Shown piece after piece: positions 1 through 64,000 of a stretch of DNA of 64,000 bases; within the stretch, counting starts at the first letter, position 1; each line of letters opens with the position of its first letter. The stretch is from Candidatus Omnitrophota bacterium (lineage in GTDB: Bacteria; Omnitrophota; Gorgyraeia; Zapsychrales; JANLHA01). The position numbers were made by a program, and so were the translations under genes. The DNA is taken from NCBI GenBank assembly GCA_022711395.1, contig JAKLFA010000002.1:67864-131863 (forward strand). The letters run 5' to 3'. Under the pieces are notes generated by a model. The model made no database searches. It had not been told where the DNA came from and saw only the letters and a program-made list of their open reading frames with translations.

Positions 1-128
1 GGTTGGCTTTGCGCAGATTTAAGAGGTAGTTTGAGGTTCCTTATTCGAACACGAAGGTGTTTAACATAGATAAAAATAGACCTTAACAAATACTAAACCA
101 AAAATTATTTTTGGGAAGGAGAAAAACA

Positions 129-941
129 ATGAAAAAGGTCCTCGTAACATTAGCGATCGTGTTGTTTGCAGCTGGCAGCGCGAACGCTATGCCGATGATC
201 CTGGATCCGGGTTCTATCGCGGGTCTTGGTGTCACAGGCCAGACGGGCGTATTTGACCAACTTGGCATTTACGTCCAGACCACATCAACCGATTATGTTA
301 GCGGTTCTTTCGGTGATGTTGGTGATCTAGCTGTTCAGTCACTGATCGGGGCAGGCCCGGTTGTGACAAGAGGGTTAAACACGCCTGATGCAGCCACGCC
401 ATGGTATCTTGTCGGCGGCTGGTCAAATCTTTCCGGTTATCAAGGCGCTCTTCCTGGAACGTTTGTTTATACGTCAGGGACGCTTGATCTGTATGTCAAC
501 AATACCGGATATGCATTTGGCCCGACCGTTGCTGCAGGTGATGGTTCTGGATTTACTGGTACGAAAGTTGCGACATTGTCGCTGCTTTATGGTACCGGTG
601 CTTTAGTTCCAGACTCAAGCCCTGATGGTTTTGGCGGGACTGTGGATCTGACCTGGGAATTCACTTGGTTACAGAATGGTTTCTGGTTAGATGCTAATGG
701 CAATCCGATCATTCTGGCTAACTTGAGCCAGGGTGAGAGATTATTCGCTATCGCTGATGCGAATACGGATCGTGTTGCTTTTGGCGCCGGAGACGGCCAG
801 GTTGTTTCTCGGTATATTTATTCAGATCATAATGGATCTGTCACGATCGGTGTTGTTCCGGAGCCTACAAGCATGGTCTTGTTCGGAACAGGCCTTTTCG
901 GCTTAGCCGGTGCAGGTCTTCGTAAGAAAATTTTGGGATAA
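129..941 (+). CDS. PEP-CTERM sorting-domain secreted protein (exosortase substrate)
   Basis: ATG at 129 preceded by ggaagga RBS; the track ORF begins at an upstream TTG at 111. N-terminal signal peptide KKVLVTLAIVLFAAGSANA. Gly/Thr-rich body. C-terminus VPEPTSMVLFGTGLFGLAGAGLRKK is a canonical PEP motif + TM helix + basic tail. Confidence 0.7.
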   Translation: MKKVLVTLAIVLFAAGSANAMPMILDPGSIAGLGVTGQTGVFDQLGIYVQTTSTDYVSGSFGDVGDLAVQSLIGAGPVVTRGLNTPDAATPWYLVGGWSNLSGYQGALPGTFVYTSGTLDLYVNNTGYAFGPTVAAGDGSGFTGTKVATLSLLYGTGALVPDSSPDGFGGTVDLTWEFTWLQNGFWLDANGNPIILANLSQGERLFAIADANTDRVAFGAGDGQVVSRYIYSDHNGSVTIGVVPEPTSMVLFGTGLFGLAGAGLRKKILG

Positions 942-971
942 TTTTTATCTCAAAATTCTTTATACACAAAA

Positions 972-1005
972 AAGCATTCCCCTTCGGGGGAATGCTTTTT
1001 TGTTT
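972..1005 (+). terminator. Rho-independent terminator
   Basis: aagcattcccc-ttcg-ggggaatgctt perfect hairpin followed by a T-tract (ttttttgtttt), directly after the PEP-CTERM gene. Confidence 0.6.
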
Positions 1006-1047
1006 TCTCTCCTTGCCCTTTATTAGTATTTCTATTAATATATTTCT

Positions 1048-3375
1048 ATGACTTTTTTTCACCGTTTCATAAGTTCCGTTTTGCGTCATCCGTATCGCAC
1101 TCTTGCAGTTACGCTCATTTTTCTTGCCGTGTCGTTGGCCCTTTTTCCGCAGATCCGCATTGATGACAGCCTGGATGTTTTTTTTGATAAACACAGCCGG
1201 CATTTCATTGATTTCGAGGCCTGGAAAGAACAGTTCGGAAGCGATGAGCTGGTCATTGTGGGCCTGGCGACCGATGAGGTCTTCACTGTTGACAATTTAA
1301 ATTTGATCAAAACGCTTACGGAACAGTTTGAATCCCTGGAAGCGGTGGAGGACGTGACCAGCCTTTCAACGGTCAATCACGCTGTTGGAATGGGAGAGGA
1401 TTTTATTGTGGAACGCCTGATGGAAGGGCTTCCGCAAACGCCGCAGGAGATGGCGAGCCTTCGTCAGGAGGCGCTCGGAAACCCCTTGTATGTCCAGAAC
1501 GTCATTTCCAAAGACGGGAAAGTCGCCGCCCTGATCCTTGAGCTGGAATACGGGCTTGAGGGCGGTGCTCATAAAAAGAAGGTGATGGAAGGTGTCCAAA
1601 AGATCCTTAAAGCTGCGGCCCCTTCGGATGTGAGGTATTATGTCAGCGGGCTTACGGCGATCGAATATTATTACACCAAATATATGCAGGAAGACCTGAA
1701 ATCCTTCGGGCCGTTTATGTTCTTGATGGTGGCGTTCATCGTTTATTTAACGTTCCGGAAATGGCGGCTGGTCATTCTGCCGCTGTCGGCGATCCTGGCC
1801 AGCCTGGTCATGACCATGTCGCTGCTGGTCCTTTTCAAATTTTCGATCAATAATGTGACCACGATCATCCCGCCGATTCTTTTGGCCATCATGGTGGCCG
1901 ACAGCATCCACGTGATCGGCGAAGGGGTCGCGCGCAAACGCGCGATCAGGGACGGTTCAGAAAACGACAGCGTGTTTTTTGAAGAAACCATCCGTCATCT
2001 GCTGTTTCCGTGTTTTTTGACCAGCATCACGACCGCGGTAGGGTTTTGGTCTTTGACGATGAGCCGCATCCCGCCGGTCAAAGAGCTGGGGCTGGTCGTG
2101 GGGATCGGGGTGGCGTTCGCGTATCTTCTTACGTTCACATTTATGCCGGCGCTGGCCGTGGCGACCCGGGCCTTTAAAGGGGTCGGCCCGGAATCCGGCG
2201 AAAAAAAGATCAAGGGTTTTGACCGGCTCTTTGACCGTTTCCTTGAGGGGTTGGCGATTTTTAACGAACGTTTTGCCCGCTGGATCATTGTGGGCAGCGT
2301 GGTCTTGGTGGCCGTGTCCGTTTGGGGGATCAGCCGGCTGCGGGCGGAGACCAGCATTATTGAGGCGTTCCAAAAAAAGAGCGACATTTACCGTTCGACA
2401 GAATTTCTGGAAGACCATTTAAGCGGTGTTCATCCTTTGAATATTTCGCTGAAGGCGAAATCACCCGACGCCTTTTTGCATCCTGAAATGCTTAAGCGCA
2501 TTGAAGCCTTGAGCGCCTTTCTATACAGCATTGAGGAGGTGGACAAGGTCTCCTCGGTCAACGATTATTTGAAGGACATCAATCAATCGTTCCACAATGA
2601 GGATCCGGTGTTTTATGCATTGCCGGACACCAAAGAGATGGCGGCGCAGTATGTCCTTCTTTACGGAAGGGAAGACCTGGAGGATTTTGTGGATGAACAG
2701 TGGCAGTGGGCCACGGTGCGTGTGCGTCTAAAGGAACACAGCAGCGTGAAGCTTGAGCATGTGATCAAAAAGATCGATGAATATGTCCAAGAAAATTTTG
2801 CTGACCTTGAGGAGCGGAACACTTTAGGCCAAACGGTCCTGGAAGTGGACACGAATAACAGCGTGACCTTGGGCCAGGTCCAAAGCCTGGGAATGGCGAT
2901 GGCGGTGATCTTCGGGATGATGTTCTTGGTGTTCCGGTCCGTGCCGGTCGGGGTCGTGAGCATGGTCCCTAATATCCTGCCGATCCTTTTAAATTTCGGG
3001 ATCATGGGGATCTTTAACATCCGCCTGGATTCAGCCACCTCCATGATCGCGGCCATCGGCATCGGGATCGTGGTGGATGACACGATCCACTTTCTGCACG
3101 GGTTCGGTGAATTTTTAAGTGGGCATGGGGATTATACCAGGGCCATGCATGAGACGCTTAAGACGAGGGGCCGGCCGATCATTTTTACTTCGGTGGTCCT
3201 GTTCTTCGGGTTCGGGGTGGTGGGATTTTCGAAATTCATGCTCACGGCGTATTTCGGGATCCTGACGGCGCTTTTGATGTTCACAGCGCTGCTGGCGGAC
3301 CTGATGCTGACGCCGAGCCTTTTGATCGTGTTCAAACCCCCGTTTTGGAAGGGAGGGGATAAAGAAAATGACTGA
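1048..3375 (+). CDS. MMPL/RND-superfamily membrane transporter (sterol-sensing-domain type, HpnN-like lipid exporter)
   Basis: 775 aa with two 5-6 TM blocks separated by large soluble loops. MMPL-like motifs around the TM blocks (e.g. ...ADSIHVIGEG...; ...GIVVDDTIHFLHGF...). Confidence 0.75.
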   Translation: MTFFHRFISSVLRHPYRTLAVTLIFLAVSLALFPQIRIDDSLDVFFDKHSRHFIDFEAWKEQFGSDELVIVGLATDEVFTVDNLNLIKTLTEQFESLEAVEDVTSLSTVNHAVGMGEDFIVERLMEGLPQTPQEMASLRQEALGNPLYVQNVISKDGKVAALILELEYGLEGGAHKKKVMEGVQKILKAAAPSDVRYYVSGLTAIEYYYTKYMQEDLKSFGPFMFLMVAFIVYLTFRKWRLVILPLSAILASLVMTMSLLVLFKFSINNVTTIIPPILLAIMVADSIHVIGEGVARKRAIRDGSENDSVFFEETIRHLLFPCFLTSITTAVGFWSLTMSRIPPVKELGLVVGIGVAFAYLLTFTFMPALAVATRAFKGVGPESGEKKIKGFDRLFDRFLEGLAIFNERFARWIIVGSVVLVAVSVWGISRLRAETSIIEAFQKKSDIYRSTEFLEDHLSGVHPLNISLKAKSPDAFLHPEMLKRIEALSAFLYSIEEVDKVSSVNDYLKDINQSFHNEDPVFYALPDTKEMAAQYVLLYGREDLEDFVDEQWQWATVRVRLKEHSSVKLEHVIKKIDEYVQENFADLEERNTLGQTVLEVDTNNSVTLGQVQSLGMAMAVIFGMMFLVFRSVPVGVVSMVPNILPILLNFGIMGIFNIRLDSATSMIAAIGIGIVVDDTIHFLHGFGEFLSGHGDYTRAMHETLKTRGRPIIFTSVVLFFGFGVVGFSKFMLTAYFGILTALLMFTALLADLMLTPSLLIVFKPPFWKGGDKEND

Positions 3376-4282
3376 TCGTCAGCAATATCTTCATAACGAA
3401 GGTCTTTTTTATAAGAAGGCGTTTGAGCGCAATATCGGGATCCTGACCGAGGCGGAGCAGGAGAAACTGCGTCAGGCGCGCGTGGCCGTCGTGGGCTGCG
3501 GCGGCGTGGGAGGGGTGCATATCCTTAATGCGGTGCGCCTGGGCGTCGGGAATTTGAACATTGCCGATATGGACGTCTTTGATGTGGTCAACATTCAGCG
3601 CCAGTGCGGCGCGTATTTAGACACCATAGGCCGCAATAAGGCTGAGGTGCTGTGCGCGAGCGCGATGGCCGTCAATCCTTATGTGAAGGTCAAGACGTTT
3701 ATTGATGGGGTGTATGATGAGACCGTGGATGAGTTTTTGGAAGGGGTCGATCTGTTCATTGACGGCATTGATTTCTTTTGCATTGACATGAGGCGCCAGC
3801 TTTTTATGAGGGCCTATGAACTTGGGATCCCGGCGGTGACGGCCGGGCCGATCGGTTTCGGCAGTGCGCTTTTGGTGTTCATGCCCGGCGGGATGAGCTT
3901 TGACGAGTATTTTGATATCAGGGATGAGATGTCCTATGAGGAGAGGATGATCGCCTTCGCCGTGGGGCTCGCGCCGGCATCCGTTCATTTGAAATACATG
4001 AATCTGAAAAAGGTCGATGTCGCCAAGAAGACCGGGCCGGCGTTGGTCTCATCCTGCGGGCTGGCCAGCGCGCTGGTGATGACAGAGGTTCTTCGCATCC
4101 TTTTGCGCCGTCCGGGATTAAGGCCCGTGCCGCATTATCTGCAGCTGGACCCGTATCTTTCCGCCTACAAGTCCGGATATCTTTGGCTGGGGAATAAAAA
4201 TCCTGTTCAGCGTTTGAAACGGACGATCGTCAAGCGCATGCTGAAAAGGGAACACCGACATCACGGAGAAAGCCATGAATAA
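3368..4282 (+). CDS. ThiF/MoeB/HesA-family E1-like adenylyltransferase
   Basis: Rossmann motif VAVVGCGGVGGVHILNAVRLGVGNLNIADMDVFDVVNIQRQ. 304 aa. Overlaps the upstream MMPL gene by 8 nt (translational coupling). Confidence 0.7.
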   Translation: MTDRQQYLHNEGLFYKKAFERNIGILTEAEQEKLRQARVAVVGCGGVGGVHILNAVRLGVGNLNIADMDVFDVVNIQRQCGAYLDTIGRNKAEVLCASAMAVNPYVKVKTFIDGVYDETVDEFLEGVDLFIDGIDFFCIDMRRQLFMRAYELGIPAVTAGPIGFGSALLVFMPGGMSFDEYFDIRDEMSYEERMIAFAVGLAPASVHLKYMNLKKVDVAKKTGPALVSSCGLASALVMTEVLRILLRRPGLRPVPHYLQLDPYLSAYKSGYLWLGNKNPVQRLKRTIVKRMLKREHRHHGESHE

Positions 4283-5042
4283 ACGATATCTGTGCGTGCT
4301 GGCAATGGTATGGATGGTGTGCGCTGATGTTTCGGCGCAGACTTTGAGCGGGCCGGAGCTTGCGCAAATGATCTATGACCGGCCCGACGGGATGGACCGT
4401 TCCATGAACGTGGACATGGTCCTGGTGGACAAGAAGGGTAATGAGCGGCCGCGCACGCTGGTGCTGTTCGCCAGGGATGAGGGTCCGCTGGCCAAAACGT
4501 ATCTGGAGTTTTTGACGCCGGAGGATATCAAGGCCACGAAATTCCTTTCCATGGAACAGGCCCAGGGTGATGATATCCAGTATCTTTACCTTCCGGCGCT
4601 GGGAAGGGCCAGACGCATCGTGAGCAGCCAGAAAAATCTGCGTTTTGTGAACACGGATTATACCTATGAGGATATGCAAAGGCGCAAGCCTTCCGAGGAT
4701 GAACACCAGATCCTCCGTGAAGAAATTTATAACGGCCGGCCGTGTTACGTGCTTGAAAGTGTTCCGGTCTCCGCGAATTCACAGTATGGCCGCCGGGTAA
4801 GCTGGGTGGACAAGTTCAGCCTGGTGGCGCTGCATACGGACTTTTATGATAAAAAGGGGCGTTTGGTCAAAGTCTTTGAGGTCCTTTCCATGAAAGTGGT
4901 GGATGGGTTTTGGACGGTCATCAAGAGCCGGATGGAAGATCTTGAAGAGGCGCATCAGACGTTGATGACCGTGACGGAAGTCCGTTACGACCAGGGGATC
5001 GAGGGCGCAAAATTTGAGCTGCGCGCGCTGGAACAGCGATAG
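4275..5042 (+). CDS. LolA-like outer-membrane lipoprotein-sorting family protein (periplasmic lipid carrier partner of MMPL transporters)
   Basis: Signal peptide MNKRYLCVLAMVWMVCADVSAQ. About 230-aa mature beta-rich protein. Gene position directly downstream of MMPL, where LolA-like (PF17131-type) partners are typically found. Overlaps ThiF by 8 nt. Confidence 0.45.
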   Translation: MNKRYLCVLAMVWMVCADVSAQTLSGPELAQMIYDRPDGMDRSMNVDMVLVDKKGNERPRTLVLFARDEGPLAKTYLEFLTPEDIKATKFLSMEQAQGDDIQYLYLPALGRARRIVSSQKNLRFVNTDYTYEDMQRRKPSEDEHQILREEIYNGRPCYVLESVPVSANSQYGRRVSWVDKFSLVALHTDFYDKKGRLVKVFEVLSMKVVDGFWTVIKSRMEDLEEAHQTLMTVTEVRYDQGIEGAKFELRALEQR

Positions 5043-5067
5043 GCGTGAAGGCTAAAGGGGATGGAAC

Positions 5068-6495
5068 ATGGGGAAGGGGGCGAGAAGGATGAAAAACAGG
5101 ACGGGCGTGGTGCTGGTTTTGACATTTGCCTTCAGCGTGTGCGCGGCTTTGGCTCAGGCGGCGGTCTGGCCGGACCTGGTGGAAGTGGAGTGGACCCCTT
5201 CGGTGGAGGTGTGGTCCCTGAACTATGTTGAAGCGGTCGAAAACAATGATTATGAGGACGCTGCCGCCACGGACAGCTGGGTCCGCGCGTTCAACGAATT
5301 CTGGATCGAAGAACATGACCTGTTCATCAAGGCCGACGGGCAGTGGCGTTATAACGCCTGGAACGGCGGGCTTGAGAATGAAAGCCATGGGGAAGCGTCG
5401 TTCCGCGAGGTCTACGGGGAACTGCGCAAAGAGCATTACCGTTTTTCCGCCGGGGACCAGATCCTGACCTGGGGGAAAATGGATGACATCACGATCCTGG
5501 ACCGCGTCAATCCTCAGGATTACCGTCATTTCGTTCTCTATGATAAGCAGGAAAGAAAGGACCCCGTCCTGATGATGCGCCATGAATATTTCGGGGACGG
5601 TTACGGCTTTGAAACGGTTTATAAGCCGTATTTTGAGGCTTCTAAGGTGGATTATTTCGGGCGGAATTTTGCCGCCTTCGGGCATTTGAAGGAAGTGGTG
5701 GACTTAGGCGGCTACAGCGCGCTCCAGAAGTCGACGGTGCAGGGGATCGGGATCCGGGACGAGGACCGGGCTACGGAGCACAGCCTTGAGAACGGCGAGC
5801 TCGCGCTGCGTTATCGCGGCCATCTGAATGACGTGGATTACGGGCTGTATTATATGAACCAGCGCAATTCCATTCCGGTCCTGAGAGAATCATCGCCGGT
5901 CGGAAACACCGTAAAAGCTTTTTTGTATGACCCGACCCTGGCAACGCTGGACACGCTGGTTTCAGCGTCTCCCACCAGTGAGGACCTGGCGCTTACGGCC
6001 GCGCATCCGAGGGTCCAGACCGTGGGCGCGGACTGGGAAACGGTCCTGGGTGAATATGGCGTGCGGGGGGAGATGGCCGTGATGATGGGGATGCCGTTTT
6101 TGAACGAGGATTATTCTTATACCGAAAAGGACACGGTCATGGTCGGTGTAGGCGTCGACCATACTTTCGAGAACAGCGTTTACGCGGACCTTCAGTATGT
6201 TCAGCAGTATATTTTCGCCTATGATAAGCTTTACGCGCAGGAGGAGGCGCCGTTTTTTATCGCGGGGACGGTGAGCCGGGATTTCGCCCGCGGCAAGTTC
6301 AATGCCGGCCTGGACTGGACCTGGAACGCCTCTTACGGGGATTGGATGTTCAATCCTGAGCTGCTTTATAAGCCGTGGGACAGCCTTCATATTGCCGTCG
6401 GAAGTTTCATTTTTGAGGAGGGCAGCGCCAGCACGCTGTTCGGCCGCTATGACACGGGCGATATTATTTATGTGAGTTTGAAGGGAGTCTTTTAA
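5068..6495 (+). CDS. Putative outer-membrane beta-barrel protein
   Basis: Signal peptide ...VLVLTFAFSVCAALAQA. Alternating amphipathic, aromatic-rich strands. C-terminal ...YVSLKGVF ends in Phe, as in OM barrel sorting signals. Confidence 0.4.
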   Translation: MGKGARRMKNRTGVVLVLTFAFSVCAALAQAAVWPDLVEVEWTPSVEVWSLNYVEAVENNDYEDAAATDSWVRAFNEFWIEEHDLFIKADGQWRYNAWNGGLENESHGEASFREVYGELRKEHYRFSAGDQILTWGKMDDITILDRVNPQDYRHFVLYDKQERKDPVLMMRHEYFGDGYGFETVYKPYFEASKVDYFGRNFAAFGHLKEVVDLGGYSALQKSTVQGIGIRDEDRATEHSLENGELALRYRGHLNDVDYGLYYMNQRNSIPVLRESSPVGNTVKAFLYDPTLATLDTLVSASPTSEDLALTAAHPRVQTVGADWETVLGEYGVRGEMAVMMGMPFLNEDYSYTEKDTVMVGVGVDHTFENSVYADLQYVQQYIFAYDKLYAQEEAPFFIAGTVSRDFARGKFNAGLDWTWNASYGDWMFNPELLYKPWDSLHIAVGSFIFEEGSASTLFGRYDTGDIIYVSLKGVF

Positions 6496-6587
6496 AGGGC
6501 CGACGGGCGGCGTTAATGTCTTTGACAAGAGTTCAAATCAACGCCATAATGAGTCATTCTGAAACGGTGTGAACCGGGAGAGATGCC

Positions 6588-7028
6588 ATGGGATCTCAGC
6601 ACTTAGAGCGATTACGACAGGTCATTTCAAGCGATCAGCGCCGCTGTGAACGCATAGAGCTTCCGTTGAAGATGCTGTATGCGTCCCAGCCTGGCCATGG
6701 AGGCCAACTGGATTGGAAGGGGCCGGTATTGCTGGATAATATCGGCGGGGAAGGGATCGGATTTAATTCCAAGGACCTGATACAGGAAAATGAGGAGCTT
6801 TTGATCCGGATGTATCTGCCGGATGATGACTTGCCGGCGGTCTTTATCGGCAAGGTGGTCTGGGCGAAAGAGGACCCGTCTGCCAAGCGCTGCGGCTGCC
6901 GGGAATATTCTTACGGGATCCATATTGAAAAATATGATCCGCAGACTGAGGCCAGGTTCATGGGGTTCATGTCCGATCAAATTCTGGGAAAATACCTTGA
7001 TGAGTCAGGGGATCTAAAGGACATTTAA
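6588..7028 (+). CDS. PilZ-domain (c-di-GMP-binding) protein
   Basis: RRCERIEL (RxxxR) followed by DNIGGEGIGF (D/NxSxxG-like), the two PilZ signature motifs. Confidence 0.55.
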   Translation: MGSQHLERLRQVISSDQRRCERIELPLKMLYASQPGHGGQLDWKGPVLLDNIGGEGIGFNSKDLIQENEELLIRMYLPDDDLPAVFIGKVVWAKEDPSAKRCGCREYSYGIHIEKYDPQTEARFMGFMSDQILGKYLDESGDLKDI

Positions 7029-7034
7029 GGACAA

Positions 7035-7880
7035 ATGAATATGATGTTAGAACATGCCGGCATGCGCTCGATATTCAGCGGGATCGAATACCGTGTTGCG
7101 CGCAGCAGAGATGAATTGGCCCAGGCCTTTCATCTGGTCTATGAAGAATATCTGAAACAGGGCTACATTCATGAACATCCGTCGAAAATGCGGCTGTCTT
7201 TGCATAATCTGGTTCCTGAAACAACGACATTCATCGCCAAAGTGGATTCAACGGTTGTAGCGACGGCGACAGTCATCCCGGATTCGCCGCTGGGCTTGCC
7301 GATGGACGAGCTTTATCGGGAGGAACTCGCCGGTTTGCGCGACTCAGGAGAGAGGCTTTGCGAGGTTTCCATGCTCGCGCACAGCAGCGATCTTCTCAGT
7401 GACAAGGTCCCGTTGATGTTCAACGCCAAAAAGATGTTCCTGATCTTTTTCCTGTTCAAGCACGTCTTTGACTACGCGGTGCAGGAAGAAGCGCTGGATT
7501 ATATCTGTATCACGGTCAATCCGAAGCACTCGGCGATCTATGATTCGCTTTTGTTCAAGAACCTGGATGACCAGGTCAAGTATTACGGGAAGGTCAACGG
7601 CGCTCCGGCGATCGCCAAGGTCCTGAACCTTTCAACGATCGAGCAGGAATCCGCTCTGTCCAAACGGCATAATATGCACAAAATGTTCTTCAGCGGCAGG
7701 ACCGATCCCCGCCGTTTTGATGAAAAGTTCCGTTTCGGTATCGATGATATCAAATATTTTTTTGTGGACCAGGTCAACGCATTTGAAAACGCCAGTAAAG
7801 ATGAGGTCCGGTATATCATGGACGCATATCCCGAATATGATCTGAGCGGGATCATTCCCTTGCACATGATAAGGCCGTGA
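7035..7880 (+). CDS. N-acyl amino acid synthase-like GNAT acyltransferase (FeeM/OlsB-like; PEP-CTERM-system-associated acyltransferase family)
   Basis: 281 aa. N-terminal AQAFHLVYEEYLKQGYIHEHP...TTTFIAKVDSTVVATATVIP matches the autoinducer-synthase-like GNAT pattern of N-acyl amino acid synthases. 7 nt downstream of PilZ and 31 nt upstream of the ligase fusion. Confidence 0.5.
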   Translation: MNMMLEHAGMRSIFSGIEYRVARSRDELAQAFHLVYEEYLKQGYIHEHPSKMRLSLHNLVPETTTFIAKVDSTVVATATVIPDSPLGLPMDELYREELAGLRDSGERLCEVSMLAHSSDLLSDKVPLMFNAKKMFLIFFLFKHVFDYAVQEEALDYICITVNPKHSAIYDSLLFKNLDDQVKYYGKVNGAPAIAKVLNLSTIEQESALSKRHNMHKMFFSGRTDPRRFDEKFRFGIDDIKYFFVDQVNAFENASKDEVRYIMDAYPEYDLSGIIPLHMIRP

Positions 7881-7911
7881 CGGCGTCTTAACCGTTGATT
7901 TCAGAAAGCAC

Positions 7912-10908
7912 ATGCTGCATTCATCTCAACAGATCTTTGAGGTTTTCCGCGACGGGGCGCAAAAGGCGGGTGAGAAGGACGCGCTGTTATACAAGCAGAA
8001 GGCCCATTATGAGTCGATCAGCTATATCGCCCTCCTGAGGCAGGCGGCCGCCTTTGCCCGTGTTCTGCATAACCATCAGATCTCTCCCGGCGACAAGGTT
8101 GCGCTGGTCCTTGAGAACAGGCCGGAGTTCGCCGGTGCCGTGATGGCGGTCTGGGCTTGCGGGGCGGTGGCGGTCCCGTTGGACGTCCAATATTCCACCC
8201 TTGAGATCAAAACGCTTTTGAAACATTCTCAGGCCAGGCTGGTGGTCTCTCAGCAGCGGCTTTTCCATCTTCATGAGGAATTGCGTTCGATCTGCCCTTG
8301 GCTGACCGTGGATGACCCGGATCTGAAATATCATTTGCGCGAAGCTGCGGGGTCCGCCCGGGCGGTCGAGTTGGAGCATTCTCCGGCGGTTGACCTGGCG
8401 GCGTTGTTCTACACGTCAGGGACGACGGGAGAGCCCAAGGCGGTCATGCTCAGCCACGCGAATATCCTTTCGAATGTGAGGGCGTTCCATCAGCTTGAGA
8501 TCGCTTCTTCCAAAGACGTGGTCGTTTCGGTCCTGCCGTTGCATCACACCTACGCGTTTACGACGACACTGTTATATCCGCTTTTGATCGGGGCCACGGT
8601 CAGTTATCCAAAGAGCATCGCTTCCGTGGACCTTTTGTCCTGCATCAGGGAGACGTGCGCCACGGTCTTTGTCGGAGTGCCGCAGATCTTCAAGCATATG
8701 CATAAGGCCGTGGTCGACCGTATTGGAGGGATGAAGGCCCTGAAGCGTTCGATGGTGCTTGCCGCCGGAGAGCTTTGCATGAATTCCCGCAAGGTCCTGG
8801 GGGCCAATCCCGGGCGGGTTCTTTTTTCGCAGATCCACCATCAATTCGGGCCGTCGTTGCGCCTGATGGTCTCCGGCGGGGCGAAGCTGGACCCGGAGAT
8901 TTCCAGGGATTTTTATCGCTGGGGATTTTCTTTGATCGAGGGTTATGGCCTTACGGAGACATCACCGGTCGTTTCTTTTTCACTGCCCAATCAGGCGAAG
9001 TTCGGTTCCGTCGGAAGGGTGATCCCGGGAGTCGGGGTGGATATCAAGGACCCTGACGCGGCCGGTATCGGTGAGGTCCTGGTCAAAGGCCCTAATGTGA
9101 TGATGGGTTATTACAGGAACCAGGCCGAGACGGACCGGGTCCTTTATGACGGATGGTTCCATACGGGGGACCTGGGATATATCGACCGGGATGGATTTCT
9201 TTTTTTGACCGGCCGCAGCAAAGAGATCTTGGTCTTGGAGAACGGGGAGAACATCAATCCGGAGGAGCTGGAAAATTATTATGGCCAGAATCCCTTTATC
9301 AAGGAGATCGCGGTCCTTTCTTTTAAGGCTGAGCGTTCCTCGGGGGTCACGGCCGAAAAGCTTGTGGCGTTGATCGTCGCTGACCAGGACCATTTTTTGG
9401 CCCAGAAGGAAACGAATATCAAGGCCAGGATCAAATGGGAACTTGAGAACATGTGCGTGCACATGCCCAGTTATAAGAGGGTGACCGGATTTGAGGTTTC
9501 GCAGGAAGAGCTGCCCCGCACCAGGCTGGGGAAATTACGGCGTTTTGAGCTGCCCGAGATCTATGCCCGCCTTCGTGAGCGGTCGCAGGTCAAACAAAGG
9601 GTGCAGATCGTCGAGCCGGTGGAGGGGCGTTCTGAGCTGTTTGATCAGGCGCTGGGTTATCTCGAGGACGCGGTGGGCCGCCCCGTGGGCCTTAAGGAGC
9701 ATTTGGAACTGGACGTCGGGCTGGACTCGTTGGGCCGCATGGAGCTTTTGCTGGGGCTTCAGGAAAAGCTGGGTTTGAGCCTGACAGAGGAACAGTCGAT
9801 GCAGTTCTTTGTTTGCGTGACGGTCGAAGATCTTTTGGATAAGTTGAGGGAATTTTCAGCGTCGCTGCCCAGCGGGATCGCGGTGGATGAGGATGCCAAG
9901 ATCCTGAGCGGACTTTCGGCCGGCAGGGAGAATTTCGCGGTGGTGGCTGAGCGAGCGAAGTCCTTTTTGCGAGAGGCCCTGAACCGTGAATCGATCCAGG
10001 AGTCCGATCATTTGGAGCTGGACCTGGGGCTTGATTCGCTGGGGCGGATGGAAGTCCTTTTGAGCCTTCAGGAGCGTCTGGGGTTGACCATGTCGGATGA
10101 GCAGGCGGTGGGATTTTTCATGGCTTCGACGGTCGCGGAACTTCTTGAGAACCTTAAAAAAGAATTGCCCCGGATGCAGGAGGGCTCCGGCGCAAAGGCG
10201 TTCATGTGGTCGGATATCTTAAGACAGGATCCCGACGCTGACAAACTTAAGCGCATCAACACGGGGGACTTCAGCCTGCCCGCCCGTTTGTTCAATGTCG
10301 CGGGATGGTGTTTTTTCCGCGCCTTTTTTAAGTTGTTCTACCGGTTGAAGGTGGAGGGTCTTGAGAACGCAAACACCGAGGGTCCGTTCTTGATCTGTTC
10401 GAATCACACGACCTATTTTGATGCGTTGATTATTTTAAGCGCGTTGCCGTTCCGGAAATTTTTGCAGGTGTTCTTTTTGGGGGACAGCAAGTTCCTTAAC
10501 CATCCCGTGCTTCGTCCGTTCGGCCGGGCCGCCAGATTTATTCCGATCGAATTCACGCATAACATGGTGGAGGCGTTAAAGGTCTGCGCGTATGTCTTGC
10601 GGAATCAAAAAATCGTTTGTTACTTTCCGGAAGGGCAGCGGTCGATCGATGGGGAGGTGAAGGAATTCCGCAAAGGGGTGGGGGTCCTTGTTAAAGAGTT
10701 GGGAGTGCCGGTCCTGCCGGCGTTTATCAGCGGGGCTTTTGAATGCTGGCCACGCGGGCAGCGGTTTCCCAAATTGTTTGGCAACGTCACGTTGCGTTTT
10801 GGTAAAATGACCTCTTCAAAAGAGCTTCTTTTCCGGGTTTTTGACGCGGAGGATGATTATGAGCAAACCGCTGAGAACTTACGGATCCGCGTCTCATCTT
10901 TGAAGTAA
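7912..10908 (+). CDS. Multidomain fusion: fatty-acid AMP-ligase (acyl-ACP synthetase-like) - ACP - ACP - 1-acyl-glycerol-3-phosphate/lyso-lipid acyltransferase (PlsC/OlsA family)
   Basis: Adenylation motifs YTSGTTGEPKAV, GYGLTET, GWFHTGDLGY. Two phosphopantetheine sites LELDVGLDSLGRMELL (~nt 9715) and LELDLGLDSLGRMEVL (~nt 10020). C-terminal acyltransferase motifs CSNHTTYFD (HX4D) and FPEGQRS. Confidence 0.8.
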   Translation: MLHSSQQIFEVFRDGAQKAGEKDALLYKQKAHYESISYIALLRQAAAFARVLHNHQISPGDKVALVLENRPEFAGAVMAVWACGAVAVPLDVQYSTLEIKTLLKHSQARLVVSQQRLFHLHEELRSICPWLTVDDPDLKYHLREAAGSARAVELEHSPAVDLAALFYTSGTTGEPKAVMLSHANILSNVRAFHQLEIASSKDVVVSVLPLHHTYAFTTTLLYPLLIGATVSYPKSIASVDLLSCIRETCATVFVGVPQIFKHMHKAVVDRIGGMKALKRSMVLAAGELCMNSRKVLGANPGRVLFSQIHHQFGPSLRLMVSGGAKLDPEISRDFYRWGFSLIEGYGLTETSPVVSFSLPNQAKFGSVGRVIPGVGVDIKDPDAAGIGEVLVKGPNVMMGYYRNQAETDRVLYDGWFHTGDLGYIDRDGFLFLTGRSKEILVLENGENINPEELENYYGQNPFIKEIAVLSFKAERSSGVTAEKLVALIVADQDHFLAQKETNIKARIKWELENMCVHMPSYKRVTGFEVSQEELPRTRLGKLRRFELPEIYARLRERSQVKQRVQIVEPVEGRSELFDQALGYLEDAVGRPVGLKEHLELDVGLDSLGRMELLLGLQEKLGLSLTEEQSMQFFVCVTVEDLLDKLREFSASLPSGIAVDEDAKILSGLSAGRENFAVVAERAKSFLREALNRESIQESDHLELDLGLDSLGRMEVLLSLQERLGLTMSDEQAVGFFMASTVAELLENLKKELPRMQEGSGAKAFMWSDILRQDPDADKLKRINTGDFSLPARLFNVAGWCFFRAFFKLFYRLKVEGLENANTEGPFLICSNHTTYFDALIILSALPFRKFLQVFFLGDSKFLNHPVLRPFGRAARFIPIEFTHNMVEALKVCAYVLRNQKIVCYFPEGQRSIDGEVKEFRKGVGVLVKELGVPVLPAFISGAFECWPRGQRFPKLFGNVTLRFGKMTSSKELLFRVFDAEDDYEQTAENLRIRVSSLK

Positions 10909-10955
10909 CTTTTTGCGGCCCAATCAGTTACAAAAATTAAATCCTGTATTTCCGA

Positions 10956-10983
10956 TTGACACCCATATATTTAACATTATAAT
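10956..10983 (+). promoter_or_regulatory. Putative sigma-70-type promoter
   Basis: TTGACA (10956-61), 16-nt spacer, TATAAT (10978-83) in an AT-rich gap upstream of the 11020 gene. Confidence 0.3.
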
Positions 10984-11019
10984 AATACTAATTATATATT
11001 ATTAAAACGAGGGGGAGAT

Positions 11020-11874
11020 ATGATCTTAAAGCGCGGTTTTTCTGTGATGCGGTCCTCTGTAGTGACGTTGATCCAAAATCCCGGTATTCTGTATCCATAT
11101 GCGATCGTAGGGATCCTTCAGTTGTTCATTCTTGAGATCCTTTTTTTCATGCCCCGGTATCCGCTTATTCAGATCTTTGGGCCGATGATCCTGGCGCTTA
11201 AGAAGTCGCCATTTTTCTTGCATTACCCCTTTAATTTTGAAGTGGTGAACAGTTGGTTCCAGTCCCTGCAGGTGCCCTTCTATGTTTTTGTGCAGATCCT
11301 TTTTGTGGCCAAGGCTGTTCTGATCGTTCAAAAGACCGAACAGCGTCAGGCGGTGGAATCAATGCCGAAGGTCGCTTTTGGAAAATATGTGAATCTTGTG
11401 GTGGGGGCGGCGATCATTATCGGGCTGATGTATGCGTTCAATTACGGCTATTCGTTCTTGATCCGCAGGGCTGTTCAGATCCGTTCGACGTCGGGCCTTT
11501 ACTTTTTGATCAAGCAGGCCGTGATCCTGGGTGGGCCGTATATCAATTTGATGGTCTCGGCTTTTATCACGGCGTGCTTCGCTTATGTGATCCCGCTCAT
11601 CGCGATCGAAGGGGACAATGTCTTCAAGGCGGTTTTTCGGAATTTCAAATTGCTTAAAGGCGATTTTTTTGTCTTACTGGCTTTTTTGACGGTCGCGGCA
11701 TTGTGCTTTGTGCCGTTCCTTCTGGTGAAAACGAATGAGATCGCGATCCGTTCGATGATGACGCCTGAAGGCTGGCAGATGATCACGATCTTGGGCGCGG
11801 GGCTGATCCTTTTGATCGACGCTCTGCAGTATACAGGAATAACGATTGTATATCTCAAAAAGGATAGATCATGA
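11020..11874 (+). CDS. Polytopic membrane protein, unknown function
   Basis: 284 aa with about 7 hydrophobic helices. No recognisable catalytic motif. Confidence 0.5.
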   Translation: MILKRGFSVMRSSVVTLIQNPGILYPYAIVGILQLFILEILFFMPRYPLIQIFGPMILALKKSPFFLHYPFNFEVVNSWFQSLQVPFYVFVQILFVAKAVLIVQKTEQRQAVESMPKVAFGKYVNLVVGAAIIIGLMYAFNYGYSFLIRRAVQIRSTSGLYFLIKQAVILGGPYINLMVSAFITACFAYVIPLIAIEGDNVFKAVFRNFKLLKGDFFVLLAFLTVAALCFVPFLLVKTNEIAIRSMMTPEGWQMITILGAGLILLIDALQYTGITIVYLKKDRS

Positions 11875-12779
11875 AAAAAACACTCCTCGTTCTGGTCGGT
11901 CTGTTGGTTGCGGTCTATGTCGTCCTGACGTTGGTGGATACCAAATCAGAATATCTGCTGGAGAAAAAGCTTTGGCGGATCCAGAAAGATTTTGTGGCGA
12001 TCGCGCAGGACCCGAAAGCTGCGCCGGATAATCAGTATAAAGAAGCGATCGCCAAATACAGGGCGCTGATCCAGAAATACCCTAAGGCACGGCTGACGCC
12101 TCAGATGTATTTTCAGATCGGCCGTCTTGAAGAGATGCGGAAGAATTTTGACGGGGCGCGGGCGGTCTTTAAGGAGGCTTCGGAGGCGTTTAAGGATAAT
12201 TCATCGATCGTTTCAGACGCGATGTATCGGGTTGGACTTTCTTTCGAACAGGAGGGAAAGATCAATGATGCGATCGCGATCTACCGGGAGATCGGACGGG
12301 TATTTTCACGGACGCAGATCGGGTTTTCGATGCCGATCTATATTGCCAGTATTTATCGACGTTTAGGGGACCCGGTCAAGCAGAATCAGGCGCTTGCTGA
12401 GGCGGAAACGTTTTATCGGGCGATCCTTTCCGAGACGGAAGATGGATCAGCCTCTCAACTGGAGGTTTTGCGGGCCTTAACGACCGCTTTGCTGGGGCAG
12501 CAAAAATGGGGTGAGGCGTATCAAACTCTTGAGAGAACGTTGTTTTCTTTCGCCAGGTCCAAGCATTTGAGGCCGCAGGCTGCTGGAGGGATCGTTCGGA
12601 CCTTGAGCGTTGTGGGGGCTGGGCAACTGAATGACATGCCCAGGGTAATGAAGACCCTGGAAACTTTCAAGGAGCAGAATCCGGGCCATCCGCTGAACGC
12701 CTATCTTGAGCAGATCAAAGCGTCTCTTCAACAGATGAAGCAGGAAGAAAAGAAGGCGGCGGTCGTCGGGAATGAATAA
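11871..12779 (+). CDS. Membrane-anchored TPR-like repeat protein
   Basis: N-terminal TM LLVLVGLLVAVYVVLTLV, then helical-repeat (TPR-like) sequence. Start overlaps the previous gene by 4 nt and the end overlaps the kinase gene by 8 nt. Confidence 0.5.
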   Translation: MKKTLLVLVGLLVAVYVVLTLVDTKSEYLLEKKLWRIQKDFVAIAQDPKAAPDNQYKEAIAKYRALIQKYPKARLTPQMYFQIGRLEEMRKNFDGARAVFKEASEAFKDNSSIVSDAMYRVGLSFEQEGKINDAIAIYREIGRVFSRTQIGFSMPIYIASIYRRLGDPVKQNQALAEAETFYRAILSETEDGSASQLEVLRALTTALLGQQKWGEAYQTLERTLFSFARSKHLRPQAAGGIVRTLSVVGAGQLNDMPRVMKTLETFKEQNPGHPLNAYLEQIKASLQQMKQEEKKAAVVGNE

Positions 12780-14085
12780 AGGGATGAGCCAGGATCATAT
12801 TCAGCAACTGACCGAGTCGGATCTGTTCAAGCAGGTCAGTGATATCTGCGCTGTGGTCAATACGGTCACCGATGTTCAACAGCTTCTGGAAGTGTCTTTA
12901 TCACGCACGCTTAGATTGTTTGGGGCCCGTCGGGGGTCTGTGTTCATCATGGATGAGAACACGAAATGCCTGCTTTTGAAAGCGGCTGAAGGCCTGCAGC
13001 AGACCGAGGTCAATCAGATGATGAAGCGCATCGGTGAGGGCGTGGTGGGTCGGGTCGCCGAGCAGAAGATCCCGATCGTGGTTGAGAATATTGAGACGGA
13101 TGAACGCTTTGTGAACTATCGAGCCCGCAAAAGTTATCAAACGCCGTCTTTTATTTGTGCGCCGCTGCTCATTAAGGACCATCTGATTGGAGTGATCAAT
13201 ATCACCGATAAATTGAGCGGGGCGGGTTTCGGAAGGGCGGATCTTCAGCTTCTGGATTTTTTGGCGATGCAGATCGCTTTGAATTACCGGCGTATTGAGC
13301 TGTATGAACGGTTCCGGTCGATCCTCAAACGCTCAGAAGAGCTCAAAAACGAGCTTGGCAAAAGCAGTCAGGAAACGACGAAATTGCGCCGGCAGATCAT
13401 CGCTCATGAGCGGCTTGCCACCGTGGGAAAAATGGCTGGCGGGATCGCCCATGAGTTCAACAATCCGCTGGATGGTGTTTTAAGGTATACCAACCTGTGT
13501 TTAAAACAGGTCGGCGATGATGAGGTGATCCGCAGTTATCTTTTGGAGATCAAGAACGGTTTGAACCGGATGACGACCATTGTCCGGAATTTGCTGGCGT
13601 GCTCCCGGCGCTCCGAAAAACCCCTGCAGATGATTCGGCCGGATGTGGTGGTCGACCAGGCGATCCAGGCGGTGCAGTCCGAAGCGCAGCATAAAAACGT
13701 TCGTATTGAGAAGGAAGTCGGGCCCGGCTTGCCGGATTTGAAAGACCTGGGATTGGAAAGCATTTTGGTGAATCTTTTGCGCAACGCTGTCGATGCCCTT
13801 AAACCAGGCGGGCTTGTTAAGATCTCTGCGGTTCATTTAGAGCACAACGGGCATGTTGTTTTTCAAGTGGCGGACAATGGACCGGGCATTCCGGATTCGG
13901 AAGATCCGAGCAAAATTTTTGAGCCGTTCTATACGACTAAGGATATGGAGAAGGGTTGCGGTCTGGGTTTGACCATTGTTTCCGAGATCGTTAAGAGCTA
14001 TCAGGGGCAGATCCAGGTTGAGAGCGCTCCCGGAGAGGGCGCGACATTTATTGTTACTATTCCGATTGAAACGAGGGACCTATGA
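12772..14085 (+). CDS. Soluble GAF-domain sensor histidine kinase
   Basis: GAF region with ...GRVAEQKIPIVVENIETDERF.... HisKA H-box IAHEFNNPL. HATPase N/G boxes NLLRNAVDAL and DNGPGIP...GLGLTIV. Confidence 0.75.
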   Translation: MNKGMSQDHIQQLTESDLFKQVSDICAVVNTVTDVQQLLEVSLSRTLRLFGARRGSVFIMDENTKCLLLKAAEGLQQTEVNQMMKRIGEGVVGRVAEQKIPIVVENIETDERFVNYRARKSYQTPSFICAPLLIKDHLIGVINITDKLSGAGFGRADLQLLDFLAMQIALNYRRIELYERFRSILKRSEELKNELGKSSQETTKLRRQIIAHERLATVGKMAGGIAHEFNNPLDGVLRYTNLCLKQVGDDEVIRSYLLEIKNGLNRMTTIVRNLLACSRRSEKPLQMIRPDVVVDQAIQAVQSEAQHKNVRIEKEVGPGLPDLKDLGLESILVNLLRNAVDALKPGGLVKISAVHLEHNGHVVFQVADNGPGIPDSEDPSKIFEPFYTTKDMEKGCGLGLTIVSEIVKSYQGQIQVESAPGEGATFIVTIPIETRDL

Positions 14086-15485
14086 AGTCGATTGACAAGC
14101 GCAACTATGATATTTTGATCGTTGATGATGAACCGTTGATCCGCCAGTCGCTTTTTGAGATCTTACGGATCGAGGGGTATCACGCTCATATGTCGCAGAG
14201 TGCGGAAGAAGCCTTGAATTTTTTAGCGGAGCAAAAGGTCGATATTGTCCTTACTGACATGAAATTGCCGCAAAAGAGCGGCCTGGAACTTTTGGAAGAG
14301 GTCAAGAAGATCACCCCGGATACGGAAGTCATTCTGATCACGGGGTTTGGTTCGATCGAGTCAGCCGTTGAGGCGATCCGCAAGGGCGCCTATGATTATA
14401 TTTGCAAGCCGATCAATGATGAAGAGATCAAATCCCGTATTCAGAAGATCATTGAACATAAAGAGATCGTTGCTGAGAACCTGCGGCTGCGCGAAATGCT
14501 GGCCAAGTCCAATCCAACTTCCTGCGGCCAGATGATCGGTTCCAGTGCCAAGATGCAAAAGGTCTATCATGTGATCGAGTCTGTGGCGACTTCGAATGCC
14601 ACGATCCTCATCACGGGGGAAAGCGGGACGGGAAAGGGTTTGGCCGCCCGGGCGATCCATCAGATGGATGAGAACCGCTGTGATAAGCCTTTTGTGGAAG
14701 TCAGCTGCGGGGCGCTTTCAGAAACGCTGCTTGAAAGTGAGCTTTTTGGGCATGTTAAGGGGGCGTTCACGGGGGCTATTCGTGATAAAGAGGGCCGCTT
14801 TGAGTATGCCCGCGGGGGGACGATTTTTTTGGATGAAATTGATGCATTTTCTCCCATGCTTCAGGTCAAACTTTTACGGGTTTTGCAGGATGGGGTCTTT
14901 GAGCGGGTGGGGGATAACGTGACCCGTAAGACGGATGCCAGGATCATTGTAGCGACGAATCGCCCTTTGACGGAACTTGTTGAAAATGGCGAGTTTAGGG
15001 AAGACTTGTATTACCGTATTAATGTGATTTCGATCGTGATGCCGCCTTTGAGGGAGCGGAAAGAGGATCTGGATATTTTGATCAAACATTTTCTTGAGAA
15101 ATATGCTAAGAAAAATGGCAAGAAAATTGCTGGTATATCGGATGAAGTTCGGACCATGTTTTTGAACTATAAATGGCCCGGAAATATCCGGGAACTGGAA
15201 AACGCTGTTGAAGGCGCTGTGATCATGTCCAAAGCGGACGCCATCCAAAAGTGGGATGTTCCCAATTCTTCCAAGTTTGATGAGGCAAAGAAGCGCGTGA
15301 CGGCCATGAAGATCGGCCGTTCGTTAAAGGAGGTCATGGAGCAGCCTGAGCGGGATGTTATTCTGGCGGCTCTGGAACAAAACGCTTGGAACCGCAATAA
15401 AGCGGCATCCGCGTTGGGGGTCAATCGGACGACCTTGTATAACAAGATGAAAAAATATAATATTGAGTTCAAAAAGCCAAAATAA
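14082..15485 (+). CDS. Sigma-54-dependent NtrC-family response regulator (PrsR-like)
   Basis: REC domain ILIVDDEP...[13 protein letters not shown]+ Walker [15 protein letters not shown] sigma-54 contact motif. C-terminal HTH. Overlaps the kinase stop by 4 nt. Confidence 0.85.
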
Positions 15486-16516
15486 TGACATCAGTGCATT
15501 CGAAAAAATTGATTGAAGAGCTGATCGTTGTCGCCAAGTGGAAGGACTGTCTGCAGCGCTTTATGAGCGTCTTGCGGATCAACCTTTTTCTTGTGGATCC
15601 TTTGGGGCGAGTGATCGTTTCGCCGCTTTCGGACGGAGGGAATTTTCCTTACGGCGGCGGGCTTTTATCTGAAATGTTGCGCTGTTCAGGGGCGGAAGGG
15701 GAAAATTTCTTACGGTCTTTCGCGGCTTTTGGTGATTATAAAGAATTTAAGGGGTGCTGCGACCTGCATGCTTTTATGATTCCCTTGAAAGGGTATGGGT
15801 TAGAGTTTGCTTATATGGTCGTGGGGCCTGTGATCCTCAATAAACGGCTGGACGATGAAGTCTACAGGCGGCAGGCTGCTGAATATGGGTTTAGCCCCGA
15901 AGATGTGTTAAATCATGTCAACGAGCTTCGGGTGGTATCGCATATCGCGATGAACGGCATTCTGGACCTTTTGGCCACGATTGGCCGGGAATTGGTCGAT
16001 ATGCAGGCTGAAAATCAGATCCTGCAGAAACGAAAGCTCCAGCGGGATGTTTTTCCGGAAGGGATCGCGGAGGAGGTCGAGGCGCTTTATGAAACAGCAT
16101 CTATTGATGAGTTGCTGGTCTCTGTGCTGGAGATCGCCTTGCGCCTGTCCGGCGCGTCTTCCGGATCGATCATGATGGTGGATGAGGAGCAAAAAAATCT
16201 TTCTGTCAGGGTTTCCCGCGGTCTGGATACGGTCCTTGCCGGCCGGGCCGTGACCAGGATCGGTGAAGGGGTTTCCGGTGTGGCGGTCCGCGACAACAGG
16301 GCTTTCATGATCAAGGGAACGGATGGTGATTCTACGATCCGTACGTTTTTGAAGCGTTCCAATCTTTCGGATTCGGCTGTCATCCCGCTTGCCGGCCGCA
16401 ACCGCGTCCATGGGGTCCTCAATATCAATGCGACGGATTCCAACAATCTTATTTCCTCAAACTTCTCGTATCTTCAAAATCTTTCACGTCTGGTCTCAAC
16501 TGTTCTGGATGTTTGA
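15485..16516 (+). CDS. GAF-domain signalling protein (possible PocR-like N-terminal sensor)
   Basis: C-terminal GAF-like block ...SIMMVDEEQKNLSVRVSRGLD...GEGVSGVAV...IPLAGRNRVHGVLNINA. ATG overlaps the response-regulator TAA by 1 nt. Confidence 0.4.
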   Translation: MTSVHSKKLIEELIVVAKWKDCLQRFMSVLRINLFLVDPLGRVIVSPLSDGGNFPYGGGLLSEMLRCSGAEGENFLRSFAAFGDYKEFKGCCDLHAFMIPLKGYGLEFAYMVVGPVILNKRLDDEVYRRQAAEYGFSPEDVLNHVNELRVVSHIAMNGILDLLATIGRELVDMQAENQILQKRKLQRDVFPEGIAEEVEALYETASIDELLVSVLEIALRLSGASSGSIMMVDEEQKNLSVRVSRGLDTVLAGRAVTRIGEGVSGVAVRDNRAFMIKGTDGDSTIRTFLKRSNLSDSAVIPLAGRNRVHGVLNINATDSNNLISSNFSYLQNLSRLVSTVLDV

Positions 16517-16583
16517 TTTTTCTTAATCGAAGGCCGGAAGGTGTTTCGATATTTCCCCGTCGAGAAAACGCAACACTTTTTTG

Positions 16584-16612
16584 TTTACAAATGCCCAAAT
16601 AAACCCTATAGT
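16584..16612 (+). promoter_or_regulatory. Putative sigma-70-type promoter
   Basis: TTTACA (16584-89), 17-nt spacer, TATAGT (16607-12), upstream of the DUF134 gene. Confidence 0.3.
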
Positions 16613-16717
16613 ATTTATGAGTATATGCTCAAAAATACCCCAGGGTTGTTTTGAGCGGATGGCCACAACAAGGATCGGGTAATTTGTTTTGTGTAACCAG
16701 CGAGAGGGGAGTTTGCC

Positions 16718-17164
16718 ATGATGAAAGGCCGGCCCAAAAAAGTTCGTTATATTCAACATATGCCTAGGACGGTGACATTTTCCCCAAGGGGCAAACCCGG
16801 CCGTCCTGATGAGATCGAGATCGCTTTAGACCAGTTGGAGGCCCTTAAATTGGCTGATTTTCAAGGTTTTTCCCAGGACCAGGGGGCGCAGGTCATGAAT
16901 ATTTCAAGGGCGAGTTTCGGACGTATTTTGCGTGAGGCCCGCAGAAGGGTTGCGGATGCTTTAGTCAATGGTAAAATCATGAAGATCCGCATGGGGGATG
17001 CGCAGATCGGCGTGAGGAAGAAGAATTTTTCTTTGGAGACGTTTCAAGATGAGCTTGTGCAGTTTCAATCCCGGAGCGTGAAGATCCAAAGGAGCATCAG
17101 AAGCGCTGCGTCTCATTCTGAAGATGTTTTTTCCCGCAGGGAAGCAGGACCAGCGGTTAAATAG
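16718..17164 (+). CDS. DUF134/UPF0251-family predicted DNA-binding protein
   Basis: N-terminus MMKGRPKKVRYIQHMPRTVTFSPRGKP...ALDQLEALKLADFQGFSQDQGAQVMNISRASFGRILREARRRVADALVNGK matches the DUF134 pattern (PRxKKxR...; sigma-70 region-4-like HTH). Confidence 0.55.
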   Translation: MMKGRPKKVRYIQHMPRTVTFSPRGKPGRPDEIEIALDQLEALKLADFQGFSQDQGAQVMNISRASFGRILREARRRVADALVNGKIMKIRMGDAQIGVRKKNFSLETFQDELVQFQSRSVKIQRSIRSAASHSEDVFSRREAGPAVK

Positions 17165-17202
17165 CAATCGTTTTTAAATTGAAGAAGGGGTTTTAGAAGG
17201 AT

Positions 17203-18390
17203 ATGGATCGAGGGGTGGAAAAAAAAGACCTTTTTGTGACCCTGGCGGACCGCGATTATCTGCGAACTGCCAAACAGATCTTTGCCAGTGTTTTTTTTAA
17301 TGCGGGTTGGAAAGGGGATTATATGCTCCTTGCGCATGATGTCCCCGAGGATGACCTGGTTTGGTTTCGTAAAAAAGGCATCTTGATCAAGCATTGCGCG
17401 CCATTGTTCAGGGGCGGGGACGATCTGCCGGAGTTGGGCGGGATGAAGTCGGCCGTCGCAAGTAAATTTTATTTATTCACCCCGGAGTTTAAGAAATGGC
17501 GGACGGTCATATACTCGGATTCGGACGCGACCGTTCGTGCCTCGCTGGATGGGCTTCGCGGGCTTAAAGGATTTCATTCAGTGGAAGATGCCACGACCCG
17601 CCTTTGGCAGCAGGTGATCCGAAAGAAGAATATTCAGGGCCGGGCGCTTGACCGCCGCGAATGCCGACGGAGGATCAGAAAAATGCGCGCTGATTATGAC
17701 CTGAATGCCCGGCCGTTTTGCGCCGGGTTTTTTGTGTTCAGCTCCGAAGATGTGATCGATGGGGATAGGACATTTCAAGAGCTGTGCCAGTTGCTCGCTT
17801 ATTACGGGACAGTCAGTGAATATGGTGACCAGTTGACGTTCAATTTGTATTTTCGTCAATGGAAGCCGTTGCCGGTTGTTTATAATATTCAGTTTCATGG
17901 CGAAAAGAACCGCTGGCTGGTGCCGCCATCGGAGATCCATGGGATCGTGCTGCATTTTGTTACCGCTCAAAAGCCGTGGATCCATAAAACATATTTTTGG
18001 GATGAGTGGAGTGAAAACCTGAACAGGGCTGATCGGATAGATCTCAGCCAAATTCCTGACGGGGTTGTTTGGAGCCGGGAATCGATCGATCTGGTGTCTG
18101 CTGAGTTAAAAAATATTTTGATAAAACGTAAAAACGGCCGGTTGTGGGTGCGAATCGTGATGGACCGGACGCTTGGTTATTTTGGGAAGCTGATCCGATC
18201 GATGGATCAAAATGTTTATAGAAAGCTGATCGGGATCAAGCAGCGTTTGGACCTTGATAAGACGCTTGGGGTTGGAAGGCATGTTTCAATGTCTGAACCA
18301 GCGCTTAAAAAGCTTCGTGAAGTGGTGGCAACTGCGGCGAAACCGCCGGCAGGAAAAGATGGGACGAAGGCAACAGAGCCCGCCGTTTGA
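17203..18390 (+). CDS. Nucleotide-diphospho-sugar transferase, GT8-like
   Basis: DxD-type VIYSDSDATV. Downstream FFVFSSEDV and GDQLTFNLYF resemble GT8 motifs. Weak assignment. Confidence 0.35.
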   Translation: MDRGVEKKDLFVTLADRDYLRTAKQIFASVFFNAGWKGDYMLLAHDVPEDDLVWFRKKGILIKHCAPLFRGGDDLPELGGMKSAVASKFYLFTPEFKKWRTVIYSDSDATVRASLDGLRGLKGFHSVEDATTRLWQQVIRKKNIQGRALDRRECRRRIRKMRADYDLNARPFCAGFFVFSSEDVIDGDRTFQELCQLLAYYGTVSEYGDQLTFNLYFRQWKPLPVVYNIQFHGEKNRWLVPPSEIHGIVLHFVTAQKPWIHKTYFWDEWSENLNRADRIDLSQIPDGVVWSRESIDLVSAELKNILIKRKNGRLWVRIVMDRTLGYFGKLIRSMDQNVYRKLIGIKQRLDLDKTLGVGRHVSMSEPALKKLREVVATAAKPPAGKDGTKATEPAV

Positions 18391-18752
18391 TTTTAAACAT
18401 AAATTTAAAATGGGCCCTAAGAGATAGTTTTACCAAAAGAGAATGGTTCTTTTTCAAATTAATAACTTCCTATAATATATGTTATGTTAACTAGAATAAA
18501 CGGGAAGGACATTTCTTAAGCGTTTGAATTAAAAGGCCTTATCGCAAAACTATTTCAGGAATATTTTAGTGCTTTAACCTCAATCGGGCGGGGTTTTTCT
18601 TCAAAAATGGCCCATTTCTGTCTTTTTGCGGAACGTCTTCTTCTATTTTTCCACTTTTAAAATCGATCTTTTTAAGTGATGTCTCTTAGCGTCATTTGAT
18701 ACTATGGAGGGCTTTGCGAGAACACAGAATTTGCGAGCAGATTATAAACTAA

Positions 18753-18793
18753 AAGCCTCCTCCCTGGTTTTTAGATGCCCGGAGAGGAGGCTT
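18753..18793. terminator. Possible bidirectional terminator hairpin between convergent genes
   Basis: aagcctcctcc ... ggagaggaggctt inverted repeat with a ~17-nt loop, flanked by T-rich sequence on both strands. Lies in a 450-bp AT-rich noncoding gap. Confidence 0.3.
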
Positions 18794-18839
18794 ATTTTGC
18801 AAGAGGTTAGGGTTTTATATCGTATAGTTTTCTAATCTA

Positions 18840-19436
18840 TTACCAGTTTTCGTCAATATAGGCTCGTAAGATCTTTTGTTCCTGTTTGGGTTTATCTCCC
18901 GGGCCGGTAGGGGCGTTTTCTATGATTTCAAGGACATCCATTCCTTGGGTCACTTCCCCAAAGATCGTGTGTTTCATGTTCAACCATGGCGTTGGCTGGG
19001 TTGTAATGAAGAATTGGCTGCCATTGGTGCCTGGGCCGGCGTTGGCCATGGCCAAAAGGCCCGCTTTGCTGAATTTAACGCTGGGGCTGACTTCGTCCTC
19101 AAAAGGGCGACCCCAAATGCTCTCACCGCCACGTCCCGTTCCGGTTGGGTCTCCCCCCTGGATCATGAAATCTTTGATCACACGGTGAAAGATCAAGCCG
19201 TTATAATAGCCATTTTTGACATGGGTTACAAAATTTTCGACTGTTTTTGGAGCTACATTAGGCAACATGCGGATCTTGATGATCCCTTGATTGGTTTCAA
19301 GAACAACAATAATTTCTTGCATGGTGTCTCCCTCTGAAGATTGCGCGAAGCAGGTTTGAGTTAATAACAATGCGGCGATCGACAAACATCCAACAAAGAT
19401 CAATAAGGCGCTTATAAAAAAAATATTTTTTGTCAT
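18840..19436 (-). CDS. Periplasmic cyclophilin-type peptidyl-prolyl cis-trans isomerase
   Basis: Signal peptide. Cyclophilin motifs [34 protein letters not shown] and [21 protein letters not shown]. Confidence 0.85.
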
Positions 19437-19466
19437 AGGCTGGTTCTCCTTTGATTATGGACCGGG

Positions 19467-21317
19467 TTAAGCGTCTTTTTTTTCATCTTCCGGGGTGTCA
19501 TGATTTTCGGTTTGAGATTTTTCATTGTTTTCTTCTTCAAATTCTGCGTGGATGTCCTTAAAGATGTCTGGATTTAAATGCGGCCGGCTTGGATCGTTAT
19601 CTGGGGGTGGTTGCTGGATGTTGTATTCCTCATCAATTTGCTCTTCTTCCGCAGCAGGTATTTGTTCTATTTCCAGGGCAGCCGGTGATTCCTCTCCCCC
19701 ATTTTCTTTTATGACAGCAGGAAGGTCGTCCGGCGTTTCAGGAAGGACCGGGCTTTGGGAATCTTCCTGCAACGGAATTTCAGGTAGATCCGAAGGTCCG
19801 CCGGTATCATCTGTGGTTGCTGGCGGTGTTTCGGTGGTCGGGGATATTGGCTTAAGCAAAAGTTTTTCCACATCGTGTGGCATGTCTTCCTGATCGTCCA
19901 GTGAAGATAATGTCGTCAGTTCTTTGGCTTCGGGACCAACGTCTGGGGCCGTTGGAGATGGTTGTTGTTCTGCGGAATGGTCTGGCTCCTCGGGCGGATC
20001 ATTCTCGTTCTGTAGTTGTGCTGGAGGGGTTGCAGCTGTCGGCTGCTCCTCCTCTTGCTCTTGAAGCGGCAATTTCTCTTCCTGGGAAGAAGGATCGTCT
20101 TCTTCAGCGGAAGACGTTGCCGTCAATGATGCATCGCCTAACAGTGAAAGGTATTCTGGCGAGGCAGAAATTTCGATCGGGCCGGTTTTTTTGGGCTCCT
20201 TGGTCGTGACAATATCAGTTGATGGCGTGTGTTGTTTTCCGACAGGCGCGGTTAAATCTTCGGCTGGCTGCGGGCTTTCTTCTGCAGTCATGATTTCTTG
20301 CGGGGGCTCGGTTATGGCGGCTTCGTTTTCTTGGGCCGGAGGAATAAGCGCCGGTGTGGCAGTCTCTTTATCAACCGGATTTTCCTGCGGAATGGATGGC
20401 GCAGCGGTCTCTAAAGGCGGTTTTGCTGTCGCTGTAGAGGAAAACTCGGATATTTTTTTACGTTGTTCCTCTAAAAGATCTTCCTTGGAATAGAGCTCTC
20501 CCTCCAGTTTTTTGATCTTTTCTTCCAGCTGTGTGATGCGCGTGGTATAGCTGCCGGATTCAGACTTGATGGAGTTGAGTTCTGCTTCAGCCTTTTTGGC
20601 GATCGTCTTGGAGTCCTTGATCTCTTTTTCGAGCAGGTCTTTGACCTTATTGAACTCTTTGCGGTTTTTCTGTTCGTGTTCGAGGTCCTTCAGGGTTTTT
20701 TCCAGGGTCTCGGACTTTTCAAGGAACAATTTGTCCAGTTTGTCATAGCGTTCTTGGATCTGGACCAGTTGATTTTTAAGTTCATCGTTGGCGATTGAAA
20801 GTTCGACTTCTCGATCTATGCTGAGGTTTGCTTTCTCGGTCGCGGGCTTTATCGAGGCTGGTTTTTGTGACTGCTGGGAAATGACGGACAGTTGCGGTTC
20901 GTTTGCCTCAGGTTTTTGGAGCTGAATGGAAGTTTTTCCGCTTTTGGGGTCCAATCGGATCGACGCTGTTCCTGTTTTGGGAATGTCGTTGGCGGATGTG
21001 GTCGTGTCAGGGTCTGGCAGCGACTTCGGTGCGTCAGAGAAAGGGCTTTTTTTCCCTCCGGGGATCGGGATGCGCGCCTTGAGTTTTTCAAACAGCGCAA
21101 ACGAACTCGCTGCGGAGACGGCCATAGATTTTTTCGATGGGGCCGCTGTTGCCGGTTTAAGCCCGCTTCGCTCCAGGACATCGGCCGGTTTAATCACGCG
21201 TTCCTTTTTGCCGGTCGCCTTTTCCCCGGGTTCTTTTCGGTGTTCGTCCCAGATGAGTTTCATGACGATGGCAAACCCGGTGAAAATGATCAGGATCAAA
21301 ATATAAAATGGCCACAC
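19467..21317 (-). CDS. Membrane-anchored coiled-coil protein with long acidic Pro/Glu/Thr-rich low-complexity tail
   Basis: N-terminal TM FYILILIIFTGFAIVM. Central heptad-like segment (...LEKEIKDSKTIAKKAEAELNSIKSE...). C-terminal about 300 aa dominated by P, E, T, A, Q. Confidence 0.5.
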   Translation of the reverse strand: MWPFYILILIIFTGFAIVMKLIWDEHRKEPGEKATGKKERVIKPADVLERSGLKPATAAPSKKSMAVSAASSFALFEKLKARIPIPGGKKSPFSDAPKSLPDPDTTTSANDIPKTGTASIRLDPKSGKTSIQLQKPEANEPQLSVISQQSQKPASIKPATEKANLSIDREVELSIANDELKNQLVQIQERYDKLDKLFLEKSETLEKTLKDLEHEQKNRKEFNKVKDLLEKEIKDSKTIAKKAEAELNSIKSESGSYTTRITQLEEKIKKLEGELYSKEDLLEEQRKKISEFSSTATAKPPLETAAPSIPQENPVDKETATPALIPPAQENEAAITEPPQEIMTAEESPQPAEDLTAPVGKQHTPSTDIVTTKEPKKTGPIEISASPEYLSLLGDASLTATSSAEEDDPSSQEEKLPLQEQEEEQPTAATPPAQLQNENDPPEEPDHSAEQQPSPTAPDVGPEAKELTTLSSLDDQEDMPHDVEKLLLKPISPTTETPPATTDDTGGPSDLPEIPLQEDSQSPVLPETPDDLPAVIKENGGEESPAALEIEQIPAAEEEQIDEEYNIQQPPPDNDPSRPHLNPDIFKDIHAEFEEENNEKSQTENHDTPEDEKKDA

Positions 21318-21398
21318 AGTGCGTTAAATCCTTTTTGACGGCTTTCTGTAGTTGTATTTAAACACAAACCGAAACCGCTTTCTAGCAAAAAGACAGAT

Positions 21399-21812
21399 TT
21401 ATTCGTAGGCCACGACATCCACCGTGAAATTTGCTCGGATGTAGGCGTTGGCAGTCAATTTTTTGAACGGCACTTTTTCCCAGAATCCAGTGGAGTTGAC
21501 CTTCAGGTTCGTGATCGCGTCCCCTCCCATGACAACGGCTTCTTTTTTCATGCGCCAGAGGATCGAATACATGTCCTCGTTGCGCTCCGTATTGAGGACG
21601 ATCGTTCCGAGCACTTTGTGGGCTCGCGAGACGCTTTCCAGGACCTCGATCTCCTGGGGATCGCGGTTCGCGTTGCGGTCCTCTAAAAAGACCTGCTGGT
21701 CGCTGTTGATATGATAAATGCTGCAGGATGTACAGAACAAGACCGTTATAAGAAGTAAAGTTGTGAGATGTTTCATCTCCCCCCTCCTTTTTGCTGAGCG
21801 ATTCATTTTCAT
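21399..21812 (-). CDS. Small secreted/lipoprotein-like protein, unknown function
   Basis: Likely true start at the internal MKHLTTLLLITVLFCTSCS signal/lipobox-like segment (about nt 21776). 4-nt overlap with the upstream gene. Confidence 0.4.
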   Translation of the reverse strand: MKMNRSAKRRGEMKHLTTLLLITVLFCTSCSIYHINSDQQVFLEDRNANRDPQEIEVLESVSRAHKVLGTIVLNTERNEDMYSILWRMKKEAVVMGGDAITNLKVNSTGFWEKVPFKKLTANAYIRANFTVDVVAYE

Positions 21813-22612
21813 AAAAGATTTAAGACCTCTTTTGGAAGTCTGTCAAGTTCCTGTGAGCCCAAGATCTTAATGGACCATTTAAGAATGCCGATCTTCTGTT
21901 TTAGGCGTTCATCCGGTTCGGTGACGTTCGCAAGGCGCTTCTTTTTCAAGAAAAGCATTTTTCTGAGCGTGTTGAAAACGATCCTCGCTTCACGGGAACG
22001 GTTATTACCGTGGCTGATGATGTCTTCCATTCCTTTAAAAGCCGCTTGATTGATCGCGTCATTGTAGTGGTCCATTTTTAACAAAAGGCGTGGAACGAAT
22101 GTTGCGTAATATTTATAGCGGTCCATAAGGACGAGCGTGTGCATAAGTTCGACCTGCAGAAACGCGGAGCCTGAACGGTTGTATGTTTTTAAAAGAACGC
22201 GTTCCGCCGCGGCTTTGTCCCGGTTGAAGATATCCAAAGCGTATTTTTCTCGGAAGGCGCGCACAGCTGCCGCCGCCTTGATGTCAGGGATCGTTTCATC
22301 CTGGACCATGGCCAGAAGCGTTTCAAAGTCCTCGTCCATGTAACGGTCCGCGAACCCTTGCATAAGGAATCCATCATCGAAATAATTTTCATCGATCATG
22401 GCCGGATCGAACGGTTGGATGCCCTCGCTGGCCGTGGGCGCCGCGTCACCGTTTATTTCGGAAAGGGTCTGGCCGGAGCTGGTGTCTCCTGAGGTTACGG
22501 TGCTTTGCGCGAGCAGCGGACTGCAGAAGGCCCCCCCCCAGACAGATGCCAACAGCAGGCATGTGAAGAAAGACATAAAGCAGGGGCGTGAAGAGTGTAA
22601 GATATTGTTCAT
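21809..22612 (-). CDS. Secreted hypothetical protein
   Basis: Signal peptide ...FFTCLLLASVWGGAFCSPLLAQ. No recognisable domain. Confidence 0.4.
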   Translation of the reverse strand: MNNILHSSRPCFMSFFTCLLLASVWGGAFCSPLLAQSTVTSGDTSSGQTLSEINGDAAPTASEGIQPFDPAMIDENYFDDGFLMQGFADRYMDEDFETLLAMVQDETIPDIKAAAAVRAFREKYALDIFNRDKAAAERVLLKTYNRSGSAFLQVELMHTLVLMDRYKYYATFVPRLLLKMDHYNDAINQAAFKGMEDIISHGNNRSREARIVFNTLRKMLFLKKKRLANVTEPDERLKQKIGILKWSIKILGSQELDRLPKEVLNLL

Positions 22613-23451
22613 TGTTCAAATTCCATTGTAAAATCGATTGTTGGCGGTGAATGTGTGATCGCCCCGATGGAGATCCTATCGATGCCGGTTTTGGCGACCT
22701 GCCGGATGTTTTTTAAGGTGATCCCCCCGGACGCTTCCAGCAAGAATTTCTTTTTAAGACAGGCGCGGATCTCAACGGCCTTTTTCATCTGCGAGGTGGA
22801 CATGTTATCCAACAGGATGATGCATGGGTCGGCCTGTAGCGCTTGTTTGTATTCTTCCAAATTATCGACTTCAACACATAACGGTTTTGAGGTCCTTTGC
22901 CGGACTTTTTTTATGGCGTCCTGGATGGAGGATTGGCGCGCTTGGGCGATCCTGTGATTGTCTTTGATCATGACCATGTCGTTGAGATTGAACCGGTGGT
23001 TCTTCCCTCCTCCGACGCGCACGGCCATTTTTTCAAGGGTCCGCAGGCCCGGAGTCGTTTTGCGGGTGTCCAGAATATGTGCCGGGTATCCCTTGATGGC
23101 CTTGACATATTGGTTGGTCAATGTTGATATTCCGGAAAGATAGGACAAGAAATTCAGCGCGGTCCGCTCGCCGGAAAGAAGCGCCCGGGTGCGTCCTTTG
23201 AAACGCATGATCACGGTGTTCTTCCTGACCAGATCGCCATCCTTGTGCAGGCAGGACACTTTCATGGAAGGGTCCAGCATGCGGAAGACGTTTTTGACGA
23301 TCTCGCTGCCGCAGATCATGGCCTCCTCGCGGGTCATGATGTAGGCTTCAGACCGCTTCGCCTTGTCAAAAAGGATATTGGTTGTGATATCCCTATGGCT
23401 CAGGTCTTCTTTCAGGGCGCGGATGATGATGCGTTTGATATCATTTTCCAT
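22609..23451 (-). CDS. nadC: Nicotinate-nucleotide pyrophosphorylase (quinolinate phosphoribosyltransferase)
   Basis: 280 aa; ...ERTALNFLSYLSGISTLT...ILDTRKTTPGLR...KDNH... matches NadC. Confidence 0.85.
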   Translation of the reverse strand: MENDIKRIIIRALKEDLSHRDITTNILFDKAKRSEAYIMTREEAMICGSEIVKNVFRMLDPSMKVSCLHKDGDLVRKNTVIMRFKGRTRALLSGERTALNFLSYLSGISTLTNQYVKAIKGYPAHILDTRKTTPGLRTLEKMAVRVGGGKNHRFNLNDMVMIKDNHRIAQARQSSIQDAIKKVRQRTSKPLCVEVDNLEEYKQALQADPCIILLDNMSTSQMKKAVEIRACLKKKFLLEASGGITLKNIRQVAKTGIDRISIGAITHSPPTIDFTMEFEQ

Positions 23452-23463
23452 ACGGGTCCCTTT

Positions 23464-26088
23464 TCAGCCGAGGTTGGAAAGAACGGTTTTTAAAGCGTTC
23501 ATCTTTTCCGTGAGTTGTTCGACCTTGGCTTTTTCTTTATCGACAACATCCTGCGGCGCCTTTGCCAGGAATTGCTCATTGGACAGGCGCTTAGTGATGG
23601 TCTGGCACAGGCGGTCAAGTTCATCCTGCTCTTTGCGCATGCGGGATTTTTCCTGGTCGATATCAATGATGCCGCTTAGCGGCACAAAAAATTTTAAAGG
23701 CCCGACTACTCCACTGGCAGAATCCTTGGCCGATGGCGTCTCGGCGGAGAAGTTTAAGTCTTCGATCTGGGCCATGAGCTTTAGTTTATCCTGCATTGTG
23801 GTCAGAAGATCCAGGTCGTTTTGGCTGCCGGTTATGACGCAGGAGATTTTCTGGTTTGGCCTGATGTTCCATTGTGCCCGCGTGTTCCGCAGTGCTGTTG
23901 TCAATTCCATAAAAAGCCGCATGCGTGTTTCCGCGACGGAGTTTTTGAACTGCTTGTTGGCCTTTGGCCAGGCCTGTCTGGAAAGGCATTCCTGGGAGAC
24001 CCCCAGATGCTGCCAGATCTCCTCTGTAACAAAAGGAATGAACGGATGCATGAGGCGGATCGACTGTTCAAGAACGGCAAATGTTATCCGTTGGACGTCC
24101 TCCCTGCTCAAGTCGGGCTTGACCAGTTCCAGGTACCAGTCGCAGAACGCCCCCCAGAAAAAATCATAGATGGCGTTCTCAGCTTCTGAAAAACGGAATT
24201 GGTCCAGCGCCGTGTCCACAGTTTCGATCGTTGATTGAAGGCGCGAGACGATCCATTGGGCCGGGAGATCAGCGTTTGCCAGGTTTATATTTTCCAGGGC
24301 CGATGCTGGGCGGTCAGTGAAACGCACGTTCATCAAAACAAGACGGCTGGCATTCCAGATCTTATTGGCAAAGTTGCGGCCGATCTCAAATTTATCTTTT
24401 GAAATATAAATGTCCTGACCGGAATTGATGATCAGGCTAAAACGCAAGGCGTCGGCGCCGTATTCTTGGATGATCTCCAAGGGATCAATGGCATTGCCGA
24501 GAGATTTTGACATTTTTCGACCTTGTGCGTCCCGCACGGTCCCGTGGATCAGGACATTGTGGAACGGCACATCCCCCATGAATTCAATGCCTGCCATGAT
24601 CATGCGTGCCACCCAGAAAAAGATGATCTCGGAGGCGGTGAACAGAGATTGTGTCGGATAAAAATAACGGGTGTCTTCATTGTTTTGCGGCCAGCCAAAA
24701 GTGGCGAAAGGCCATAGCCACGAGGAAAACCAGGTGTCTAAGACATCTTCATCCTGTTTGAGCAGGGTGCTCGAACATTTTGGGCAGCGGAACGGGTCTT
24801 CCAGGGCCACGATCACCTCCCCGCATTCCTGGCAATACCAAACCGGGATCCGGTGCCCCCACCAGATCTGGCGGCTGATACACCAGTCGCGGATATTCTC
24901 AAGCCAGGCGGTGTAGACCTTGCTCCAGCGTTCCGGATAAAAGCGCACGGTCCCGTCTTGAACGACCTTTAAGGCGGGAGCGGCCAGCGGTTTCATTTTT
25001 ACGAACCACTGTTTGGAAAGATATGGTTCAACGACCGTGTGGCAGCGGTAGCAGTGTCCGACGGCATGGGAATGTTTTTCGATCTTTTCAAGGGCTTTGA
25101 GTTCATTCAAAAATTCAACGATGGCCTCCCTCGCCTCAAAACGGTCGGTCCCTGCGAACTCTCCGGCGTTCTCATTCATGCGGCCGTCCGGATGCATGAC
25201 ATTGACGCTGGGAAGATTATGGCGTTGGCCCATGGCAAAGTCATTGGGGTCATGCGCCGGGGTGACCTTGACCGCGCCTGTCCCGAATTCCGGGCTCACG
25301 AAGTCATCAGCGATGATCGGGATCTCTCGATCAACGATCGGAAGGATCAGAGTCTCTCCGATAAGATCTTGATATCGGGGATCCTTGGGATTGACGGCAA
25401 CGGCCGTGTCACCCAGCATGGTTTCCGGGCGTGTTGTCGCCACTGTTAGATATTTGGACCGGTCTTTTTTGAGCGGGTAATGGATATAATAGAGCGCGCC
25501 TTGATGTTCCTGGTGCTCAGCCTCTTCGTCGGATAACGCGGTCTGGCAGCGTGGGCACCAGTTGATAATGTACTGCCCCTGATAGATGAGCCCCTTTTCG
25601 TAAAGTGAAACGAACACGTGCCGCACGGCCTGGCTGTAGTCCTCATCCATGGTAAAGCGGGTCCGGTCCCAGTCACAGGATGAACCGAGTTTTTTCAACT
25701 GGTTGATGATGGTGTCCCCGTATTGTTTTTTCCAGGCCCAAAGCCGCTCTAAAAGCGCCTCACGTCCGATATCATGCCGTGTCTTCTTTTCTTTGGCGAG
25801 CTGTTTCTCGACCACATTCTGTGTGGCGATCCCCGCGTGATCGGTCCCGGGCATCCAGCAGGCCTCATGACCGCCCATCCTTTTATGGCGGATGATGATG
25901 TCCTGCAGTGTATTATTGAGAGCGTGGCCCATGTGCAGGATCCCCGTGACGTTCGGCGGTGGGATCACAACAGAGTAAGCCGTTTTTTCGGGATCGGTCC
26001 GGGCGTGAAAGATATGGTTATCCTCCCAGAAACGGCACCATTTTTCTTCCACATCCGTAAAATTGAATCTTGTCGACATCTCAGCCAT
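23464..26088 (-). CDS. valS: Valyl-tRNA synthetase
   Basis: HIGH-class motif PPPNVTGILHMGHALN, KMSKS as KMSKSLGN. 874 aa with C-terminal coiled coil. Confidence 0.95.
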   Translation of the reverse strand: MAEMSTRFNFTDVEEKWCRFWEDNHIFHARTDPEKTAYSVVIPPPNVTGILHMGHALNNTLQDIIIRHKRMGGHEACWMPGTDHAGIATQNVVEKQLAKEKKTRHDIGREALLERLWAWKKQYGDTIINQLKKLGSSCDWDRTRFTMDEDYSQAVRHVFVSLYEKGLIYQGQYIINWCPRCQTALSDEEAEHQEHQGALYYIHYPLKKDRSKYLTVATTRPETMLGDTAVAVNPKDPRYQDLIGETLILPIVDREIPIIADDFVSPEFGTGAVKVTPAHDPNDFAMGQRHNLPSVNVMHPDGRMNENAGEFAGTDRFEAREAIVEFLNELKALEKIEKHSHAVGHCYRCHTVVEPYLSKQWFVKMKPLAAPALKVVQDGTVRFYPERWSKVYTAWLENIRDWCISRQIWWGHRIPVWYCQECGEVIVALEDPFRCPKCSSTLLKQDEDVLDTWFSSWLWPFATFGWPQNNEDTRYFYPTQSLFTASEIIFFWVARMIMAGIEFMGDVPFHNVLIHGTVRDAQGRKMSKSLGNAIDPLEIIQEYGADALRFSLIINSGQDIYISKDKFEIGRNFANKIWNASRLVLMNVRFTDRPASALENINLANADLPAQWIVSRLQSTIETVDTALDQFRFSEAENAIYDFFWGAFCDWYLELVKPDLSREDVQRITFAVLEQSIRLMHPFIPFVTEEIWQHLGVSQECLSRQAWPKANKQFKNSVAETRMRLFMELTTALRNTRAQWNIRPNQKISCVITGSQNDLDLLTTMQDKLKLMAQIEDLNFSAETPSAKDSASGVVGPLKFFVPLSGIIDIDQEKSRMRKEQDELDRLCQTITKRLSNEQFLAKAPQDVVDKEKAKVEQLTEKMNALKTVLSNLG

Positions 26089-26090
26089 GG

Positions 26091-27662
26091 CTATTTTTTG
26101 GAATCCTTCAAAAGTTTATATTCAATGCTGTCCGTCAGGGCCTCCCAGCTGGCCTCAATGATGTTTTCATGGACACCGACCGTGGTCCAGGAATCATGAT
26201 GGTCTTGGGATTCGATCAACACGCGGACACGCGCGGCCGTTCCTTCGTTCGTATCCAGCACGCGGACTTTATAATCGGTCAAGTGCATGTCTTTAAGGCC
26301 AGGATAGACCTCGGTGAGCGCCTGGCGCAGGGCGAGGTCCAGAGCATCCACAGGCCCATCCCCTTCCGCGGCGCTGAATTTTTCTTTTCCATGGATGGAA
26401 AGGCGGATCGAAGCTTCAGCAAAGATCCGTCCATCAAAGCGCTTTTCCGTCGACACTTTAAAGCCCTCCAGTTTGAAGAACGGCTGGTATTGTTTAAGGC
26501 TGCGCTTCATGAACAGCTCGAACGATGCGTCGGCGGCTTCGAATTGGTAGCCGCTGTGCTCTTTGAGTTGCAGGTCCTTGAGGAGCTTTTTCGCCTCTTT
26601 GGATTTTTTATCCATGGCAATGTTCATCTGCTGGGCCTTGATCACGATCGGCATTTTTCCAGCCAGCTCCGAGGTGATGAAACGCCGGTGATTGCCGACG
26701 GTCTCGGGCCGGATGTGTTCATAGGCCAGAGGGTTCTTGATCACGGCATCGATATGCACCCCTCCCTTGTGCGCGAACGCTGAGTGCCCGGTAAAAGGGT
26801 GATTGTCCGCCAGCTTGACATTGCTGATTTCACTCAAAAAGTATGAGATGTCTGTCAGGTTCTTGAGCTGTGTCTCGGGGATCGCTTTGCGCCCCATTTT
26901 GGTGTGCAGGATCCCGATGATGGTCCCTAAGTCCGCGTTACCGCAGCGTTCTCCCAGGCCGTTAAAAGTCCCCTGGACCTGAGAACAGCCTTCCTCAACA
27001 GCCGCGATGCTGTTGGCGACCGCCATATCCAGATCGTTATGAGTGTGGATCCCCAAGGGGACAGAGATGTTTTTTTTGACCTCTGCCACGATCCTGCGGA
27101 CATCCTGCGGCAGCGTTCCTCCGTTGGTGTCGCAGAGGATGATGCAGTCGGCTTTGGCTTCTTGAGCTGATAAAAGCGTCCGGAGAGCGTAGTCGGGATT
27201 GCTTTTATACCCGTCAAAAAAATGTTCCGCGTCGTAAAAGACCTCACGCTTGCGTTTTTTTAAGAATTCAACAGAGTCGCGGATCATGCTGAGGTTCTCA
27301 TCAAGGGTCGTTTTGATCACGTCTGTCACGTGCAAATCCCAGGTCTTTCCGAAGATCGTCACGGTCGGAGCCTTGGAGCGGATGAGCTCCTTTAAGTTCG
27401 TATCCTCCTCCGGTCTGATCCTGGCCCGTCTCGTTGAGCCAAAGGCCGCGATCTTGGCGGTCTTTAGTTTTTTGTTCTGGACCAGTTTGAAGATCTCGCG
27501 GTCTTTTGGGTTGGATCCCGGCCAACCGCATTCAATATAATGCACGCCGAGCTGATCGAGCTTTTCAACGATCTTGAGCTTGTCATTCACAGTAAAGGAG
27601 ATCCCTTCGGTTTGGGATCCGTCCCGTAATGTGGTATCGTAGATGGTAACTCGATTTGACAT
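26091..27662 (-). CDS. cimA: (R)-citramalate synthase / 2-isopropylmalate synthase family (long-form CimA/LeuA)
   Basis: N-terminus RVTIYDTTLRDGSQTEGISF and HxH metal site ...GIHTHNDLDMAVANS... 523 aa with C-terminal LeuA-dimer regulatory domain. Confidence 0.75.
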   Translation of the reverse strand: MSNRVTIYDTTLRDGSQTEGISFTVNDKLKIVEKLDQLGVHYIECGWPGSNPKDREIFKLVQNKKLKTAKIAAFGSTRRARIRPEEDTNLKELIRSKAPTVTIFGKTWDLHVTDVIKTTLDENLSMIRDSVEFLKKRKREVFYDAEHFFDGYKSNPDYALRTLLSAQEAKADCIILCDTNGGTLPQDVRRIVAEVKKNISVPLGIHTHNDLDMAVANSIAAVEEGCSQVQGTFNGLGERCGNADLGTIIGILHTKMGRKAIPETQLKNLTDISYFLSEISNVKLADNHPFTGHSAFAHKGGVHIDAVIKNPLAYEHIRPETVGNHRRFITSELAGKMPIVIKAQQMNIAMDKKSKEAKKLLKDLQLKEHSGYQFEAADASFELFMKRSLKQYQPFFKLEGFKVSTEKRFDGRIFAEASIRLSIHGKEKFSAAEGDGPVDALDLALRQALTEVYPGLKDMHLTDYKVRVLDTNEGTAARVRVLIESQDHHDSWTTVGVHENIIEASWEALTDSIEYKLLKDSKK

Positions 27663-27727
27663 GATAAACGTCCTTTCTTTTCCCCTGACATGTCGCGACT
27701 AAAACGTCCTTAAGTGACAAGGCTGTT

Positions 27728-28972
27728 TTATGAGAGGGTATCCAGCTTAAAGGCGCTGTGAAGGGCCTTGACTGCCTTATCGGTTGATTTCTGATCGATG
27801 ATACAGGAAATGCTGATCTCCGATGTCGAAATCATGTTGATATTAACTTTGTTTTTCGCCAGAGTTTCGAACATCTGCGCGGCGATGCCGTGGTGGGAGC
27901 GCATCCCGGAACCAACGATCGAAACACGAGCGATGTTCTTGTCTGAACTGACTGCTCCGGCCTGGATCTTTTTAGCGACCTTTTCAGCGATCGCGATGGC
28001 CTTGCTCAGGTCATTTTTGGAAACAGTGAACGAAATGTCCGTGTGCTTGGTATGTGACACATTCTGGACGATCGTATCGACGCTAATACCGGCTGTTGCC
28101 AGTTCTGTAAAGATCTTTGCGGCCACGCCGGGTTTGTCCGGAACGGCATCGATCGTGATCTTGGCTTCGGATTTATTGCAGGTCACGCCCCGGACGGCAA
28201 TGTTTTCGAGTTTGTCGGTTTCTTTGATGATCATGGTCCCTTCCTCCTTAGAAAAGCTCGATCGAACATGGATCGGTATATTGAATCGTTTGGCCACCTC
28301 GATGGAACGCGCTTGCATGACCTGTGCACCCAGAGAGGCCATTTCAAGCATCTCATCAAAAGTGATGGCTTTGATCTTTTTTGCGTTTGTTTCGATACGC
28401 GGGTCGGTCGTATAGATGCCGTTCACGTCGGTATAGATCTCGCAGACCTGCGCCTTCAGGGTTTTGGCCAATGCCACGGCCGTCAGGTCAGAACCGCCTC
28501 GCCCGAGGGTCGTGATGTCGTTTTCCTCGGTCACGCCCTGAAAGCCGGCGACAATCACGATCTGGCCGGCGTCGAAGGCCTTGAGGATGCGTTTGTTGTC
28601 GATGGTCTCGATCCTGGCCTTGGTGTGCGACTTGGTCGTCTTGATGCCGACTTGGGCCCCTGTCAGGGAGATCGCCTCACGGCCGAGTGCGCGGATGGCG
28701 ATGGCCAGCAGCGCGCAGGAGATCTGTTCACCCGTTGACATCAGCATGTCCATTTCACGGTCCGGAGGCTCTTTCATGATCTGAAAAGCCATGGCTTCCA
28801 GTTCATCGGTCGTATCCCCTAAAGCCGATACAACCACGGCAACATTGGTTTTGGATGTTTTCGCGTTGACAACTCTTTGGGCCACGGCCTTGATGCGGTC
28901 AATGTTGGCGACCGAGGAGCCCCCGAACTTCATGACAATGATTGGTTTGGTGCTCATAACGTTTTCCTTCAC
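27728..28972 (-). CDS. lysC: Aspartate kinase
   Basis: KFGGSSVANIDRIKAV... kinase N-terminus and C-terminal ACT domains. True start is probably the internal MSTKP. Confidence 0.9.
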   Translation of the reverse strand: MKENVMSTKPIIVMKFGGSSVANIDRIKAVAQRVVNAKTSKTNVAVVVSALGDTTDELEAMAFQIMKEPPDREMDMLMSTGEQISCALLAIAIRALGREAISLTGAQVGIKTTKSHTKARIETIDNKRILKAFDAGQIVIVAGFQGVTEENDITTLGRGGSDLTAVALAKTLKAQVCEIYTDVNGIYTTDPRIETNAKKIKAITFDEMLEMASLGAQVMQARSIEVAKRFNIPIHVRSSFSKEEGTMIIKETDKLENIAVRGVTCNKSEAKITIDAVPDKPGVAAKIFTELATAGISVDTIVQNVSHTKHTDISFTVSKNDLSKAIAIAEKVAKKIQAGAVSSDKNIARVSIVGSGMRSHHGIAAQMFETLAKNKVNINMISTSEISISCIIDQKSTDKAVKALHSAFKLDTLS

Positions 28973-30211
28973 TTAAAGATACTTATTTGTAAAATGGTTC
29001 ATCAGCTCTTCCCCGCTCATAAATAGCGTTCCGCTCTCTTTTGCAGAAGCTTCATTATATTCAATCGAACCGTCGCTGGCAATCCCTTTTCCATAAATGA
29101 CGAACGGTACGGGATTGGCCGTGTGGGTCCGCAAGCGCAAAGGGGTCGGGTGATCCGGCATGACGATGATGCGCATATCGGAGTGGTTGGAAAAATGGTT
29201 GAGGATCGTGCCGATGATGTCCTGATCGATGCGTTCGATCGCCCGGACCTTTTCAGCAGTATCGCCGTTATGTCCGGCTTCATCGGGTGATTCGACATGA
29301 ATAAAGACAAAATCATGGTCTCTGAGGGCCTCAATGGCGTAATCGGCCTTGGCCCGGTAATCGGTATCATAATAACCCGTGGCTCCGGGCACATGGATCA
29401 CGTCCAGGCCTGCCAGTTTTCCGATGCCGTTTACAAGATCAACGGCTGAAATAATGGCTCCCCTCAGGTTGAACTTTTCCTGGAAAGGTTCCAGCCGAGG
29501 CTTAGTCCCCTGCCCCCACAGCCAGATGGAGTTGGCGGGGTTTTCGCCTAAGTCCACCCTCACCCGGTTGATCGAATGTTCTTCAAGGACCCTTTGCGCG
29601 GCCTCCATCAGGCGCAGAAGCATGGGTGCCTGTTTTCCCTGCGGAAGATGTTTGGCAAAGGGCTTTCCCATGATGTCATGCGGTGGCCAGCATTTGATCG
29701 AAGTGAATTCCTTGACATTGCGGACCTTCATGACCATTAAGTGGCGGTAGCTTTTTCCGGCGAAAAAGCGGACCTCTTTATCAGGGATCGTTTCGTTCAA
29801 GGCATCAATAAGCTGCGCCGCTTCAAAGCTTGGGATATGGCCGGCGCTGTAATCCTTAAGCGCTGTGCCATCCAGCGTGACAAGGTTACAGCGGAAGACG
29901 ACCTCATCATCTTTAAGGTCAATGCCCATGCTGGCAGCTTCCAAAGGCGCCCGTCCGGTAAAATTGAGCTCCGGACGGTATCCTAAAAGAGAAAGGTTGC
30001 CGATCTCAGAACCGGGATGCATGCCTTTAGGGATCGAACACAAAAGTCCCTGCGTCCCGTTTTTCGCCATAAAGTCCATGTTGGTGGTATTGGCCGCCTG
30101 CAGTGGTGTCTGATGGTTGAGTTCCGCCATCGGCTCATCGGCCATACCGTCAGGAACGATCACGATAAATTTCATGCCCCTCACCTCAAATGGTTTTATC
30201 AAGAACAGCAA
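28973..30211 (-). CDS. apgM: Cofactor-independent phosphoglycerate mutase, archaeal type
   Basis: MKFIVIVPDGMADEP... N-terminus and ...HVESPDEAGH... typical of ApgM (412 aa). Confidence 0.8.
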   Translation of the reverse strand: MLFLIKPFEVRGMKFIVIVPDGMADEPMAELNHQTPLQAANTTNMDFMAKNGTQGLLCSIPKGMHPGSEIGNLSLLGYRPELNFTGRAPLEAASMGIDLKDDEVVFRCNLVTLDGTALKDYSAGHIPSFEAAQLIDALNETIPDKEVRFFAGKSYRHLMVMKVRNVKEFTSIKCWPPHDIMGKPFAKHLPQGKQAPMLLRLMEAAQRVLEEHSINRVRVDLGENPANSIWLWGQGTKPRLEPFQEKFNLRGAIISAVDLVNGIGKLAGLDVIHVPGATGYYDTDYRAKADYAIEALRDHDFVFIHVESPDEAGHNGDTAEKVRAIERIDQDIIGTILNHFSNHSDMRIIVMPDHPTPLRLRTHTANPVPFVIYGKGIASDGSIEYNEASAKESGTLFMSGEELMNHFTNKYL

Positions 30212-30824
30212 CGAGCGAGTTCGCTAACTGTGACCGGCAATGGTTGCATGGACCAGCCCGCATCGTGCTTTTTTCAAAAATATACCCGGTATACCCCTTC
30301 GATAGAGAATTCGCCACGATCAGGTCGCAATTGTTTTCCTTAAACGACCTGCGGGCGGCCTGTTCCAGGGCCTTTTTTTCCGAAGACGGGACCAGTTTAA
30401 AACCGACCAGGCACGACTTGGGCGCGCGCAGCCGGATCATCTTAATGAGCTTAGGCGTCGGCACAAAAGAAAGAACGAGTTTTTTTGTGTCCGAAGAGAT
30501 CTTTCCACGACGGCGACGGTCCAGTTTAAAATCTGAAACAGCTGCCGCATGGATGATCACATCATATTTTTTTTTGAGCTCCGCTTTTAAGAGACGGCTC
30601 AGATCATCAAAGAACAAAAATTTTCGGATACGGACTTTGCGATCTCGGAACGCTTTTAAGACCGGGCCTTCCAGCAACGTGACCCCGGCGCCGGCATTAA
30701 CAAGCTTTTGGGCCAGTGTTTGTCCCAGTTCTCCGGTAGAACGGTTGGCCAGGACGCGCATGTCGTCGATCTCAACCCAAGTCGGCCCGCAGGTTATCAG
30801 GCATTTTTTGTTCCGTAATCCCAT
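30186..30824 (-). CDS. coaB: Phosphopantothenate--cysteine ligase (stand-alone CoaB domain)
   Basis: ITCGPTWVEIDDMRVLANRSTGELG...VTLLEGPV matches the DFP/CoaB domain. 212 aa; no CoaC half present. Confidence 0.7.
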   Translation of the reverse strand: MGLRNKKCLITCGPTWVEIDDMRVLANRSTGELGQTLAQKLVNAGAGVTLLEGPVLKAFRDRKVRIRKFLFFDDLSRLLKAELKKKYDVIIHAAAVSDFKLDRRRRGKISSDTKKLVLSFVPTPKLIKMIRLRAPKSCLVGFKLVPSSEKKALEQAARRSFKENNCDLIVANSLSKGYTGYIFEKSTMRAGPCNHCRSQLANSLVAVLDKTI

Positions 30825-30838
30825 ATATCTGAGCTTTT

Positions 30839-31897
30839 TTAAAGGCCGATCGCTTTTAAAATGAGCTTGATGTCGGCCTCGAGCTTAAGCGGCTCCGCAA
30901 TATTTTTGATCGCGATGTTCGGGTCTTTCAGGCCGTGGCCGGTCAGGGTGCAGACGATCCGCGCGCCGTGATGGTCTTTGAAGTATCCTTGGGCGGCATA
31001 TTTCAAAAGGCCGGCGACAGAAGCGGCAGATGCTGGTTCGGCGAATACGCCGCTCTCCCCTGCCAGGATCTTGTAGGCCTCGAGGATCTCCTCATCGCTT
31101 ACCATATCGATCGTTCCTCCGGATTCATCAGCGGCAGCCTGGGCGGATTTCCAGCTGGCCGGATTGCCGATGCGGATGGCGGTGGCGATCGTTTCCGGCT
31201 TTTCGACCGGGTGCCCCAGGACGATCGGAGCGGCTCCGGCGGCCTGAAAACCCAGCATCTTGGGAAGCTGGGTGGCTTTTCCGGCGCGTTTATATTCGGT
31301 ATAACCCTTCCAGTAGGCGGTGATATTGCCGGCGTTTCCAACCGGGATCGCGTGGAATTCAGGGGCGTCATCCAGACAGTCGCAGATCTCAAAGGCGGCT
31401 GTCTTCTGGCCTTCGATCCTGAACGGGTTAATGGAATTGACGAGTTCCACCGGGTAGCGGTCGGTGACCGTCCGGACCAGGTTTAAGGCATCGTCAAAGT
31501 TGCCTTTGATCGCTATGACCTGGGCTTGGTGGATCATGGCTTGCGCCAGTTTTCCAAGCGCGATATTGCCGTCCGGGATCAGCACGACACATTTCATGGT
31601 CCCGCTTCGCACTGCGTAAGCGGCCGCGGAAGCAGATGTGTTGCCGGTCGAGGCGCACATCACGACCCGGGCCCCCTTTTCTTTTGCCTTGCTGATCGCC
31701 ATGGTCATCCCGCGGTCTTTGAAGGACCCTGTGGGATTGAGCCCCTCATATTTTAAGAAAACTTTAAGCCCCGTCTTTTTGGACAGGGTTTCCGACGGGA
31801 TCAAAGGAGTATTGCCTTCCAAAAGCGTCACAACAGGTGTCTTTTCGCTGACAGGCAAGAAATCTTTATAATGATTGATAATGCCGTTCCACTTCAC
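30839..31897 (-). CDS. thrC: Threonine synthase
   Basis: ...GNTPLIPSE...[12 protein letters not shown]... (PLP-lysine motif). 352 aa. Confidence 0.9.
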
Positions 31898-31926
31898 TTC
31901 GTCTTCCCCTTCGTCATGAGTCGTTG

Positions 31927-33225
31927 TTAAAGATTTTCCATGCGGATCGCTACGGGGCGACTCTTAATAACCGACAGTTTGTCGTGTATATAGGTGAGAG
32001 CCTGCCTTACTTTTCCTTCGGGAGCGCAGTCCGTGATGATGATCAACGGGACAACACCGGACGGGCTGTGGGCTTTCTGGGATACGGAATTGATGCTGAT
32101 ACCGTAACGGCCGAAGACCCCGGCGATCTTGGATAAGACCCCGGGTTTATCGACAGCGGTGAACCGCACATAAAATTTTGTTGAAATGTGATCAATGTTC
32201 ATGAACTTCAAGCCGGGGGCTTCGTGGTAGTAATTACCGATGAAGCTTAACGGATCGCAGTCTCCCCGTGTTGCAAGGTTGATGAGGTCGCTGACCACTC
32301 CTGAAGCGGCGGCCATCTGCCCGGCCCCCTCCCCGGAAAGAAGGACATCGCCCAGCGGATCGGCTTCCATGAGGACGGCGTTCAAAACGCCGTTGATGGA
32401 GGCCAGCGGATGGTGCTTGCTGATCAACGTCGGATGGACACGGGCTTCAATCTTGGATTCGTTTTGCTTCGCGATCCCTAAAAGTTTGATGCAAAGACCA
32501 AGCTCCTTGGCATATTGGATATCCTCATGGGAGATATGCGTGATGCCTTCGGTGTGAATGTCCTTGGTCTGGATGAATTTACCGAAAGCCAGGTAAGTCA
32601 GGATCGTCAGTTTATAGGCGGAATCCATGCCGTTAATATCAAGCGTCGGGTCTGTTTCGGCAAATCCTTTGGCCTGGGCGGCTTTGACCGCCTGTTCAAA
32701 GCTCATCCCCTCTTCGGCCATGAGCGAAAGGATATAATTGCAGGTACCGTTGATGATACCAAAAATGCCGTTGTATTGGTTTCCGGCGATGCCTTCGGTC
32801 AGGGTCTTGATGATCGGGACGCCTGCCAGAACAGATGTTTCAAAATAGATATTGCGCTTGTATTGCCGGGCCGCCTTAAAAAGCTCTTTCCCGCATTGAG
32901 CGATCAACGCCTTGTTAGCGGTCACGACGTGCTTTCCATTTTTGAGCGCTTCCAGAACGAATTCTCTTGCCGGATGGAGGCCTCCGATCAGCTCAACGAT
33001 CACATCGATCGAAGGATCGTTCAGAAGGGCTGAGGCGTCATCCGTCAGCAAGATCTTGCCCAGGTTTTTTGGCTTTTTTGTCCGGAAGCGCAGATCGCAG
33101 ATCCCCTTCCACTGGAAATCCACGCCGAATTTACCCTGAATATGCTGGCGTTTACTATCCAAAAACTCAACAACGCCGGCGCCGACATTGCCGTATCCGA
33201 TCAATCCTAAACGTAATGTTTTCAT
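31927..33225 (-). CDS. hom: Homoserine dehydrogenase
   Basis: [16 protein letters not shown](P)-binding motif and C-terminal ACT domain. 432 aa. Confidence 0.9.
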
Positions 33226-33596
33226 CGTTCATCACTCTCGTTGCGTTCAAAAAAGTGGATGGCCTGTTTTAAGACTGTTTCCGCATCAGGGGTAAGGTTC
33301 TGGAATTGGATGCGGGTCTCGTAGACAATACCGTGGATCCGTTCATGGGATTCCAGGACCCTTCCCTCAAAGGAGGACAGGCCGGAAAAGAACGGAGTTT
33401 TGATCTCAATCCCTAACAGGGCTCCCGGAGGAAAGGGTTTTTCGGTCACGATGCAGAGGCCGCCAAGGCTGATATTTTTGATCTGAGACGCAGGGAATTT
33501 TTCCGACGGTCTGGACAGGTCAAAATAATCAAAAATAAAGTTTTTACTGATCCGGACATATTTCCGGCGATCAGCAGGAGTGGGATTATTGTTCAT
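33222..33596 (-). CDS. PilZ-domain protein (stand-alone)
   Basis: RRKYVRISKNF (RxxxR) and NISLGGLCI (DxSxGG-like). Start moved to the internal MNNNPTP, because the track ORF's first 24 codons overlap tRNA-Pro. Confidence 0.5.
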   Translation of the reverse strand: MNNNPTPADRRKYVRISKNFIFDYFDLSRPSEKFPASQIKNISLGGLCIVTEKPFPPGALLGIEIKTPFFSGLSSFEGRVLESHERIHGIVYETRIQFQNLTPDAETVLKQAIHFFERNESDER

Positions 33597-33622
33597 GACG
33601 GCTCCCTTGCTTCGATTAAATG

Positions 33623-33696
33623 TCGGAGCGGACGGATTTGAACCGTCGACCCCTTGTACCCCATACAAGTGCGCTAGCCAGCTGCGCTACGCTCCG
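33623..33696 (-). tRNA. tRNA-Pro (anticodon GGG)
   Basis: Reverse complement CGGAGCGTAGCGCAGCTGGCTAGCGCACTTGTATGGGGTACAAGGGGTCGACGGTTCAAATCCGTCCGCTCCGA folds as a cloverleaf: 7-bp acceptor, D-arm GCGC/GCGC, anticodon loop AUGGGGU, T-arm GACGG/CCGTC. No encoded CCA. Confidence 0.8.
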
Positions 33697-33811
33697 TAAA
33701 TTATATAAATAAATATTGATAAATTATACTATAAAGCGGTAATCCTGAAAAGCAAAACATTGGAAGGAATTATACCAAAAAAATCTGGAAAAGTATGTTT
33801 TTTTAAAAAAT

Positions 33812-34819
33812 TTATTCAGCCTTTGTTTTTCGGCTCATGAGGTCGGAAACCGCCTTTTTCGGGGACTTGTTCCTGGTAATAATTTGATAAACTTCATGAC
33901 AAATGGGCATATCAATATGAGAACGCCGGGAGATCTTTTCAACGGCTTTGGATGTTTCAACCCCTTCCGCCACCATATTCATGTGTTTGAGGACCTGGGT
34001 AATGGTCTTTCCTTCTCCAAGAGCTTGACCGACCGAGCGGTTGCGGCTTAGGGGATTAAAGCAGGTCGTTGCTAAGTCGCCCATACCCGCCAGGCCATAG
34101 AATGTCTTGGCACGGGCTCCCAAATGGGTCCCCAGGCGGATCATTTCTACCAGGCCCCGGGTCAGGATGGCTGATTTTGTGTTTGTTCCATAGCCCAATC
34201 CATCACAAACGCCGCATGCGATCGCAATAACGTTTTTAAGGCTCCCTCCCAGTTCAACACCGGCCACATCACTGCTGCGGTAGATCCTGAACGTCTGTGA
34301 GTTGAATAATTTTTGGATATGTTTTGCGGCCTGGTGGTTTGTGGAGGCGACGACCGCGGTGGATGGGACGCCCAAAGCGACCTCCCGGGCAATGGTCGGC
34401 CCGGAAAGGACAGCGAACCGGAGCTTTCCCAGCTCCTGTTGAATAAGATCGGACATGCACAAGAGCTTTCGCGTATCAATGCCTTTGACAATGCTGAGAA
34501 GGGTCTTTGATTTCAAGCTGTTGTAGGTGTGCGTTTTTTTAATGCGTTTCAGCACCTGATCCAGGTATTGGGACGGAGTTGAAAGAACAACGATTGAAGA
34601 ATTTCGGATCGCCTCTTCCAGGTCGCTGGTGGCATGGAGATCTTTAGGAAAACGGATGCCGGGCAAGAATTTCTTGTTTTCGCCCTGTTGTTTCATGGCC
34701 GCTATATTTTCAGGGAACGCTCCCCAAAGAAAGACGGGATGCTTTTTTTGGGCGAGATAGACGGCTAACGTTGTTCCCCAGCTGCCGTCTCCAATGAATG
34801 CGATCGTTTCAGGTGTCAT
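33812..34819 (-). CDS. gpsA: NAD(P)H-dependent glycerol-3-phosphate dehydrogenase
   Basis: IAFIGDGSWGTTLAVYLA dinucleotide-binding N-terminus. 335 aa. Confidence 0.9.
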   Translation of the reverse strand: MTPETIAFIGDGSWGTTLAVYLAQKKHPVFLWGAFPENIAAMKQQGENKKFLPGIRFPKDLHATSDLEEAIRNSSIVVLSTPSQYLDQVLKRIKKTHTYNSLKSKTLLSIVKGIDTRKLLCMSDLIQQELGKLRFAVLSGPTIAREVALGVPSTAVVASTNHQAAKHIQKLFNSQTFRIYRSSDVAGVELGGSLKNVIAIACGVCDGLGYGTNTKSAILTRGLVEMIRLGTHLGARAKTFYGLAGMGDLATTCFNPLSRNRSVGQALGEGKTITQVLKHMNMVAEGVETSKAVEKISRRSHIDMPICHEVYQIITRNKSPKKAVSDLMSRKTKAE

Positions 34820-34928
34820 AATCGAAGAATTTCCTTATGTATTTGTTTTTATTATAAGCAGGTGTTGTCTTTTTGCAAGCCGCATAAAAAAATAAACATG
34901 ATTTGATGGAGGAATAAATTTCTCTATA

Positions 34929-35546
34929 ATGAGCATGATGAAAGCAATACACCACGGCGTTATTTATCTTTTCGCATTTCTTACGGTTGGATGGATCTTA
35001 GGCTACAGCCCGATCGAGACGGGTAAAATTTTGGCAGTTTCGTGTTATGATCCCGGGGCGAATCATTTTAAATCTCATCCGCTCCCCCTCAATCAGTGGA
35101 TAAGGCCGGCCCTCTTCTTTTCGTTTATTTATGGTTTTGGAATTTTGATCTCATGCGGCATCGAGAACAGCAAACGGCCGTTTACATTCGAAGCTTTTCG
35201 AAAAAATATTTTTATTGGCCTGCTTTGTATCGGGACGCTTCTTGTGATGGTCCAGCTTAAAGGTCATGCGATGTTCTTGGCGAGGTATATTCAGGTGAGC
35301 GTGCGGCAAGGCATCATTCGTGAGCGTTTGGGACAGTCTTTGGATTTCGCTGTAACACTGGCCGATCATGTTCACCGGCGTTATTCGGGACAACCCGTGA
35401 CCGTTGGGGTGGATATGGGGCCTGATTGCGGAGAGGACCCCTGCTTTTATATTGAACGGGCCCTTAAATATTATTTATACCCTATTGATACGGGTGATAT
35501 CCGAGGAGAAGCGGCGGTCGAGACGCTCAAGCCCCTCAGCCGTTGA
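34929..35546 (+). CDS. Small membrane protein, module copy 1 (paralog of 36959-37657)
   Basis: 2-4 TM helices. Conserved C-terminal ...FYIERALKYYLYPIDTGDIRG, matching ...FYLLRSLSYHLYPIDIRNIRPG in the paralog. Confidence 0.4.
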   Translation: MSMMKAIHHGVIYLFAFLTVGWILGYSPIETGKILAVSCYDPGANHFKSHPLPLNQWIRPALFFSFIYGFGILISCGIENSKRPFTFEAFRKNIFIGLLCIGTLLVMVQLKGHAMFLARYIQVSVRQGIIRERLGQSLDFAVTLADHVHRRYSGQPVTVGVDMGPDCGEDPCFYIERALKYYLYPIDTGDIRGEAAVETLKPLSR

Positions 35547-35552
35547 GGATCG

Positions 35553-36962
35553 GTGAATGACGGTCAAAGAAAGGCCGATATGGAGCTGGTTTTGAAATTG
35601 ATGATCTTAGGATTCTGTGTTGGGTTTCCGTGTTTTTTGGGGTATACGGTGGTGCGGGCCATTTGCCCTCACATCCGTTCGGCATGGAGCGCCGGGCTCT
35701 CTTTTTGTGTCGGGTCCGGGTTGATTACGTTCTGGATTTTTGTGTTAGGAATGTTGAAGGCCCCATTGACAATCGCCGTGATCAATTGGCCGCTTTTGGC
35801 GCTGGCCGCCATGCTGTTTATTTTGCGAAGACCCGGACGTGTCGTAGCGTTAGAGCATAACAAGCGCGTCCGTTTTTGTAAGCTGAACATGCTGGATTTC
35901 AGGATTTGGATATCCGGTGCTGTTTTTTTGACTCTTCTTTTTGTGGTCATCGAAGCCGGGGCGCTGCAGACATATGTTTGGGATTCGCTTTCGTATATCG
36001 CGTTTAACGCAAAAGTGATATTTTTTGAACGCAGTTTTCAATATAACGCGAATCTTCCCCACCCTTCTTCTCCGATGGGCATTCCTTTACTGCAGTTTTG
36101 GTTCAACTTGAATCTGGGCTATTGGAGTGAATATTTTATTCAAGCGCCGTTTCCGATATATTTTATTTCCCTGCTTTGGGTGGTCTGGTCATTCTTGAAA
36201 GAGCATGTTTCAGACAGGGCGGCCTGGATCGGGATTTTTTTATTGATCGCCGCTAATTTGCCGGTTTATCATGCTGCGATTGGATACATGGATGTTGCGC
36301 TTTCCTTATGTTTATGTTCTTCGATCCTCCTGGTCTTTGAAGCAGTCGAAAAACGGGATGACCGGTTGTTCGGTGTTGCCGGGCTGTGCGCGGGGTTGGG
36401 AGTGTGGACAAAATTGGAAGGTGCGGCGTTTGTGTTGATCGTGGCCGTTCTTTATGCGGTTCTTGAATGTGGTCTTAAAAAAGAAAGGTTCAAACTGCGT
36501 TCGATGCTTAAGAGGTTGGTCTTTTTTGGGGCCATTCCTGTGCTGGTTTTTGCGGTTCAGTGGGTCTATAAGAAAGATTTGGGGTTGTTGCTTTTTGCCG
36601 GGAGGTTCGGGCTCCTCGGCTTTGGGGAGGCGATGTTCCGTCTTAAACTTTTTGTGTTGAAGGCCACTGAAAGTATGTTCTTGCCCCTTAACTGGAATGT
36701 TAATTGGTTGATGTGGGTTGCGGGCCTTATGCTGACGCCTTTTTATAAGAACAAACTTTCAGCCTACCTGTGTTTGGGAATATTTTTTTTCTGGGCTGCA
36801 TGGTCGGGATGCTTTGTCCTGACAAATAATTTTCAGTTCATGAATGCGGTGCTTTCGCGGGCGATCCTTCAGTTTTTTCCGCTGGTGGTCTTAATGAACG
36901 CGATATGCTTTGATCAGTTCGTTTTCCATGAACAAAAGAAAACAAAGGATAACGCGGGATGA
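35553..36962 (+). CDS. Large polytopic membrane protein, module copy 1 (paralog of 37659-39005); possible GT-C-like glycosyltransferase
   Basis: >10 TM helices. Conserved loop block WDSLSYIAFNAKVIFFERSFQYNANLPH (paralog SWDSIATIVMKSKVFFFERSFEFNRNLPH), loosely reminiscent of the D-x3-Y motif of ArnT/PMT GT-C enzymes. Confidence 0.4.
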   Translation: MNDGQRKADMELVLKLMILGFCVGFPCFLGYTVVRAICPHIRSAWSAGLSFCVGSGLITFWIFVLGMLKAPLTIAVINWPLLALAAMLFILRRPGRVVALEHNKRVRFCKLNMLDFRIWISGAVFLTLLFVVIEAGALQTYVWDSLSYIAFNAKVIFFERSFQYNANLPHPSSPMGIPLLQFWFNLNLGYWSEYFIQAPFPIYFISLLWVVWSFLKEHVSDRAAWIGIFLLIAANLPVYHAAIGYMDVALSLCLCSSILLVFEAVEKRDDRLFGVAGLCAGLGVWTKLEGAAFVLIVAVLYAVLECGLKKERFKLRSMLKRLVFFGAIPVLVFAVQWVYKKDLGLLLFAGRFGLLGFGEAMFRLKLFVLKATESMFLPLNWNVNWLMWVAGLMLTPFYKNKLSAYLCLGIFFFWAAWSGCFVLTNNFQFMNAVLSRAILQFFPLVVLMNAICFDQFVFHEQKKTKDNAG

Positions 36963-37657
36963 TGAAATTCTTGAAGTTGGCGTTTATTTATATTTTCTGT
37001 TTTTTTGCGGTCGCCTGGGTTTGTGGATACCCGTTCGGTGAGGCGCTGAAAACCATTCCGGAAACGATGGTGGCGGCCTCCCCCAATAAAGTGCGGCTGG
37101 CTCCCCTGCCCAACGGCGTGAACCCTTTTTTCATACTGATCGTTTCGTTTTTGTTGGGGTCTCTCATTGTGATTGTATCGGCCGCGCTGAATCAGGAGCG
37201 CCAGGAAGCGCTTCAACGGTGTCTGGTCGGGATGGTGGTCCTTCATTCATTGTTCGCGGGCTTTCAATATGCGGGATTAGTGTCTGATCTCGACAAAGAT
37301 TTTGATATGAGGGGCTGGCATCTGGTCAAAGTGGGGAATTATTTTTCCGGACCGCAAAACCCTAAGATCCTGGCTGAGCAGATCAAGATCATGGTTTTTC
37401 CCCGCACAAGGTTGAAGCTGGACTTTAGAAGTGACCTTTCCTTTGAGAGGGACCCAAATTTTTATTTATTGCGCAGCTTGTCTTACCATCTTTATCCGAT
37501 CGACATTCGCAATATCCGCCCGGGGGAATTTGATGGGGCCCTTTTGATGGGTGTGGCTGACCTTGCTTCAGCAGTGCCTTCTGAATATCAATATGTGTTT
37601 CCATTGGGAAGGAATGATGCGATCGCGCTTAAAGAAGGTTTGGACTCAAGGAGGTAA
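36959..37657 (+). CDS. Small membrane protein, module copy 2
   Basis: Paralog of 34929-35546; start overlaps the preceding gene by 4 nt. Confidence 0.4.
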   Translation: MMKFLKLAFIYIFCFFAVAWVCGYPFGEALKTIPETMVAASPNKVRLAPLPNGVNPFFILIVSFLLGSLIVIVSAALNQERQEALQRCLVGMVVLHSLFAGFQYAGLVSDLDKDFDMRGWHLVKVGNYFSGPQNPKILAEQIKIMVFPRTRLKLDFRSDLSFERDPNFYLLRSLSYHLYPIDIRNIRPGEFDGALLMGVADLASAVPSEYQYVFPLGRNDAIALKEGLDSRR

Positions 37658-37658
37658 A

Positions 37659-39005
37659 ATGCTTTTACTACTACTTTATAGTTTATTGTTCCCTGCCGTA
37701 TTGGGGAACGTTTGTCTTCTTGTCATCGCTCCGTCTCTCTCCTGCTTTGTCCGCTGGGGGCTCGCCTACGGGATCGGAATGGGCGTTATTTCGGTTTGGA
37801 TCTTTCTTTTGGGGGCGTTTAACATGGCCCTGTCGTGGGAGGCCATAAATATTCCTTTATGTGTCTTACTCTGTTTTGTTTTTTGGAGGGGCAGGGTTTT
37901 GGACCAGGACCGCAGAATCGATTCGGTCCGGTTCAGTCCCGATTTCGTTCAATGGGCGTTCCTTGCCGTGATTGTTATAAACGTGATGTTCACTTTTTTT
38001 GTGGCCACGGCGTATTCTGCCTACAGTTGGGACTCGATCGCGACCATCGTGATGAAATCGAAAGTGTTCTTTTTTGAGCGTTCATTTGAGTTTAACCGAA
38101 ACCTTCCTCATGCGTCATATCCGATCCACGTTTCATTGATGCATTTCTGGGTCGCGGCCAATTTTGCGCAGTGGAACGATACGGTCATCAATATCGTGCA
38201 GCCGTGTTTTTACGGGTCTTTGCTGCTGTTGATGTATGGTGTCCTGCGCAGTTTTGTTTCTAGCCGATATGCGTTAGTGGGCGTTTTTTTACTGGCCACA
38301 TCAGCGTTGTTTCAGTTTCATGCAACGATCGCTTATACGGATATCGTCTTGGCGTATTACACTTGTGCTGCCGTGTGGTTAGTTTTATTAGGCTGTCACT
38401 GCGGGTCCTCCGGTTCTTTTGCTGCAGCGGGATTGTGCGCGGCGCTGGCCTGTTTCACGAAATTGGAAGGCGTAATCTATTCGCTGATTGTGGCAGGACT
38501 GTGTGTTCTGGGGAATGTTCTTTATCGCGAGAAGAGCTCATGGCAGAAAAAGATTCTGGCGGTTGTGAAGGTGGGCCTTCCGCCTGTTCTGATGTTCAGT
38601 GCATATCTTATTTTTAAGATCGTTTATGGGGTGAGTTTGGGGGAAGCCGGAAAAACTTCGATCGAGTTTTCCGCGGATTTTTTTCACCGCCTGGCCCACA
38701 CGGTCAACTCGATCAGGATAGACGTTTTTTTATCCGGAAACTGGGGATGGAACTGGCTGATCTGCATCGCCGGATGCGCTTTGGGATTCCGTTCTTTCCG
38801 GAAACCCTGCACGCGTTATAGCGCATGCGCGGTTCTGGCATTCCTGTGTTTTGACATGGTATTATTTCTTTTTACGCCGAATTTCCGCTGGATCGTCTCT
38901 TCCACCACACTGCTGTCACGGCTGATCTTACAATCGTTTCCGCTGGTTCCTTTTTTATCTGCGATCGTTCTTGAAGAGGTTTTTTCAAAAAGATCCGCTA
39001 AATGA
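37659..39005 (+). CDS. Large polytopic membrane protein, module copy 2
   Basis: Paralog of 35553-36962. Start placed at ATG 37659, preceded by aggagg RBS. The track ORF's upstream extension to 37551 overlaps the previous gene. Confidence 0.45.
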   Translation: MLLLLLYSLLFPAVLGNVCLLVIAPSLSCFVRWGLAYGIGMGVISVWIFLLGAFNMALSWEAINIPLCVLLCFVFWRGRVLDQDRRIDSVRFSPDFVQWAFLAVIVINVMFTFFVATAYSAYSWDSIATIVMKSKVFFFERSFEFNRNLPHASYPIHVSLMHFWVAANFAQWNDTVINIVQPCFYGSLLLLMYGVLRSFVSSRYALVGVFLLATSALFQFHATIAYTDIVLAYYTCAAVWLVLLGCHCGSSGSFAAAGLCAALACFTKLEGVIYSLIVAGLCVLGNVLYREKSSWQKKILAVVKVGLPPVLMFSAYLIFKIVYGVSLGEAGKTSIEFSADFFHRLAHTVNSIRIDVFLSGNWGWNWLICIAGCALGFRSFRKPCTRYSACAVLAFLCFDMVLFLFTPNFRWIVSSTTLLSRLILQSFPLVPFLSAIVLEEVFSKRSAK

Positions 39006-40428
39006 ACTTGATCTTGCGGCAGGCGAACCAGCACATTTTAAAAAGCAGCAGCCCGTGGTAGAAACGGCGGATCTGGGTAGAACCGTAGGTGCGTTCTTTA
39101 TAGCGGATCGGGAGCTCCGTGATCTTTAAGTTGAGCTTTGATGCTCCGAAAATAAGGTCAAAGTCCCCGAAAGGGTCAAAATCCCCGAAATAGTCACGGT
39201 TGCGGGCGATCTCCTCATATTGTGTCCGAAAAAGCACTTTGGTGCCACAGAGGGTGTCCTTGAGCTTTTGCCCGACCAGCCATGAAAACAGGATCCCGAA
39301 AAATTTATTGGCGACAAGGTTCAGAAACCGCATGGCTTCTTTTTCCATGGGGTAGACCAGCCGGCACCCGTTGATGAACTCGCCTTTGTTTTCTTTGATC
39401 GCGTCATAGAATCTTGGAAGGTCTTCAGGCGCCACGGTCAAGTCCGCATCCAGGATCATAAGGATGTCCCCTGTTGCTTTGGAAAATCCCAGGCGCACGG
39501 CGTCCCCTTTTCCATGGCCGTTCTGTTTAAAATACCGGATGTTGCGCTGCGGATAAGCAGCGGCCACGCGTTCGATTTCTTCATACGTTCCGTCTTTTGA
39601 CCCGCCTTCAATAAAGATGAATTCCTGACGGGAACCGAAAACGGGCGTCCGCTGGATCGCGGCTTCGATGTTTCCTTTTTCGTTGCGTGCCGGAACGATC
39701 ATGCTTACGGAATGTTCCTGTGCTGGGTCAAACAGCGGGCGCGCAATGATAAAGTGATTCAAGGTCAGGGCATTCAAAAACGGAAGATTGGCGATGACGC
39801 GGTTGAAAAGAAAACTCAAGACAGGAAAATGCACAGGGAACAGGACTTTTCGTTCCATCCGGACCGGTTCAATCTGGCAGAGATGAAGGAAATTTTTGAT
39901 GTCCGTGTGCGTCAGCCAGTTCAAGAGCGGCTGTGGCATTTTGAGCCCGAGTCGCTCCCCTGTTTTTAAAATGACCTGCCAAAGGTAGCTGTAATATTCG
40001 ATAATGATCCGGGTCTGGGGCGTTGAAACTTTGGAGATGTCTTTTAGGAGCGCAATGATGTCAGCTTCTTCATGAAGAGTCCCGGAAAGTATCACGTAAT
40101 CAAAAGGTCCTGCGATATTGGAGCCGTTCAATGTGCCATGATGGAATTCCAGGTTGGGATATCGTTTGGCGGCGGTCAGGATCATCTGCCCGCTAAGATC
40201 AATGCCAACTCCTTTGCAAGGCTGGAGCGCGTTTAAGAGATAACCCGTTCCACAGCCGATCTCCAGGATCCGTTTTCCGGCCGGGATCATATAGCTATAA
40301 TACTGGACAAGCAGGTCGTAATAATATTGATTTTTTTCAATGAACGCGTCGCGTTTTTCGGCGAGCTTATCATAATGCTGAGCGATCCTGTCGGATATGT
40401 TTCTGCCGTTTCTTGTGTCATGTGTCAT
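38998..40428 (-). CDS. Fusion: class-I SAM-dependent methyltransferase (N) + family-2 glycosyltransferase, polyprenyl-phosphate-sugar synthase type (C)
   Basis: SAM motif I ILEIGCGTGYLLNAL at the N-terminus. C-terminal GT2-A fold MIVPARNEKGNIEAAI...ILMILDADLTV (DxD). Confidence 0.7.
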   Translation of the reverse strand: MTHDTRNGRNISDRIAQHYDKLAEKRDAFIEKNQYYYDLLVQYYSYMIPAGKRILEIGCGTGYLLNALQPCKGVGIDLSGQMILTAAKRYPNLEFHHGTLNGSNIAGPFDYVILSGTLHEEADIIALLKDISKVSTPQTRIIIEYYSYLWQVILKTGERLGLKMPQPLLNWLTHTDIKNFLHLCQIEPVRMERKVLFPVHFPVLSFLFNRVIANLPFLNALTLNHFIIARPLFDPAQEHSVSMIVPARNEKGNIEAAIQRTPVFGSRQEFIFIEGGSKDGTYEEIERVAAAYPQRNIRYFKQNGHGKGDAVRLGFSKATGDILMILDADLTVAPEDLPRFYDAIKENKGEFINGCRLVYPMEKEAMRFLNLVANKFFGILFSWLVGQKLKDTLCGTKVLFRTQYEEIARNRDYFGDFDPFGDFDLIFGASKLNLKITELPIRYKERTYGSTQIRRFYHGLLLFKMCWFACRKIKFI

Positions 40429-40445
40429 GTGTCATGTGTCCTTAT

Positions 40446-41177
40446 TTATTTCCAAACAAACACTTCGCGAAAGACTTCCCACATATAGGCGGCTCCCCAA
40501 CGCATGACCTGCAGTTTGCGCTCGCCCCCTTCTCGCGCCGGTTCATCTCCAGGGATCTCAGCGACTTTAAGCCCGCGCTTGGCGGCGCGGATGGATAACA
40601 GCGGCTCCCAGCTGATATTCGTTTTAAAAAGCCGCTCTTCAAATTCATAGGATTCATCCTTATCAAGATCAAGCTCTTGAATGAGGGATTTGCGGTATGC
40701 GCGGAAAATGACCATCGCGTCCGTATAGTGGGCGCCGTGCAGGAGGTTGATCATTGTGGTAAAAAGGGTGTTGCCGAATGACGTGACGGTGTCATCATCA
40801 TAGCTTTTGGCCCCTTCTTTGTAGCGGGACACGATGACCATGTCATAACCTTCTTTGAGTTTGTCAAGGCAGGCAGGGATGAGTTCCGGGATCGAATTTC
40901 CATCCGGGCTGAAGGTCAGGACCACGTCCCCGCGCACATGGGGCAAGGCCTCCATATAGGCATGGCGCATCCCTTTTTTTTGCTGAATGACGACTTCATA
41001 GCCTTGCTGTCTGGCGTATTCGACCGTTCCATCCGTGGACTGGCCATCCACGATCAAGAGCTGGTCATACCATTCAGGCCGGATCTTCGGCATGATCGCC
41101 TTCATGCCGTCAATTTCATTCAATGTTGGCACAAGCAGTGTCGTAGTCATGAAGCCTCTTTTGTGTTGAAAATTCAC
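40446..41177 (-). CDS. Family-2 glycosyltransferase (DPM1/GtrB-like polyprenyl-phosphate sugar synthase)
   Basis: TLLVPTLNEIDGMKAIMP...LLIVDGQSTDGT... ; 243 aa. Confidence 0.7.
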   Translation of the reverse strand: MNFQHKRGFMTTTLLVPTLNEIDGMKAIMPKIRPEWYDQLLIVDGQSTDGTVEYARQQGYEVVIQQKKGMRHAYMEALPHVRGDVVLTFSPDGNSIPELIPACLDKLKEGYDMVIVSRYKEGAKSYDDDTVTSFGNTLFTTMINLLHGAHYTDAMVIFRAYRKSLIQELDLDKDESYEFEERLFKTNISWEPLLSIRAAKRGLKVAEIPGDEPAREGGERKLQVMRWGAAYMWEVFREVFVWK

Positions 41178-41396
41178 TTTTCATTATACACACGAATGCT
41201 TGGCTGTATATGGAAAAGAGGCATTTCTTCGATGGAAAAATCGCCAGAATTCTTTCTTTACAGATCAAAAAAATTTTGCTAAACTTAGGGCTCGTTTTAA
41301 AGAAAAGTGCTGTTTTTTTGAAAAATTTGCTGGCGAATTCCACACTTGTGTGGAAGATCAGCCTGCCTTTTGGGCGGGATCAGAAAGAGATTTCAG

Positions 41397-41472
<76 letters not shown>

Positions 41473-41482
41473 GCGTGAAATT

Positions 41483-41565
41483 GGGCAGATACTCAAGTGG
41501 CCAACGAGAACAGACTGTAAATCTGTTGCGCTTGCGCTTCGGGGGTTCGAATCCTCCTCTGCCCA
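41483..41565 (+). tRNA. tRNA-Tyr (anticodon GTA)
   Basis: GGGCAGA...CAGACTGTAAATCTG...long variable arm...GGTTCGAATCC..TCTGCCCA: class-II-like long variable arm, anticodon loop CUGUAAA. Confidence 0.85.
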
Positions 41566-41598
41566 TTTTTATTGTATTTGACTGGCGGTATGCTTGAC

Positions 41599-41672
41599 GC
41601 GGGAGTAGTTCAGTGGCAGAACGCCGGCCTTCCAAGCCGGCAACGAGGGTTCGATTCCCTTCTCCCGCTCCA
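41599..41672 (+). tRNA. tRNA-Gly (anticodon TCC)
   Basis: GCGGGAGTAGTTCAGTGGCAGAACGCCGGCCTTCCAAGCCGGCAACGAGGGTTCGATTCCCTTCTCCCGCTCCA: anticodon loop CUUCCAA, encoded CCA. Confidence 0.9.
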
Positions 41673-41794
41673 CTTCTTCTTGATGTTTCGATTGAAAATA
41701 TCCCCTTTTTCGACACGGATTCTGGAACCCCGAACTTCACAAATGTTTTAGAGTCTGATACAATAAATCCCCTTTATCATTTTAAAGAACTGAC

Positions 41795-43462
41795 ATGCTG
41801 ACAAATCTAAAAATCCAGAATTTCGGGCTTATTGATGAAGTCTCGATCGATTTTGGGCCGGCTTTGAACGTCCTGACAGGGTCCACCGGCGCGGGGAAAT
41901 CCATTATCATTGACGGGATCCGTTTCGCTTTGGGAGAACGCCTCAACCCCAGCCAGATCCGTGACAAAGAGGCTCCTTGCACGGTGGAGGCCGCCTTTTT
42001 TCTCCCTTCAAAATTCTTAAGTGTTCATGATCTGTTTAAGGAATTCGTGAATTCCGAGGACGGACTGTTGATCATTCGCCGTGAGTATCTGCCTGACGGG
42101 CGGACCCGCGTTAAAGTCAACGGGATGAATATCACGGTTGCCCAACTGAAAGCGTTGGGTGACCGGTTGGTTGACCTGCACGGTCCGCATGACCATCAGA
42201 TGCTGTTGTCCGATGAATACCATTTGCCCATGCTTGATCAGCTGGTCGATTTTGGAGAGGCGCGTGAGGCCTATTCAAGGGAATTCAAAGAATATCTGCG
42301 TTTGACGGCTCAGCTTAATGAGCTTAAAAGTATGGCGGATTCCAGGGACAGGGACATGGACCTTTTGAACCACCAGATCCGTGAGCTGGAACAAGTTTCG
42401 CTTAAAGATGAGGATTACGAGGCCCTTGTCTTTGAACAAAATCGCATCCGTAACGCGGAGCGCCTTTTTGAGCATGCCTCCTCTTTGATGCAATGCCTGG
42501 ATGATGAGGACGGTGGCGTCAATGAAAATATCCGCAAGGCATGCGGCCATGCTCAGCAGTTAGCCGGCATTGACCAGCAAGCCCAGGAATTTACGGCCCT
42601 GCTGGAACAGGCGCAGGAATTATGCGCGGAGATCTCTTCGCAGGCGCGGGATTACCTTGAAAGCCTGTCTTTTGAGCCCGGAACGGCTGAGGAGGTCGCC
42701 CGAAAGTATGATTGCTATGACGATATTAAGCGTAAATACGGCCCGGAGATCTCTCAGGCCAAGGCTTTTTTGGAAGACGCCAAGAAAAAATACGCGTTGC
42801 TTGTCGATTATGAGCAGAATGACCACGAGTTGCAGAATGAAATTCAGCAGGTCCGCGGCCGGCTAAAGGATCTCGCCTCAAAATTAAGCGAGAAACGAAA
42901 GCGCGCGGCCAAGGCGTTAAAGACCACGATCGAACGGGAATTGAAAGATCTTGGGATCGAACATGTCAATTTTGAGGTCCGTTTTAAGCAAGTGGATTTC
43001 ATCCAATCCGGAGCTGATGAGGTCGTCTTTTTTATCAGCCCCAACGCCGGGGAGGAATTAAAGCCCCTCTCTCAGATCGTTTCATCCGGTGAGGCGGCGC
43101 GCATGATGCTGGCCTTAAAGCGGGCCTTAACGGAAGTGGACCCTATTCCTGTTTTGGTCTTTGATGAGATCGACGCCCAGATCGGCGGACGGCTTGGGAC
43201 GATCACGGGAAGTAAACTTCAGGAGCTGGCTTCTGGACGCCAGGTCATCCTGATCACTCACCTCCCTCAGATCGCGGCGTTCGGCAAGCAGCATTTTAAG
43301 GTCATAAAGCGCATCATTAATAAACGGACCGTTACGGAAGTTCTTCCTTTAAACGGTCAAGACCGGTTGGAAGAGCTGGCGCAGATGATGGATGGGGAAA
43401 AACAGACCAAGCTTTCTTTGGAGCATGCCAGAGATATGCTGGAGTCTGCTCAAAAGGCGTAG
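41795..43462 (+). CDS. recN: DNA repair protein RecN
   Basis: MLTNLKIQNFGLIDE...LNVLTGSTGAGKSIIIDGI Walker A, long coiled coil, C-terminal ABC signature/Walker B (...VLVFDEIDAQIGG...). 555 aa. Confidence 0.9.
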   Translation: MLTNLKIQNFGLIDEVSIDFGPALNVLTGSTGAGKSIIIDGIRFALGERLNPSQIRDKEAPCTVEAAFFLPSKFLSVHDLFKEFVNSEDGLLIIRREYLPDGRTRVKVNGMNITVAQLKALGDRLVDLHGPHDHQMLLSDEYHLPMLDQLVDFGEAREAYSREFKEYLRLTAQLNELKSMADSRDRDMDLLNHQIRELEQVSLKDEDYEALVFEQNRIRNAERLFEHASSLMQCLDDEDGGVNENIRKACGHAQQLAGIDQQAQEFTALLEQAQELCAEISSQARDYLESLSFEPGTAEEVARKYDCYDDIKRKYGPEISQAKAFLEDAKKKYALLVDYEQNDHELQNEIQQVRGRLKDLASKLSEKRKRAAKALKTTIERELKDLGIEHVNFEVRFKQVDFIQSGADEVVFFISPNAGEELKPLSQIVSSGEAARMMLALKRALTEVDPIPVLVFDEIDAQIGGRLGTITGSKLQELASGRQVILITHLPQIAAFGKQHFKVIKRIINKRTVTEVLPLNGQDRLEELAQMMDGEKQTKLSLEHARDMLESAQKA

Positions 43463-43593
43463 GGATTGTTTTTCATAAAGATATTGTCAAGGCCCCCTTT
43501 TTATGATTTAATCTTTGAGATTTTCCTATCCCACATAATGATTTTCAATAGAAACCTTTAAAACATTGTCCTATTTCAGAAAAGGAGCTTGTT

Positions 43594-44799
43594 ATGAAAA
43601 AAATCGGGGTGATTACAAGCGGCGGCGATTGCGGCGGCTTGAACGCTGTGATCAAGGGCGCGGCGCAGATGGCGTATGACAAAGGCGCGAAATGTTATGT
43701 TATTCCCAACGGTTATGCCGGGCTGTATAACCTTGTTGAGTTCGATGAACTGGTCGAATTGAGGCCGAAGCGTTTTGACATGATCGATAACGCTCTGGCC
43801 GGTTCAGAGGCGGGGCATTCCCGCGTTAAGATCAAAAAGATCGAGGATCCGAATAAGTATGAGCGGATCAAAAAAGGATTGGCGAAGTTCGGGATCGACG
43901 GGCTGGTCATTTCAGGAGGAGACGATACCGGCAGCGTGATCGTGGACCTTTATAACAATGGTATCCCTTGTGTCCATGCGCCTAAGACCATGGATCTGGA
44001 CCTTCAGACCTATTCGGTCGGCGCGGACTCGACTATCAGCCGTATTGCAGAGTTCGCTGAAGATCTGAAGACCACGGGACGCACGCATAACCGTATTATT
44101 GTTGTGGAGGTTTTCGGACGATATGCCGGCCACACGGCATTTCGCGGTGGGGTCGCCGCTGATGCTGACGCGGTTTTGATCCCGGAAGTCCCCGTGGATT
44201 TCGACGCCCTTTATGAGAGCGTAAAGTTCAAATTCTGCGTCCGCGTCCGCAACAGCGATGTGAAAGCGGGAACGTATTTGATCATTGTGGCGGAAGGTTT
44301 AAAGAACGCGGATGGTTCTGATATCGTTGATGAAACGGCCGGGATCGACGCGTTCGGGCATAAAAAACTTGCCGGTGCCGCAAAATATGTTTGCCAGCAG
44401 TTGACCAAACGCTTTAAGGCTGACCCGGATATCAAAAAATTCATGCAGGACGAAAAGATGTACGTTCCGAATATTTATGAAGTCCCTGAGGTCCGGGCCG
44501 TGACCCCGGGCCACTTGGTCCGTTGCGGACGGGCGTCGGCGTATGACGTCAATTTCGGCCGTGAAGCCGGAGCGGCAGCGGTTCAGCTTTTGATGAACGG
44601 GATCACCGGTGTGACGGTTGTCAAGGTCGAGGGAAATGAGATCCGTTACATGGAGACCGCCAAGGCCATTGTGCAGCGCCATGTGGATCCGGACCTGATC
44701 GCCCTTCATGAGAGATTGGGATTGTGTTTTGGACGCAAGTCGCAGGAATTCAAACCGACCTTTAAGAAAGTTGAAGGCAAGGTCGAGCGACATTTATAA
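43594..44799 (+). CDS. pfk: 6-phosphofructokinase, probably pyrophosphate-dependent
   Basis: GVITSGGDCGGLNAVIKG. Active site ISGGDDTG (Asp where ATP-PFKs have Gly) and APKTMDLDL (Lys where ATP-PFKs have Gly), the two classical PPi-specificity residues. Confidence 0.75.
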   Translation: MKKIGVITSGGDCGGLNAVIKGAAQMAYDKGAKCYVIPNGYAGLYNLVEFDELVELRPKRFDMIDNALAGSEAGHSRVKIKKIEDPNKYERIKKGLAKFGIDGLVISGGDDTGSVIVDLYNNGIPCVHAPKTMDLDLQTYSVGADSTISRIAEFAEDLKTTGRTHNRIIVVEVFGRYAGHTAFRGGVAADADAVLIPEVPVDFDALYESVKFKFCVRVRNSDVKAGTYLIIVAEGLKNADGSDIVDETAGIDAFGHKKLAGAAKYVCQQLTKRFKADPDIKKFMQDEKMYVPNIYEVPEVRAVTPGHLVRCGRASAYDVNFGREAGAAAVQLLMNGITGVTVVKVEGNEIRYMETAKAIVQRHVDPDLIALHERLGLCFGRKSQEFKPTFKKVEGKVERHL

Positions 44800-44827
44800 C
44801 GAACAATCGAGTGTTTGGTTTTAAAAA

Positions 44828-44856
44828 GGGCTGCGTAAAAAACGCGGCCTTTTTTA
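44828..44856. terminator. Putative bidirectional terminator between convergent pfk and queH
   Basis: gggctgcg-taaaaaa-cgcggcc hairpin (one G-U pair) followed by tttttt. It overlaps the last codons of queH on the minus strand. Confidence 0.4.
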
Positions 44857-45486
44857 TTGAGAGTAATGCTTGGGTCCCTCGCTTTTGATCGAGGGTTTTC
44901 CGTGGGCGGCACGGCGGGATTCGGCGTCCCTGAGCGAATAAATGCAGCCGCAGTATTCTTGCTGATAGAATTCTTCAGCCTTTGAGATCAGATACATCTG
45001 TTCGCTGCCGCCTTCCTTTCTCCAGTTGTGGCCCCAGTAGACGGTGTCTGGAAATTGTTGGGCTGCCAGGCGGCCGGCCTCGTTGACCTGCTCAAGGTCT
45101 TTCCAGCGTGACAATCCAAATGTGCTGGTAAACACCTTAAATCCGTGTTGGGAAGTAAATCGCGCGCAGTATTTCAGCCGGATCAAGAAACAGGCGAAGC
45201 AGCGTTTTCCCCGTTCCCGTTCATGCTCCAGCCCTTTGGTTTCCTCAAACCAGTATTGGGTGTCATAATCACAATCCACGAAGCGAACGCCTTTTTTCTG
45301 CGCGAAACGGATCTGCTCGGCTTTCCGTCGTTCATATTCGTCTTTGGGGTGGATGTTGGGATTATAAAAGATCACCGTGGGCTTGATCTTCTCCTCAAGC
45401 AGGCGAGTGATGACCGCGGCTGAACACGGGGCGCAACAGCTGTGAAGGACGATATGCTTTTCGTTTAACGGAACAGAGAGGTTCAT
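44854..45486 (-). CDS. queH: Epoxyqueuosine reductase QueH (DUF208)
   Basis: HIVLHSCCAPCSAAV... conserved Cys cluster plus downstream Cys residues. 210 aa. Confidence 0.6.
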   Translation of the reverse strand: MNLSVPLNEKHIVLHSCCAPCSAAVITRLLEEKIKPTVIFYNPNIHPKDEYERRKAEQIRFAQKKGVRFVDCDYDTQYWFEETKGLEHERERGKRCFACFLIRLKYCARFTSQHGFKVFTSTFGLSRWKDLEQVNEAGRLAAQQFPDTVYWGHNWRKEGGSEQMYLISKAEEFYQQEYCGCIYSLRDAESRRAAHGKPSIKSEGPKHYSQ

Positions 45487-46364
45487 AAGGACCTTCGTGT
45501 TGAGGCCTTAAGGGCCTGCGGAAACGCTTCGATGATATCGGTCGCGATCAAGGACGCTTTCCCGTGTTTTTTAGATGCGATATCCCCCGCGCGGCCGTGC
45601 AGGTATGCAGCCCATTTGGCGGATGTAAAGGCTTCGACGCCTTGGGCCAGCAACGCCGTTAGGATGCCGGTCAAGACGTCGCCGGAACCGGCGGTGGCCA
45701 TCCCGGCATTGCCGCTGCGGTTGATATAACAATCCCTGCCATTAGGAGCTGCGACAATGCTTCGGTGCCCTTTTAAGATCAGAACACAGTTGTGGCGTTT
45801 GGCAAAATCTTTCGCCAGCCGGCAGCGTGCCACCATGTCTGTCTCAAGCGGGATCGTGGATCTTTTCAAAAGACGGCGGAATTCTCCGGCGTGCGGGGTC
45901 AATATTTTTGGGGCTTTTGATTTCAACAATAGGTCAAGATGCCCCTGGGCAAGCGCGTTTAAAGCGTCGGCATCGATCACAAGCGGAAGCGGACAATCCC
46001 GGATGACGGACTTGATGAATGCCTGTGTCGGAGGGCTGCTGGTCAAGCCGGGGCCGATCGCGACCGCAGAGAATGTCTGGATATTCGCTTTTAGCGTTTT
46101 CCATGCCTGCGCGGAAAATGTGTGTTGTGGGGTTTCGGCCAGCGGGCATGTCATCAGGACAGGCGCGATCTTTCGTTGCAGGGTGAGGTTAAGGCTTTTG
46201 GGGACACCGAGGGTGATGAGCCCTGCCCCCGCCCTCATCGCTGAAAGCCCGCAAAGGGCCGCGGCCCCTAACATCCGCGGCGATCCGGCAAGGATGAGGG
46301 CATGGCCGAAGGTGTTTTTGTAGGCGTCAGGTTTTTTTCGTAATAATGGCGTTGGCAACTGCAT
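45483..46364 (-). CDS. nnrD: ADP-dependent NAD(P)H-hydrate dehydratase (YjeF C-terminal domain)
   Basis: ...LILAGSPRMLGAAALCG... and GSGDVLTGILTALLAQG. 293 aa. Confidence 0.7.
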   Translation of the reverse strand: MQLPTPLLRKKPDAYKNTFGHALILAGSPRMLGAAALCGLSAMRAGAGLITLGVPKSLNLTLQRKIAPVLMTCPLAETPQHTFSAQAWKTLKANIQTFSAVAIGPGLTSSPPTQAFIKSVIRDCPLPLVIDADALNALAQGHLDLLLKSKAPKILTPHAGEFRRLLKRSTIPLETDMVARCRLAKDFAKRHNCVLILKGHRSIVAAPNGRDCYINRSGNAGMATAGSGDVLTGILTALLAQGVEAFTSAKWAAYLHGRAGDIASKKHGKASLIATDIIEAFPQALKASTRRSL

Positions 46365-46683
46365 AATGTTTTGTATGTGATAGTGAGATCAGGACGTTTC
46401 CGTCAAACTCGTGTTCCAGAAAATGGCAGACGGGCTTTCCGTTTGCGTCATTGACGATCTTGATCGCTTTCCAGTTGACAAAGGCGCGGTCACCCAGCGC
46501 TTTAAAGACCGCTTCTTTAGCCGCGAAACGCGCCGCGTAATGCTGATATGGGTCTGTATGTTTCTGAGCGTAGGCGATCTCTTCTTCACAGAAAATGCGT
46601 TTGAGAAAATCATCTCCCCATCGCTCAATGGATTCTCGGATGCGCTCAACCTCAACGATGTCCGTGCCGATCCCGATGATCAT
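46327..46683 (-). CDS. acpS: Holo-[acyl-carrier-protein] synthase
   Basis: [15 protein letters not shown]...; 118 aa. Confidence 0.85.
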
Positions 46684-47405
46684 AAGGCCAATCCTCTGGC
46701 TAACGTGCGCATGTCACGGACAGCCTTTTTGAGTCCCGTAAAGACCGCCTGTGAAATGATCGAGTGGCCGATGTTGAGCTCTTTCATCCCGGGGATCCTC
46801 GCGATCGGCAGCGTGTTGGTGTAGGTCAGGCCGTGCCCAGCGGCGACGGTCAGACCGATGGATTGCGCGTAACGGGCCGCCTCTTTAAGTTTGGAAAGCT
46901 CGCGCTGGCGGATCGATCTTGATCTGGCGGTCGCGTATTTTCCGGTATGGAGCTCAATGATCGATACGCCGCTTTGACGGGCGGCCAGGATCTGGTTGCG
47001 TTGGGGGTCGACAAAAAGGCTGACATCGATACCGGCCGTTGAGAGTTGTTCCACGGCGCGGCAAGTTTTTGAAAAGTATTTTAAAACGTCCAGCCCCCCT
47101 TCGGTGGTGAGCTCCTGGCGGCGTTCCGGAACGATCGTGGCTTCATCAGGTTTGATACGGCAGGCGATATCTAAGATGCTTTTTGCCAGGCTGAGCTCAA
47201 GGTTCAAGCGGGTGGCCACCGTTTTTCGCAAAGCGGCCACGTCAGGGTCCTGGATATGGCGCCGGTCCTCCCGGAGATGGCAGACGATGCTGTCAGCCCC
47301 CGCGGATTCGCAGATCCGTGCGGCTTCGACAGGGTCGGGGTATCGTTCTCCTCTCGCCTGGCGGAGGGTCGCGACATGGTCGATATTGACACCGAGTTTA
47401 GGCAT
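46680..47405 (-). CDS. pdxJ: Pyridoxine 5'-phosphate synthase
   Basis: [17 protein letters not shown]...[11 protein letters not shown]... Confidence 0.9.
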
Positions 47406-47527
47406 AAAAGGCGCAACTCCTTTAAGGGAAGATCATCTTAAAAGCTGGGCATCGACATAGATATAGGTGATGATCGCGAGGATCAGGGCGATGAACTTCA
47501 AGCCGACGTTGTGAGTAAAGAAATTTT

Positions 47528-48310
47528 TCATTTTCGTTTGGCGTTCTTTGGTGTTGTCACGATATTCTTTAAGATATTTGTTAAGCGTTCGCGATTGATG
47601 ACCGGAATGAAGCGTCCGTCTTCAGCGACCGAGATCTCCCCTGTTTCTTCCGAGACCATGATCACGACCGCGTCGGTTTGCTCCGTGAGCCCCAACGCCG
47701 CGCGGTGGCGGGTCCCGATGATCTTGCTGAAATTCGGGTTGTCGGAGAGCGGAAACAAGCAGGATGCCGCCACAATCCGGTCCCCGCGGATGATGACCCC
47801 TCCATCATGCAGGGGCGAATGATGCGTGAAAATGCTTTGGATCATTTCCGCCGTGACCTTGCCGTCGATCTTAACGCCGCTTTCGACGTACGGGGTCAGT
47901 TTTGCTTCCCGCTCAACAGCGATCAGGCAGCCCATGTGGCTTTTGGACATTCTGTAGGCGGATGTCGTGATCTCATCGATCAGGGCGCTCAATTCTGATT
48001 CCGCCAAAGCGACATTGAACAGATGCTGCCTTCCCAGCCGCGCCAGTCCCTGGCGGATCTCCTGTTGAAAGATGATCATGAACGCGATGATCGATATCCC
48101 GAAAAATTCCTGCAGCAGCCAGTTGAGGATCTTCAGCCCTAGGATCTGGGACAGAAAAAATGCCACGGCGATATACGTGATCCCTTTAAGGACCTGGAAC
48201 GAACGCGTCCCGGCAAAAAAGATCAGGATGTAATAAAAGACGATCCAGAGGATAACGATCTCGATGACCGGCCGTGTGCCAGACCAGATGATGGGAAGTG
48301 TTTGCATCAT
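47528..48310 (-). CDS. cdaA: Diadenylate cyclase (c-di-AMP synthase), membrane-anchored CdaA
   Basis: N-terminal TM helices. DAC domain ...HDGGVIIRGDRIVAASCLFPLS...GTRHRAALGLTEQTDAVVIMVSEETGEISVA. Confidence 0.85.
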   Translation of the reverse strand: MMQTLPIIWSGTRPVIEIVILWIVFYYILIFFAGTRSFQVLKGITYIAVAFFLSQILGLKILNWLLQEFFGISIIAFMIIFQQEIRQGLARLGRQHLFNVALAESELSALIDEITTSAYRMSKSHMGCLIAVEREAKLTPYVESGVKIDGKVTAEMIQSIFTHHSPLHDGGVIIRGDRIVAASCLFPLSDNPNFSKIIGTRHRAALGLTEQTDAVVIMVSEETGEISVAEDGRFIPVINRERLTNILKNIVTTPKNAKRK

Positions 48311-49203
48311 AATTGGCTTACTTTCTCTGTCATGATCGCGTCTGTCATTAAGACCACGTCATGAATATCTCCGACGTCATGGACGCGGACAATGTGGGCG
48401 CCGTTTAGAATCGAGGCGGCCACGGTGGCCGCTGTTCCGAAAACGCGTTTGTCCGCTTCCGGCCGTTTCAGGACGCATCCGATAAAAGATTTTCTCGAAG
48501 TCCCGATGAGGACCGGATAACGCAATATTTTTAACCGTTGTAACTGATTGATAATCCGCAGGTTGTGTTCCGCGCTTTTTCCGAAACAGATCCCGGGGTC
48601 CAGTATGATTCTATCGGATTTGATCCCATTTTCCAAGCATTTTTCTACGGAATCTTTTAAAGAAGAAATGATCTCGCCGAGCAAGTTTTTTTCATAGCGA
48701 TAGCGTTTTTGCATGGTCCGCGGAGTCCCCCCGGCGATATGCATAAGGACGATCGCGGCGCCATAGCGGGCGATCATTCGTAAAAGTGACCGGCTGGGGT
48801 TCGTCCCTTTTATGGTGTTGATGATCGAAGCGCCCGCGTCCAAAGCCGCTTTGGCCACATCAACTTTGTTGGTATCGGCAGAAATCGGGACGTCTTCCTT
48901 GGCCGCCAGCCTTTTGATCAGCGGAACAATACGCTGCTTTTCTTCCTCTGCCGTAACGCGGGCCGCCCCCGGCCGGGTCGACTCTCCTCCGATATCAAGG
49001 ATGTCCGCGCCTTCACGGATCTGCTTGAGGGCATAGCGGTAGGCGTAATCATGGGCGTGTTTTTTTGAACGCATCATGCAGCCATCGAGGCTGAATGAAT
49101 CCGGGGTCATGTTGATGATCCCCATGATCAATGTCCTGCGGCCGAGTTCCAAGGTATGGGAACCCGCGATGCAGGAAAATTTCTGTCGAATGCGTTCTGG
49201 CAT
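48307..49203 (-). CDS. folP: Dihydropteroate synthase
   Basis: IMGIINMTPDSFSLDGC... pterin-binding N-terminal motif. 298 aa. Confidence 0.85.
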   Translation of the reverse strand: MPERIRQKFSCIAGSHTLELGRRTLIMGIINMTPDSFSLDGCMMRSKKHAHDYAYRYALKQIREGADILDIGGESTRPGAARVTAEEEKQRIVPLIKRLAAKEDVPISADTNKVDVAKAALDAGASIINTIKGTNPSRSLLRMIARYGAAIVLMHIAGGTPRTMQKRYRYEKNLLGEIISSLKDSVEKCLENGIKSDRIILDPGICFGKSAEHNLRIINQLQRLKILRYPVLIGTSRKSFIGCVLKRPEADKRVFGTAATVAASILNGAHIVRVHDVGDIHDVVLMTDAIMTEKVSQL

Positions 49204-49220
49204 GCGGTCAAAGGCAATAG

Positions 49221-51188
49221 TTATGAATGCGAAGCGTCCGGCTGCGGAGACGTCTCTTCGGTTTTCGATCCCGGTTCTTTAGCGGGGTCGGATTTGGCCA
49301 CGGGCAGTCCCAGGAGCGAATGCGCCTGGTCGATGTCAATGATCTCATGCTCGATCAGGAATTGAGCGATCTTATCGAGCTTATCCCGATTTTCCGTCAG
49401 GAGCGTGCGCGCCCGGCTATAGGCCTCATCCACCAGCGCGCGGACCTCTTCATCGATCCGTTTGGCAGTGTCCTCGCTGTAGTCTTTTTGGTGGTCCATC
49501 AGGTCGCGGCCCAAAAAAACATGGCGGTGGTTCTGCCCCAAGGCCATGCGCCCGATATTTTCGTTCATTCCGAATTCACAGACCATCGAACGGGCGATCC
49601 GCGTCACGTTCTCCAGGTCATTGGAGACCCCGGTGGTCGTATCCTTCATGTAGAGCTCTTCTGCGACGAGCCCGCCTAAAAGCAGGACCATGCGCCCTTT
49701 CAGGTCTTTTTTGCTTAGATAATGACGGTCCTCCTTCGGAGGGGTCAGGGTGTATCCTCCGGCCATGCCGCGTGGAATAATGGAAACTTTTGTGAAGGTG
49801 TCGACCTCATCTAAAAGCAGCGAGATCAAAGCGTGCCCCGCTTCGTGATAGGCGGTCTGTTCTTTTTCCTTTTTGGAGATCTGCCGGCTCTTTTTTTCCG
49901 GGCCCATGGTCACGCGCTCGATCGCGTGAAAAAAATCATCCATCTCAATGGACTCTTTGTTCTTCCGGGCCGCCAGAAGCGCGGCTTCATTGCAGGCGTT
50001 GGCCAGGTCGGCCCCGGAAAAATACACGGTCTGCTGGGCGAGCTTCTGGAGGTTGACGTTATTGGCGACCTTCAGGTTGCGGGTGTGGACTTTGAGGATC
50101 TGTTCGCGCCCGATAATATCCGGAAGGGTTACGACGATCTGCCGGTCAAAACGGCCGGGCCTTAGCAGCGCCGGGTCGAGCGTGTCCGGCCTGTTGGTCG
50201 CGGCGACCACGATGACCCCGCTTTGCGGGTTGAACCCGTCCATTTCGACCAGCAATGCGTTTAAGGTCTGTTCCCGTTCATCATTGCCCCCTCCAATTCC
50301 TGAAAAGCGCTGGCGCCCGACCGCGTCGATCTCATCGATGAACACAATGGCCCCTTTTCCGGATAACTGGGAGGCCTTGCGGGCCTGCTCAAAAAGGTCG
50401 CGCACGCGCGAAGCCCCTACCCCGACGAACATTTCCACAAAGTCCGATCCGCTTAAAGAAAAGAACGGGACTTCCGCCTCACCGGCAACGGCCCGCGCCA
50501 ATAAAGTCTTTCCTGTTCCGGGAGGGCCGACGAGCAAAACACCGCGCGGGATCTTCCCCCCCAGGCGCTGGAATTTTTTCGGCTCTTTCAGGAATTCAAT
50601 GACTTCCTGCAGCTCTTCCTTGGCTTCGTCCACGCCGGCCACATCGTTGAAGGTCACGCGGCCCTTGTTCTTTCCGCTGACCTGGGCCCGGGATTTGCCG
50701 AAGGACAGAACGCGGCTCCCCATTTGGCTTCCGCGATAGGAAATGAACCAGATGAACCCGATAATGAAAAGGACCGGGATCAGCTGTAGCATCAGCCTTC
50801 CCCAGAACGTGTTGGACGGCTTGACCGAAAAGCCCGGCACGTTGTTGCGGATCAGCTGAAGGAGTTCCTCATCATTCTGAGGGATCTGCAGGCGGAATAT
50901 TTTTCCATCGGAATAGACGCCTTCAATGATGCGCTCCTCACTGCTTTCGCGCAGGGTCATTTCCTTGATCAGGTGCGTGCTTGGGTTGTCTTTGACCAGT
51001 TGATAGAATTGGGTATAGGTCATTTCGCTCTGCGGCTTCATGGATGTTTCCGGAACGGAGGCCAACAGCATCAGGCCCATGAATCCCAGGATCAGCCAGA
51101 TCAGATAGCTGCCGTTTTGGGGCTGCCTGTTCTTGCGCGGAGGGATATTTTTTAAATTTTTTCTGCGGGAATGGTTTGCTTTGAGCAT
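49221..51188 (-). CDS. ftsH: ATP-dependent zinc metalloprotease FtsH
   Basis: AAA+ Walker [12 protein letters not shown] region. Zn-binding HEAGHAL. Two N-terminal TM helices. Confidence 0.95.
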
Positions 51189-51274
51189 AGGGCGAGTTCC
51201 TTATATATTCATATTTGTTAAGGATTATAATTGATTTTTAAATAATATCAAGATAAAAGGCTTGCTGAAGATGC

Positions 51275-52288
51275 TTAGCGCCCGGCACCTTTGGAACCGA
51301 TGGAAAGAACGATCGAATCGGTTTTTTTCTGCGCGCAGATGTTGCCCGGAAGAGCGAGAACGCAATTCGGGCGCTCTCCCTTGAAGAAAAGCATTTTTTG
51401 AAGGCTGAGGATATGCTTTTGCTCAAAGCGGCGCAAGTCGCCCTTGAGCTCTTCAATGGCTGACCGTAAGACAATTTTTTGAAGTGCCGGGTGAAGTTTG
51501 CGGAGCTTGTCGGTCTTGAGCGTGACCGTTTTTGGATTTTTAGACCGTTGTAAACAACGTTTGAAACACTTAAGGCCTTCAGACCGCAACAAATCGTAAT
51601 CCTCCGCGCTGTTCTCGGCGAGGACGGCCAGGCTTCTTGTGATCTGCGGGTTGTATGACATCAAAAGCGGCAACAGTTCATGACGGATGCGGTTTCGCAG
51701 GAATTTTTTGCTGCGGTTGGTCGGATCGGTCCGGAACGGGACTTTGTGTTCTTTGCAGAAGGCGAGGATCTCTTCTTTTGAAACGGCCAGGAACGGGCGG
51801 ATCACCCGCGCTTCTTTGAAATCCCGTTTCGGCATCATCGATTGAAGGCCCGCGAGCCCGCTTCCGCGGATGGCGCGCATCAGGACCGTTTCAGCCAGGT
51901 CGTCCTGGTGGTGCGCGAGGGCCAACACGGATGCGTGTTGTTTCCGGGCGATCTCAAAGATGGCCTTAAGGCGTTTGTCGCGCGCTTTTTGTTCGATCGA
52001 ATTGCTGCGGTTTTCCAGATCAATGGAGACTGTCCTGCTCACCAGGGGGATCGAATGTTTTTGGCAATAGTCTGAAACGAACCGCTCATCCCGGTCCGCG
52101 CTTTTACGCAGTTTATGGTTGATATGGGCGGCGATCAACCGCAGGCCCCATTCGCTCCGGATCAGGCAGAACGCCTTTAACAGTCCCATGGAGTCGCTTC
52201 CGCCGGATACCCCGATCAGGACCGTGTCCCCTTTGGAGATCAGGTGATGGTCTTTAAGGGATTTTTGGAAGCTGTTTAAAAGGCTCAT
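51275..52288 (-). CDS. tilS: tRNA(Ile)-lysidine synthetase
   Basis: PP-loop IGVSGGSDSMGLL. Confidence 0.85.
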   Translation of the reverse strand: MSLLNSFQKSLKDHHLISKGDTVLIGVSGGSDSMGLLKAFCLIRSEWGLRLIAAHINHKLRKSADRDERFVSDYCQKHSIPLVSRTVSIDLENRSNSIEQKARDKRLKAIFEIARKQHASVLALAHHQDDLAETVLMRAIRGSGLAGLQSMMPKRDFKEARVIRPFLAVSKEEILAFCKEHKVPFRTDPTNRSKKFLRNRIRHELLPLLMSYNPQITRSLAVLAENSAEDYDLLRSEGLKCFKRCLQRSKNPKTVTLKTDKLRKLHPALQKIVLRSAIEELKGDLRRFEQKHILSLQKMLFFKGERPNCVLALPGNICAQKKTDSIVLSIGSKGAGR

Positions 52289-52402
52289 AGGTCTTTAGAA
52301 TTTATTGAACCATTGTGTTCCGCGGACCGCGATGATGGTAAAGATGGCCCCCAGGATCAAAAGCGGGATCAAAAATTTAAGGAGCAAGACGGCCATGCCA
52401 GA

Positions 52403-52939
52403 TCATTCTCCGTGGATGCCCCTTTTTTCCTGCCGGGCCTCGCGGTATGCGTCGCGCAATCTCTGCGCGTGCTTGATGTTGGGCGGCTGGATACTGAGGT
52501 CTGAAAACCCGCGCCTGAGGATCTCGGCGTTGACGAACGTGCCGTCCTTTAAATAGACATATCCGAGCGTGGTCCCTCCGGAGGATGTTTTTTCGATATC
52601 AAATTCAAGCCGGATGGTTTTACCTTCCAGAAGTTCCCGGACAAATTTCATGGCCTGTTCTTCCATGGAAAGATATGGAATTTCGTCCTCGATCACAAAG
52701 CCGTACTTGTCCCGTTCGATCTTTTCCGGCGCGGGGGCTTCCGGCGCGCGCAGTCCGATGAGCACGATCGTCCGGTCATCCTCCAGGCGGATCGTGTCGG
52801 CAGACAGGACCTTGGCGACCAAGGCCTCCTCCATCTTTTGTTTTCCGAACAGCGGATGCTCAGCGGTCTCCGTGCCGTAGGACGGAACGGCCAGGCAGGT
52901 CAAGACGGCAAGAATTGTGTAACACGTCATTTTTCGCAT
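52403..52939 (-). CDS. Secreted thermonuclease (staphylococcal-nuclease-like) family protein
   Basis: Signal peptide. SNase-like ...TIVLIGLRAPE... and ...GTTLGYVYLKDGTFVNAEILRRGF... Confidence 0.5.
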   Translation of the reverse strand: MRKMTCYTILAVLTCLAVPSYGTETAEHPLFGKQKMEEALVAKVLSADTIRLEDDRTIVLIGLRAPEAPAPEKIERDKYGFVIEDEIPYLSMEEQAMKFVRELLEGKTIRLEFDIEKTSSGGTTLGYVYLKDGTFVNAEILRRGFSDLSIQPPNIKHAQRLRDAYREARQEKRGIHGE

Positions 52940-53003
52940 GGTAATAATGTAACAGGGCCGGTTTAAAAAGTCAATCCGGCAAAGGATTGCCAGCCCCGGA
53001 ACG

Positions 53004-54716
53004 TCACGGAGCGGCCGGCGCCAGGCGTTTTAAAAATTCCAGGATCTCATTGTATTCATCACTCTTGAAATGTGGTTCAAGGGCCCTCGCCTGCTCAAGG
53101 GTCGCGCCCAGGTCGTGAGTTTTTTCATAATATTGCACCAACAGCCGGAAATATTGATCCGCTATGTAGGCTGAGAAGAATTCATCCAGAAGCTTTTTGT
53201 AAAAATAAAAGGACTGCTCATATTGGGCCAGTTGAAAATAGACGTGTCCGAGAATATGAATATAAAGAGGGTCATAAGGGTTCAGCTCGTGCGCGGCCCT
53301 GATGAAGGGTAAAGCTTTTTCGAAATCGTTATTCATCGAGTGCATGATCGAAAGATTGGCATAAGCGGCGATATTTTTTGGATCCAGCTCGATTGCCTTT
53401 AAAAGATAAGTTTCAGCTTTTGAAAAGTCGTTTTTTCGAAGGTAAACAGTGCCCATCCCCATGATGCCGCGGGATTTGAGCGGTGATTTTAAGGCCACAT
53501 CCTGCCAGAAGGCGCTTTCTGTTTGCCAGACCAGATTGCGCTTAATGGTCAGGAATGAAAGTCCTGCAATGATAAGGATCATGAGGATCATCCGCGCCCT
53601 GGGCCGGACTTTTTCAACGATCACGAACGCGGTGATCCATGACAAACCGATTAAAGGCAGATAAAGGCGGTGCTCCTGAATGACATCTTTGATCGGGAAA
53701 ATGGAGGATTCCACGCTTAGGGTGATCAAAAACCATGCCCAGCCCATGAGCAGGACCGGATGCCTTTTTCTCCAGCGGATGAAACAAAATGTGATGAACA
53801 GTAAAATACCGGCGCCTGTCAGAAAAGGAGCGCTGAAGAGAGATTCTGTGAGCGGGTAATCATAGTCAGCGCACTGATAGACCGGGAATAAAAACAGCGA
53901 CAGGTAAGAATTCAGGACGCTGGCTTGAGTAAAAAAATATGTCGAACGGGTTATGTCAGCGGTTTCCCGGACGATGCTGGCCAACGGCCTCCCCCACCCT
54001 ATGGAATAATTCAGGAGCAGGGGGATGATCGCGATGCAGAGAAAGAATGGAGCAAGGGATTTGACCAGAGCCTTTTTTGATGCCGGGTGAGAGCCCTGGA
54101 TGAGAGCGATCTCAAGAAAACAGATGATGAACGGCAGCGTGGCGCTGTTCTCGCGGGATGCCATGGCCATCGCACAAAGGATGATGGACAGGACCCGGGA
54201 GATCATGCGGTTTTCCAGACGGGATTGCAGGTAAAGGACGATCGAGCCAAGATAGAACGCGGTTGAAAGCAGCGTGATCCGCTGGACGATCCAGCTGACC
54301 GCCTGGGTCTGGACCGGATGGGCCAGAAAGATCAACCCGGACAGCAGGCTGAAAAGGAAACAGTTCTGCCCGCTGATTTGGGAGAATTTTTTTGTCTTTA
54401 AGATCATCCGGGATAAGAGGAAAACGAAACAGGCGTTCAGGATATGGATAAGAACGTTGGTCAGGTGATATCCGAACGTGCGTTCCTGATGGAAGAAATA
54501 ATTTAAAGCGAAGCTGAAATACGGGAAAAAACGGGACGCGTGATAGCCGGAGATCTTCCTGAGGTTCTGGGCATTGTGAACAATAGGGTTGCCTTTGATG
54601 TTGAGGATGTCATCATAGAGGAACTCCCCGTTTAAGCTGTTGGAGTAGATCAAAAACCCCAAGGCGATGAACAGCAGGCATGCCAATAACGTTTGCTTGA
54701 GCTGGGTGTTTGCCAT
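53004..54716 (-). CDS. TMTC-like polytopic membrane protein with C-terminal TPR repeats (putative GT-C-fold O-glycosyltransferase)
   Basis: Motif NGEFLYDDILNI (F-x-YDD) immediately after TM1, as in TMTC/PMT-like GT-C proteins. At least 10 TM helices, then TPR repeats in the last ~170 aa. Confidence 0.5.
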   Translation of the reverse strand: MANTQLKQTLLACLLFIALGFLIYSNSLNGEFLYDDILNIKGNPIVHNAQNLRKISGYHASRFFPYFSFALNYFFHQERTFGYHLTNVLIHILNACFVFLLSRMILKTKKFSQISGQNCFLFSLLSGLIFLAHPVQTQAVSWIVQRITLLSTAFYLGSIVLYLQSRLENRMISRVLSIILCAMAMASRENSATLPFIICFLEIALIQGSHPASKKALVKSLAPFFLCIAIIPLLLNYSIGWGRPLASIVRETADITRSTYFFTQASVLNSYLSLFLFPVYQCADYDYPLTESLFSAPFLTGAGILLFITFCFIRWRKRHPVLLMGWAWFLITLSVESSIFPIKDVIQEHRLYLPLIGLSWITAFVIVEKVRPRARMILMILIIAGLSFLTIKRNLVWQTESAFWQDVALKSPLKSRGIMGMGTVYLRKNDFSKAETYLLKAIELDPKNIAAYANLSIMHSMNNDFEKALPFIRAAHELNPYDPLYIHILGHVYFQLAQYEQSFYFYKKLLDEFFSAYIADQYFRLLVQYYEKTHDLGATLEQARALEPHFKSDEYNEILEFLKRLAPAAP

Positions 54717-54876
54717 CGGAGCTTGCGCCTTCCTTATGAAGTGTGACGAAAAATACGCTGATAATTATATCGGTAGAATACGCTAAAGGCTAACAGATTC
54801 CCGCATTTTTTTGTCCGCGGTCTTTATTAAAACAGCGCGGAGACCGCGGGATCAGCGGCATCTTAAAAGGCCCGTC

Positions 54877-56646
54877 TTAATCGATGCCGTTGAAGGACAG
54901 GGCGACGTCAATGAGCGCCAGGTGGCTGTAGGCCTGCGGAAAATTCCCCAGAAGGCGTTTGGATGAGATGTCCATGTCTTCGCTGAAAAGCCCTAAATGA
55001 TTAGCGTGTTTGAGCATGTTATCGAACAATGTCTTGGCCAGGCCCTTCTCTCCGATCCGGTAAAGGCTTTTGATCATCCAGAACGTGCAGATGATGAACG
55101 ATGACTGCGGTATGCCGAAATCATCATTATTGCGGTAACGGTACATCATGCCGTTCTCACAGAGGTGTTCATAGGTCTGTTTGACCGTTGAGACATAACG
55201 GGGATCGGCCGCTTCGATAAAGCCATAATGTTCCATCAGGAGATTCGCGGCGTCATAGTTGGTGCCATCGTAAGCCTGGGTGAAGCACTGCATCCGTTCG
55301 TTCCAGCCATGTTTGAGGATATCGGCCTTGATGGTCTTTGCGATCGATGCCCAGCGCGTGACATAGGTTTCCATATTAAACAGGCGGGCGATGCGGGCGG
55401 CGCGGTCAAGGGCTACCCAGCTGAGGACTTTGGAAAAGGTGTAATGCTTCATGTCGCTTCGGAATTCCCAGATGCTGTGGTCCGGGTCTTTCCAATGCTG
55501 TTCGACGTGGCGGGCCAGCGTGCGGACGACCGTCCAGACATCTTCCTTGTTGTGCATGGTGCTGTGATACAGGATCAGGTATTCATAGATCATGTCGATC
55601 AGGCTTCCGTAAATATCGTTTTGTTTCTGCAGGTAGGCGTTGTTGCCGACGCGGACCGGCTTGGACCCCTCATATCCCTCGAGCCAATTGAGCTCATGCT
55701 CATCTAAAAGTTTGTCTCCGTTGATCCCGTACATGATCTGTATATGTTCATCTTTATACGAAATGATGTTGAGGATGAATTGCAGAAAACGGTTGGCAAC
55801 ATTGGAGTGGCGCAGGCGGTTAAGGATGCGGATCGTCATGGACGCGTCCCGGATCCAGCAGAACCTGTAGTCCCAGTTGCGGACATCGCCAATGCTTTCC
55901 GGGAGGCTGGTCGTGGCGGCGGCCAGGATCGCGCCGGTTTTTTGATAGGCCAGCAGTTTCAGCACCAGGGCGCTGCGCTCGATCTCCTCATTATAGAGCT
56001 CAAAAGGCGGCATTTTTTCCATCCATGACATCCAGTAGACCTTTGTGCGCTCGACCTGAAGTTCGATCTGATCGGTGGTCACCGGAGCGACCTTTTGGTT
56101 GTAATTCAAAAGAAGATAGGACATGGACCGCAGCTCGAACGGGGCCTGATCGTAAATGGCCTTTAACGGGATATTTGAATAAAGATAGATCGACTCATAG
56201 GAGCCTTCTTTTGAAAAACTTTTGATATAGGAATCATGGAGCGCTGTTTCTGTCGGGAATTCTCCGTAATTCATTTGCGGGTTGAACAGGACCCGGATGC
56301 GGGCGGTTCCTTTGCGGGGGCGCAGGATGCGGATGATCTCGGGCGGAGTATTATAGACCCCTTTAAAATCAATGTAGCGGGGCATGAAATCCACCAGTTC
56401 AAACGACCAGTCCTCGCTGCGGAAGACGGTCGAAAGGACATTGGTTTTGCGGATATATTTTTGTTCAGTGGTATAGTCCCCCTCGGGAATGATCTCAAAC
56501 GACCCTCCCCTTTTTGCGTCGAGGATCTTGGCGAAAACGGACCCGGAGTCAAATGCCGGAAGGCACAGCCAGTCGATCGAGCCCTGTTTGCTGATCAGGG
56601 CGGCGCTTTGACCGTTGCCGATGATGCCGTAATCCAGATTGTTCAT
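54877..56646 (-). CDS. Glycoside hydrolase family 15 enzyme (glucoamylase-like; probable trehalase)
   Basis: N-terminus DYGIIGNGQSAALISKQGSIDWLCLPAFDS typical of bacterial/archaeal GH15. Adjacent to and overlapping otsAB. Confidence 0.6.
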   Translation of the reverse strand: MNNLDYGIIGNGQSAALISKQGSIDWLCLPAFDSGSVFAKILDAKRGGSFEIIPEGDYTTEQKYIRKTNVLSTVFRSEDWSFELVDFMPRYIDFKGVYNTPPEIIRILRPRKGTARIRVLFNPQMNYGEFPTETALHDSYIKSFSKEGSYESIYLYSNIPLKAIYDQAPFELRSMSYLLLNYNQKVAPVTTDQIELQVERTKVYWMSWMEKMPPFELYNEEIERSALVLKLLAYQKTGAILAAATTSLPESIGDVRNWDYRFCWIRDASMTIRILNRLRHSNVANRFLQFILNIISYKDEHIQIMYGINGDKLLDEHELNWLEGYEGSKPVRVGNNAYLQKQNDIYGSLIDMIYEYLILYHSTMHNKEDVWTVVRTLARHVEQHWKDPDHSIWEFRSDMKHYTFSKVLSWVALDRAARIARLFNMETYVTRWASIAKTIKADILKHGWNERMQCFTQAYDGTNYDAANLLMEHYGFIEAADPRYVSTVKQTYEHLCENGMMYRYRNNDDFGIPQSSFIICTFWMIKSLYRIGEKGLAKTLFDNMLKHANHLGLFSEDMDISSKRLLGNFPQAYSHLALIDVALSFNGID

Positions 56647-58976
56647 TCTTTCCCCCCGTGCTGTTTTTTTTGATGTTGATCTGAAGCGGAGCAGACCGAT
56701 CGCAGGAAGGCCCTGAATTCCTGAGGCGAAGACAGCCGCAGGCCGGCCGCGGTCTCTCCTTTGCCGACCTTGATCGAGATCAGGCGCGGGTCGTTGAGCG
56801 TGAACATGTTCTCATCGGTGCGGTCATCTCCCGCGCAGACCGCGAGGTCGCAATCATCGGCCGCAAGAAAATGGGCGAGCGCCGCCCCTTTATGGACCTG
56901 CGCGTGGCTGACCTCAACGATGCATTTGCCATGGTGGACGCAGGCGGGTTTGTTGGCCAGCAGGTCAGTTAGATTGGCGATCAGATGCTGGGCCTTCCAC
57001 GCTCCGAATTCCGGGTCCGACAAACGGTAGTGCCAGACCAGGGACGCTTCTTTGGTCTCAATGAAGCTGCCGGGCGTGGTGGTGACGTATTGCTGGAAGA
57101 TCTCCAGGGCCTTTTCCCGGAACGACAAGTCGAGATTTTTATGGATCAGCTGCCATTGCCGCTGGTGAGGACGGCGGAAGCTCAGCCCATGCTCGGCGAT
57201 CAGGGTGACATTGAGGTTTCCCAGCCAGATATCGAGGTCAACGTTTTTGCGCCCGCTGATCACATAGACACGGGAATTTTTTAATGACGAGATCCCATCA
57301 AGCAGTTCGCGGATCTCCCGGCCCGGTGATGATTTATGCGGGGCGGATTCGAACTCGCGCAGGGTCCCATCATAGTCGATGAAGAACGTGGCCGCCCGGC
57401 TTTTTTTGATCCGGCCGATGGCTGTTTCGCGGGTCAGGGCTTGCCCGCTCTCTCCGCCCTCCTGGCGGTCGGGCGGTGATGAGGATAGGGCCTGCAGGAA
57501 CGCGCGGGTCCAGTGCCTGGCGTCATGCTTGATCACATGGGAGCGCATCTCCTTGATGTCTTGCCGGCGCTCAGCTTCCGGCATGGACAGGGCGTTCTTT
57601 AAACTTTCCACGATGCTGTCGATATGGTAGGGATTGACAATGACGGCATTGAACAGTTCGTTAGCCGCCCCGGCGAATTCACTTAAGATCAGGACCCCTG
57701 CTTCCTGCGTTTGGCAGGCGATGAATTCTTTAGCCACGAGGTTCATGCCGTCAATGAGGGGTGTGACCATGGCCACGTCAGCTGCCGAATAGAGCGCGCA
57801 GAGCTCGGTGAAGGAAATGCTCGAATGAATGAAATTGATGGGGACCGAATGGATAGAACCGTATTTGCCGTTGATGCGCCCGACCGTTTTTTCGATCAGG
57901 TCCTTGAGCTGATCATATTCTTTGACTTCTTCCCGGCTGGGGATGTTGATAAAGACAAAAACAGTGTCATTACGGCCTCCTGTTTCCGAAAGAAATTTTT
58001 CTATGGCTTCCAGCCGTCGGAGGATGCCTTTGGTATAGTCAAGGCGCTCGATGCTGAGCACGATCTTTTGTCCGGCGTATTTCTTTTTCAGCCGGGCGAG
58101 GCACGCCTGACAGCGTTTGGTCTTCAGCTCTCTCAGGAAACGTCCGGAATTGATTCCGACCGGAAAGACGCCAAGCCGGCAGAACCGCTCACCGGTCCGG
58201 ATGCGGTCGATGTCAGTGTCGAGGCTGAGCAGGCGGGTTACGGAGCTGCGGAAATGCCTCAGATAGCCGTAGGTGTGAAATCCGATCAGGTCAGAGCCCA
58301 GCAGGCCTTTGAGAAGCTCTTCCCGATGCGGCAGACAGCGGAAGATCTCATAGGATGGAAAAGGCGTGTGCAGAAAAAAACCGGTCTTAAGCTGAGGTTT
58401 GATGTCGCGCAGCATCTGCGGCACAAGAAACAAATGATAATCATGGATCCATACGAGATCGTCATGTCCGGAATTCTTCGCGATCATTTCCGCGAAACGG
58501 CGGTTGACCGATCGGTAGTTCTCCCACCACCGTGAATCATAATGAATGTATTGTGGAAAATAATGCAGCGCCGGCCACAGGCAGGCGTTGGCAAAGCCGT
58601 GATAATAATCCGATACTTCTTCGGAAGACAGAAAGACCGCGGAACACTGAAATTGTTTTTCGAGGAGTTTCGTAAGATCGGCGCGCTCATTCTGCCCTGA
58701 CGCGGCGTTTCCCGGCCAGCCGATCCAGTGCGGGCTGAAGTGTTTCACGCCTTCCAGCGCGGATACAAGGCCGCCGGATGATCGTTGGATGGATTTTTCG
58801 ATGGTGACCGGAAGCCGGTTTGCGGCAATGATGATCTTTTTATTGTGTGCCAGGGTGCCCCGTCCTTTGTTAAATAATCGACGTTCATTGAGCTTACGAA
58901 AGCGCTGTCTGAAGCCCCGGCGGGGGCGAGCGGATCCAGCGATGCTGTTATCGTTGCGGCCGCCGGGACGGATCAT
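56643..58976 (-). CDS. otsAB: Bifunctional trehalose-6-phosphate synthase (GT20) / trehalose-6-phosphate phosphatase (HAD) fusion
   Basis: GT20 N-terminus [15 protein letters not shown]...[11 protein letters not shown]-terminal HAD motif [10 protein letters not shown]. The ~40-aa Arg-rich N-terminal extension may not be translated. Confidence 0.8.
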
Positions 58977-59053
58977 TATTCATTATAGGAGCGATCCATA
59001 GTTTTGTAAACCCTGGATTCTTGAGGGGGCTGATCATACGCGTGCCGTCCTTG

Positions 59054-60349
59054 TCAGCGAAGCTGGCGGGCGTCCTTGGCCAAAGATTCAAGGTCGATAA
59101 AATGATCAGCGATATATCCGGCGAGGAATTCGTTGAAGGGCGGGCTGTAGTGCACATTGTCCACGATCGCTTTCCGCTGCGGACCCCAGACGTTGAACAG
59201 ATGCGTGATATCAAGATAGCCGGCGGGTTTGAAGTCTTTGTGGAAACGGTTGCGGAAGTCCCTTCTTCTTAAAAAGATCTCGGGAAGGTCCCTGCGATAG
59301 AGGTCCTTGGAATAGTTATACATCGCGTCCGGCTGCAGGAAGAACAGGCTTTTGACCCCGAATTCGTCGCAGACCCGCCGGGACATCCGCTGGTTCATTT
59401 CAAAGCGCTTCGCGCTGACCTCGACATAATCCTGTTTTGAATCCTCCTCCTCCCCCCGGCTGGAGCGCGGCGCGCTGGCCGGATGGCCTTTCAGGATCTT
59501 TTTTTTGATGCCATTGGCGAGCCTGATCATCGGGACCCAGTTTAAGCGCTTCATGACCGGGATCGTGTCATAGGAGTCGAACTGCAGGCTGAAAAATTTT
59601 TCGATCAGTTGGACAGTAAAGTAGGGTTCATCCGCGCCGGTCCCCCAGTTGACGCCGTCCATGAAGATCACCAGGTCCGGCCTGTGCCCGGAGCGGATCA
59701 GGGCGGTCAAAAGCGCCAGTTCCTGGCTGGGGGTGTAATGCCCGTGCCCGTAATTGGTCACCTCAATGGAAACGGCAAGGCCGGCCTGCTTTGCCCGTTC
59801 GTTTAGGGTCCTGGAAAGAAAGCTCGGCCAGGTGTGCTCATCGGAGACGTTGTAGCCGAAGGTCGTGCTGCCGCCCAGGCAAAAGACGCGGATGACCGCA
59901 AGATCATCTTGGGCCGGCGGGTTTATGGTCCGGCGGACGGGAAAACCCTTCGGGTCGGCATCGATGTGCAGAAGCTCGCCGTCAAAGAACGGCTCTGCGA
60001 ACTGGACCCAGGGCTGATAGATGAAGCCCCGTTCCGCCAGTTCGAAAAAATCATCCAGCACTGCTGAGGCGTATCGCTGGTCCGCGGCGTTCTCATAGGC
60101 GGTGTAGTCGAACCAGTCCAGCTGATATTCGCTTCGCCGCCCGTTATCCAGAGGCTTTCCGGCCGGGTCGAAGAACTTCTGGGCCTGGAGCATGTGCTTT
60201 GAAAGGACGGAGCGCCTGAACTGCTGCAGCGCCTCTCTCGCCCAAAATCCGGCGCCGATCAGCAGATTGAGCAGGATGAGAATCGCGAATGTGTTGAACG
60301 TGAAGACCGCCGCGGCCGAGTAGGCCTTTTTGAGCTTTGAGATAGTCAT
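59054..60349 (-). CDS. Membrane-anchored hypothetical protein, possible SGNH/GDSL-like hydrolase fold
   Basis: N-terminal TM. Block VFCLGGSTTFGYNVSDEHTWPS resembles SGNH block I. Weak. Confidence 0.3.
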   Translation of the reverse strand: MTISKLKKAYSAAAVFTFNTFAILILLNLLIGAGFWAREALQQFRRSVLSKHMLQAQKFFDPAGKPLDNGRRSEYQLDWFDYTAYENAADQRYASAVLDDFFELAERGFIYQPWVQFAEPFFDGELLHIDADPKGFPVRRTINPPAQDDLAVIRVFCLGGSTTFGYNVSDEHTWPSFLSRTLNERAKQAGLAVSIEVTNYGHGHYTPSQELALLTALIRSGHRPDLVIFMDGVNWGTGADEPYFTVQLIEKFFSLQFDSYDTIPVMKRLNWVPMIRLANGIKKKILKGHPASAPRSSRGEEEDSKQDYVEVSAKRFEMNQRMSRRVCDEFGVKSLFFLQPDAMYNYSKDLYRRDLPEIFLRRRDFRNRFHKDFKPAGYLDITHLFNVWGPQRKAIVDNVHYSPPFNEFLAGYIADHFIDLESLAKDARQLR

Positions 60350-60471
60350 TGGACCCGGGAGTTTGGTGCCGTTGTTTAAAATCCGCTAAAGCATATTCAT
60401 TTTACACAACAAGGGCGCCTTTTCTATGAATAATTTTGGAAACGTGACGGCCTTTTTTTGGGGCGCGCGCG

Positions 60472-63400
60472 TTACGAATCCACCCGCGACAGCTGCAAGG
60501 ACTCTTGCGCCTCCTCGGTGCCGAACTTGATCGCCGGCTCTCTCGGGTCAGCCAACCCCAGGATCGGCAGGACGCTGTTGATCGGGGTGATGTCGATGAT
60601 CACAGGCGTAAAGCCCTGGATGTCCATGTTCAGAAGCGGCTCCATGCCCGTCATATCGAACTGGATCCCCTCTCCCTCGCCTCCCTGGCGGTCGATATCG
60701 ATCGTGTTCATATCGATCCCGCCGACGTCTTTCTCGTTGTTGACTGAGGAGTTGGTTTCGGGCATCGGGCGCGGGGTTTCAAGTTTTTGGATTAACAAAG
60801 ATGATTTAGCATCCCAGTTACGATTCCATGCTTCAAATCTCGCCAGCTCGCCCAAATACTCTCTTTTTTCTCTTTCGAACTTTTCTAGATCCTCTCCATA
60901 ATCAATATCTTTTTGGCTAATCCAAGTTCCGTCAACAGGTAACAACATTGAATCGCCATAAACTGTTCTATACTCATATTCAATAACAGGTTCAGCGGGC
61001 TCTGTCGGTTCGATAGGTTCATGGTTAGAGTCTCGAGTTCTTTTTAACCCCGTTTTGATTTCATTAATAATCCTTGCTGATATTCTTCCTGACTCAAGAA
61101 TGCCTGCATCAGGATTTTTAAGCCCTATACTCCAAAGTGCATCGACCACAAGAATATTCGCAGATTGCTGCGCAAGGGTTATTAAAGGTTCTAATGCGCG
61201 GATGTCTCCTAATTCGGATAAATTTTTGATGGCTTCATTGATCGTTGGAAGATCAGACGATTTAAGAGATTGTGCATAATGGTAAACAAGGTACGCGTCA
61301 GCTAGTTGTTCTTTTGTTGCATCAAGCTTTTTCAGAGCTGTTTCAGTTTCTGCTAATCCATACTTAGAAAGCAGGGTTAATAAAGGCTGAACGGCACGCG
61401 TATCTTCAATCTCACCTAAACTTTTGCTTGCTTGTGCTGCTTGTGAAGAAGTATAAGAGCTCAGTCCTTTAATGTAGGCATCAGTTAGTTGCTGATTGGT
61501 TGCGCCTAGTTTTCGTAAGGCTGTTTCAGTTTTTTTTAATCCGTATTTAGAGAGCACAGTTAGTAAAGGCTGAACGGCACGCGCATCTCCAATCTCACCT
61601 AATCTTTCACTCACTCGCGTTACTGCTAAAGAAACATCAGAGCTAAGTGCTTTGATGTAGGCATCAGTTAGTTGCTGATTGGTTGCGCCTAGTTTTCGTA
61701 AGGCTGTTTCAGTTTTTTCTAATCTGTACTTAGAAAGCACGGTTAGTAAAGGTTGAATGGCGCGGGCATCTCCAACCTCACCCAAGCTTACACTAGCTTG
61801 TGCTACTACTGAAGAATCTGAAGATGCGAGAGCTTTGATGTAGGCATCAGTTAGTTGCTGATTGGTTGCCCCAATTCTTTTTAGAGTTGTTTCAATGTCT
61901 GAGGATGCAGTTCTTGAAAGAACTATCAACAAAGGCTTGATCGCCCGAGCATCTTTGAGTTCTTCTAAAATACCAGGAGTCCTCTCAATCGCCTCCTGCA
62001 GCCTTGTTACATCCTCATCATCAGTCTTCCAATGGTTGCCAATGATGTGTATGGCGCGAATGGCTTTCTTAATAGCGCTCGGATTTTCATTATAATCGTA
62101 ATCCAGAAAGTTTCTCGCCCATTTTAAAGTCCACGGCCAAGCTTTAATTGCCATACCCTTAAAGCCACCTGGACTTTGGTAAATAATCATTATTGCAGCT
62201 GCAATTAAAGGAGCTCCAAAAAATATTATCATTCCGGGAAGTTCTTTTCTTTCTATGGCCGCAAGCAGGCTGCCGTTAAAGGCGGCGAAGAGCCCGCCGT
62301 GCATGGCCCCCATCAGCCCAACCGGCCCGCTCAAGATCGCGGCGTTGGTTTTTTGATTCCGGTTGTAAACCTTTAAAGCCTCCTGTACACCCGGATATTC
62401 TGCAAGTATGGATTCCATCTCGTCAAAGGCTTGTGAAACGCCTTGTACGTAAAACGCATCGTATCCCATATGGGAAGCTTCACCCCATATTGCTGAAGCT
62501 TCTTCGTACGCCTTGATGATGTCTAATGGAACTATTTTAAGGTAAACATTAAGAAGCTGCTCATCGGTTACGCCAAATTTTTTTAGGGCGGTTTCGGTTT
62601 CTGGTACGCCCCTGACAAGAGCTTTTAATAGGGGTTCTATTGCTTTTGTATCACCTAACTCTCCCAATTTTATACTTGCTTGTGCAACCCAACCTGATTC
62701 TAGCCCCTCAATATACACATCAACCAACTGTTCGTTGGTTGCACCTAATTTTTTTAGGGCAGATTCTGTCTCTGGCAAGGCATGTCTGGCAAGAGATTTT
62801 AATAGGGGCTCTATCGCACGCTCATCGCCAAATTCTTCTAATTTTGTACTTGCTTTTCTGATTCTTTGATAATCTTGATAATTTGTGAATTGAAGAGCCT
62901 GAATGTATGCATCAACCAACTGTTCGTTGGTTGCACCAATTTTTTTTAGGACCGTTTCTGTTTCTGGTAAGGCATGCTGGGCAAGAGCCTTTAATAGGGG
63001 TTCTATTGCTTTTGTATCACCTAACTCTCCCAATCTTATGCTTGTTTGTGCGGTTCGATCTGATGGTAGCGCTTGAATATAAGCATCAACCAATTGTTCA
63101 TTGCTTACGCCTAATTTTTTTAAGGCAGATTCTGTCTCTGGTGAGGCATACTCGATGAGAGCTTTTAATAATGGTTCTATTGCTTTTGTGTCACCCAACT
63201 CTCCCAATCTTATGCTTGCTTGTGAAACCCAAATTGATTGTAGCATCTGAATGTATGCATCAACCAATTGTTCATTGCTTGCACCCAATTTTTTTATAGC
63301 AGATTCTGTTTCTGGAGATGGGTGTTTGGCGAGAGCCTTTAATAGTGGTTCTATTGCCTTCGCATCACTTAACTCCACCAGTTTTATTCTCGCTTGTGCT

Positions 63401-63879
63401 ACAACGGAAGACTGAGAGGATCCAAGTGCTTCAATATAAGCATCAACCAATTGTTGGTTGGTTAGATATTGTTTAATCGTATTCTCAATATCATTCACAT
63501 ATGCATCATCGATAACGGCAGCGAGAATTTTTTTCAAAAGATTAATATCATCGTTGGTATGTTCTTTTTGCTTTCCTATTAGATGAATAGCCCGAATGAC
63601 ACCCTTAGCACTTTCTTTTGATTCAATGAAATTCACGTTTTTCAATCTTTTTCTCGCTCCGCTTAACGTCCATGGCCCGCTCAGGATCGAGGCGTTGGTT
63701 TCAGTTTTTTCCTTGCGTATAATTTCAATTTTCTCTGGGGTATAAGCCAAATTTTCACGTCCTACGATGGCATACCCATCACCTATAACAATCCAACTTT
63801 CGACAGTTTCATCCTCTCGGGGATCTCCGCGGCCATACTCATTCCCTTCTGAGTCAATCAAAAGATTATATTGTGTCAA
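60472..63879 (-). CDS. Giant HEAT-like (PBS-lyase-type) repeat protein with central TM helix and duplicated N-module
   Basis: At least 12 copies of a ~58-64-aa unit (...LGELGDTKAIEPLLKAL...PETE.ALKKLGATNEQLVDAYIQAL...). Hydrophobic segment GMIIFFGAPLIAAAIMIIY in the middle. The N-module (ILSGPWTLSGARKRL...AIRAIHLIG) recurs after the first repeat array. The ATG at 63879 may not be the true start; the gene could extend toward the window edge. Confidence 0.6.
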   Translation of the reverse strand: MTQYNLLIDSEGNEYGRGDPREDETVESWIVIGDGYAIVGRENLAYTPEKIEIIRKEKTETNASILSGPWTLSGARKRLKNVNFIESKESAKGVIRAIHLIGKQKEHTNDDINLLKKILAAVIDDAYVNDIENTIKQYLTNQQLVDAYIEALGSSQSSVVAQARIKLVELSDAKAIEPLLKALAKHPSPETESAIKKLGASNEQLVDAYIQMLQSIWVSQASIRLGELGDTKAIEPLLKALIEYASPETESALKKLGVSNEQLVDAYIQALPSDRTAQTSIRLGELGDTKAIEPLLKALAQHALPETETVLKKIGATNEQLVDAYIQALQFTNYQDYQRIRKASTKLEEFGDERAIEPLLKSLARHALPETESALKKLGATNEQLVDVYIEGLESGWVAQASIKLGELGDTKAIEPLLKALVRGVPETETALKKFGVTDEQLLNVYLKIVPLDIIKAYEEASAIWGEASHMGYDAFYVQGVSQAFDEMESILAEYPGVQEALKVYNRNQKTNAAILSGPVGLMGAMHGGLFAAFNGSLLAAIERKELPGMIIFFGAPLIAAAIMIIYQSPGGFKGMAIKAWPWTLKWARNFLDYDYNENPSAIKKAIRAIHIIGNHWKTDDEDVTRLQEAIERTPGILEELKDARAIKPLLIVLSRTASSDIETTLKRIGATNQQLTDAYIKALASSDSSVVAQASVSLGEVGDARAIQPLLTVLSKYRLEKTETALRKLGATNQQLTDAYIKALSSDVSLAVTRVSERLGEIGDARAVQPLLTVLSKYGLKKTETALRKLGATNQQLTDAYIKGLSSYTSSQAAQASKSLGEIEDTRAVQPLLTLLSKYGLAETETALKKLDATKEQLADAYLVYHYAQSLKSSDLPTINEAIKNLSELGDIRALEPLITLAQQSANILVVDALWSIGLKNPDAGILESGRISARIINEIKTGLKRTRDSNHEPIEPTEPAEPVIEYEYRTVYGDSMLLPVDGTWISQKDIDYGEDLEKFEREKREYLGELARFEAWNRNWDAKSSLLIQKLETPRPMPETNSSVNNEKDVGGIDMNTIDIDRQGGEGEGIQFDMTGMEPLLNMDIQGFTPVIIDITPINSVLPILGLADPREPAIKFGTEEAQESLQLSRVDS
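61291..62023. repeat. Four near-identical ~183-bp direct tandem repeats (inside the HEAT-repeat gene)
   Basis: Unit beginning gtaggcatcagttagttgctgattggttgcgcctagttttcgtaaggctgtttcag recurs at ~61291, 61474, 61657 and 61840 (period 183 bp). Confidence 0.75.
62553..63500. repeat. Second family of ~174-192-bp tandem repeats (inside the HEAT-repeat gene)
   Basis: Unit containing atcaaccaa(c/t)tgttc(g/a)ttgg..gcacc.aattttttta recurs at ~62719, 62911, 63085, 63259 and 63443, with variable period and degenerate flanks. Confidence 0.7.
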
Positions 63880-64000
63880 ACTAGAGCCATACCATCCCCA
63901 CCCTGTAGTTAATTCGCCAATTTTTACTTTTCTTCCGCCTTCTATACGTTCATTTTGATGGACGATATCAAAATCATAACCTTGCTCACTCAGCTCAATG

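What the first reader, a model, noticed from the sequence alone, without database searches (positions are those of the whole stretch)
7912..10908. Unusual single-polypeptide architecture: adenylating ligase + tandem ACPs + PlsC-type acyltransferase
E. coli Aas is acyltransferase(N)+acyl-ACP-synthetase(C) and borrows the cellular ACP. Here the order is reversed and two ACP domains (DSL motifs at ~nt 9727 and ~10036) are inserted in cis. This implies free fatty acid is activated to acyl-AMP, then held as an in-cis acyl-S-pantetheine, then transferred to a lyso-lipid by the C-terminal HX4D domain. That would be a fully self-contained lipid re-acylation or lipid A/aminolipid acylation machine. acpS (46327-46683) is present in the genome to phosphopantetheinylate it.
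Basis: seen in the sequence. Interest (0 to 1): 0.75.

Follow-up and report, generated by a model that had tools for sequence, protein, structure and literature searches.

The report
Fused fatty-acid ligase, carriers, acyltransferase

Summary
ORF 7912-10908 (+) is one uninterrupted 998-aa protein: ANL ligase (1-559), ACP1 (Ser606, nt 9727), ACP2 (Ser709, nt 10036) and a PlsC-type acyltransferase (NHTTYFD 831-837). An identical protein occurs in independent assemblies, so it is not a frameshift artefact. The architecture is less unusual than claimed. Ligase-ACP-acyltransferase proteins form at least 264 clusters (50% identity) across many phyla, and the literature already notes them as 'ElbD-like homologues lacking the reductase domain'. 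None has been characterised. Most have one ACP, a small clade including this protein has two, and one member has three. The ligase lacks the FAAL insertion. The main new finding is context. In 10 of 10 loci of a 99%-bootstrap clade, a FeeM/OlsB-type N-acyl amino acid synthase gene sits 1-64 bp upstream. A conserved unknown membrane protein, TPR protein, GAF kinase and PrsR-like sigma-54 regulator lie downstream. LolA-like plus MMPL or MacB exporters, a ThiF-like enzyme and PEP-CTERM proteins lie nearby, with exosortase/EpsI in one relative. Sister lineages pair the gene with MFS/LplT-like transporters instead. Best reading: an Aas-like re-acylation enzyme recruited into an OlsB/OlsA-like aminolipid pathway. 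The product is unknown.

The parts
7912..10908 (+). Whole gene: 998-aa ligase-ACP-ACP-acyltransferase
7912..9588 (+). ANL-superfamily fatty-acid adenylating ligase domain (residues 1-559); motifs YTSGTTGEPK 167-176, GYGLTE 344-349, TGD 418-420, GR 434-435, catalytic K541; no FAAL insertion
9634..9861 (+). ACP1 (residues ~575-650); phosphopantetheine-attachment Ser606 at nt 9727-9729; the inserted copy, present only in the closest relatives
9934..10176 (+). ACP2 (residues ~675-755); Ser709 at nt 10036-10038; aligns with the single ACP of most family members
10207..10908 (+). PlsC/LPLAT-family acyltransferase domain (residues ~766-998): long hydrophobic/amphipathic helix 789-810, HX4D (H832-D837, nt 10405-10422), FPEGQR 905-910
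7035..7880 (+). [quoted passage not shown]
   Evidence: Pfam FeeM 4e-36; PDB 2G0B FeeM 1.3e-18; synteny
11020..11874 (+). Conserved 284-aa polytopic membrane protein of unknown family (PRYPL...LHYP signature), always downstream
11871..12779 (+). TPR (YbgF/CpoB-like) protein, start overlaps the preceding stop; syntenic in relatives
12772..14085 (+). Histidine kinase (GAF domains inferred from the syntenic genes in relatives; weak PrsK similarity, 85.8 bits against a 300 cutoff)
14082..15485 (+). Sigma-54-dependent response regulator, PrsR-like (TIGR02915 417.6 bits, cutoff 502.6)
15485..16516 (+). Protein with only a weak match to the NifA GAF region, syntenic with PocR/GAF genes in relatives
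6588..7028 (+). PilZ-domain protein
   Evidence: also present in L081
5068..6495 (+). DUF1302 protein
4275..5042 (+). LolA-like (PF17131/DUF1329) periplasmic lipid-carrier-like protein
   Evidence: conserved
3368..4282 (+). ThiF-family E1-like adenylyltransferase (PRK08223, 364 bits, above the 266 cutoff)
   Evidence: ThiF also in L081, L082, L084, L089
1048..3375 (+). MMPL/HAE3-type RND transporter (replaced by a MacB-type ABC exporter in most relatives)
111..941 (+). PEP-CTERM sorting-signal protein (PepA-like)
46327..46683 (-). acpS, holo-ACP synthase (candidate but unproven priming enzyme; unlinked to the locus)

Best explanation
The gene encodes a self-loading acyl-transfer enzyme. Shown from sequence: an ANL-type ligase with all catalytic motifs, two tandem acyl-carrier domains each with a DSL serine, and a membrane-interfacial PlsC-family acyltransferase with intact HX4D and FPEGxR motifs. 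Inferred mechanism: the ligase adenylates a free fatty acid and thioesterifies it onto the pantetheine arm of ACP1 or ACP2, and the acyltransferase domain moves the acyl group from that arm onto a hydroxyl of a membrane lipid acceptor. Evolutionary inference: the protein belongs to a widespread ligase-ACP-acyltransferase family (ElbD-like without the reductase; Aas-like with reversed order and a built-in carrier) whose basal lineages pair with MFS/LplT-like transporters. That pairing suggests an ancestral role in re-acylating imported lysolipids. [quoted passage not shown] Inferred pathway in this organism: the in-cis acyl-ACPs are the dedicated acyl donors. The NAS uses them in trans to N-acylate an amino acid, and the acyltransferase domain adds a second acyl chain. 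This mirrors the OlsB/OlsA and GlsB/GlsA two-step aminolipid pathways. The adjacent LolA-like/DUF1302/MMPL system (MacB ABC plus LolA-like in relatives) would move the product towards the outer membrane. The whole unit sits in a PEP-CTERM/exosortase-type locus under a PrsR-like sigma-54 two-component system. The second ACP is a recent duplication. It probably raises flux or lets the NAS and the acyltransferase be served at the same time. The amino acid, the acyl chain and the exact acceptor are unknown.
For: Domains and invariant catalytic residues. Ligase-to-carrier loading in a protein with the same core (ElbD) was shown in vitro, per review PMC9131029. The fold search's best hit is an A-PCP didomain. 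The upstream gene is a FeeM-type NAS, and FeeM-type enzymes use acyl-ACP from a dedicated carrier (Van Wagoner & Clardy 2006, as cited). The window has no stand-alone ACP gene; the only credible pantetheine-attachment motifs are the two in-cis ones. The NAS sits 1-64 bp upstream in all eight loci where the gap was measured (window, L081-L087), and also directly upstream in L089 and L090. The NAS-linked proteins form one clade with 99/100 bootstrap support, nested among MFS-linked members. Two-step aminolipid synthesis by an N-acyltransferase plus a PlsC-like O-acyltransferase is the established pattern (review PMC11631085). LolA-like plus MMPL or MacB exporter genes are conserved beside the pair. 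For the PEP-CTERM link: a PEP-CTERM protein in the window, a PrsR-like regulator, exosortase plus EpsI in L090, and the published NAS/PEP-CTERM association (Craig et al. 2011, as cited).
Against: There is no biochemical evidence for any member of the ligase-ACP-acyltransferase family lacking a reductase, and ElbD's own acyltransferase activity could not be detected in vitro. The acyltransferase domain resembles Aas-type (93 bits) and AGPAT-type (56 bits) acyltransferases more than OlsA (23 bits against a 300 cutoff). O-acylation needs a hydroxyl, either on a 3-hydroxy fatty acid or on a Ser/Thr/Tyr head group, and nothing here shows that one exists; characterised FeeM-type products are simple N-acyl amino acids. 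The roles of the ThiF-like enzyme, the PilZ protein and the conserved membrane protein are unexplained. No exosortase lies within the 64-kb window, and the window starts at the PEP-CTERM gene, so the upstream side is unseen. The regulators fall below the curated PrsK/PrsR cutoffs.
Confidence: 0.5

Rival explanations
1. Aas-like phospholipid repair. The protein re-acylates lysophospholipids such as 2-acyl-lyso-PE or lyso-PG, using scavenged free fatty acid held on its own ACPs, independently of the neighbouring NAS.
For: The acyltransferase domain alone scores best against the LplT-AT-Aas fusion family PRK08633 (93 bits), and the whole protein scores 266.6 bits against it. The closest solved structure is T. 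maritima PlsC, 5KYM. Sister lineages have an MFS transporter directly upstream, with overlapping start and stop codons in L005 and L007 (L005, L007, L016, L091). One has an LplT-acyltransferase fusion downstream (L013: 493 bits to PRK08633, 128 bits to LplT). Others sit next to a GDPD or an alpha/beta-hydrolase. The MFS-linked members are the outgroups of the NAS-linked clade, so this is probably the ancestral function.
Against: In this clade the MFS partner is absent, and a NAS gene is invariably 1-64 bp upstream (10 of 10 loci) together with exporters rather than importers. All scores are far below the Aas equivalog cutoffs (266.6 against 1221). The MFS proteins in L005 and L007 are generic or ATG22-like, not LplT by NCBIfam.
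Confidence: 0.28
2. ElbD-type ether-lipid biosynthesis. As an ElbD homologue, the protein takes part in making alkyl or alkenyl glycerol ether lipids, which is how BLAST-based surveys have read Omnitrophota 'ElbD homologues'.
For: It has the same ACS-ACP-AGPAT core and order as ElbD. ElbD homologues were reported in 93 of 267 Omnitrophota MAGs from the Black Sea and read as ether-lipid potential (bioRxiv 10.1101/2024.06.25.600576).
Against: There is no reductase (FAR1/NAD_binding_4) domain: the AMP-binding domain starts at residue 13. No elbB, elbC, elbE or AGPS-like genes appear in this locus or in the ten related loci. No ElbD-sized proteins appear among the 150 best ACP+AT matches. The same preprint notes that Pontiella carries ElbD homologues yet makes no detectable ether lipids.
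Confidence: 0.04
3. Lipid-anchor supply for PEP-CTERM proteins. The NAS, the ThiF-like enzyme and this protein build an amino-acid-containing lipid that exosortase attaches to PEP-CTERM proteins after cleaving their C-terminal anchor. The Lol-like (MacB ABC plus LolA-like) or MMPL/DUF1302 system then moves the lipidated proteins outward.
For: The pair co-localises with PEP-CTERM proteins and with exosortase plus EpsI (L090). MacB-type ABC plus LolA-like genes resemble the LolCDE/LolA lipoprotein pathway. The NAS/PEP-CTERM linkage is already published and unexplained. From my own knowledge, the related archaeosortase and rhombosortase systems do attach lipids.
Against: This is purely contextual. 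The substrate of exosortase transpeptidation is unknown, no exosortase lies in this window, and the exporter could just as well carry a free lipid.
Confidence: 0.1
4. The ligase activates the NAS product rather than a plain fatty acid. The N-acyl amino acid's free carboxylate is adenylated and loaded on the ACPs, and the acyltransferase then esterifies the N-acyl-aminoacyl group onto a lipid or polysaccharide hydroxyl.
For: The gene order NAS -> ligase-ACP-AT and the tight coupling fit this, and N-acyl amino acids are fatty-acid-like carboxylates.
Against: The ligase's closest families are fatty-acid and acyl-ACP ligases. MFS-linked sister lineages have no NAS yet keep the same ligase. The co-encoded ThiF-like enzyme is a more obvious candidate for activating that carboxylate.
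Confidence: 0.06

Closest known systems
ElbD (MXAN_1528) of Myxococcus xanthus, the multifunctional ether-lipid enzyme (Lorenzen et al. 2014; reviewed in PMC9131029)
   Same: One polypeptide carries an acyl-activating ligase, an in-cis ACP and a C-terminal AGPAT/PlsC-like acyltransferase, in the same order. Ligase-to-ACP loading was shown in vitro for ElbD. The review states that ElbD-like homologues in other phyla almost all lack the FAR1 domain, which is the core architecture found here.
   Different: This protein has no N-terminal FAR1-like reductase, two ACPs instead of one, and no elbB/C/E or AGPS neighbours. [quoted passage not shown] There is no evidence for ether lipids.
E. coli Aas (2-acyl-GPE acyltransferase / acyl-ACP synthetase) and the LplT-AT-Aas fusions (NCBIfam PRK08633)
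   Same: A fatty-acid-activating ANL ligase is coupled to an HX4D acyltransferase through an acyl-ACP intermediate. The acyltransferase domain's best family match is PRK08633. Sister lineages of this protein pair with MFS/LplT-like transporters, as aas pairs with lplT.
   Different: The domain order is reversed (ligase first) and the carrier is built in, twice, rather than borrowed. Scores are far below the equivalog cutoffs. In this clade the transporter partner is replaced by a NAS plus exporters.
OlsB/OlsA, GlsB/GlsA and OlsF aminolipid pathways (review PMC11631085)
   Same: A GNAT-superfamily N-acyltransferase (the superfamily that includes FeeM) is encoded next to, or fused with, a PlsC-family O-acyltransferase. 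Both use acyl-ACP donors.
   Different: Known systems draw on housekeeping acyl-AcpP and have no dedicated ligase or in-cis carrier. Similarity to OlsA is weak (23 bits). The NAS here is FeeM-type rather than OlsB-type in the window, although relatives score on both Pfam models.
FeeM/FeeL and the PEP-CTERM-linked N-acyl amino acid synthases (Van Wagoner & Clardy 2006; Craig, Cherry & Brady 2011)
   Same: A FeeM-type NAS works with a dedicated carrier protein encoded in the same cluster. The genetic linkage of NAS genes to PEP-CTERM/exosortase loci is reproduced here.
   Different: Here the dedicated carrier is embedded in a ligase-ACP-ACP-acyltransferase. I could not read Craig et al. (not held in the library), so I cannot say whether they noted such a neighbour.
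FAAL-ACP loading modules and tandem-ACP megasynthases (for example PUFA synthases; myxobacterial Pfa3 with a terminal AGPAT domain)
   Same: Adenylation is followed by transfer to an in-cis carrier. Tandem identical-type ACPs occur. In Pfa3 an AGPAT domain off-loads directly from ACP to a lysolipid (my own knowledge).
   Different: There is no FAAL-specific insertion, and there are no ketosynthase or other chain-building domains.

Membership tests
ElbD (myxobacterial ether-lipid enzyme) | N-terminal FAR1-like fatty acyl reductase domain | tested here: not met
   Pfam finds only AMP-binding, AMP-binding_C, PP-binding x2 and Acyltransferase. AMP-binding starts at residue 13.
ElbD (myxobacterial ether-lipid enzyme) | ACS - ACP - AGPAT-like acyltransferase core, in that order, on one chain | tested here: met
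   ElbD's domain description comes from PMC9131029.
ElbD (myxobacterial ether-lipid enzyme) | elb operon partners (elbB HAD-like, elbC, elbE NAD-epimerase-like) or AGPS nearby | tested here: not met
   None appear in window 1-26000 or in the ten related loci.
ElbD (myxobacterial ether-lipid enzyme) | Required for alkyl/alkenyl ether lipid formation | not testable with these tools
   This needs lipid analysis.
Aas (bifunctional acyl-ACP synthetase / 2-acyl-GPE acyltransferase) | Acyltransferase N-terminal and ligase C-terminal, with no in-cis carrier | tested here: not met
   The order is ligase - ACP - ACP - acyltransferase.
Aas (bifunctional acyl-ACP synthetase / 2-acyl-GPE acyltransferase) | Passes the curated equivalog score (PRK08633, PRK06814, PRK08043) | tested here: not met
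   266.6 against 1221 and 221.6 against 1349. The AT domain alone scores 93.3, 54.5 and 40.7 bits.
Aas (bifunctional acyl-ACP synthetase / 2-acyl-GPE acyltransferase) | Genetic coupling to the lysophospholipid transporter LplT | tested here: not met
   The locus has no MFS gene. Coupling to MFS or LplT-AT genes is seen only in sister lineages: L005, L007, L013, L016, L091.
FAAL (fatty acyl-AMP ligase) | FAAL-specific insertion of about 20 residues in the N-terminal domain | tested here: not met
   114 query residues spanning motifs A5-A8 align with 118-121 residues of MenE, FadD5, MatB and luciferase, so there is no extra segment.
FAAL (fatty acyl-AMP ligase) | Transfers the acyl-adenylate to a carrier-protein pantetheine rather than to CoA | not testable with these tools
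   The architecture implies it (carriers directly downstream), and ElbD in vitro data support it.
PlsC/LPLAT acyltransferase superfamily | HX4D catalytic motif and FPEGxR(S/T) motif | tested here: met
   NHTTYFD 831-837 and FPEGQR 905-910, invariant in 17 homologues. PF01553 8e-24. PDB 5KYM 6.6e-13.
OlsB/OlsA-type two-step aminolipid pathway | N-acyltransferase gene of the OlsB/FeeM GNAT group adjacent to a PlsC-family O-acyltransferase | tested here: met
   FeeM 4e-36, 31 bp upstream. Relatives' upstream genes hit both PF21926 and PF13444.
OlsB/OlsA-type two-step aminolipid pathway | O-acyltransferase recognisable as OlsA | tested here: not met
   NF052553 (lyso-ornithine lipid O-acyltransferase) scores 22.9 bits against a 300 cutoff.
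OlsB/OlsA-type two-step aminolipid pathway | A hydroxyl on the N-acyl intermediate (3-hydroxyacyl) that receives the second acyl chain | not testable with these tools
   This requires the product structure.
PEP-CTERM/exosortase-associated NAS locus (Craig et al. 2011) | PEP-CTERM protein gene(s) in the locus | tested here: met
   111..941: PF07589 7.7e-06, 26.2 bits against a 20.7 cutoff; PepA-like 1.8e-16.
PEP-CTERM/exosortase-associated NAS locus (Craig et al. 2011) | Exosortase (EpsH/Xrt) gene in the locus | tested here: inconclusive
   No exosortase was found among the scanned ORFs of the window, but the window begins at the PEP-CTERM gene. The relative L090 has Exosortase_EpsH plus EpsI about 5 kb upstream of the NAS.
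PEP-CTERM/exosortase-associated NAS locus (Craig et al. 2011) | PrsK/PrsR two-component regulators | tested here: inconclusive
   The regulator scores 417.6 bits against a 502.6 cutoff for TIGR02915, and the kinase 85.8 against 300 for TIGR02916.

The most novel reading that the evidence does not exclude
The NAS, the ThiF-like adenylating enzyme and this ligase-ACP-ACP-acyltransferase together make a dedicated amino-acid lipid that is the long-sought acceptor or anchor onto which exosortase transfers PEP-CTERM proteins. The co-encoded Lol-like (MacB/LolA-like) or MMPL/DUF1302 machinery then delivers the lipidated cargo to the outer membrane. This would explain why NAS genes track PEP-CTERM systems and would define what exosortases attach their substrates to.
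Probability: 0.1. Interest if true: 0.9.

Novelty: new variant of a known kind. Interest (0 to 1): 0.52.

Why it matters
There are three reasons. (1) The family is large, spans many phyla and has never been characterised. It packs fatty-acid activation, carriage and transfer into one chain, so it is a tractable single-protein model for how acyl-ACP is channelled into membrane lipids, and for how bacteria that scavenge fatty acids build lipids. (2) The invariant NAS -> ligase-ACP-AT operon gives the long-known but unexplained link between N-acyl amino acid synthases and PEP-CTERM/exosortase loci a concrete biosynthetic partner and a testable product: an exported, possibly diacylated aminolipid. 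(3) It is a caution for environmental lipid genomics. BLAST 'ElbD homologues' in Omnitrophota and other phyla are being read as ether-lipid capacity, but this family lacks the reductase domain and sits in a quite different pathway context.

Tried and rejected
(a) Frameshift or fusion artefact: rejected. An identical protein occurs in independent assemblies, and more than 150 relatives are collinear.
(b) FAAL identity: rejected, because there is no insertion.
(c) Sigma-54 -24/-12 promoter search (TGGCAC-N5-TTGCW, up to 2 mismatches): 18 hits against 29.7 expected by chance, so it gave nothing.
(d) The downstream membrane protein as a hidden exosortase: rejected. The alignment of 11 copies has no invariant Cys or Arg, and there is no Pfam or NCBIfam hit.
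(e) A tree of ACP domains to time the duplication: unresolved, because the domain is too short. One apparent 'extra ACP' in P0044 was a spurious motif match inside the ligase.
(f) tblastn of the window's FeeM, ThiF, LolA-like, DUF1302 and MMPL proteins against 80 genome loci: no hits next to the distant homologues apart from one unrelated divergent ThiF gene in L006. This showed that the NAS context is clade-specific.
(g) Literature: Craig et al. 2011 (PMC3187218) is not held. Full-text searches for a characterised ligase-ACP-acyltransferase/NAS system, and for Omnitrophota plus PEP-CTERM, found nothing relevant.
(h) The word-index homologue search for the membrane protein found only 4 relatives, so I did not attempt a structure prediction for it.
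(i) The first bootstrap script timed out and was redone.
(j) Lipid A acylation: I found no supporting context.

Full report
1. THE OBSERVATION

The ORF list shows one uninterrupted reading frame at 7912..10908 (+), 998 aa. Pfam places AMP-binding at residues 13-401 (2e-81), AMP-binding_C at 452-541, two PP-binding domains, and Acyltransferase PF01553 at 811-940 (8e-24). Scanned separately, each carrier segment passes the Pfam cutoff.

The two ACPs are 49% identical over 71 residues (E 1e-23), so they arose by tandem duplication. The acyltransferase carries NHTTYFD (H832...D837) and FPEGQR (905-910).

In a 17-sequence alignment spanning 37-78% identity, every catalytic motif is invariant. These are the ligase motifs YTSGTTxxPK, GYGLTE, TGD, GR and the A10 lysine K541, the ACP2 serine, HX4D and FPEGxR.

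A 100% identical protein is held by NCBI, JGI and ENA on three contigs and is annotated only as 'AMP-binding protein [Candidatus Omnitrophota bacterium]'. The fusion is therefore real and not an assembly or frameshift artefact.

An AlphaFold2 model (mean pLDDT 76.4) shows four folded units separated by disordered linkers at 560-573, 651-672 and 759-763. That gives boundaries of 1-559, about 575-650, about 675-755 and about 766-998, with a long helix at 789-810 ahead of the catalytic core. Foldseek against the PDB returns an A-PCP didomain (McyG, 4R0M) and ANL CoA ligases, and no solved structure covers ligase-carrier-acyltransferase. The acpS gene is at 46327..46683, but on the minus strand.

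2. HOW UNUSUAL THE ARCHITECTURE IS

The word-index search returned thousands of hits, and nearly all of the best 120 share AMP-binding + PP-binding + Acyltransferase. An exhaustive HMMER search with only ACP2 plus the acyltransferase (329 aa) against 1.84 billion representatives found 264 clusters at E <= 1e-30. The best 150 are overwhelmingly proteins of 860-940 aa matched at residues ~570-890, which means ligase-ACP-acyltransferase.

A scan of one genome per species found the full architecture in many lineages: Omnitrophota, Methylomirabilota, Nitrospirota, Planctomycetia, Dissulfurispiraceae, a deltaproteobacterium, Spirochaetota/Leptospirales, Wallbacteria, a Fusobacterium, Kiloniellaceae, Gammaproteobacteria and Fibrobacteraceae.

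By motif count, 137 full-length members have one ACP, 15 have two (the closest relatives of the query), and one (P0019) has three. The tandem ACP is therefore a variable, clade-level feature.

The literature already notes this core. ElbD of Myxococcus xanthus is FAR1-like reductase + ACS + ACP + AGPAT-like acyltransferase, and 'ElbD-like homologues' in other phyla 'almost all lack a FAR1 domain' (PMC9131029). No reductase-less member has been characterised. For ElbD itself, only the ligase and carrier activities were shown in vitro.

3. DOMAIN-LEVEL TESTS

FAAL insertion: the 114 residues spanning motifs A5-A8 align with 118-121 residues in MenE, FadD5, MatB and luciferases. The query is slightly shorter, and there is no room for the ~20-residue FAAL insertion. 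The ligase's best families are long-chain fatty-acid ligases and Aas.

Acyltransferase: scanned alone, it scores 93 bits on PRK08633 (LplT-AT-Aas fusions), 56 on TIGR00530 (AGPAT), 41 on E. coli Aas and 23 on OlsA. Its closest solved structure is T. maritima PlsC. All these scores are far below the curated equivalog cutoffs, so the protein is not a member of any curated family.

4. CONTEXT, THE MAIN NEW RESULT

The gene 31 bp upstream (7035..7880) is a FeeM-type N-acyl amino acid synthase (Pfam 4e-36; PDB 2G0B 1.3e-18). Further upstream, in the same orientation and often with overlapping stop and start codons, lie:
- a PilZ protein
- DUF1302
- a LolA-like protein
- a ThiF-family enzyme that passes the PRK08223 cutoff
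- an MMPL/HAE3 RND transporter
- a PEP-CTERM protein

Downstream lie:
- a 284-aa membrane protein with no family assignment
- a TPR protein
- a histidine kinase
- a sigma-54 response regulator that scores 418 bits on the PrsR model (cutoff 503)
- a protein with a weak match to the NifA GAF region

I looked up contigs for eleven relatives. Counting the window, ten loci at 39-100% identity share the same core. One or two NAS genes (hitting FeeM and/or the OlsB-type Acetyltransf_5 model) lie directly upstream, at 1-64 bp in the eight loci where I measured the gap. Then come ligase-ACP(n)-AT, the ~290-aa membrane protein, the TPR protein, a GAF kinase, a sigma-54 regulator and PocR/GAF. Nearby are a LolA-like gene plus either MMPL or a MacB-type ABC exporter, often ThiF, and PEP-CTERM proteins.

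In L090, an Exosortase_EpsH gene and EpsI lie about 5 kb upstream. This reproduces, with a new partner, the published association of NAS genes with PEP-CTERM/exosortase loci (Craig et al. 2011, as cited).

The window contains no stand-alone ACP; the only credible pantetheine-attachment motifs are the two in-cis ones. It also contains no exosortase, but it begins at the PEP-CTERM gene, so the upstream side is cut off.

5. THE WIDER FAMILY HAS A DIFFERENT CONTEXT

The NAS and exporter genes are absent next to the distant homologues. What sits there instead:
- an MFS (ATG22-like) transporter directly upstream in L005, L007, L016 and L091, with overlapping start and stop codons in L005 and L007
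- an LplT-acyltransferase fusion downstream in L013 (493 bits to PRK08633, 128 bits to LplT)
- a glycerophosphodiester phosphodiesterase in L010
- an alpha/beta-hydrolase in L005 (also in L088, per the precomputed Pfam calls)
- inositol-monophosphatase-family genes in L009 and L014

An NJ tree (28 proteins, 876 columns) groups all NAS-linked proteins with L001, which keeps the downstream membrane-protein gene. This clade has 99/100 bootstrap support and is nested among MFS-linked members. The simplest history is an Aas/LplT-like lysolipid re-acylation enzyme with a built-in carrier that one lineage, mostly Omnitrophota, recruited into a NAS/exosortase locus.

6. MECHANISM

Shown: the domain content, their order and the intact catalytic motifs.

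Inferred from established enzymology of ANL ligases, carrier proteins and PlsC-family enzymes, and from ElbD in vitro data:
- The ligase converts a fatty acid plus ATP to acyl-AMP.
- The acyl group is loaded as acyl-S-pantetheinyl-ACP1 or ACP2.
- The HX4D domain transfers it to a lipid hydroxyl at the membrane surface.

Inferred from context:
- FeeM-type NAS enzymes need acyl-ACP from a dedicated carrier, and the only carriers in the locus are in cis. The ACPs therefore probably also feed the NAS in trans.
- The acyltransferase domain would then play the OlsA/GlsA role in a two-step aminolipid pathway.
- The LolA-like/MMPL (or MacB) system would export the product.
- The second ACP may raise flux or allow both acyl-accepting enzymes to be served at once.

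I put this at about 0.5. The main rival is Aas-like lysophospholipid repair independent of the NAS (about 0.28). It is supported by the acyltransferase's sequence affinities and by the sister lineages, but it does not explain the invariant NAS coupling. An ether-lipid role like ElbD's is unlikely (about 0.04): there is no reductase and there are no elb or AGPS partners. Two more speculative readings are given as rivals: a lipid anchor for PEP-CTERM proteins, and the ligase activating the N-acyl amino acid itself.

7. WHAT REMAINS UNEXPLAINED

- The roles of the ThiF-like enzyme are unknown. NCBIfam PRK14852 is a fusion of a FeeM-like and a ThiF-like domain, and a ThiF-family TcdA-like gene also sits in the planctomycete stieleriacine NAS/PEP-CTERM cluster.
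- The function of the conserved membrane protein (invariant PRYPL...LHYP) is unknown.
- The role of the PilZ protein is unknown.
- The amino acid and acyl-chain specificities are unknown.
- It is unknown whether AcpS or an Sfp-type enzyme primes the carriers.

8. VERDICT

This is a new variant of a known but uncharacterised kind. The variant features are the tandem ACPs and the NAS/exosortase-locus recruitment. It has moderate interest, and it carries a useful caution: 'ElbD homologues' counted in Omnitrophota and elsewhere need not indicate ether-lipid synthesis.

Noticed in passing
window 11020-11874 (+); syntenic copies L081:12077-12937, L082:12001-12870, L083:12026-12898, L084:12432-13310, L085:11786-12658, L086:12122-13009, L087:10890-11759, L089:10282-11130: A polytopic membrane protein of about 285 aa with no Pfam or NCBIfam match always follows the ligase-ACP-AT gene in the NAS-linked clade. 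It has an invariant PRYPL...LHYP signature, Y123, K165 and P192, and no conserved Cys/Arg, so it is not an obvious exosortase. It is probably a functional partner from an undescribed family.
   Followed up: partly
window 3368-4282 (+): This ThiF-family E1-like gene passes NCBIfam PRK08223. NCBIfam PRK14852 is a 989-aa fusion of a FeeM-like N-terminus with a ThiF-like domain, and the planctomycete stieleriacine NAS/PEP-CTERM cluster also carries a ThiF-family (TcdA-like) gene (PMC7293339). This is a recurrent NAS-ThiF link whose chemistry is unknown; it may involve activating the N-acyl amino acid's carboxylate.
   Followed up: partly
P0019 / L089:7001-10201: One family member has three tandem ACPs (serines near 601, 686 and 772) in the same NAS/exporter context. 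Across the family, ACP copy number runs 1, 2, 3. P0039 instead carries an N-terminal MOSC domain.
   Followed up: partly
L005:7131-8372, L007:103-1335, L016:8157-9821, L091:5627-6925, L013:12785-14704: Sister lineages of the family have an MFS (ATG22-like) transporter gene directly upstream, overlapping the fused gene's start in L005 and L007. In Wallbacteria an LplT-acyltransferase fusion lies directly downstream. This looks like an LplT/Aas-type arrangement with a built-in ACP.
   Followed up: partly
L090:527-2030: Exosortase_EpsH and EpsI genes lie about 5 kb upstream of the NAS/ligase-ACP-AT pair in a 39%-identical relative, with Bac_transf and a PEP-CTERM protein between them. The window starts just where these genes would be expected.
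   Followed up: partly
literature: bioRxiv 10.1101/2024.06.25.600576: A blastp survey counts 'ElbD homologues' in 93 of 267 Omnitrophota MAGs as ether-lipid potential. The Omnitrophota proteins seen here lack the reductase domain and sit in a NAS/exosortase context, so such counts probably overstate ether-lipid capacity.
   Followed up: partly
L005 (labelled Methanosarcinales archaeon); P0015 (labelled Bathyarchaeia archaeon): Full-length or near-full-length family members sit in MAGs labelled as archaea. This may be binning contamination or horizontal transfer.
   Followed up: no
window 35553-36962 (+), 37551-39005 (+), 38998-40428 (-), 40446-41177 (-): This is a cluster of two PMT_2-type (ArnT/dolichyl-phosphate-mannose-like) membrane glycosyltransferases and two GT2-type glycosyltransferases, one with AglJ-like similarity. 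It may be a lipid-linked glycosylation module.
   Followed up: no
window 60472-63879 (-): A 1135-aa ORF has only a weak HEAT/CpcE-like repeat match. It lies in a region where GC falls from about 0.55 to 0.42 and the GC skew changes sign.
   Followed up: no
window 54877-58976 (-): A fused trehalose-6-phosphate synthase/phosphatase (GT20 + Trehalose_PPase, 777 aa) sits next to a GH15/trehalase-like gene. Housekeeping genes seen elsewhere in the window include valS, nadC, citramalate synthase, aspartate kinase, homoserine dehydrogenase, gpsA, recN, ftsH and a probable pdxJ (by inspection only) next to acpS.
   Followed up: no

What the first reader, a model, noticed from the sequence alone, without database searches (positions are those of the whole stretch)
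34929..39005. Tandem duplication of a two-gene membrane-protein module of unknown function
A small (205/232 aa) and a large (469/448 aa) polytopic membrane protein occur twice in tandem, giving order small1-large1-small2-large2. Each pair shows clear but diverged paralogy (conserved ...YLYPID... tail in the small proteins; WDS...FFERSF..NLPH block in the large ones). The module sits directly upstream of two polyprenyl-phosphate-sugar-synthase-like GT2 genes and a tRNA cluster. The large proteins may be GT-C-like glycosyltransferases consuming the GT2 products.
Basis: seen in the sequence. Interest (0 to 1): 0.6.

Follow-up and report, generated by a model that had tools for sequence, protein, structure and literature searches.

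The report
Duplicated two-subunit membrane glycosyltransferase module
Two tandem copies of a gene pair in an Omnitrophota genome each encode a lipid-linked-sugar (GT-C) glycosyltransferase and a small, unannotated membrane protein that always sits beside it and probably works as its partner on the outer face of the cell membrane.

Summary
Four co-directional, tightly coupled genes (small1, large1, small2, large2; 34929-39005) form two diverged copies of one pair (small 26% identity, E 4e-13; large 34%, E 3e-58). Both large proteins pass Pfam PMT_2. An AlphaFold model matches only GT-C enzymes among its top 28 solved-structure hits. An invariant Trp-Asp follows a membrane helix on the predicted periplasmic side. 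The two adjacent GT2 genes, which are convergent rather than co-transcribed, resemble Dol-P-Man synthase and ArnC. NCBI already names the large2 protein cluster 'glycosyltransferase family 39', so that part is not new.

What is new concerns the small protein. It belongs to a family absent from Pfam and NCBIfam: three membrane helices plus a roughly 100-residue C-terminal domain with the motif DPGM..HR.LAY.LYPID.R. It abuts a large-family gene in all 15 genome loci examined. In a reverse scan seeded with the large protein, 16 of 21 loci where neighbours were visible also had it, in order S-L or L-S. Pair number varies from one to three, and small and large trees mirror each other (r = 0.85). 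The large proteins lack the periplasmic domain typical of ArnT-like enzymes. My best reading is a two-subunit GT-C enzyme duplicated as a unit. Acceptor, sugar and physical interaction are untested.

The parts
34903..34930 (+). Promoter-like site (TTGATG-16-TATAAT, 10 of 12) in the 109-bp gap upstream of small1. Its -10 box overlaps the first ATG, so the true start may be the MMK codons at 34935.
   Evidence: Consensus scan; sequence. This is a pattern match only.
34929..35546 (+). small1 (S1), 205 aa. It has 3 TM helices and a predicted periplasmic C-terminal domain with D170-P171...R177..Y181.L183-Y184-P185.D187. This clade has lost the last ~35 residues that the rest of the family keeps.
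   Evidence: (AlphaFold pLDDT 91). No Pfam or NCBIfam match.
35553..36962 (+). large1 (L1), 469 aa, GT-C fold glycosyltransferase of the PMT_2 type. It has three extra N-terminal TM helices, a W143-D144 catalytic-loop motif, T286-K287-L-E-G, and R436. It ends right after its last TM helix.
36959..37657 (+). small2 (S2), 232 aa, paralogue of small1 with the full-length C-terminal domain. Its start overlaps the large1 stop (ATGA).
37659..39005 (+). large2 (L2), 448 aa, paralogue of large1. All family-invariant residues are kept. A near-identical protein cluster is named 'glycosyltransferase family 39 protein [Candidatus Omnitrophota bacterium]' by NCBI.
   Evidence: (P0007).
38998..40428 (-). 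Fusion of a class I SAM methyltransferase with a GT2 domain, 476 aa. It resembles polyprenyl-phosphate sugar synthases, is convergent with large2, and overlaps it by 8 bp.
   Evidence: Pfam; NCBIfam; PDB best hits 5mlz and ArnC. Orthologues lie next to the S-L pair in L003, L009, L011, L013 and L016, with a fragment at the edge of L015.
40446..41177 (-). GT2, 243 aa, with no TM helix. It resembles AglJ / dolichyl-phosphate hexose transferase and is the probable second lipid-linked donor synthase.
   Evidence: Orthologues near the pair in L003, L008 and L016.

Best explanation
The unit is a gene pair, S then L. L is a GT-C glycosyltransferase of the PMT_2 type (GT39/GT83-like). It takes a sugar from a polyprenyl-phosphate carrier at the periplasmic face of the inner membrane, using the invariant Asp of the W-D motif in the first periplasmic loop of its core. 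S is a dedicated partner subunit. Three membrane helices anchor a small alpha/beta domain and a conserved loop on the periplasmic side. There S most likely completes or extends the acceptor/donor-binding surface that ArnT-like enzymes carry in cis as a C-terminal periplasmic domain, which every L protein lacks. The two convergent GT2 enzymes make the lipid-linked sugar donors on the cytoplasmic side. One of them is fused to a SAM methyltransferase, so a sugar or donor may be methylated. In the ancestor of this Omnitrophota clade the whole S-L pair was duplicated in tandem, and the two pairs have since diverged into two isoenzymes that probably differ in acceptor, linkage or donor. Shown here: the paralogy, the GT-C family and fold, strict adjacency, co-duplication and co-divergence. 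Inferred: physical S-L association, the role of S, periplasmic orientation, use of the GT2 products, and functional divergence. Unknown: the sugar and the acceptor.
For: (1) L is GT-C. It passes Pfam PMT_2 above cut-off, its fold matches are exclusively GT-C, and the invariant residues W143, D144, K154, Y245, K287 and R436 hold across 19 members.
(2) S is a real family without annotation. There are 53 cluster representatives at E<1e-3 among 1.84 billion proteins, all 110-299 aa. None of 34 members has a meaningful Pfam match, and NCBIfam finds nothing. The AlphaFold model is confident (pLDDT 91) but has no PDB or BFVD fold match.
(3) Adjacency is obligate. In 12 S-seeded GTDB loci plus the window, L001 and L003, every S gene is followed on the same strand by an L-family gene. 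The gap is -4 to +13 nt in 14 of the 21 pairs. The larger negative values come from taking the most upstream start codon, and three pairs have gaps of 37-147 nt.
(4) The reverse test agrees. Of 28 L-seeded metagenome loci, 9 have S immediately upstream and 7 have S immediately downstream, so gene order is permuted but adjacency is kept. Seven are cut at the contig edge. Five have no S at E<1e-3, but four of those carry an abutting 144-161-aa gene with the same motif pattern. Shuffle tests on two of them gave 1 and 4 of 1000, and hhalign gave E 0.0095.
(5) The pair is the unit of duplication. There are one, two or three pairs per locus. S1/S2 and L1/L2 are sister clades in their respective trees, and an independent duplication in L010/L015 shows the same partner-wise pairing. 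The mirror-tree correlation is r=0.85, with 0 of 2000 partner permutations reaching it.
(6) S function lies outside the membrane. Lys/Arg density over 34 members is 0.17 (N-tail), 0.07 (loop 1) and 0.22 (loop 2). This places loop 1 and the C-terminal domain in the periplasm. All conserved residues (Y40, P42, N45, Q109, D170, P171, R177, Y181, L183, Y184, P185, D187, R192) lie there, while the TM helices are barely conserved.
(7) Every L ends right after its last TM helix with a Lys-rich tail, so none has a C-terminal periplasmic domain.
(8) There is a candidate fusion. P0009 (788 aa) has an L-like core followed by 3 hydrophobic segments and a C-terminal stretch in register with the S domain. 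Support is marginal: shuffle 3/1000, HMMER E 0.006 for one target, hhalign E 0.12.
(9) Both GT2 neighbours are closest to Dol-P-Man synthase and ArnC. Methyltransferases recur in the neighbourhood.
(10) A precedent for partner-specific accessory subunits of GT-C enzymes exists in PIG-M/PIG-X (PMC9306709).
Against: Nothing here shows physical contact. No complex prediction could be run, and there are far too few paired sequences for residue co-variation. The mirror-tree correlation is inflated by shared species phylogeny. Topology rests only on the positive-inside rule and hydropathy. The idea that S replaces a cis periplasmic domain is weakly founded. S shows no detectable similarity to E. coli ArnT. 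The in-register alignment to the tail of the GT39 protein P0011 is not significant (shuffle 69/1000). The putative partners of P0010 and P0008 are not significant either. One L-family locus with 650 nt of upstream sequence (L043) shows no S-like gene. GT2 genes are absent within 6 kb in 5 of 15 loci (L001, L010, L014, L018, L019; L001 and L010 are cut just past the last pair), so the donor link is not universal. The large1 model is only moderately confident, and its catalytic loop (141-173) is modelled below pLDDT 50.
Confidence: 0.6

Rival explanations
1. S is the missing flippase of a classical three-component periplasmic glycosylation system (GT2 synthase + flippase + GT-C). It would move the polyprenyl-phosphate sugar across the membrane to L.
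For: Three-component systems need such a protein, and its gene usually sits in the cluster (PMC11127046). No GtrA, SMR, MATE or Wzx-type gene is recognisable between 33.8 and 41.2 kb of the window. S is small and has several TM helices. The window holds two pairs and two GT2 genes.
Against: The TM helices of S are poorly conserved, and nearly all invariant residues lie in extramembrane segments. Probable distant homologues have a single TM helix, which cannot form a lipid conduit on its own pattern. S has no similarity to any flippase family in Pfam or NCBIfam. Pair number does not track GT2 number: loci with one pair also have two GT2 or methyltransferase genes. Partner-wise co-divergence with L is not expected for a carrier-lipid flippase.
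Confidence: 0.12
2. S is an anchor or activator of the cytoplasmic GT2 synthases. Precedents are GacJ for GacI, Rv3632 for PpgS, and DPM2/3 for DPM1. This would explain why the 243-aa GT2 has no TM helix.
For: GacJ is also a small protein with three TM helices that binds and stimulates a polyprenyl-P sugar synthase (10.1101/180810). The 243-aa GT2 lacks any hydrophobic segment.
Against: S has no DUF2304 match. It is always adjacent to L, not to a GT2, and in five loci no GT2 lies within 6 kb. Its conserved residues are predicted to be periplasmic and so out of reach of a cytoplasmic enzyme. The cytoplasmic loop 2 is short and variable.
Confidence: 0.05
3. S is functionally linked to L but is not a catalytic partner. 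It could be an assembly or stability factor, a regulator, or even the acceptor that L glycosylates.
For: Adjacency and co-evolution show only a functional link. For PIG-X, the known accessory subunit of a GT-C enzyme, the role is still unclear and includes stabilisation (PMC9306709).
Against: About a dozen invariant polar and aromatic residues cluster in one small domain and one loop. That pattern is more typical of a ligand-binding or catalytic surface than of a pure scaffold. S has no Ser/Thr-rich or repetitive region of the kind usually glycosylated.
Confidence: 0.15

Closest known systems
ArnT / PMT_2-type GT-C glycosyltransferases (Pfam PF13231; CAZy GT83 and GT39)
   Same: The PMT_2 profile match is above cut-off. 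The protein is polytopic, its fold matches ArnT 5f15/5ezm, Pmt4 and STT3, and it has an invariant acidic residue in the first periplasmic loop of the core plus a conserved T-K-x-E-G segment that aligns with ArnT 'MTKG'.
   Different: L has three additional N-terminal TM helices with a conserved YGxGxG helix. It has no C-terminal periplasmic domain. A separately encoded small partner gene is always adjacent. Sequence similarity to solved members is too low for HMMER to detect. No NCBIfam equivalog applies; the best hits are far below cut-off.
Three-component periplasmic glycosylation systems (GtrB/GtrA/Gtr*, ArnC/ArnEF/ArnT, C. youngae ORF15/ORF14/ORF12; PMC11127046)
   Same: Genes for polyprenyl-phosphate sugar synthase-like GT2 enzymes and a GT-C transferase are clustered, implying a lipid-linked monosaccharide donor used outside the cytoplasm.
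   Different: No recognisable flippase gene is present. S is an extra component unrelated to any flippase family. One GT2 is fused to a methyltransferase. The GT2 genes are convergent to the GT-C genes rather than co-transcribed. The GT-C and its partner are duplicated.
GPI mannosyltransferase I: PIG-M/Gpi14 with PIG-X/Pbn1 (PMC9306709)
   Same: A GT-C catalytic subunit needs a small membrane-anchored accessory subunit whose bulk lies on the non-cytoplasmic side. Pairing is partner-specific, which parallels the co-divergence of S with L.
   Different: The system is eukaryotic and shares no sequence relationship. PIG-X has one C-terminal TM helix and a large lumenal domain. The resemblance is an analogy of organisation only, and the interaction here is untested.
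GacI-GacJ (and PpgS-Rv3632): small membrane activator of a polyprenyl-P sugar synthase (10.1101/180810)
   Same: A small three-TM protein is encoded next to its glycosylation enzyme, is sometimes fused to it, and forms a complex that boosts activity.
   Different: GacJ (113 aa, DUF2304) partners the cytoplasmic GT2, not the GT-C. S has no DUF2304 similarity, is twice as long, and carries a conserved extramembrane domain.

Membership tests
GT-C superfamily, PMT_2-type (PF13231) | Sequence match to the family profile above the curated threshold | tested here: met
   large1 scores 36.7 bits and large2 30.1 bits against a gathering score of 26.1. Orthologues carry precomputed PF13231.
GT-C superfamily, PMT_2-type (PF13231) | Polytopic membrane protein (7-13 TM helices) with the GT-C fold | tested here: met
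GT-C superfamily, PMT_2-type (PF13231) | Conserved acidic residue in the first extracytoplasmic loop of the core | tested here: met
   W143-D144 is invariant in 19 family members and D144 in distant GT39 relatives. The preceding loop 91-119 has 8 Lys/Arg, so the motif is predicted to be periplasmic. Topology is predicted, not measured.
GT-C superfamily, PMT_2-type (PF13231) | Uses a polyprenyl-phosphate-linked sugar donor | not testable with these tools
   Only gene neighbourhood bears on this. DPMS/ArnC-like GT2 genes are adjacent in the window and in 10 of 15 loci.
CAZy GT39 protein O-mannosyltransferase (the name NCBI gives the large2 cluster) | Transfers mannose from polyprenyl-P-mannose to Ser/Thr of proteins; PMT (PF02366) profile match | tested here: not met
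   large1 and large2 have no PF02366 match at E<=1. Only a distant relative (L044) reaches it, at 24.9 bits. Activity is not testable. The GT39 label is a family-level name, not evidence of O-mannosylation.
Three-component periplasmic glycosylation system (GtrA/B/C type) | Polyprenyl-phosphate sugar synthase (GT2) encoded with the GT-C | tested here: met
   Two GT2 genes lie at 38998-41177. Their best solved relatives are 5mlz and ArnC, and the NCBIfam AglJ and dolichyl-P hexose transferase models are their best hits, though below equivalog cut-offs.
Three-component periplasmic glycosylation system (GtrA/B/C type) | Dedicated flippase (GtrA, SMR, MATE or Wzx family) in the cluster | tested here: not met
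   No such family is hit by any protein of the cluster, and no other small polytopic ORF lies between 33.8 and 41.8 kb. A flippase encoded elsewhere in the genome cannot be excluded.
GacJ / DUF2304 activators of GT2 synthases | DUF2304 profile match and adjacency or fusion to the GT2 synthase | tested here: not met
   S1 and S2 have no DUF2304 hit at E<=1, nor do 34 family members at E<=0.01. S abuts the GT-C, not a GT2.
Tandem module duplication (S-L pair as the duplicated unit) | Both genes of copy 1 are each other's closest paralogues to the corresponding genes of copy 2, and the split has the same age in both trees | tested here: met
   S1 and S2 clades are sisters and L1 and L2 clades are sisters. 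Each has orthologues in L001 and L003, so the duplication predates those species. An independent duplication is seen in L010/L015.

The most novel reading that the evidence does not exclude
S-L defines an unrecognised two-subunit class of bacterial GT-C glycosyltransferases. In it the periplasmic substrate-recognition module is a separate, co-evolving polypeptide from a protein family with no database entry. Duplicating the pair is how these bacteria diversify envelope or protein glycosylation. The class would extend beyond Omnitrophota through single-TM partner variants and occasional L-S fusions.
Probability: 0.45. Interest if true: 0.55.

Novelty: new variant of a known kind. Interest (0 to 1): 0.4.

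Why it matters
GT-C enzymes build or decorate lipopolysaccharide, cell-wall glycans and glycoproteins. In bacteria they are generally treated as single-polypeptide enzymes that carry their own periplasmic domain. A subfamily that has handed this part to an obligate small partner would matter in three ways. It would give an unannotated protein family a testable role. It would correct the annotation of the partner genes, which are now 'hypothetical'. It would also offer a simple system, two cognate pairs side by side, for asking how acceptor specificity is encoded in GT-C enzymes. Omnitrophota are uncultivated, often very small and possibly host-associated cells whose surface chemistry is unknown. 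A conserved cluster for a possibly methylated, lipid-linked sugar modification is a first handle on it. The tandem duplication itself is ordinary.

Tried and rejected
(1) Sequence search of large1, and of profiles of the large and small families, against all PDB chains found nothing meaningful.

(3) I tried to support 'S is the in-trans version of the C-terminal domain of longer GT39/ArnT enzymes' by profile comparison.
- E. coli ArnT gave nothing.
- P0011 gave an in-register but non-significant alignment (E 0.09; shuffle 69/1000).
- I rejected this as evidence and kept it only as a lead.

(4) The small genes abutting the distant relatives P0010 and P0008 (L020, L022) look similar by eye but fail the statistics. 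I do not count them.

(5) S versus L profile comparison, testing whether S is a fragment of L, showed no similarity.

(6) The word-index homologue search returned only 3-8 relatives. The exhaustive HMMER search was needed to see the S family.

(7) Two related-loci runs with broad alignments failed for lack of a conserved 7-10-residue stretch. Narrower alignments worked.

(8) Mobile-element or phage origin is rejected. The module sits in conserved synteny with gpsA, a PilZ gene, hom and thrC in related genomes, and there is no compositional break.

(9) The terminator scan shows fewer hairpin-T sites than shuffled sequence, and none between the four genes is convincing.

Full report
**The observation**

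The window carries four co-directional ORFs at the stated coordinates:
- small1, 34929-35546, 205 aa.
- large1, 35553-36962, 469 aa.
- small2, 36959-37657, 232 aa.
- large2, 37659-39005, 448 aa.

For large2 the mechanical ORF list gives a 484-aa frame from GTG 37551. The ATG at 37659 is the real start. It lies 6 nt after AGGAGG and 2 nt after the small2 stop, and it matches where the orthologues start.

The junctions are tight. The small1 stop is followed by GAGGA and then GTG. The large1 stop overlaps the small2 start as ATGA. Between small2 and large2 there is a single base.

A promoter-like site lies in the 109-bp gap upstream of small1. No convincing terminator separates the genes. The four genes therefore look like one translationally coupled operon.

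The paralogy is significant. small1 and small2 share 26% identity, E 4e-13. large1 and large2 share 34% identity over 453 residues, E 3e-58.

One correction is needed. The two GT2 genes are on the opposite strand and converge on the module. large2 and the first GT2 overlap by 8 bp at their 3' ends. The tRNA cluster is not part of the neighbourhood that recurs with the pair across the related loci.

**What the large proteins are**

Both large proteins exceed the Pfam gathering score for PMT_2, at 36.7 and 30.1 bits against 26.1. The near-identical cluster of large2 (P0007) is already named 'glycosyltransferase family 39 protein [Candidatus Omnitrophota bacterium]' by NCBI.

An AlphaFold model of large1 built on a shallow alignment has pTM 0.76 and mean pLDDT 69. 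Its 28 best Foldseek matches among solved structures are all GT-C enzymes: STT3/OST, ArnT, AftA, AglB, Pmt4, ALG12 and ALG9. The probabilities are 0.96-1.00, but the E-values (4e-3 and above) and TM-scores (0.28-0.51) are modest.

Across 19 family members the invariant residues are G56, W143, D144, K154, P174, W183, W191, Y245, K287, W381, F413, R436 and P443. D144 is also kept in distant GT39 relatives.

The loop before the helix that precedes W143-D144 holds eight Lys/Arg. By the positive-inside rule the W-D motif faces the periplasm, as the catalytic acidic residue of GT-C enzymes does.

Two features set the family apart from ArnT-like enzymes. It has three extra N-terminal helices, one carrying a conserved YGxGxG motif. 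Every member also ends right after its last helix with a Lys-rich tail, so there is no C-terminal periplasmic domain.

**The neighbours**

The 476-aa protein is a class I SAM methyltransferase fused to a GT2 domain. The 243-aa protein is a GT2 without membrane helices.

Among solved structures both are closest to Pyrococcus Dol-P-Man synthase (5mlz) and to ArnC. Among NCBIfam models both are closest to AglJ and dolichyl-phosphate hexose transferase, far below equivalog cut-offs.

In related loci the pair is accompanied by several recurring genes:
- GT2 genes in 10 of 15 loci.
- The same methyltransferase-GT2 fusion in five loci besides the window, with a fragment in a sixth.
- Stand-alone class I or FkbM methyltransferases.
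- In two loci, a DUF6798 membrane protein.

This is the signature of extracytoplasmic glycosylation with a lipid-linked monosaccharide donor (PMC11127046). Methylation is possibly involved. No recognisable flippase gene is present in the cluster.

**The small proteins**

This is the less ordinary part. Neither small protein matches Pfam or NCBIfam.

An exhaustive HMMER search of 1.84 billion representatives with a four-sequence profile found 53 proteins at E<1e-3. All are 110-299 aa. None of 34 aligned members has a meaningful Pfam hit.

The family shares three N-terminal hydrophobic helices, a conserved Y-x-P-H-x-N loop, an invariant Gln at the end of helix 3, and a C-terminal domain of about 100 residues. 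That domain carries the motif LPG...L.TD.D.s.DPGM..HR.LAY.LYPID.R.IR.

The AlphaFold model of small1 is confident, with pLDDT 91. It shows helix 3 continuing as a 65-residue helix into a small alpha/beta domain. It has no match in the PDB or BFVD.

Lys/Arg density over the 34 members is 0.17 for the N-tail, 0.07 for loop 1 and 0.22 for loop 2. This places loop 1 and the C-terminal domain outside the cytoplasm. All well-conserved residues lie there, while the helices themselves are poorly conserved.

The small1 clade has lost the last ~35 residues that small2 and the rest of the family keep.

**Linkage of small and large**

In 12 species-representative genomes found with the S motif, S is followed on the same strand by an L-family gene. 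All are Candidatus Omnitrophota or MAGs labelled Planctomycetales or simply 'bacterium'. The same holds in the window, L001 and L003. The gap is -4 to +13 nt in 14 of the 21 pairs. The larger negative values are artefacts of taking the most upstream start codon, and three pairs have gaps of 37-147 nt.

The reverse test used an L profile against metagenome contigs and returned 28 loci:
- 9 have S immediately upstream of L.
- 7 have S immediately downstream. Gene order is permuted but adjacency is kept.
- 7 are cut at the contig edge and cannot be judged.
- 5 show no S at E<1e-3.

Four of those last five carry an abutting upstream gene of 144-161 aa. It has one helix plus a domain of about 100 residues showing the pattern F..FC.D.LP.GSTFRLVG.DY...RAFYFLYP...FILVY. 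Support for homology is marginal:
- E 1.8e-4 for the best candidate after one profile iteration in a database of 665 ORFs.
- hhalign E 0.0095.
- Shuffle tests on two of them gave 1 and 4 of 1000.

One relative, P0009 (788 aa), looks like an L-S fusion. It has an L-like core, then three hydrophobic segments with a positively charged loop between the second and third, then a tail in register with the S domain. This evidence is also marginal: shuffle 3/1000, HMMER E 0.006 for a single target, hhalign E 0.12.

**The duplication**

Loci carry one pair (most), two pairs (window, L001, L003, L015) or three pairs (L010).

In neighbour-joining trees S1 and S2 are sister clades, and L1 and L2 are sister clades. 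Each has orthologues in L001 and L003. The pair was therefore duplicated as a unit before those species diverged.

L010 and L015 share a separate duplication with the same partner-wise pattern. Distances between S proteins and between their L partners correlate at r=0.85, and 0 of 2000 random re-pairings reach that value. Shared species history inflates this figure, so it shows consistency rather than proof.

Both window copies keep all family-invariant residues. Both pairs are probably functional and diverged in specificity.

**Mechanism**

The best-supported reading is that L is the catalytic GT-C subunit and S is a dedicated, co-evolving partner. The periplasmic loop and domain of S would complete the substrate-binding surface, a job that single-chain relatives give to a C-terminal periplasmic domain. 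Donors would be made by the neighbouring GT2 enzymes.

Shown here:
- The family and fold of L.
- The existence and anatomy of the S family.
- Adjacency in both search directions.
- Co-duplication of the pair.

Inferred:
- Physical association of S and L.
- Periplasmic orientation.
- The role of S.
- Use of the GT2 products by L.

Unknown:
- The sugar.
- The acceptor.
- The flippase.

Three rivals remain.
- S as the flippase. This is disfavoured by the unconserved helices, the probable single-helix homologues and the partner-wise divergence.
- S as a GacJ-like activator of the GT2 (10.1101/180810). This is disfavoured by the lack of DUF2304 similarity, the adjacency to L rather than to a GT2, and the periplasmic conservation.
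- S as a stabiliser, regulator or acceptor. This cannot be excluded.

The closest organisational precedent is the PIG-M/PIG-X heterodimer of GPI mannosyltransferase I, where pairing is also partner-specific (PMC9306709). There is no sequence relationship to it.

**Verdict**

The GT-C assignment is already implicit in public annotation, and a tandem duplication is ordinary.

The added value is the recognition of an unannotated small-protein family bound by gene order and co-evolution to a short, domain-less GT-C subfamily. It is found mainly in Omnitrophota. I rate this a new variant of a known kind, of moderate interest (0.4).

Noticed in passing
L001:13457-14146: Directly after the second S-L pair in GCA_038222225.1 lies a 229-aa ORF. 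It is a near-copy of the N-terminal half of that genome's large2 and ends prematurely shortly before the contig end. It could be a recent partial duplication, a pseudogene or an assembly artefact. The gene caller's table made it look like a third 'small' gene, which it is not.
   Followed up: partly
L021:1317-3683 (protein P0009, 788 aa): This is a candidate natural fusion of an L-like GT-C core with an S-like module (three hydrophobic segments plus a C-terminal domain in register with the S motif). It comes from a high-GC metagenome contig, next to GT2 and GT4 genes. Statistics are marginal (shuffle 3/1000).
   Followed up: partly
L038-L040, L048-L051: A more distant clade has the reverse gene order (L then S, overlapping). 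Its neighbours also differ: a DUF2079 membrane protein (L039, L049) and a UbiA-family prenyltransferase-like gene (L040). A different lipid-linked donor pathway may therefore feed the same kind of two-gene unit.
   Followed up: partly
window 38998-39005: large2 (+) and the methyltransferase-GT2 gene (-) converge and overlap by 8 bp at their stop regions, leaving no room for a terminator. The same overlap occurs in L003 (4712-4719).
   Followed up: partly
window 34925-34940: The best -10-like hexamer (TATAAT) overlaps the first ATG of small1, and orthologues begin at the MMK residues. The real start may be 34935, possibly with a very short leader.
   Followed up: no
window 53004-54716 (-): A 570-aa protein has about 6 or more N-terminal TM helices, an early 'FLYDD' motif and C-terminal TPR repeats. 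Only TPR families are hit in Pfam. The architecture recalls TMTC/PMT-like TPR-containing GT-C proteins, so this may be a second, unrelated GT-C candidate in the window.
   Followed up: no
window 33222-33696 (-): tRNA-Pro(GGG) at 33622-33696 overlaps the 5' end of the longest ORF of the PilZ-domain gene. The real PilZ start is probably the ATG giving about 124-125 aa, as called in related loci.
   Followed up: partly
window 1048-3375 and 7912-10908 (+): An MMPL/RND-type transporter (775 aa) lies a few genes from a 998-aa fusion of an AMP-binding enzyme, a carrier-protein domain and an acyltransferase. This looks like a lipid-modification and export cluster.
   Followed up: no
window 54877-58976 (-): A fused trehalose-6-phosphate synthase/phosphatase (GT20 plus Trehalose_PPase, 777 aa) sits next to a GH15 trehalase-like protein.
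   Followed up: no
window 60001-64000: G+C falls from about 0.55 to 0.42-0.47 over a 1135-aa HEAT/PBS-lyase-repeat protein (60472-63879, -), and the GC skew changes sign.
   Followed up: no

What the first reader, a model, noticed from the sequence alone, without database searches (positions are those of the whole stretch)
60472..63879. 1135-aa HEAT/PBS-lyase-repeat protein with internal module duplication and a central TM helix
The protein is two consecutive copies of [globular N-module + array of ~60-aa GELGD..AIEPLL HEAT-like repeats], separated by a hydrophobic helix. It ends in an acidic tail. Such repeat giants evolve rapidly and often mediate protein scaffolding at the membrane. The function is unknown, and the gene may continue beyond the window edge.
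Basis: seen in the sequence. Interest (0 to 1): 0.55.

Follow-up and report, generated by a model that had tools for sequence, protein, structure and literature searches.

The report
Tail of a modular Omnitrophota envelope protein
The "1135-aa HEAT-repeat protein" is the last 41% of a 2,849-residue, cysteine-free, signal-peptide-bearing protein from an uncultivated Omnitrophota bacterium. It belongs to a very large family, not described in the sources I could search, in which a conserved head and a conserved 65-residue tail bracket interchangeable cargo modules, here two helical-repeat scaffolds.

Summary
The ORF, its HEAT_PBS repeats, the internal duplication, the hydrophobic segment and the acidic tail are all real. 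The protein is not 1135 aa: the frame stays open to the window edge, and an independent contig (1105/1105 nt identical) extends the gene to 8,550 nt / 2,849 aa.

Full layout:
- Sec-type signal peptide
- a ~350-aa N-domain with no curated family
- an enzyme cassette (P-loop kinase-like, RmlD-like, weak Nudix, APH-like)
- a small module
- HEAT solenoid 1
- a hydrophobic insert plus HEAT solenoid 2
- a long helix
- a ~58-aa C-terminal domain and acidic tail

The C-domain occurs in 1,611 protein clusters, always at the extreme C-terminus. It usually co-occurs with the N-domain. Named relatives are almost all Omnitrophota.

Modules are bounded by a short motif, here TN[AS][AS] (5 observed, 0.14 expected). 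Third-codon-position GC (GC3) jumps at three of the five copies: 0.57 to 0.30, and back up to 0.85. The protein has no cysteine.

A third assembly is nucleotide-identical except for a clean 183-nt (one-repeat) deletion between 64-nt perfect repeats.

Most likely this is an exported envelope protein that displays binding scaffolds, with the C-domain acting as a sorting or anchoring signal. The function is inferred, not shown.

The parts
60472..64000 (-). 3' 41% of an 8,550-nt gene, encoding residues 1675-2849 of a 2,849-aa protein. The stop codon is at 60472-60474. The ORF is open at the window edge.
   Evidence: L001 is identical over 1105 nt and continues the ORF upstream to an ATG. The merged gene has a single stop.
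63700..63999 (-). C-terminal two thirds of a small module (full-protein residues 1640-1774) that ends ...EKIEIIRKEK. It recurs in paralogs.
   Evidence: Homologous segments occur in P0003. Similar segments are seen by eye in P0126 and P0135. No Pfam or NCBIfam match. The AF2 model is low-confidence here.
63664..63699 (-). Module-boundary motif 3 (TNAS-ILSGPWTL) that opens HEAT cassette 1
   Evidence: The same TNASILSGPWTL follows the N-domain directly in paralog P0264.
62350..63663 (-). HEAT cassette 1: a four-helix cap, five ~58-64-aa double HEAT-like units (array 62566-63459) and one degenerate unit
   Evidence: Pfam HEAT_PBS/HEAT_2. Unit alignment. TRF array 62898-63398. AF2 alpha-solenoid with pLDDT 70-90. 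Foldseek matches to alphaRep, CAND1 and karyopherins.
62323..62349 (-). Module-boundary motif 4 (TNAA-ILSGP) that opens cassette 2. A local GC3 peak (0.55-0.63) sits here.
62137..62322 (-). Hydrophobic insertion in the cap of cassette 2. It has a weak amphipathic/hydrophobic helix (62254-62322) and one strong transmembrane-type helix GMIIFFGAPLIAAAIMIIY (62179-62235).
   Evidence: Kyte-Doolittle score 2.3 and summed Hessa-type dG -0.16 for the strong helix, 5.3 for the weak one. It is an insertion relative to cassette 1. It is conserved in P0003.
61120..62136 (-). HEAT cassette 2: cap (PWTLKWARNF...IRAIHIIG), one partial unit, three 61-aa double units (61315-61863) and one degenerate unit
   Evidence: AF2 pLDDT 62-93.
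61472..61535 (+). First copy of a 64-nt perfect direct repeat, at the junction of repeat units. The second copy is at 61655-61718. Recombination or slippage between them removes exactly one 183-nt unit.
   Evidence: L068 equals the window minus 183 nt and is otherwise 100% identical.
61655..61718 (+). Second copy of the 64-nt perfect direct repeat
60757..61119 (-). Spacer between cassette 2 and the tail. It contains a long charged helix (60778-60894, EDLEKFEREKREYLGELARFEAWNRNWDAKSSLLIQKLE).
   Evidence: AF2 helix at ORF residues 1029-1073, low to moderate confidence. Conserved in P0003.
60742..60756 (-). Module-boundary motif 5 (TNSSV), 5 residues before the C-domain. GC3 rises here from 0.30 to 0.85.
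   Evidence: Other family members carry an equivalent motif (DxAM[LV], DxAQL, SSSP[VIL]) at the same place.
60553..60726 (-). Conserved C-terminal domain core, 58 aa: VGGIDMNTIDIDRQGGEGEGIQFDMTGMEPLLNMDIQGFTPVIIDITPINSVLPILGL
   Evidence: A profile search found 1,611 cluster representatives at E<=1e-3, with the match always at the extreme C-terminus. Near-invariant GGID.N, F, GF.PVII, P, S.LP.LGL. No Pfam, NCBIfam or PDB relative.
60475..60552 (-). Acidic tail after the C-domain core (26 aa, 6 acidic and 3 basic residues)
   Evidence: Across the family the tail has a median of 15 aa, with a mean of 4.9 acidic and 2.4 basic residues.

Best explanation
The feature is the 3' end of an 8.5-kb gene of an uncultivated Omnitrophota bacterium.

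The 2,849-aa product is built on a family-wide chassis. A Sec-type signal peptide (…ILPPGYAQS) and a conserved ~350-aa N-domain sit at the front. A conserved ~58-aa C-domain plus short acidic tail sits at the very end. Between them lie cargo cassettes separated by a short boundary motif (here TN[AS][AS]).

In this member the cargo is:
- an enzyme block (P-loop kinase-like, RmlD-like reductase, weak Nudix, APH-like kinase), which lies outside the window
- a small module
- two paralogous HEAT-like alpha-solenoids, which lie inside the window

The second solenoid is preceded by a hydrophobic insertion with one strong membrane helix.

Most likely mechanism (inferred): the protein is exported by Sec. 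It is held at the envelope by the internal membrane helix and/or by the C-domain, which acts as a sorting or anchoring signal for machinery encoded elsewhere. It presents the solenoids as protein-binding scaffolds or adhesive surfaces, as proposed for HEAT arrays of the giant Omnitrophota 'Archaeovorins'.

The cassettes are reshuffled between paralogs at the boundary motifs. Repeat number changes by recombination between identical stretches inside the arrays.

Shown: gene extent, architecture, family membership, repeat fold, copy-number variant, compositional mosaic, cysteine absence.

Inferred: export, surface location, binding function, role of the C-domain.
For: Gene extent:
- The frame is open to the window edge.
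- L001 is identical over 1105 nt and supplies residues 1-1674. The merged ORF has one stop.

Family:
- The C-domain profile hits 1,611 representatives, 281 of them at E<=1e-10. In all 150 listed the match ends within about 40 residues of the C-terminus, in proteins of 67 to 6,249 aa.
- 61 of 101 C-domain proteins carry the N-domain. It starts near residue 40 wherever the N-terminus is complete.
- The N-domain alone finds at least 1,220 clusters at E<=1e-10. Those with names are almost all 'Candidatus Omnitrophota/Omnitrophica hypothetical protein'.
- 65 genome loci hold the C-domain, nearly all in Omnitrophota MAGs, with up to 4 per genome.
- In about 10 of the 65 loci a new N-domain starts 150-500 nt after a C-domain, so the genes sit in head-to-tail tandems.

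Cassettes:
- The boundary motif occurs 5 times against 0.14 expected, and 0 of 20,000 shuffles reach 5.
- Other lineages use DxAML, DxAQL or SSSPV at the equivalent positions.
- Paralog P0264+P0003 has the order N-domain, HEAT1-like, small module, TM+HEAT2, C-domain. The window gene has N-domain, enzymes, small module, HEAT1, TM+HEAT2, C-domain.
- GC3 shifts at the boundaries at residues 1640, 2225 and 2756.

Solenoids:
- Pfam HEAT_PBS and HEAT_2 pass their cut-offs.
- alphaRep sequence matches reach about E 1e-28.
- AF2 predicts two helical-repeat solenoids at pLDDT 70-93.
- Foldseek matches CAND1, karyopherins and alphaRep.

Export:
- The N-terminus has the form of a signal peptide, with basic residues, a 16-residue hydrophobic core and PPGYAQS.
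- There are 0 Cys in 2,849 aa against 1.23% in the other long ORFs of the window (P about 5e-16).
- The family holds 0.11% Cys over 116,307 residues.
- From general knowledge, cysteine depletion is typical of S-layer proteins, autotransporter passengers and type I secretion substrates.

Literature context: HEAT repeats, NUDIX and many TM helices are hallmarks of Omnitrophota long proteins (10.1101/2023.11.21.568195; 10.64898/2026.06.07.730766).
Against: - The enzyme cassette looks catalytically intact. The RmlD-like part keeps GxxGxxG and YxxxK, and the P-loop is present (read directly from the P0002 sequence). These enzymes need ATP or NAD(P)H, which is hard to reconcile with an extracytoplasmic location.
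- No dedicated topology or signal-peptide predictor could be run.
- The C-domain has no TM helix or basic cluster like known sorting signals (summed dG 9.2; acidic tail).
- No partner gene is conserved within 4 kb of the 65 loci.
- AF2 gave no confident model of the C-domain, the small module or the hydrophobic insert.
- No ligand of the solenoids is known.
- The GC3 mosaic also fits weaker codon selection on fast-evolving cargo, so it does not prove cassette transfer.
Confidence: 0.6

Rival explanations
1. Same gene and family, but the bulk of the protein faces the cytoplasm. The N-terminal hydrophobic segment and the internal helix act as membrane tethers. The enzymes work on cytoplasmic nucleotides and nucleotide-sugars, and the HEAT solenoids scaffold a membrane-associated metabolic complex.
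For: - The enzyme cassette needs ATP, NAD(P)H and dTDP-sugar, and its motifs are intact.
- Nielsen & Lui classify 46% of long Omnitrophota proteins as TM-only, with the bulk predicted cytoplasmic.
- West-Roberts et al. doubt some extracellular calls for metabolic domains.
Against: - The N-terminus looks like a cleavable signal peptide: a 16-residue hydrophobic core followed by PPGYAQS.
- There is no further hydrophobic segment between residues 64 and 2236.
- The complete absence of Cys in 2,849 aa, and 11-fold Cys depletion family-wide, is not expected for cytoplasmic enzymes.
Confidence: 0.22
2. The protein is a polyprotein. The boundary motifs (TN[AS][AS] here, DxAML or SSSPV elsewhere) are processing sites cut by a lineage-specific protease, releasing the enzymes and the two solenoids as separate products.
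For: - The motif is strongly enriched and sits exactly at module borders.
- It is uniform within a protein and differs between lineages, while the preceding module stays homologous.
- One copy always lies 4-10 residues before the invariant GG of the C-domain.
- Proteolytic cleavage of giant Omnitrophota proteins has been suggested before.
Against: - The protein has no protease domain and none is encoded next to it.
- The motif fits no cleavage specificity that I could recognise.
- Conserved linkers can arise from concerted evolution alone.
- There are no proteomic data.
Confidence: 0.12
3. A stand-alone ~1135-aa HEAT-repeat protein that starts at the TTG at 63879.
For: the ORF listing reports that start.
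Against: - There is no in-frame stop upstream to the window edge.
- The identical contig L001 continues the ORF for 5 kb to an ATG preceded by other genes.
- The related genome L002 has an ortholog that starts with the same signal peptide and N-domain.
Confidence: 0.02
4. Assembly artefact: a collapsed or expanded repeat array, or a chimera of different genomes joined at conserved family sequences. A chimera would also explain the GC3 mosaic.
For: - Two other assemblies break inside array 1: L001 ends at window 62896 and L068 starts at 63034.
- L068 has one unit fewer.
- The family's conserved ends could mislead assemblers.
Against: - Three assemblies from different runs and assemblers agree at 100% nucleotide identity across all three GC3 junctions. 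L001 spans residue 1640. L068 spans residues 2225 and 2756 and continues into the downstream intergenic region.
- Repeat units are only 67-84% identical at the DNA level.
- The related genome L002 shows the same mosaic.
- Only the 2-versus-3-unit count in array 2 remains open.
Confidence: 0.03
5. A phycobilin lyase or phycobilisome-degradation-type (CpcE/CpcF/NblB) enzyme.
For: The best NCBIfam hits are CpcE (E 8.5e-12) and NblB (E 1.7e-10), and the Pfam family is named 'PBS lyase HEAT-like repeat'.
Against: - Scores of 45 and 41 bits fall far below the equivalog cut-offs of 330 and 300. The matches cover only about 70 residues of repeat.
- The organism is Omnitrophota, not a cyanobacterium.
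- The architecture is unrelated.
Confidence: 0.01

Closest known systems
Omnitrophota long/giant modular membrane proteins ('Archaeovorins', West-Roberts et al. 2023 bioRxiv 10.1101/2023.11.21.568195; class 1 'multi-enzyme clusters with internal HEAT scaffolding', Nielsen & Lui 2026 bioRxiv 10.64898/2026.06.07.730766)
   Same: Same phylum. Both have a signal peptide plus internal TM helices. HEAT repeats are the commonest domain, and NUDIX, kinase and sugar-nucleotide enzymes share the same polypeptide. Repeats have diverged at the DNA level. A role at the cell surface has been proposed.
   Different: This gene is 8.55 kb, not >90 kb (or >=10 kaa). It has no C39/S8 peptidase, SecA-like, glycosyltransferase or methyltransferase domains. 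The conserved N-domain, the C-terminal domain, the boundary motifs, the cysteine absence and the GC3 mosaic are not mentioned in the sections of those papers that I read.
PBS-type HEAT-like repeat proteins / alphaRep scaffolds (Pfam PF03130, PF13646; PDB e.g. 3ltj, 4zv6, 6bzx)
   Same: The sequence motif is the same (…LGELGD.RAIEPLLKAL…). Both form helix-turn-helix repeats that stack into an alpha-solenoid, with 25-30% identity to alphaRep and E about 1e-28 by sequence. These are known protein-binding scaffolds.
   Different: The unit here is ~60 aa, alternating one canonical and one degenerate hairpin (ETE.ALKKLGATNEQLVDAYIQAL). The arrays are cassettes within a 2,849-aa exported multi-domain protein.
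Phycobilin lyase subunits and NblB (CpcE/CpcF/NblB)
   Same: They share the repeat type that gave the Pfam family its name.
   Different: The match is far below the equivalog cut-offs. It covers repeats only. The host is not a cyanobacterium and there is no phycobilisome context.
C-terminal protein-sorting signals with many-to-one enzyme pairing (PEP-CTERM/exosortase, GlyGly-CTERM/rhombosortase, LPXTG/sortase, T9SS CTD)
   Same: A short homology domain found only at the extreme C-terminus of many otherwise unrelated proteins that carry signal peptides. It is restricted to one lineage, with many copies per genome and no linked partner gene.
   Different: There is no TM helix plus basic cluster; the tail is acidic. 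The hydrophobic stretch is proline-rich and not TM-like. The C-domain is coupled to a conserved 350-aa N-domain. No processing enzyme has been identified, and no NCBIfam sorting-signal model matches.
Giant type I-secreted adhesins (LapA/RTX type: N-terminal retention module, repeats, C-terminal secretion signal)
   Same: Conserved N-terminal module, variable repetitive middle, uncleaved acidic C-terminal ~60 residues, cysteine-poor.
   Different: This protein has a Sec signal peptide and an internal TM helix. It has no RTX nonapeptide repeats, and no adjacent ABC transporter, membrane-fusion protein or LapG-type protease.

Membership tests
Pfam HEAT_PBS (PF03130) / HEAT_2 (PF13646) repeat proteins | Whole-protein score above the Pfam gathering threshold | tested here: met
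   84.1 bits against 20.9, and 61.2 bits against 27.7
Pfam HEAT_PBS (PF03130) / HEAT_2 (PF13646) repeat proteins | Helix-turn-helix repeats stacked into an alpha-solenoid | tested here: met
   AF2 predicts two solenoids at pLDDT 70-93 with 4 helices per ~60-aa unit. Foldseek matches alphaRep, CAND1 and karyopherins. alphaRep sequence matches reach E about 1e-28.
Phycobilin lyase CpcE / NblB (NCBIfam equivalogs NF058502, NF045915) | Score above the curated equivalog cut-off over the full model | tested here: not met
   45.1 against 330, and 40.8 against 300. Only about 70 residues are matched.
Phycobilin lyase CpcE / NblB (NCBIfam equivalogs NF058502, NF045915) | Cyanobacterial / phycobilisome genomic context | tested here: not met
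   Relatives are named Candidatus Omnitrophota. The neighbours are trehalose-metabolism and GDSL-like genes.
Archaeovorins (West-Roberts et al. 2023) | Giant gene (>90,000 bp in the defining set) | tested here: not met
   The gene is 8,550 nt. The definition was read.
Archaeovorins (West-Roberts et al. 2023) | Omnitrophota origin, with TM helices and HEAT repeats | tested here: met
Archaeovorins (West-Roberts et al. 2023) | Characteristic domain set (glycosyltransferases, methyltransferases, glycosyl hydrolases, peptidases, SAM enzymes, NUDIX) and SecA-like or C39/S8 domains | tested here: inconclusive
   Only a weak NUDIX match (17.8 bits, below the 21.1 cut-off) plus RmlD, APH and a P-loop. 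No GT, MT, GH, peptidase or SecA domains.
Omnitrophota N-domain/C-domain chassis family (delineated here) | ~58-aa C-domain (VGGID.N…IQFD…GF.PVII.I.P..S.LP.LGL) at the extreme C-terminus | tested here: met
   160.8 bits, ORF residues 1088-1175 of 1175. Family-wide position.
Omnitrophota N-domain/C-domain chassis family (delineated here) | Signal peptide plus conserved ~350-aa N-domain starting near residue 40 | tested here: met
   This part lies outside the window, on the identical contig L001 (protein P0002). The N-domain query was taken from this protein and finds at least 1,220 clusters. 61 of 101 C-domain proteins co-occur with it.
Omnitrophota N-domain/C-domain chassis family (delineated here) | Repeated short boundary motif between modules, with one copy just after the N-domain and one just before the C-domain | tested here: met
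   5 copies at residues 396, 1640, 1775, 2225 and 2756, against 0.14 expected. Other members shown. The pattern was defined after seeing the data.
Omnitrophota N-domain/C-domain chassis family (delineated here) | Cysteine depletion | tested here: met
   0 Cys in 2,849 residues. The family holds 0.11% against 1.23% in the other long ORFs of the window.
Known C-terminal sorting signals (PEP-CTERM, GlyGly-CTERM, LPXTG) | Signature motif followed by a TM helix and a basic cluster at the C-terminus | tested here: not met
   The hydrophobic stretch is not TM-like (summed dG 9.2, three prolines), and the tail is acidic.
Known C-terminal sorting signals (PEP-CTERM, GlyGly-CTERM, LPXTG) | Match to curated NCBIfam/TIGRFAM sorting-domain models | tested here: not met
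   No family matched the last 102 residues even at E<=10.
Known C-terminal sorting signals (PEP-CTERM, GlyGly-CTERM, LPXTG) | Co-occurrence with a dedicated sorting enzyme across genomes | not testable with these tools
   This needs phylogenetic profiling over complete genomes. No conserved neighbour lies within 4 kb of the 65 loci.
Type I-secreted RTX/LapA-like adhesins | RTX nonapeptide repeats; no N-terminal Sec signal; linked ABC transporter and membrane-fusion protein | tested here: not met
   No RTX family among the Pfam hits. A signal-peptide-like N-terminus is present. No transporter genes lie nearby.

The most novel reading that the evidence does not exclude
The conserved signal peptide plus N-domain, the lineage-specific boundary motifs and the strictly terminal C-domain together may define an undescribed, Omnitrophota-wide 'display chassis'.
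- The C-domain would be a new class of C-terminal sorting or anchoring signal, read by unknown machinery.
- The boundary motifs would be processing and/or recombination joints.
- Tandem paralogs would exchange cargo cassettes (enzymes, HEAT, ankyrin or TPR scaffolds, membrane hairpins) through the conserved ends.

This would give these episymbiotic or predatory nanobacteria a rapidly diversifying, cysteine-free surface proteome. The giant Archaeovorins could then be extreme elaborations of the same chassis.
Probability: 0.3. Interest if true: 0.8.

Novelty: new variant of a known kind. Interest (0 to 1): 0.55.

Why it matters
Omnitrophota are ubiquitous, uncultivated, probably host-dependent nanobacteria. 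Their long multi-domain envelope proteins are thought to mediate attachment to and attack on other cells, but how these proteins are targeted, assembled and diversified is unknown.

This locus gives a tractable 2.8-kaa example with clear parts: a conserved head, a conserved tail present in about 1,600 protein clusters, defined module joints, a natural repeat copy-number variant and a striking compositional mosaic.

If the tail is a sorting signal, it would let the surface proteome of the phylum be predicted from sequence. It would also point to the missing sorting machinery.

If the joints are recombination or cleavage sites, they would explain how the giant proteins are built. The HEAT cassettes are natural relatives of the engineered alphaRep binders.

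Tried and rejected
- **Word-indexed search with the C-terminal 214 aa.** It found only 3 proteins, which is a sensitivity limit. I replaced it with a profile search of all representatives.
- **C-domain structure.** AF2 was unconfident for the C-domain in both models. There is no PDB sequence relative.
- **Curated families.** Neither Pfam nor NCBIfam matched the C-domain, the small module or the N-domain at E<=10.
- **Literature strings.** Searches for GGIDMN, GGIDLN and DQAML found nothing relevant. A search for Omnitrophota plus sorting signal or conserved terminal domains found nothing.
- **Conserved partner gene.** Clustering the flanking ORFs of 65 loci found no family in more than 3 loci.
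- **Synteny.** I tested L004, the probable C-terminus of the ortholog at 85% identity, against the window. The downstream ORFs differ in size, so the test was not informative.
- **Other family members in the window.** None found.
- **Rejected readings.** Phycobilin lyase. Stand-alone 1135-aa protein. Chimeric assembly as the cause of the GC3 mosaic. The C-domain's hydrophobic stretch as a TM anchor.
- **Recent horizontal transfer of the HEAT cassettes.** This is not established. The same low-GC3 cargo with high-GC3 ends is seen in the related genome and family-wide. Weaker codon selection on cargo, or GC-biased conversion of the conserved ends, are equally good explanations.

Full report
**Observation**

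An ORF on the minus strand ends with a stop at 60472-60474, and the ORF listing gives it a TTG start at 63879, 1135 aa. Translating upstream in the same frame shows no stop up to base 63999. The TTG is only the first start-like codon after the window edge. I therefore worked with the 1175 residues encoded by 60475-63999 and number them as ORF residues.

Pfam confirms the repeats: HEAT_PBS 84.1 bits (cut-off 20.9, E 1.5e-24) and HEAT_2 61.2 bits. Tandem Repeats Finder finds two DNA arrays, 62898-63398 (period 174) and 61337-61869 (period 183).

Anchoring on N[EQ]QL.DAYI and [RK]A[IV].PLL gives five units of 57-64 aa plus a degenerate one in the first half. The second half has three 61-aa units, a leading partial unit and a trailing degenerate one. 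Units are 67-84% identical in DNA within an array and about 60% between arrays, so these are old, diverged repeats.

The two halves align at E 5e-75 (41% identity over 370 columns), including the cap (PWTL..AR…IRAIH.IG) that precedes each array. The hydrophobic region is a ~63-residue insertion in the second cap, between ILSGP and PWTL. Only residues 589-607 are clearly membrane-helix-like (Kyte-Doolittle 2.3; summed Hessa-type dG -0.16). The preceding segment is weak (dG 5.3).

**The gene is much longer**

The first homology search returned P0002, a 2042-aa partial protein named 'sugar nucleotide-binding protein [Candidatus Omnitrophota bacterium]'. Its last 368 residues are identical to the first 368 of the window ORF.

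Its contig, L001 (SPAdes, ERZ795055), overlaps window 62896-64000 with 1105 of 1105 identical bases. It ends at the edge of repeat array 1. Joining the two gives an 8,550-nt ORF with a single stop, encoding 2,849 aa.

The upstream 1,674 residues contain:
- a signal-peptide-like N-terminus (MFHTIQQNRFGFAVRLLSAVLVFSFLSTTILPPGYAQS)
- about 350 residues with no Pfam or NCBIfam match
- a guanylate-kinase-like P-loop
- an RmlD-like reductase (145 bits)
- a weak NUDIX match
- an APH-type kinase

**Independent support for the assembly**

A third assembly, L068 (MEGAHIT, ERZ27257456), is 100% identical to window 63034-61655 and to 61535-60179. It lacks exactly 183 nt, one repeat unit. The deletion is bounded by a 64-nt perfect direct repeat at 61472-61535 and 61655-61718.

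Every base of the window gene is therefore reproduced by another assembly. Only the count of 2 or 3 units in array 2 is open. The structure itself is not an artefact.

**Fold**

AF2 on the 1175 residues (17-sequence alignment, mean pLDDT 62.8) gives two confident helical solenoids, at residues 110-480 and 625-955 (pLDDT 70-93). Each ~60-aa unit has four helices, so each unit is one canonical PBS-type HEAT hairpin plus one shorter, degenerate hairpin.

Foldseek finds CAND1, karyopherins and alphaRep at 25-30% identity. By sequence, alphaRep proteins match at about E 1e-28. The first 103 residues, the hydrophobic insert and the last 215 residues are low-confidence. One long helix is predicted at 1029-1073.

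The CpcE and NblB models score 45 and 41 bits against cut-offs of 330 and 300. The 'PBS lyase' label therefore applies to the repeat, not the function.

**The tail defines a family**

The last ~88 residues are conserved in P0003 and three short proteins. The core reads VGGIDMNTIDIDRQGGEGEGIQFDMTGMEPLLNMDIQGFTPVIIDITPINSVLPILGL and is followed by an acidic tail.

A profile of these sequences, searched against 1.84 billion cluster representatives, finds 1,611 proteins at E<=1e-3 and 281 at E<=1e-10. In all 150 listed, the match lies at the extreme C-terminus of proteins ranging from 67 to 6,249 aa.

Among 101 of these proteins (292 aa or longer), 61 also carry the ~350-aa N-domain of P0002. It starts near residue 40 wherever the N-terminus is complete. 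Most of those lacking it are short or lack an initial Met, so they are probably fragments.

The N-domain alone finds at least 1,220 clusters at E<=1e-10. Those with names are almost all 'Candidatus Omnitrophota/Omnitrophica hypothetical protein', and none of the listed proteins has a precomputed Pfam hit in the N-domain.

A pattern scan of species-representative genomes finds 65 loci. Nearly all are in Omnitrophota MAGs, with up to four per genome. A few MAGs are labelled Planctomycetales, Lysobacterales or Desulfuromonadaceae, which I take to be automatic labels or binning errors. In about 10 loci a new N-domain starts 150-500 nt after a C-domain, so the genes form head-to-tail tandems. No other gene family recurs in the flanks.

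Neither domain matches Pfam, NCBIfam or PDB sequences. An AF2 model of a minimal member (P0119, 585 aa) is confident for the N-domain (pLDDT about 90) but has no Foldseek match in the PDB.

**Cassettes and joints**

The middle parts of family members are unrelated to one another. By eye they include HEAT, ankyrin and TPR-like repeats, enzyme-like stretches and membrane hairpins.

In the window protein, TN[AS][AS] occurs five times, at full-protein residues 396, 1640, 1775, 2225 and 2756. The expected number is 0.14, and none of 20,000 shuffles reached 5. I defined the pattern after seeing the data.

The five copies fall right after the N-domain, before the small module, before each HEAT cassette, and five residues before the C-domain. 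Other members carry DxAM[LV], DxAQL or SSSP[VIL] at the equivalent places. The motif is uniform within a protein and differs between lineages.

The closest genome (GCA_038222225.1, locus L002) has a paralog (P0264 plus P0003, interrupted by a frameshift or stop). Its order is N-domain, TNASILSGPWTL-HEAT1-like, small module, TM+HEAT2, C-domain. It is followed in tandem by the ortholog of the window gene. The same cassettes therefore occur in a different order and number.

**Composition**

GC3 by segment is:

| Segment | GC3 |
|---|---|
| N-domain | 0.62 |
| Enzyme block | 0.53 |
| Small module and HEAT1 | 0.32 |
| Joint at residue 2225 | 0.55-0.63 |
| HEAT2 | 0.27-0.30 |
| C-domain | 0.85 |
| Neighbouring genes | 0.60-0.76 |

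The shifts coincide with the joints at residues 1640, 2225 and 2756.

L002 shows the same pattern. Across the 65 loci, the C-domain has higher GC3 than the adjacent cargo in 45 of 61 cases (0.53 against 0.43, Wilcoxon p 6.5e-7). The N-domain is higher in 25 of 29 cases (p 1e-4).

This is a family property, not a strain-specific recent transfer. It fits three explanations that I cannot separate: GC-biased conversion among paralogous ends, stronger codon selection on the conserved ends, or foreign or AT-drifting cargo.

**Cysteine**

The 2,849-aa protein has no cysteine. The other long ORFs of the window have 1.23%, giving P of about 5e-16. The 101 family proteins have 0.11% over 116,307 residues, and 44 of them have none.

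From general knowledge, such depletion is typical of S-layer proteins, autotransporter passengers and type I secretion substrates. These are proteins that cross membranes unfolded or live outside the cytoplasm.

**Interpretation**

Together with the signal-peptide-like N-terminus, the cysteine absence favours an exported envelope protein. The HEAT cassettes would be binding scaffolds or adhesive surfaces, and the C-domain a sorting or anchoring signal.

This agrees with published views of the much larger Omnitrophota proteins, where HEAT repeats are the commonest domain and are predicted to be extracellular.

The main difficulty is the apparently intact nucleotide-dependent enzyme block. Those papers note the same paradox. 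A cytoplasm-facing, membrane-tethered scaffold is the main rival. A polyprotein cut at the joints is a non-exclusive alternative.

I found no description of the N-domain, the C-domain, the joints, the cysteine absence or the GC3 pattern in the searchable literature or in the sections of the Omnitrophota papers that I read. That search was limited.

**Verdict**

The object is a mid-sized member of the known kind of modular Omnitrophota envelope proteins. It is built on a conserved head-and-tail chassis that appears to be uncharacterised.

Confidence is high for identity and architecture (about 0.9). It is moderate to low for localisation and function (about 0.45).

Noticed in passing
window 60472-64000 plus L001:5260-10280 (whole gene): There is not one cysteine in 2,849 residues, although the protein includes RmlD-like, kinase-like and Nudix-like enzyme domains. 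The whole family is 11-fold depleted in Cys.
   Followed up: yes
window 60475-63999; L001; L002; L003-L067: There is a sharp intragenic GC3 mosaic (0.85 in the C-domain, about 0.30 in the HEAT cargo, 0.62 in the N-domain) with breaks at the module-boundary motifs. Family-wide, the conserved ends have higher GC3 than the cargo (p 6.5e-7). The cause is unresolved: gene conversion, codon selection or foreign cargo.
   Followed up: partly
L001:3664-5160 (just upstream of the gene, outside the window): A 498-aa multi-pass membrane protein has a weak PMT_2 (protein O-mannosyltransferase-like) match (E 6.6e-4). Long multi-pass membrane ORFs (identity not tested) also flank family genes in 3 of the 65 other loci. 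The Ser/Thr-rich boundary motifs (SSSPV, TNAS) could be glycosylation sites; this is speculative.
   Followed up: partly
L002:6469-9999 (GCA_038222225.1, JBBRHV010000048.1): The paralog is split into a 514-aa and a 659-aa ORF by a frameshift or stop inside a HEAT repeat (…SIKSHSF*L*MELLEV…). This is either a pseudogene, a sequencing error in a repeat, or programmed. The ortholog of the window gene follows it in tandem.
   Followed up: partly
window 54877-58976 (-): A trehalose module lies immediately downstream of the gene's neighbour. It consists of a fused trehalose-6-phosphate synthase/phosphatase (777 aa; Glyco_transf_20 plus Trehalose_PPase) overlapping by 4 nt with a GH15/trehalase-like protein (589 aa).
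   Followed up: partly
window 59054-60349 (-): A 431-aa protein has an N-terminal hydrophobic segment and a below-threshold GDSL-like lipase/acylhydrolase match (28.9 bits against 32.9). It lies directly downstream on the same strand. A promoter-like site sits at 60426-60399, and no terminator-like site follows the big gene's stop.
   Followed up: partly
P0004 (Candidatus Omnitrophota, 1396 aa): The same ~60-aa double HEAT unit (…EEALKKLGASKEQMVDGYIAAL…ALGELGDRRAIKPLL…) occurs about ten times in a protein with a different N-terminus and no C-domain. This cassette type is therefore shared beyond the chassis family.
   Followed up: no
P0121, P0122, P0158 and others (family members): A recurring sub-module follows many boundary motifs: an amphipathic Gly/Ala-rich helix, then a strong TM helix, then a repeat domain (ankyrin or HEAT). 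This mirrors the hydrophobic insert of the window's cassette 2. P0158 (6,249 aa) repeats it many times.
   Followed up: no
window 63879: the ORF listing reported this ORF with a TTG start although the frame runs off the window edge. Edge ORFs in that tool's output can therefore look complete.
   Followed up: yes
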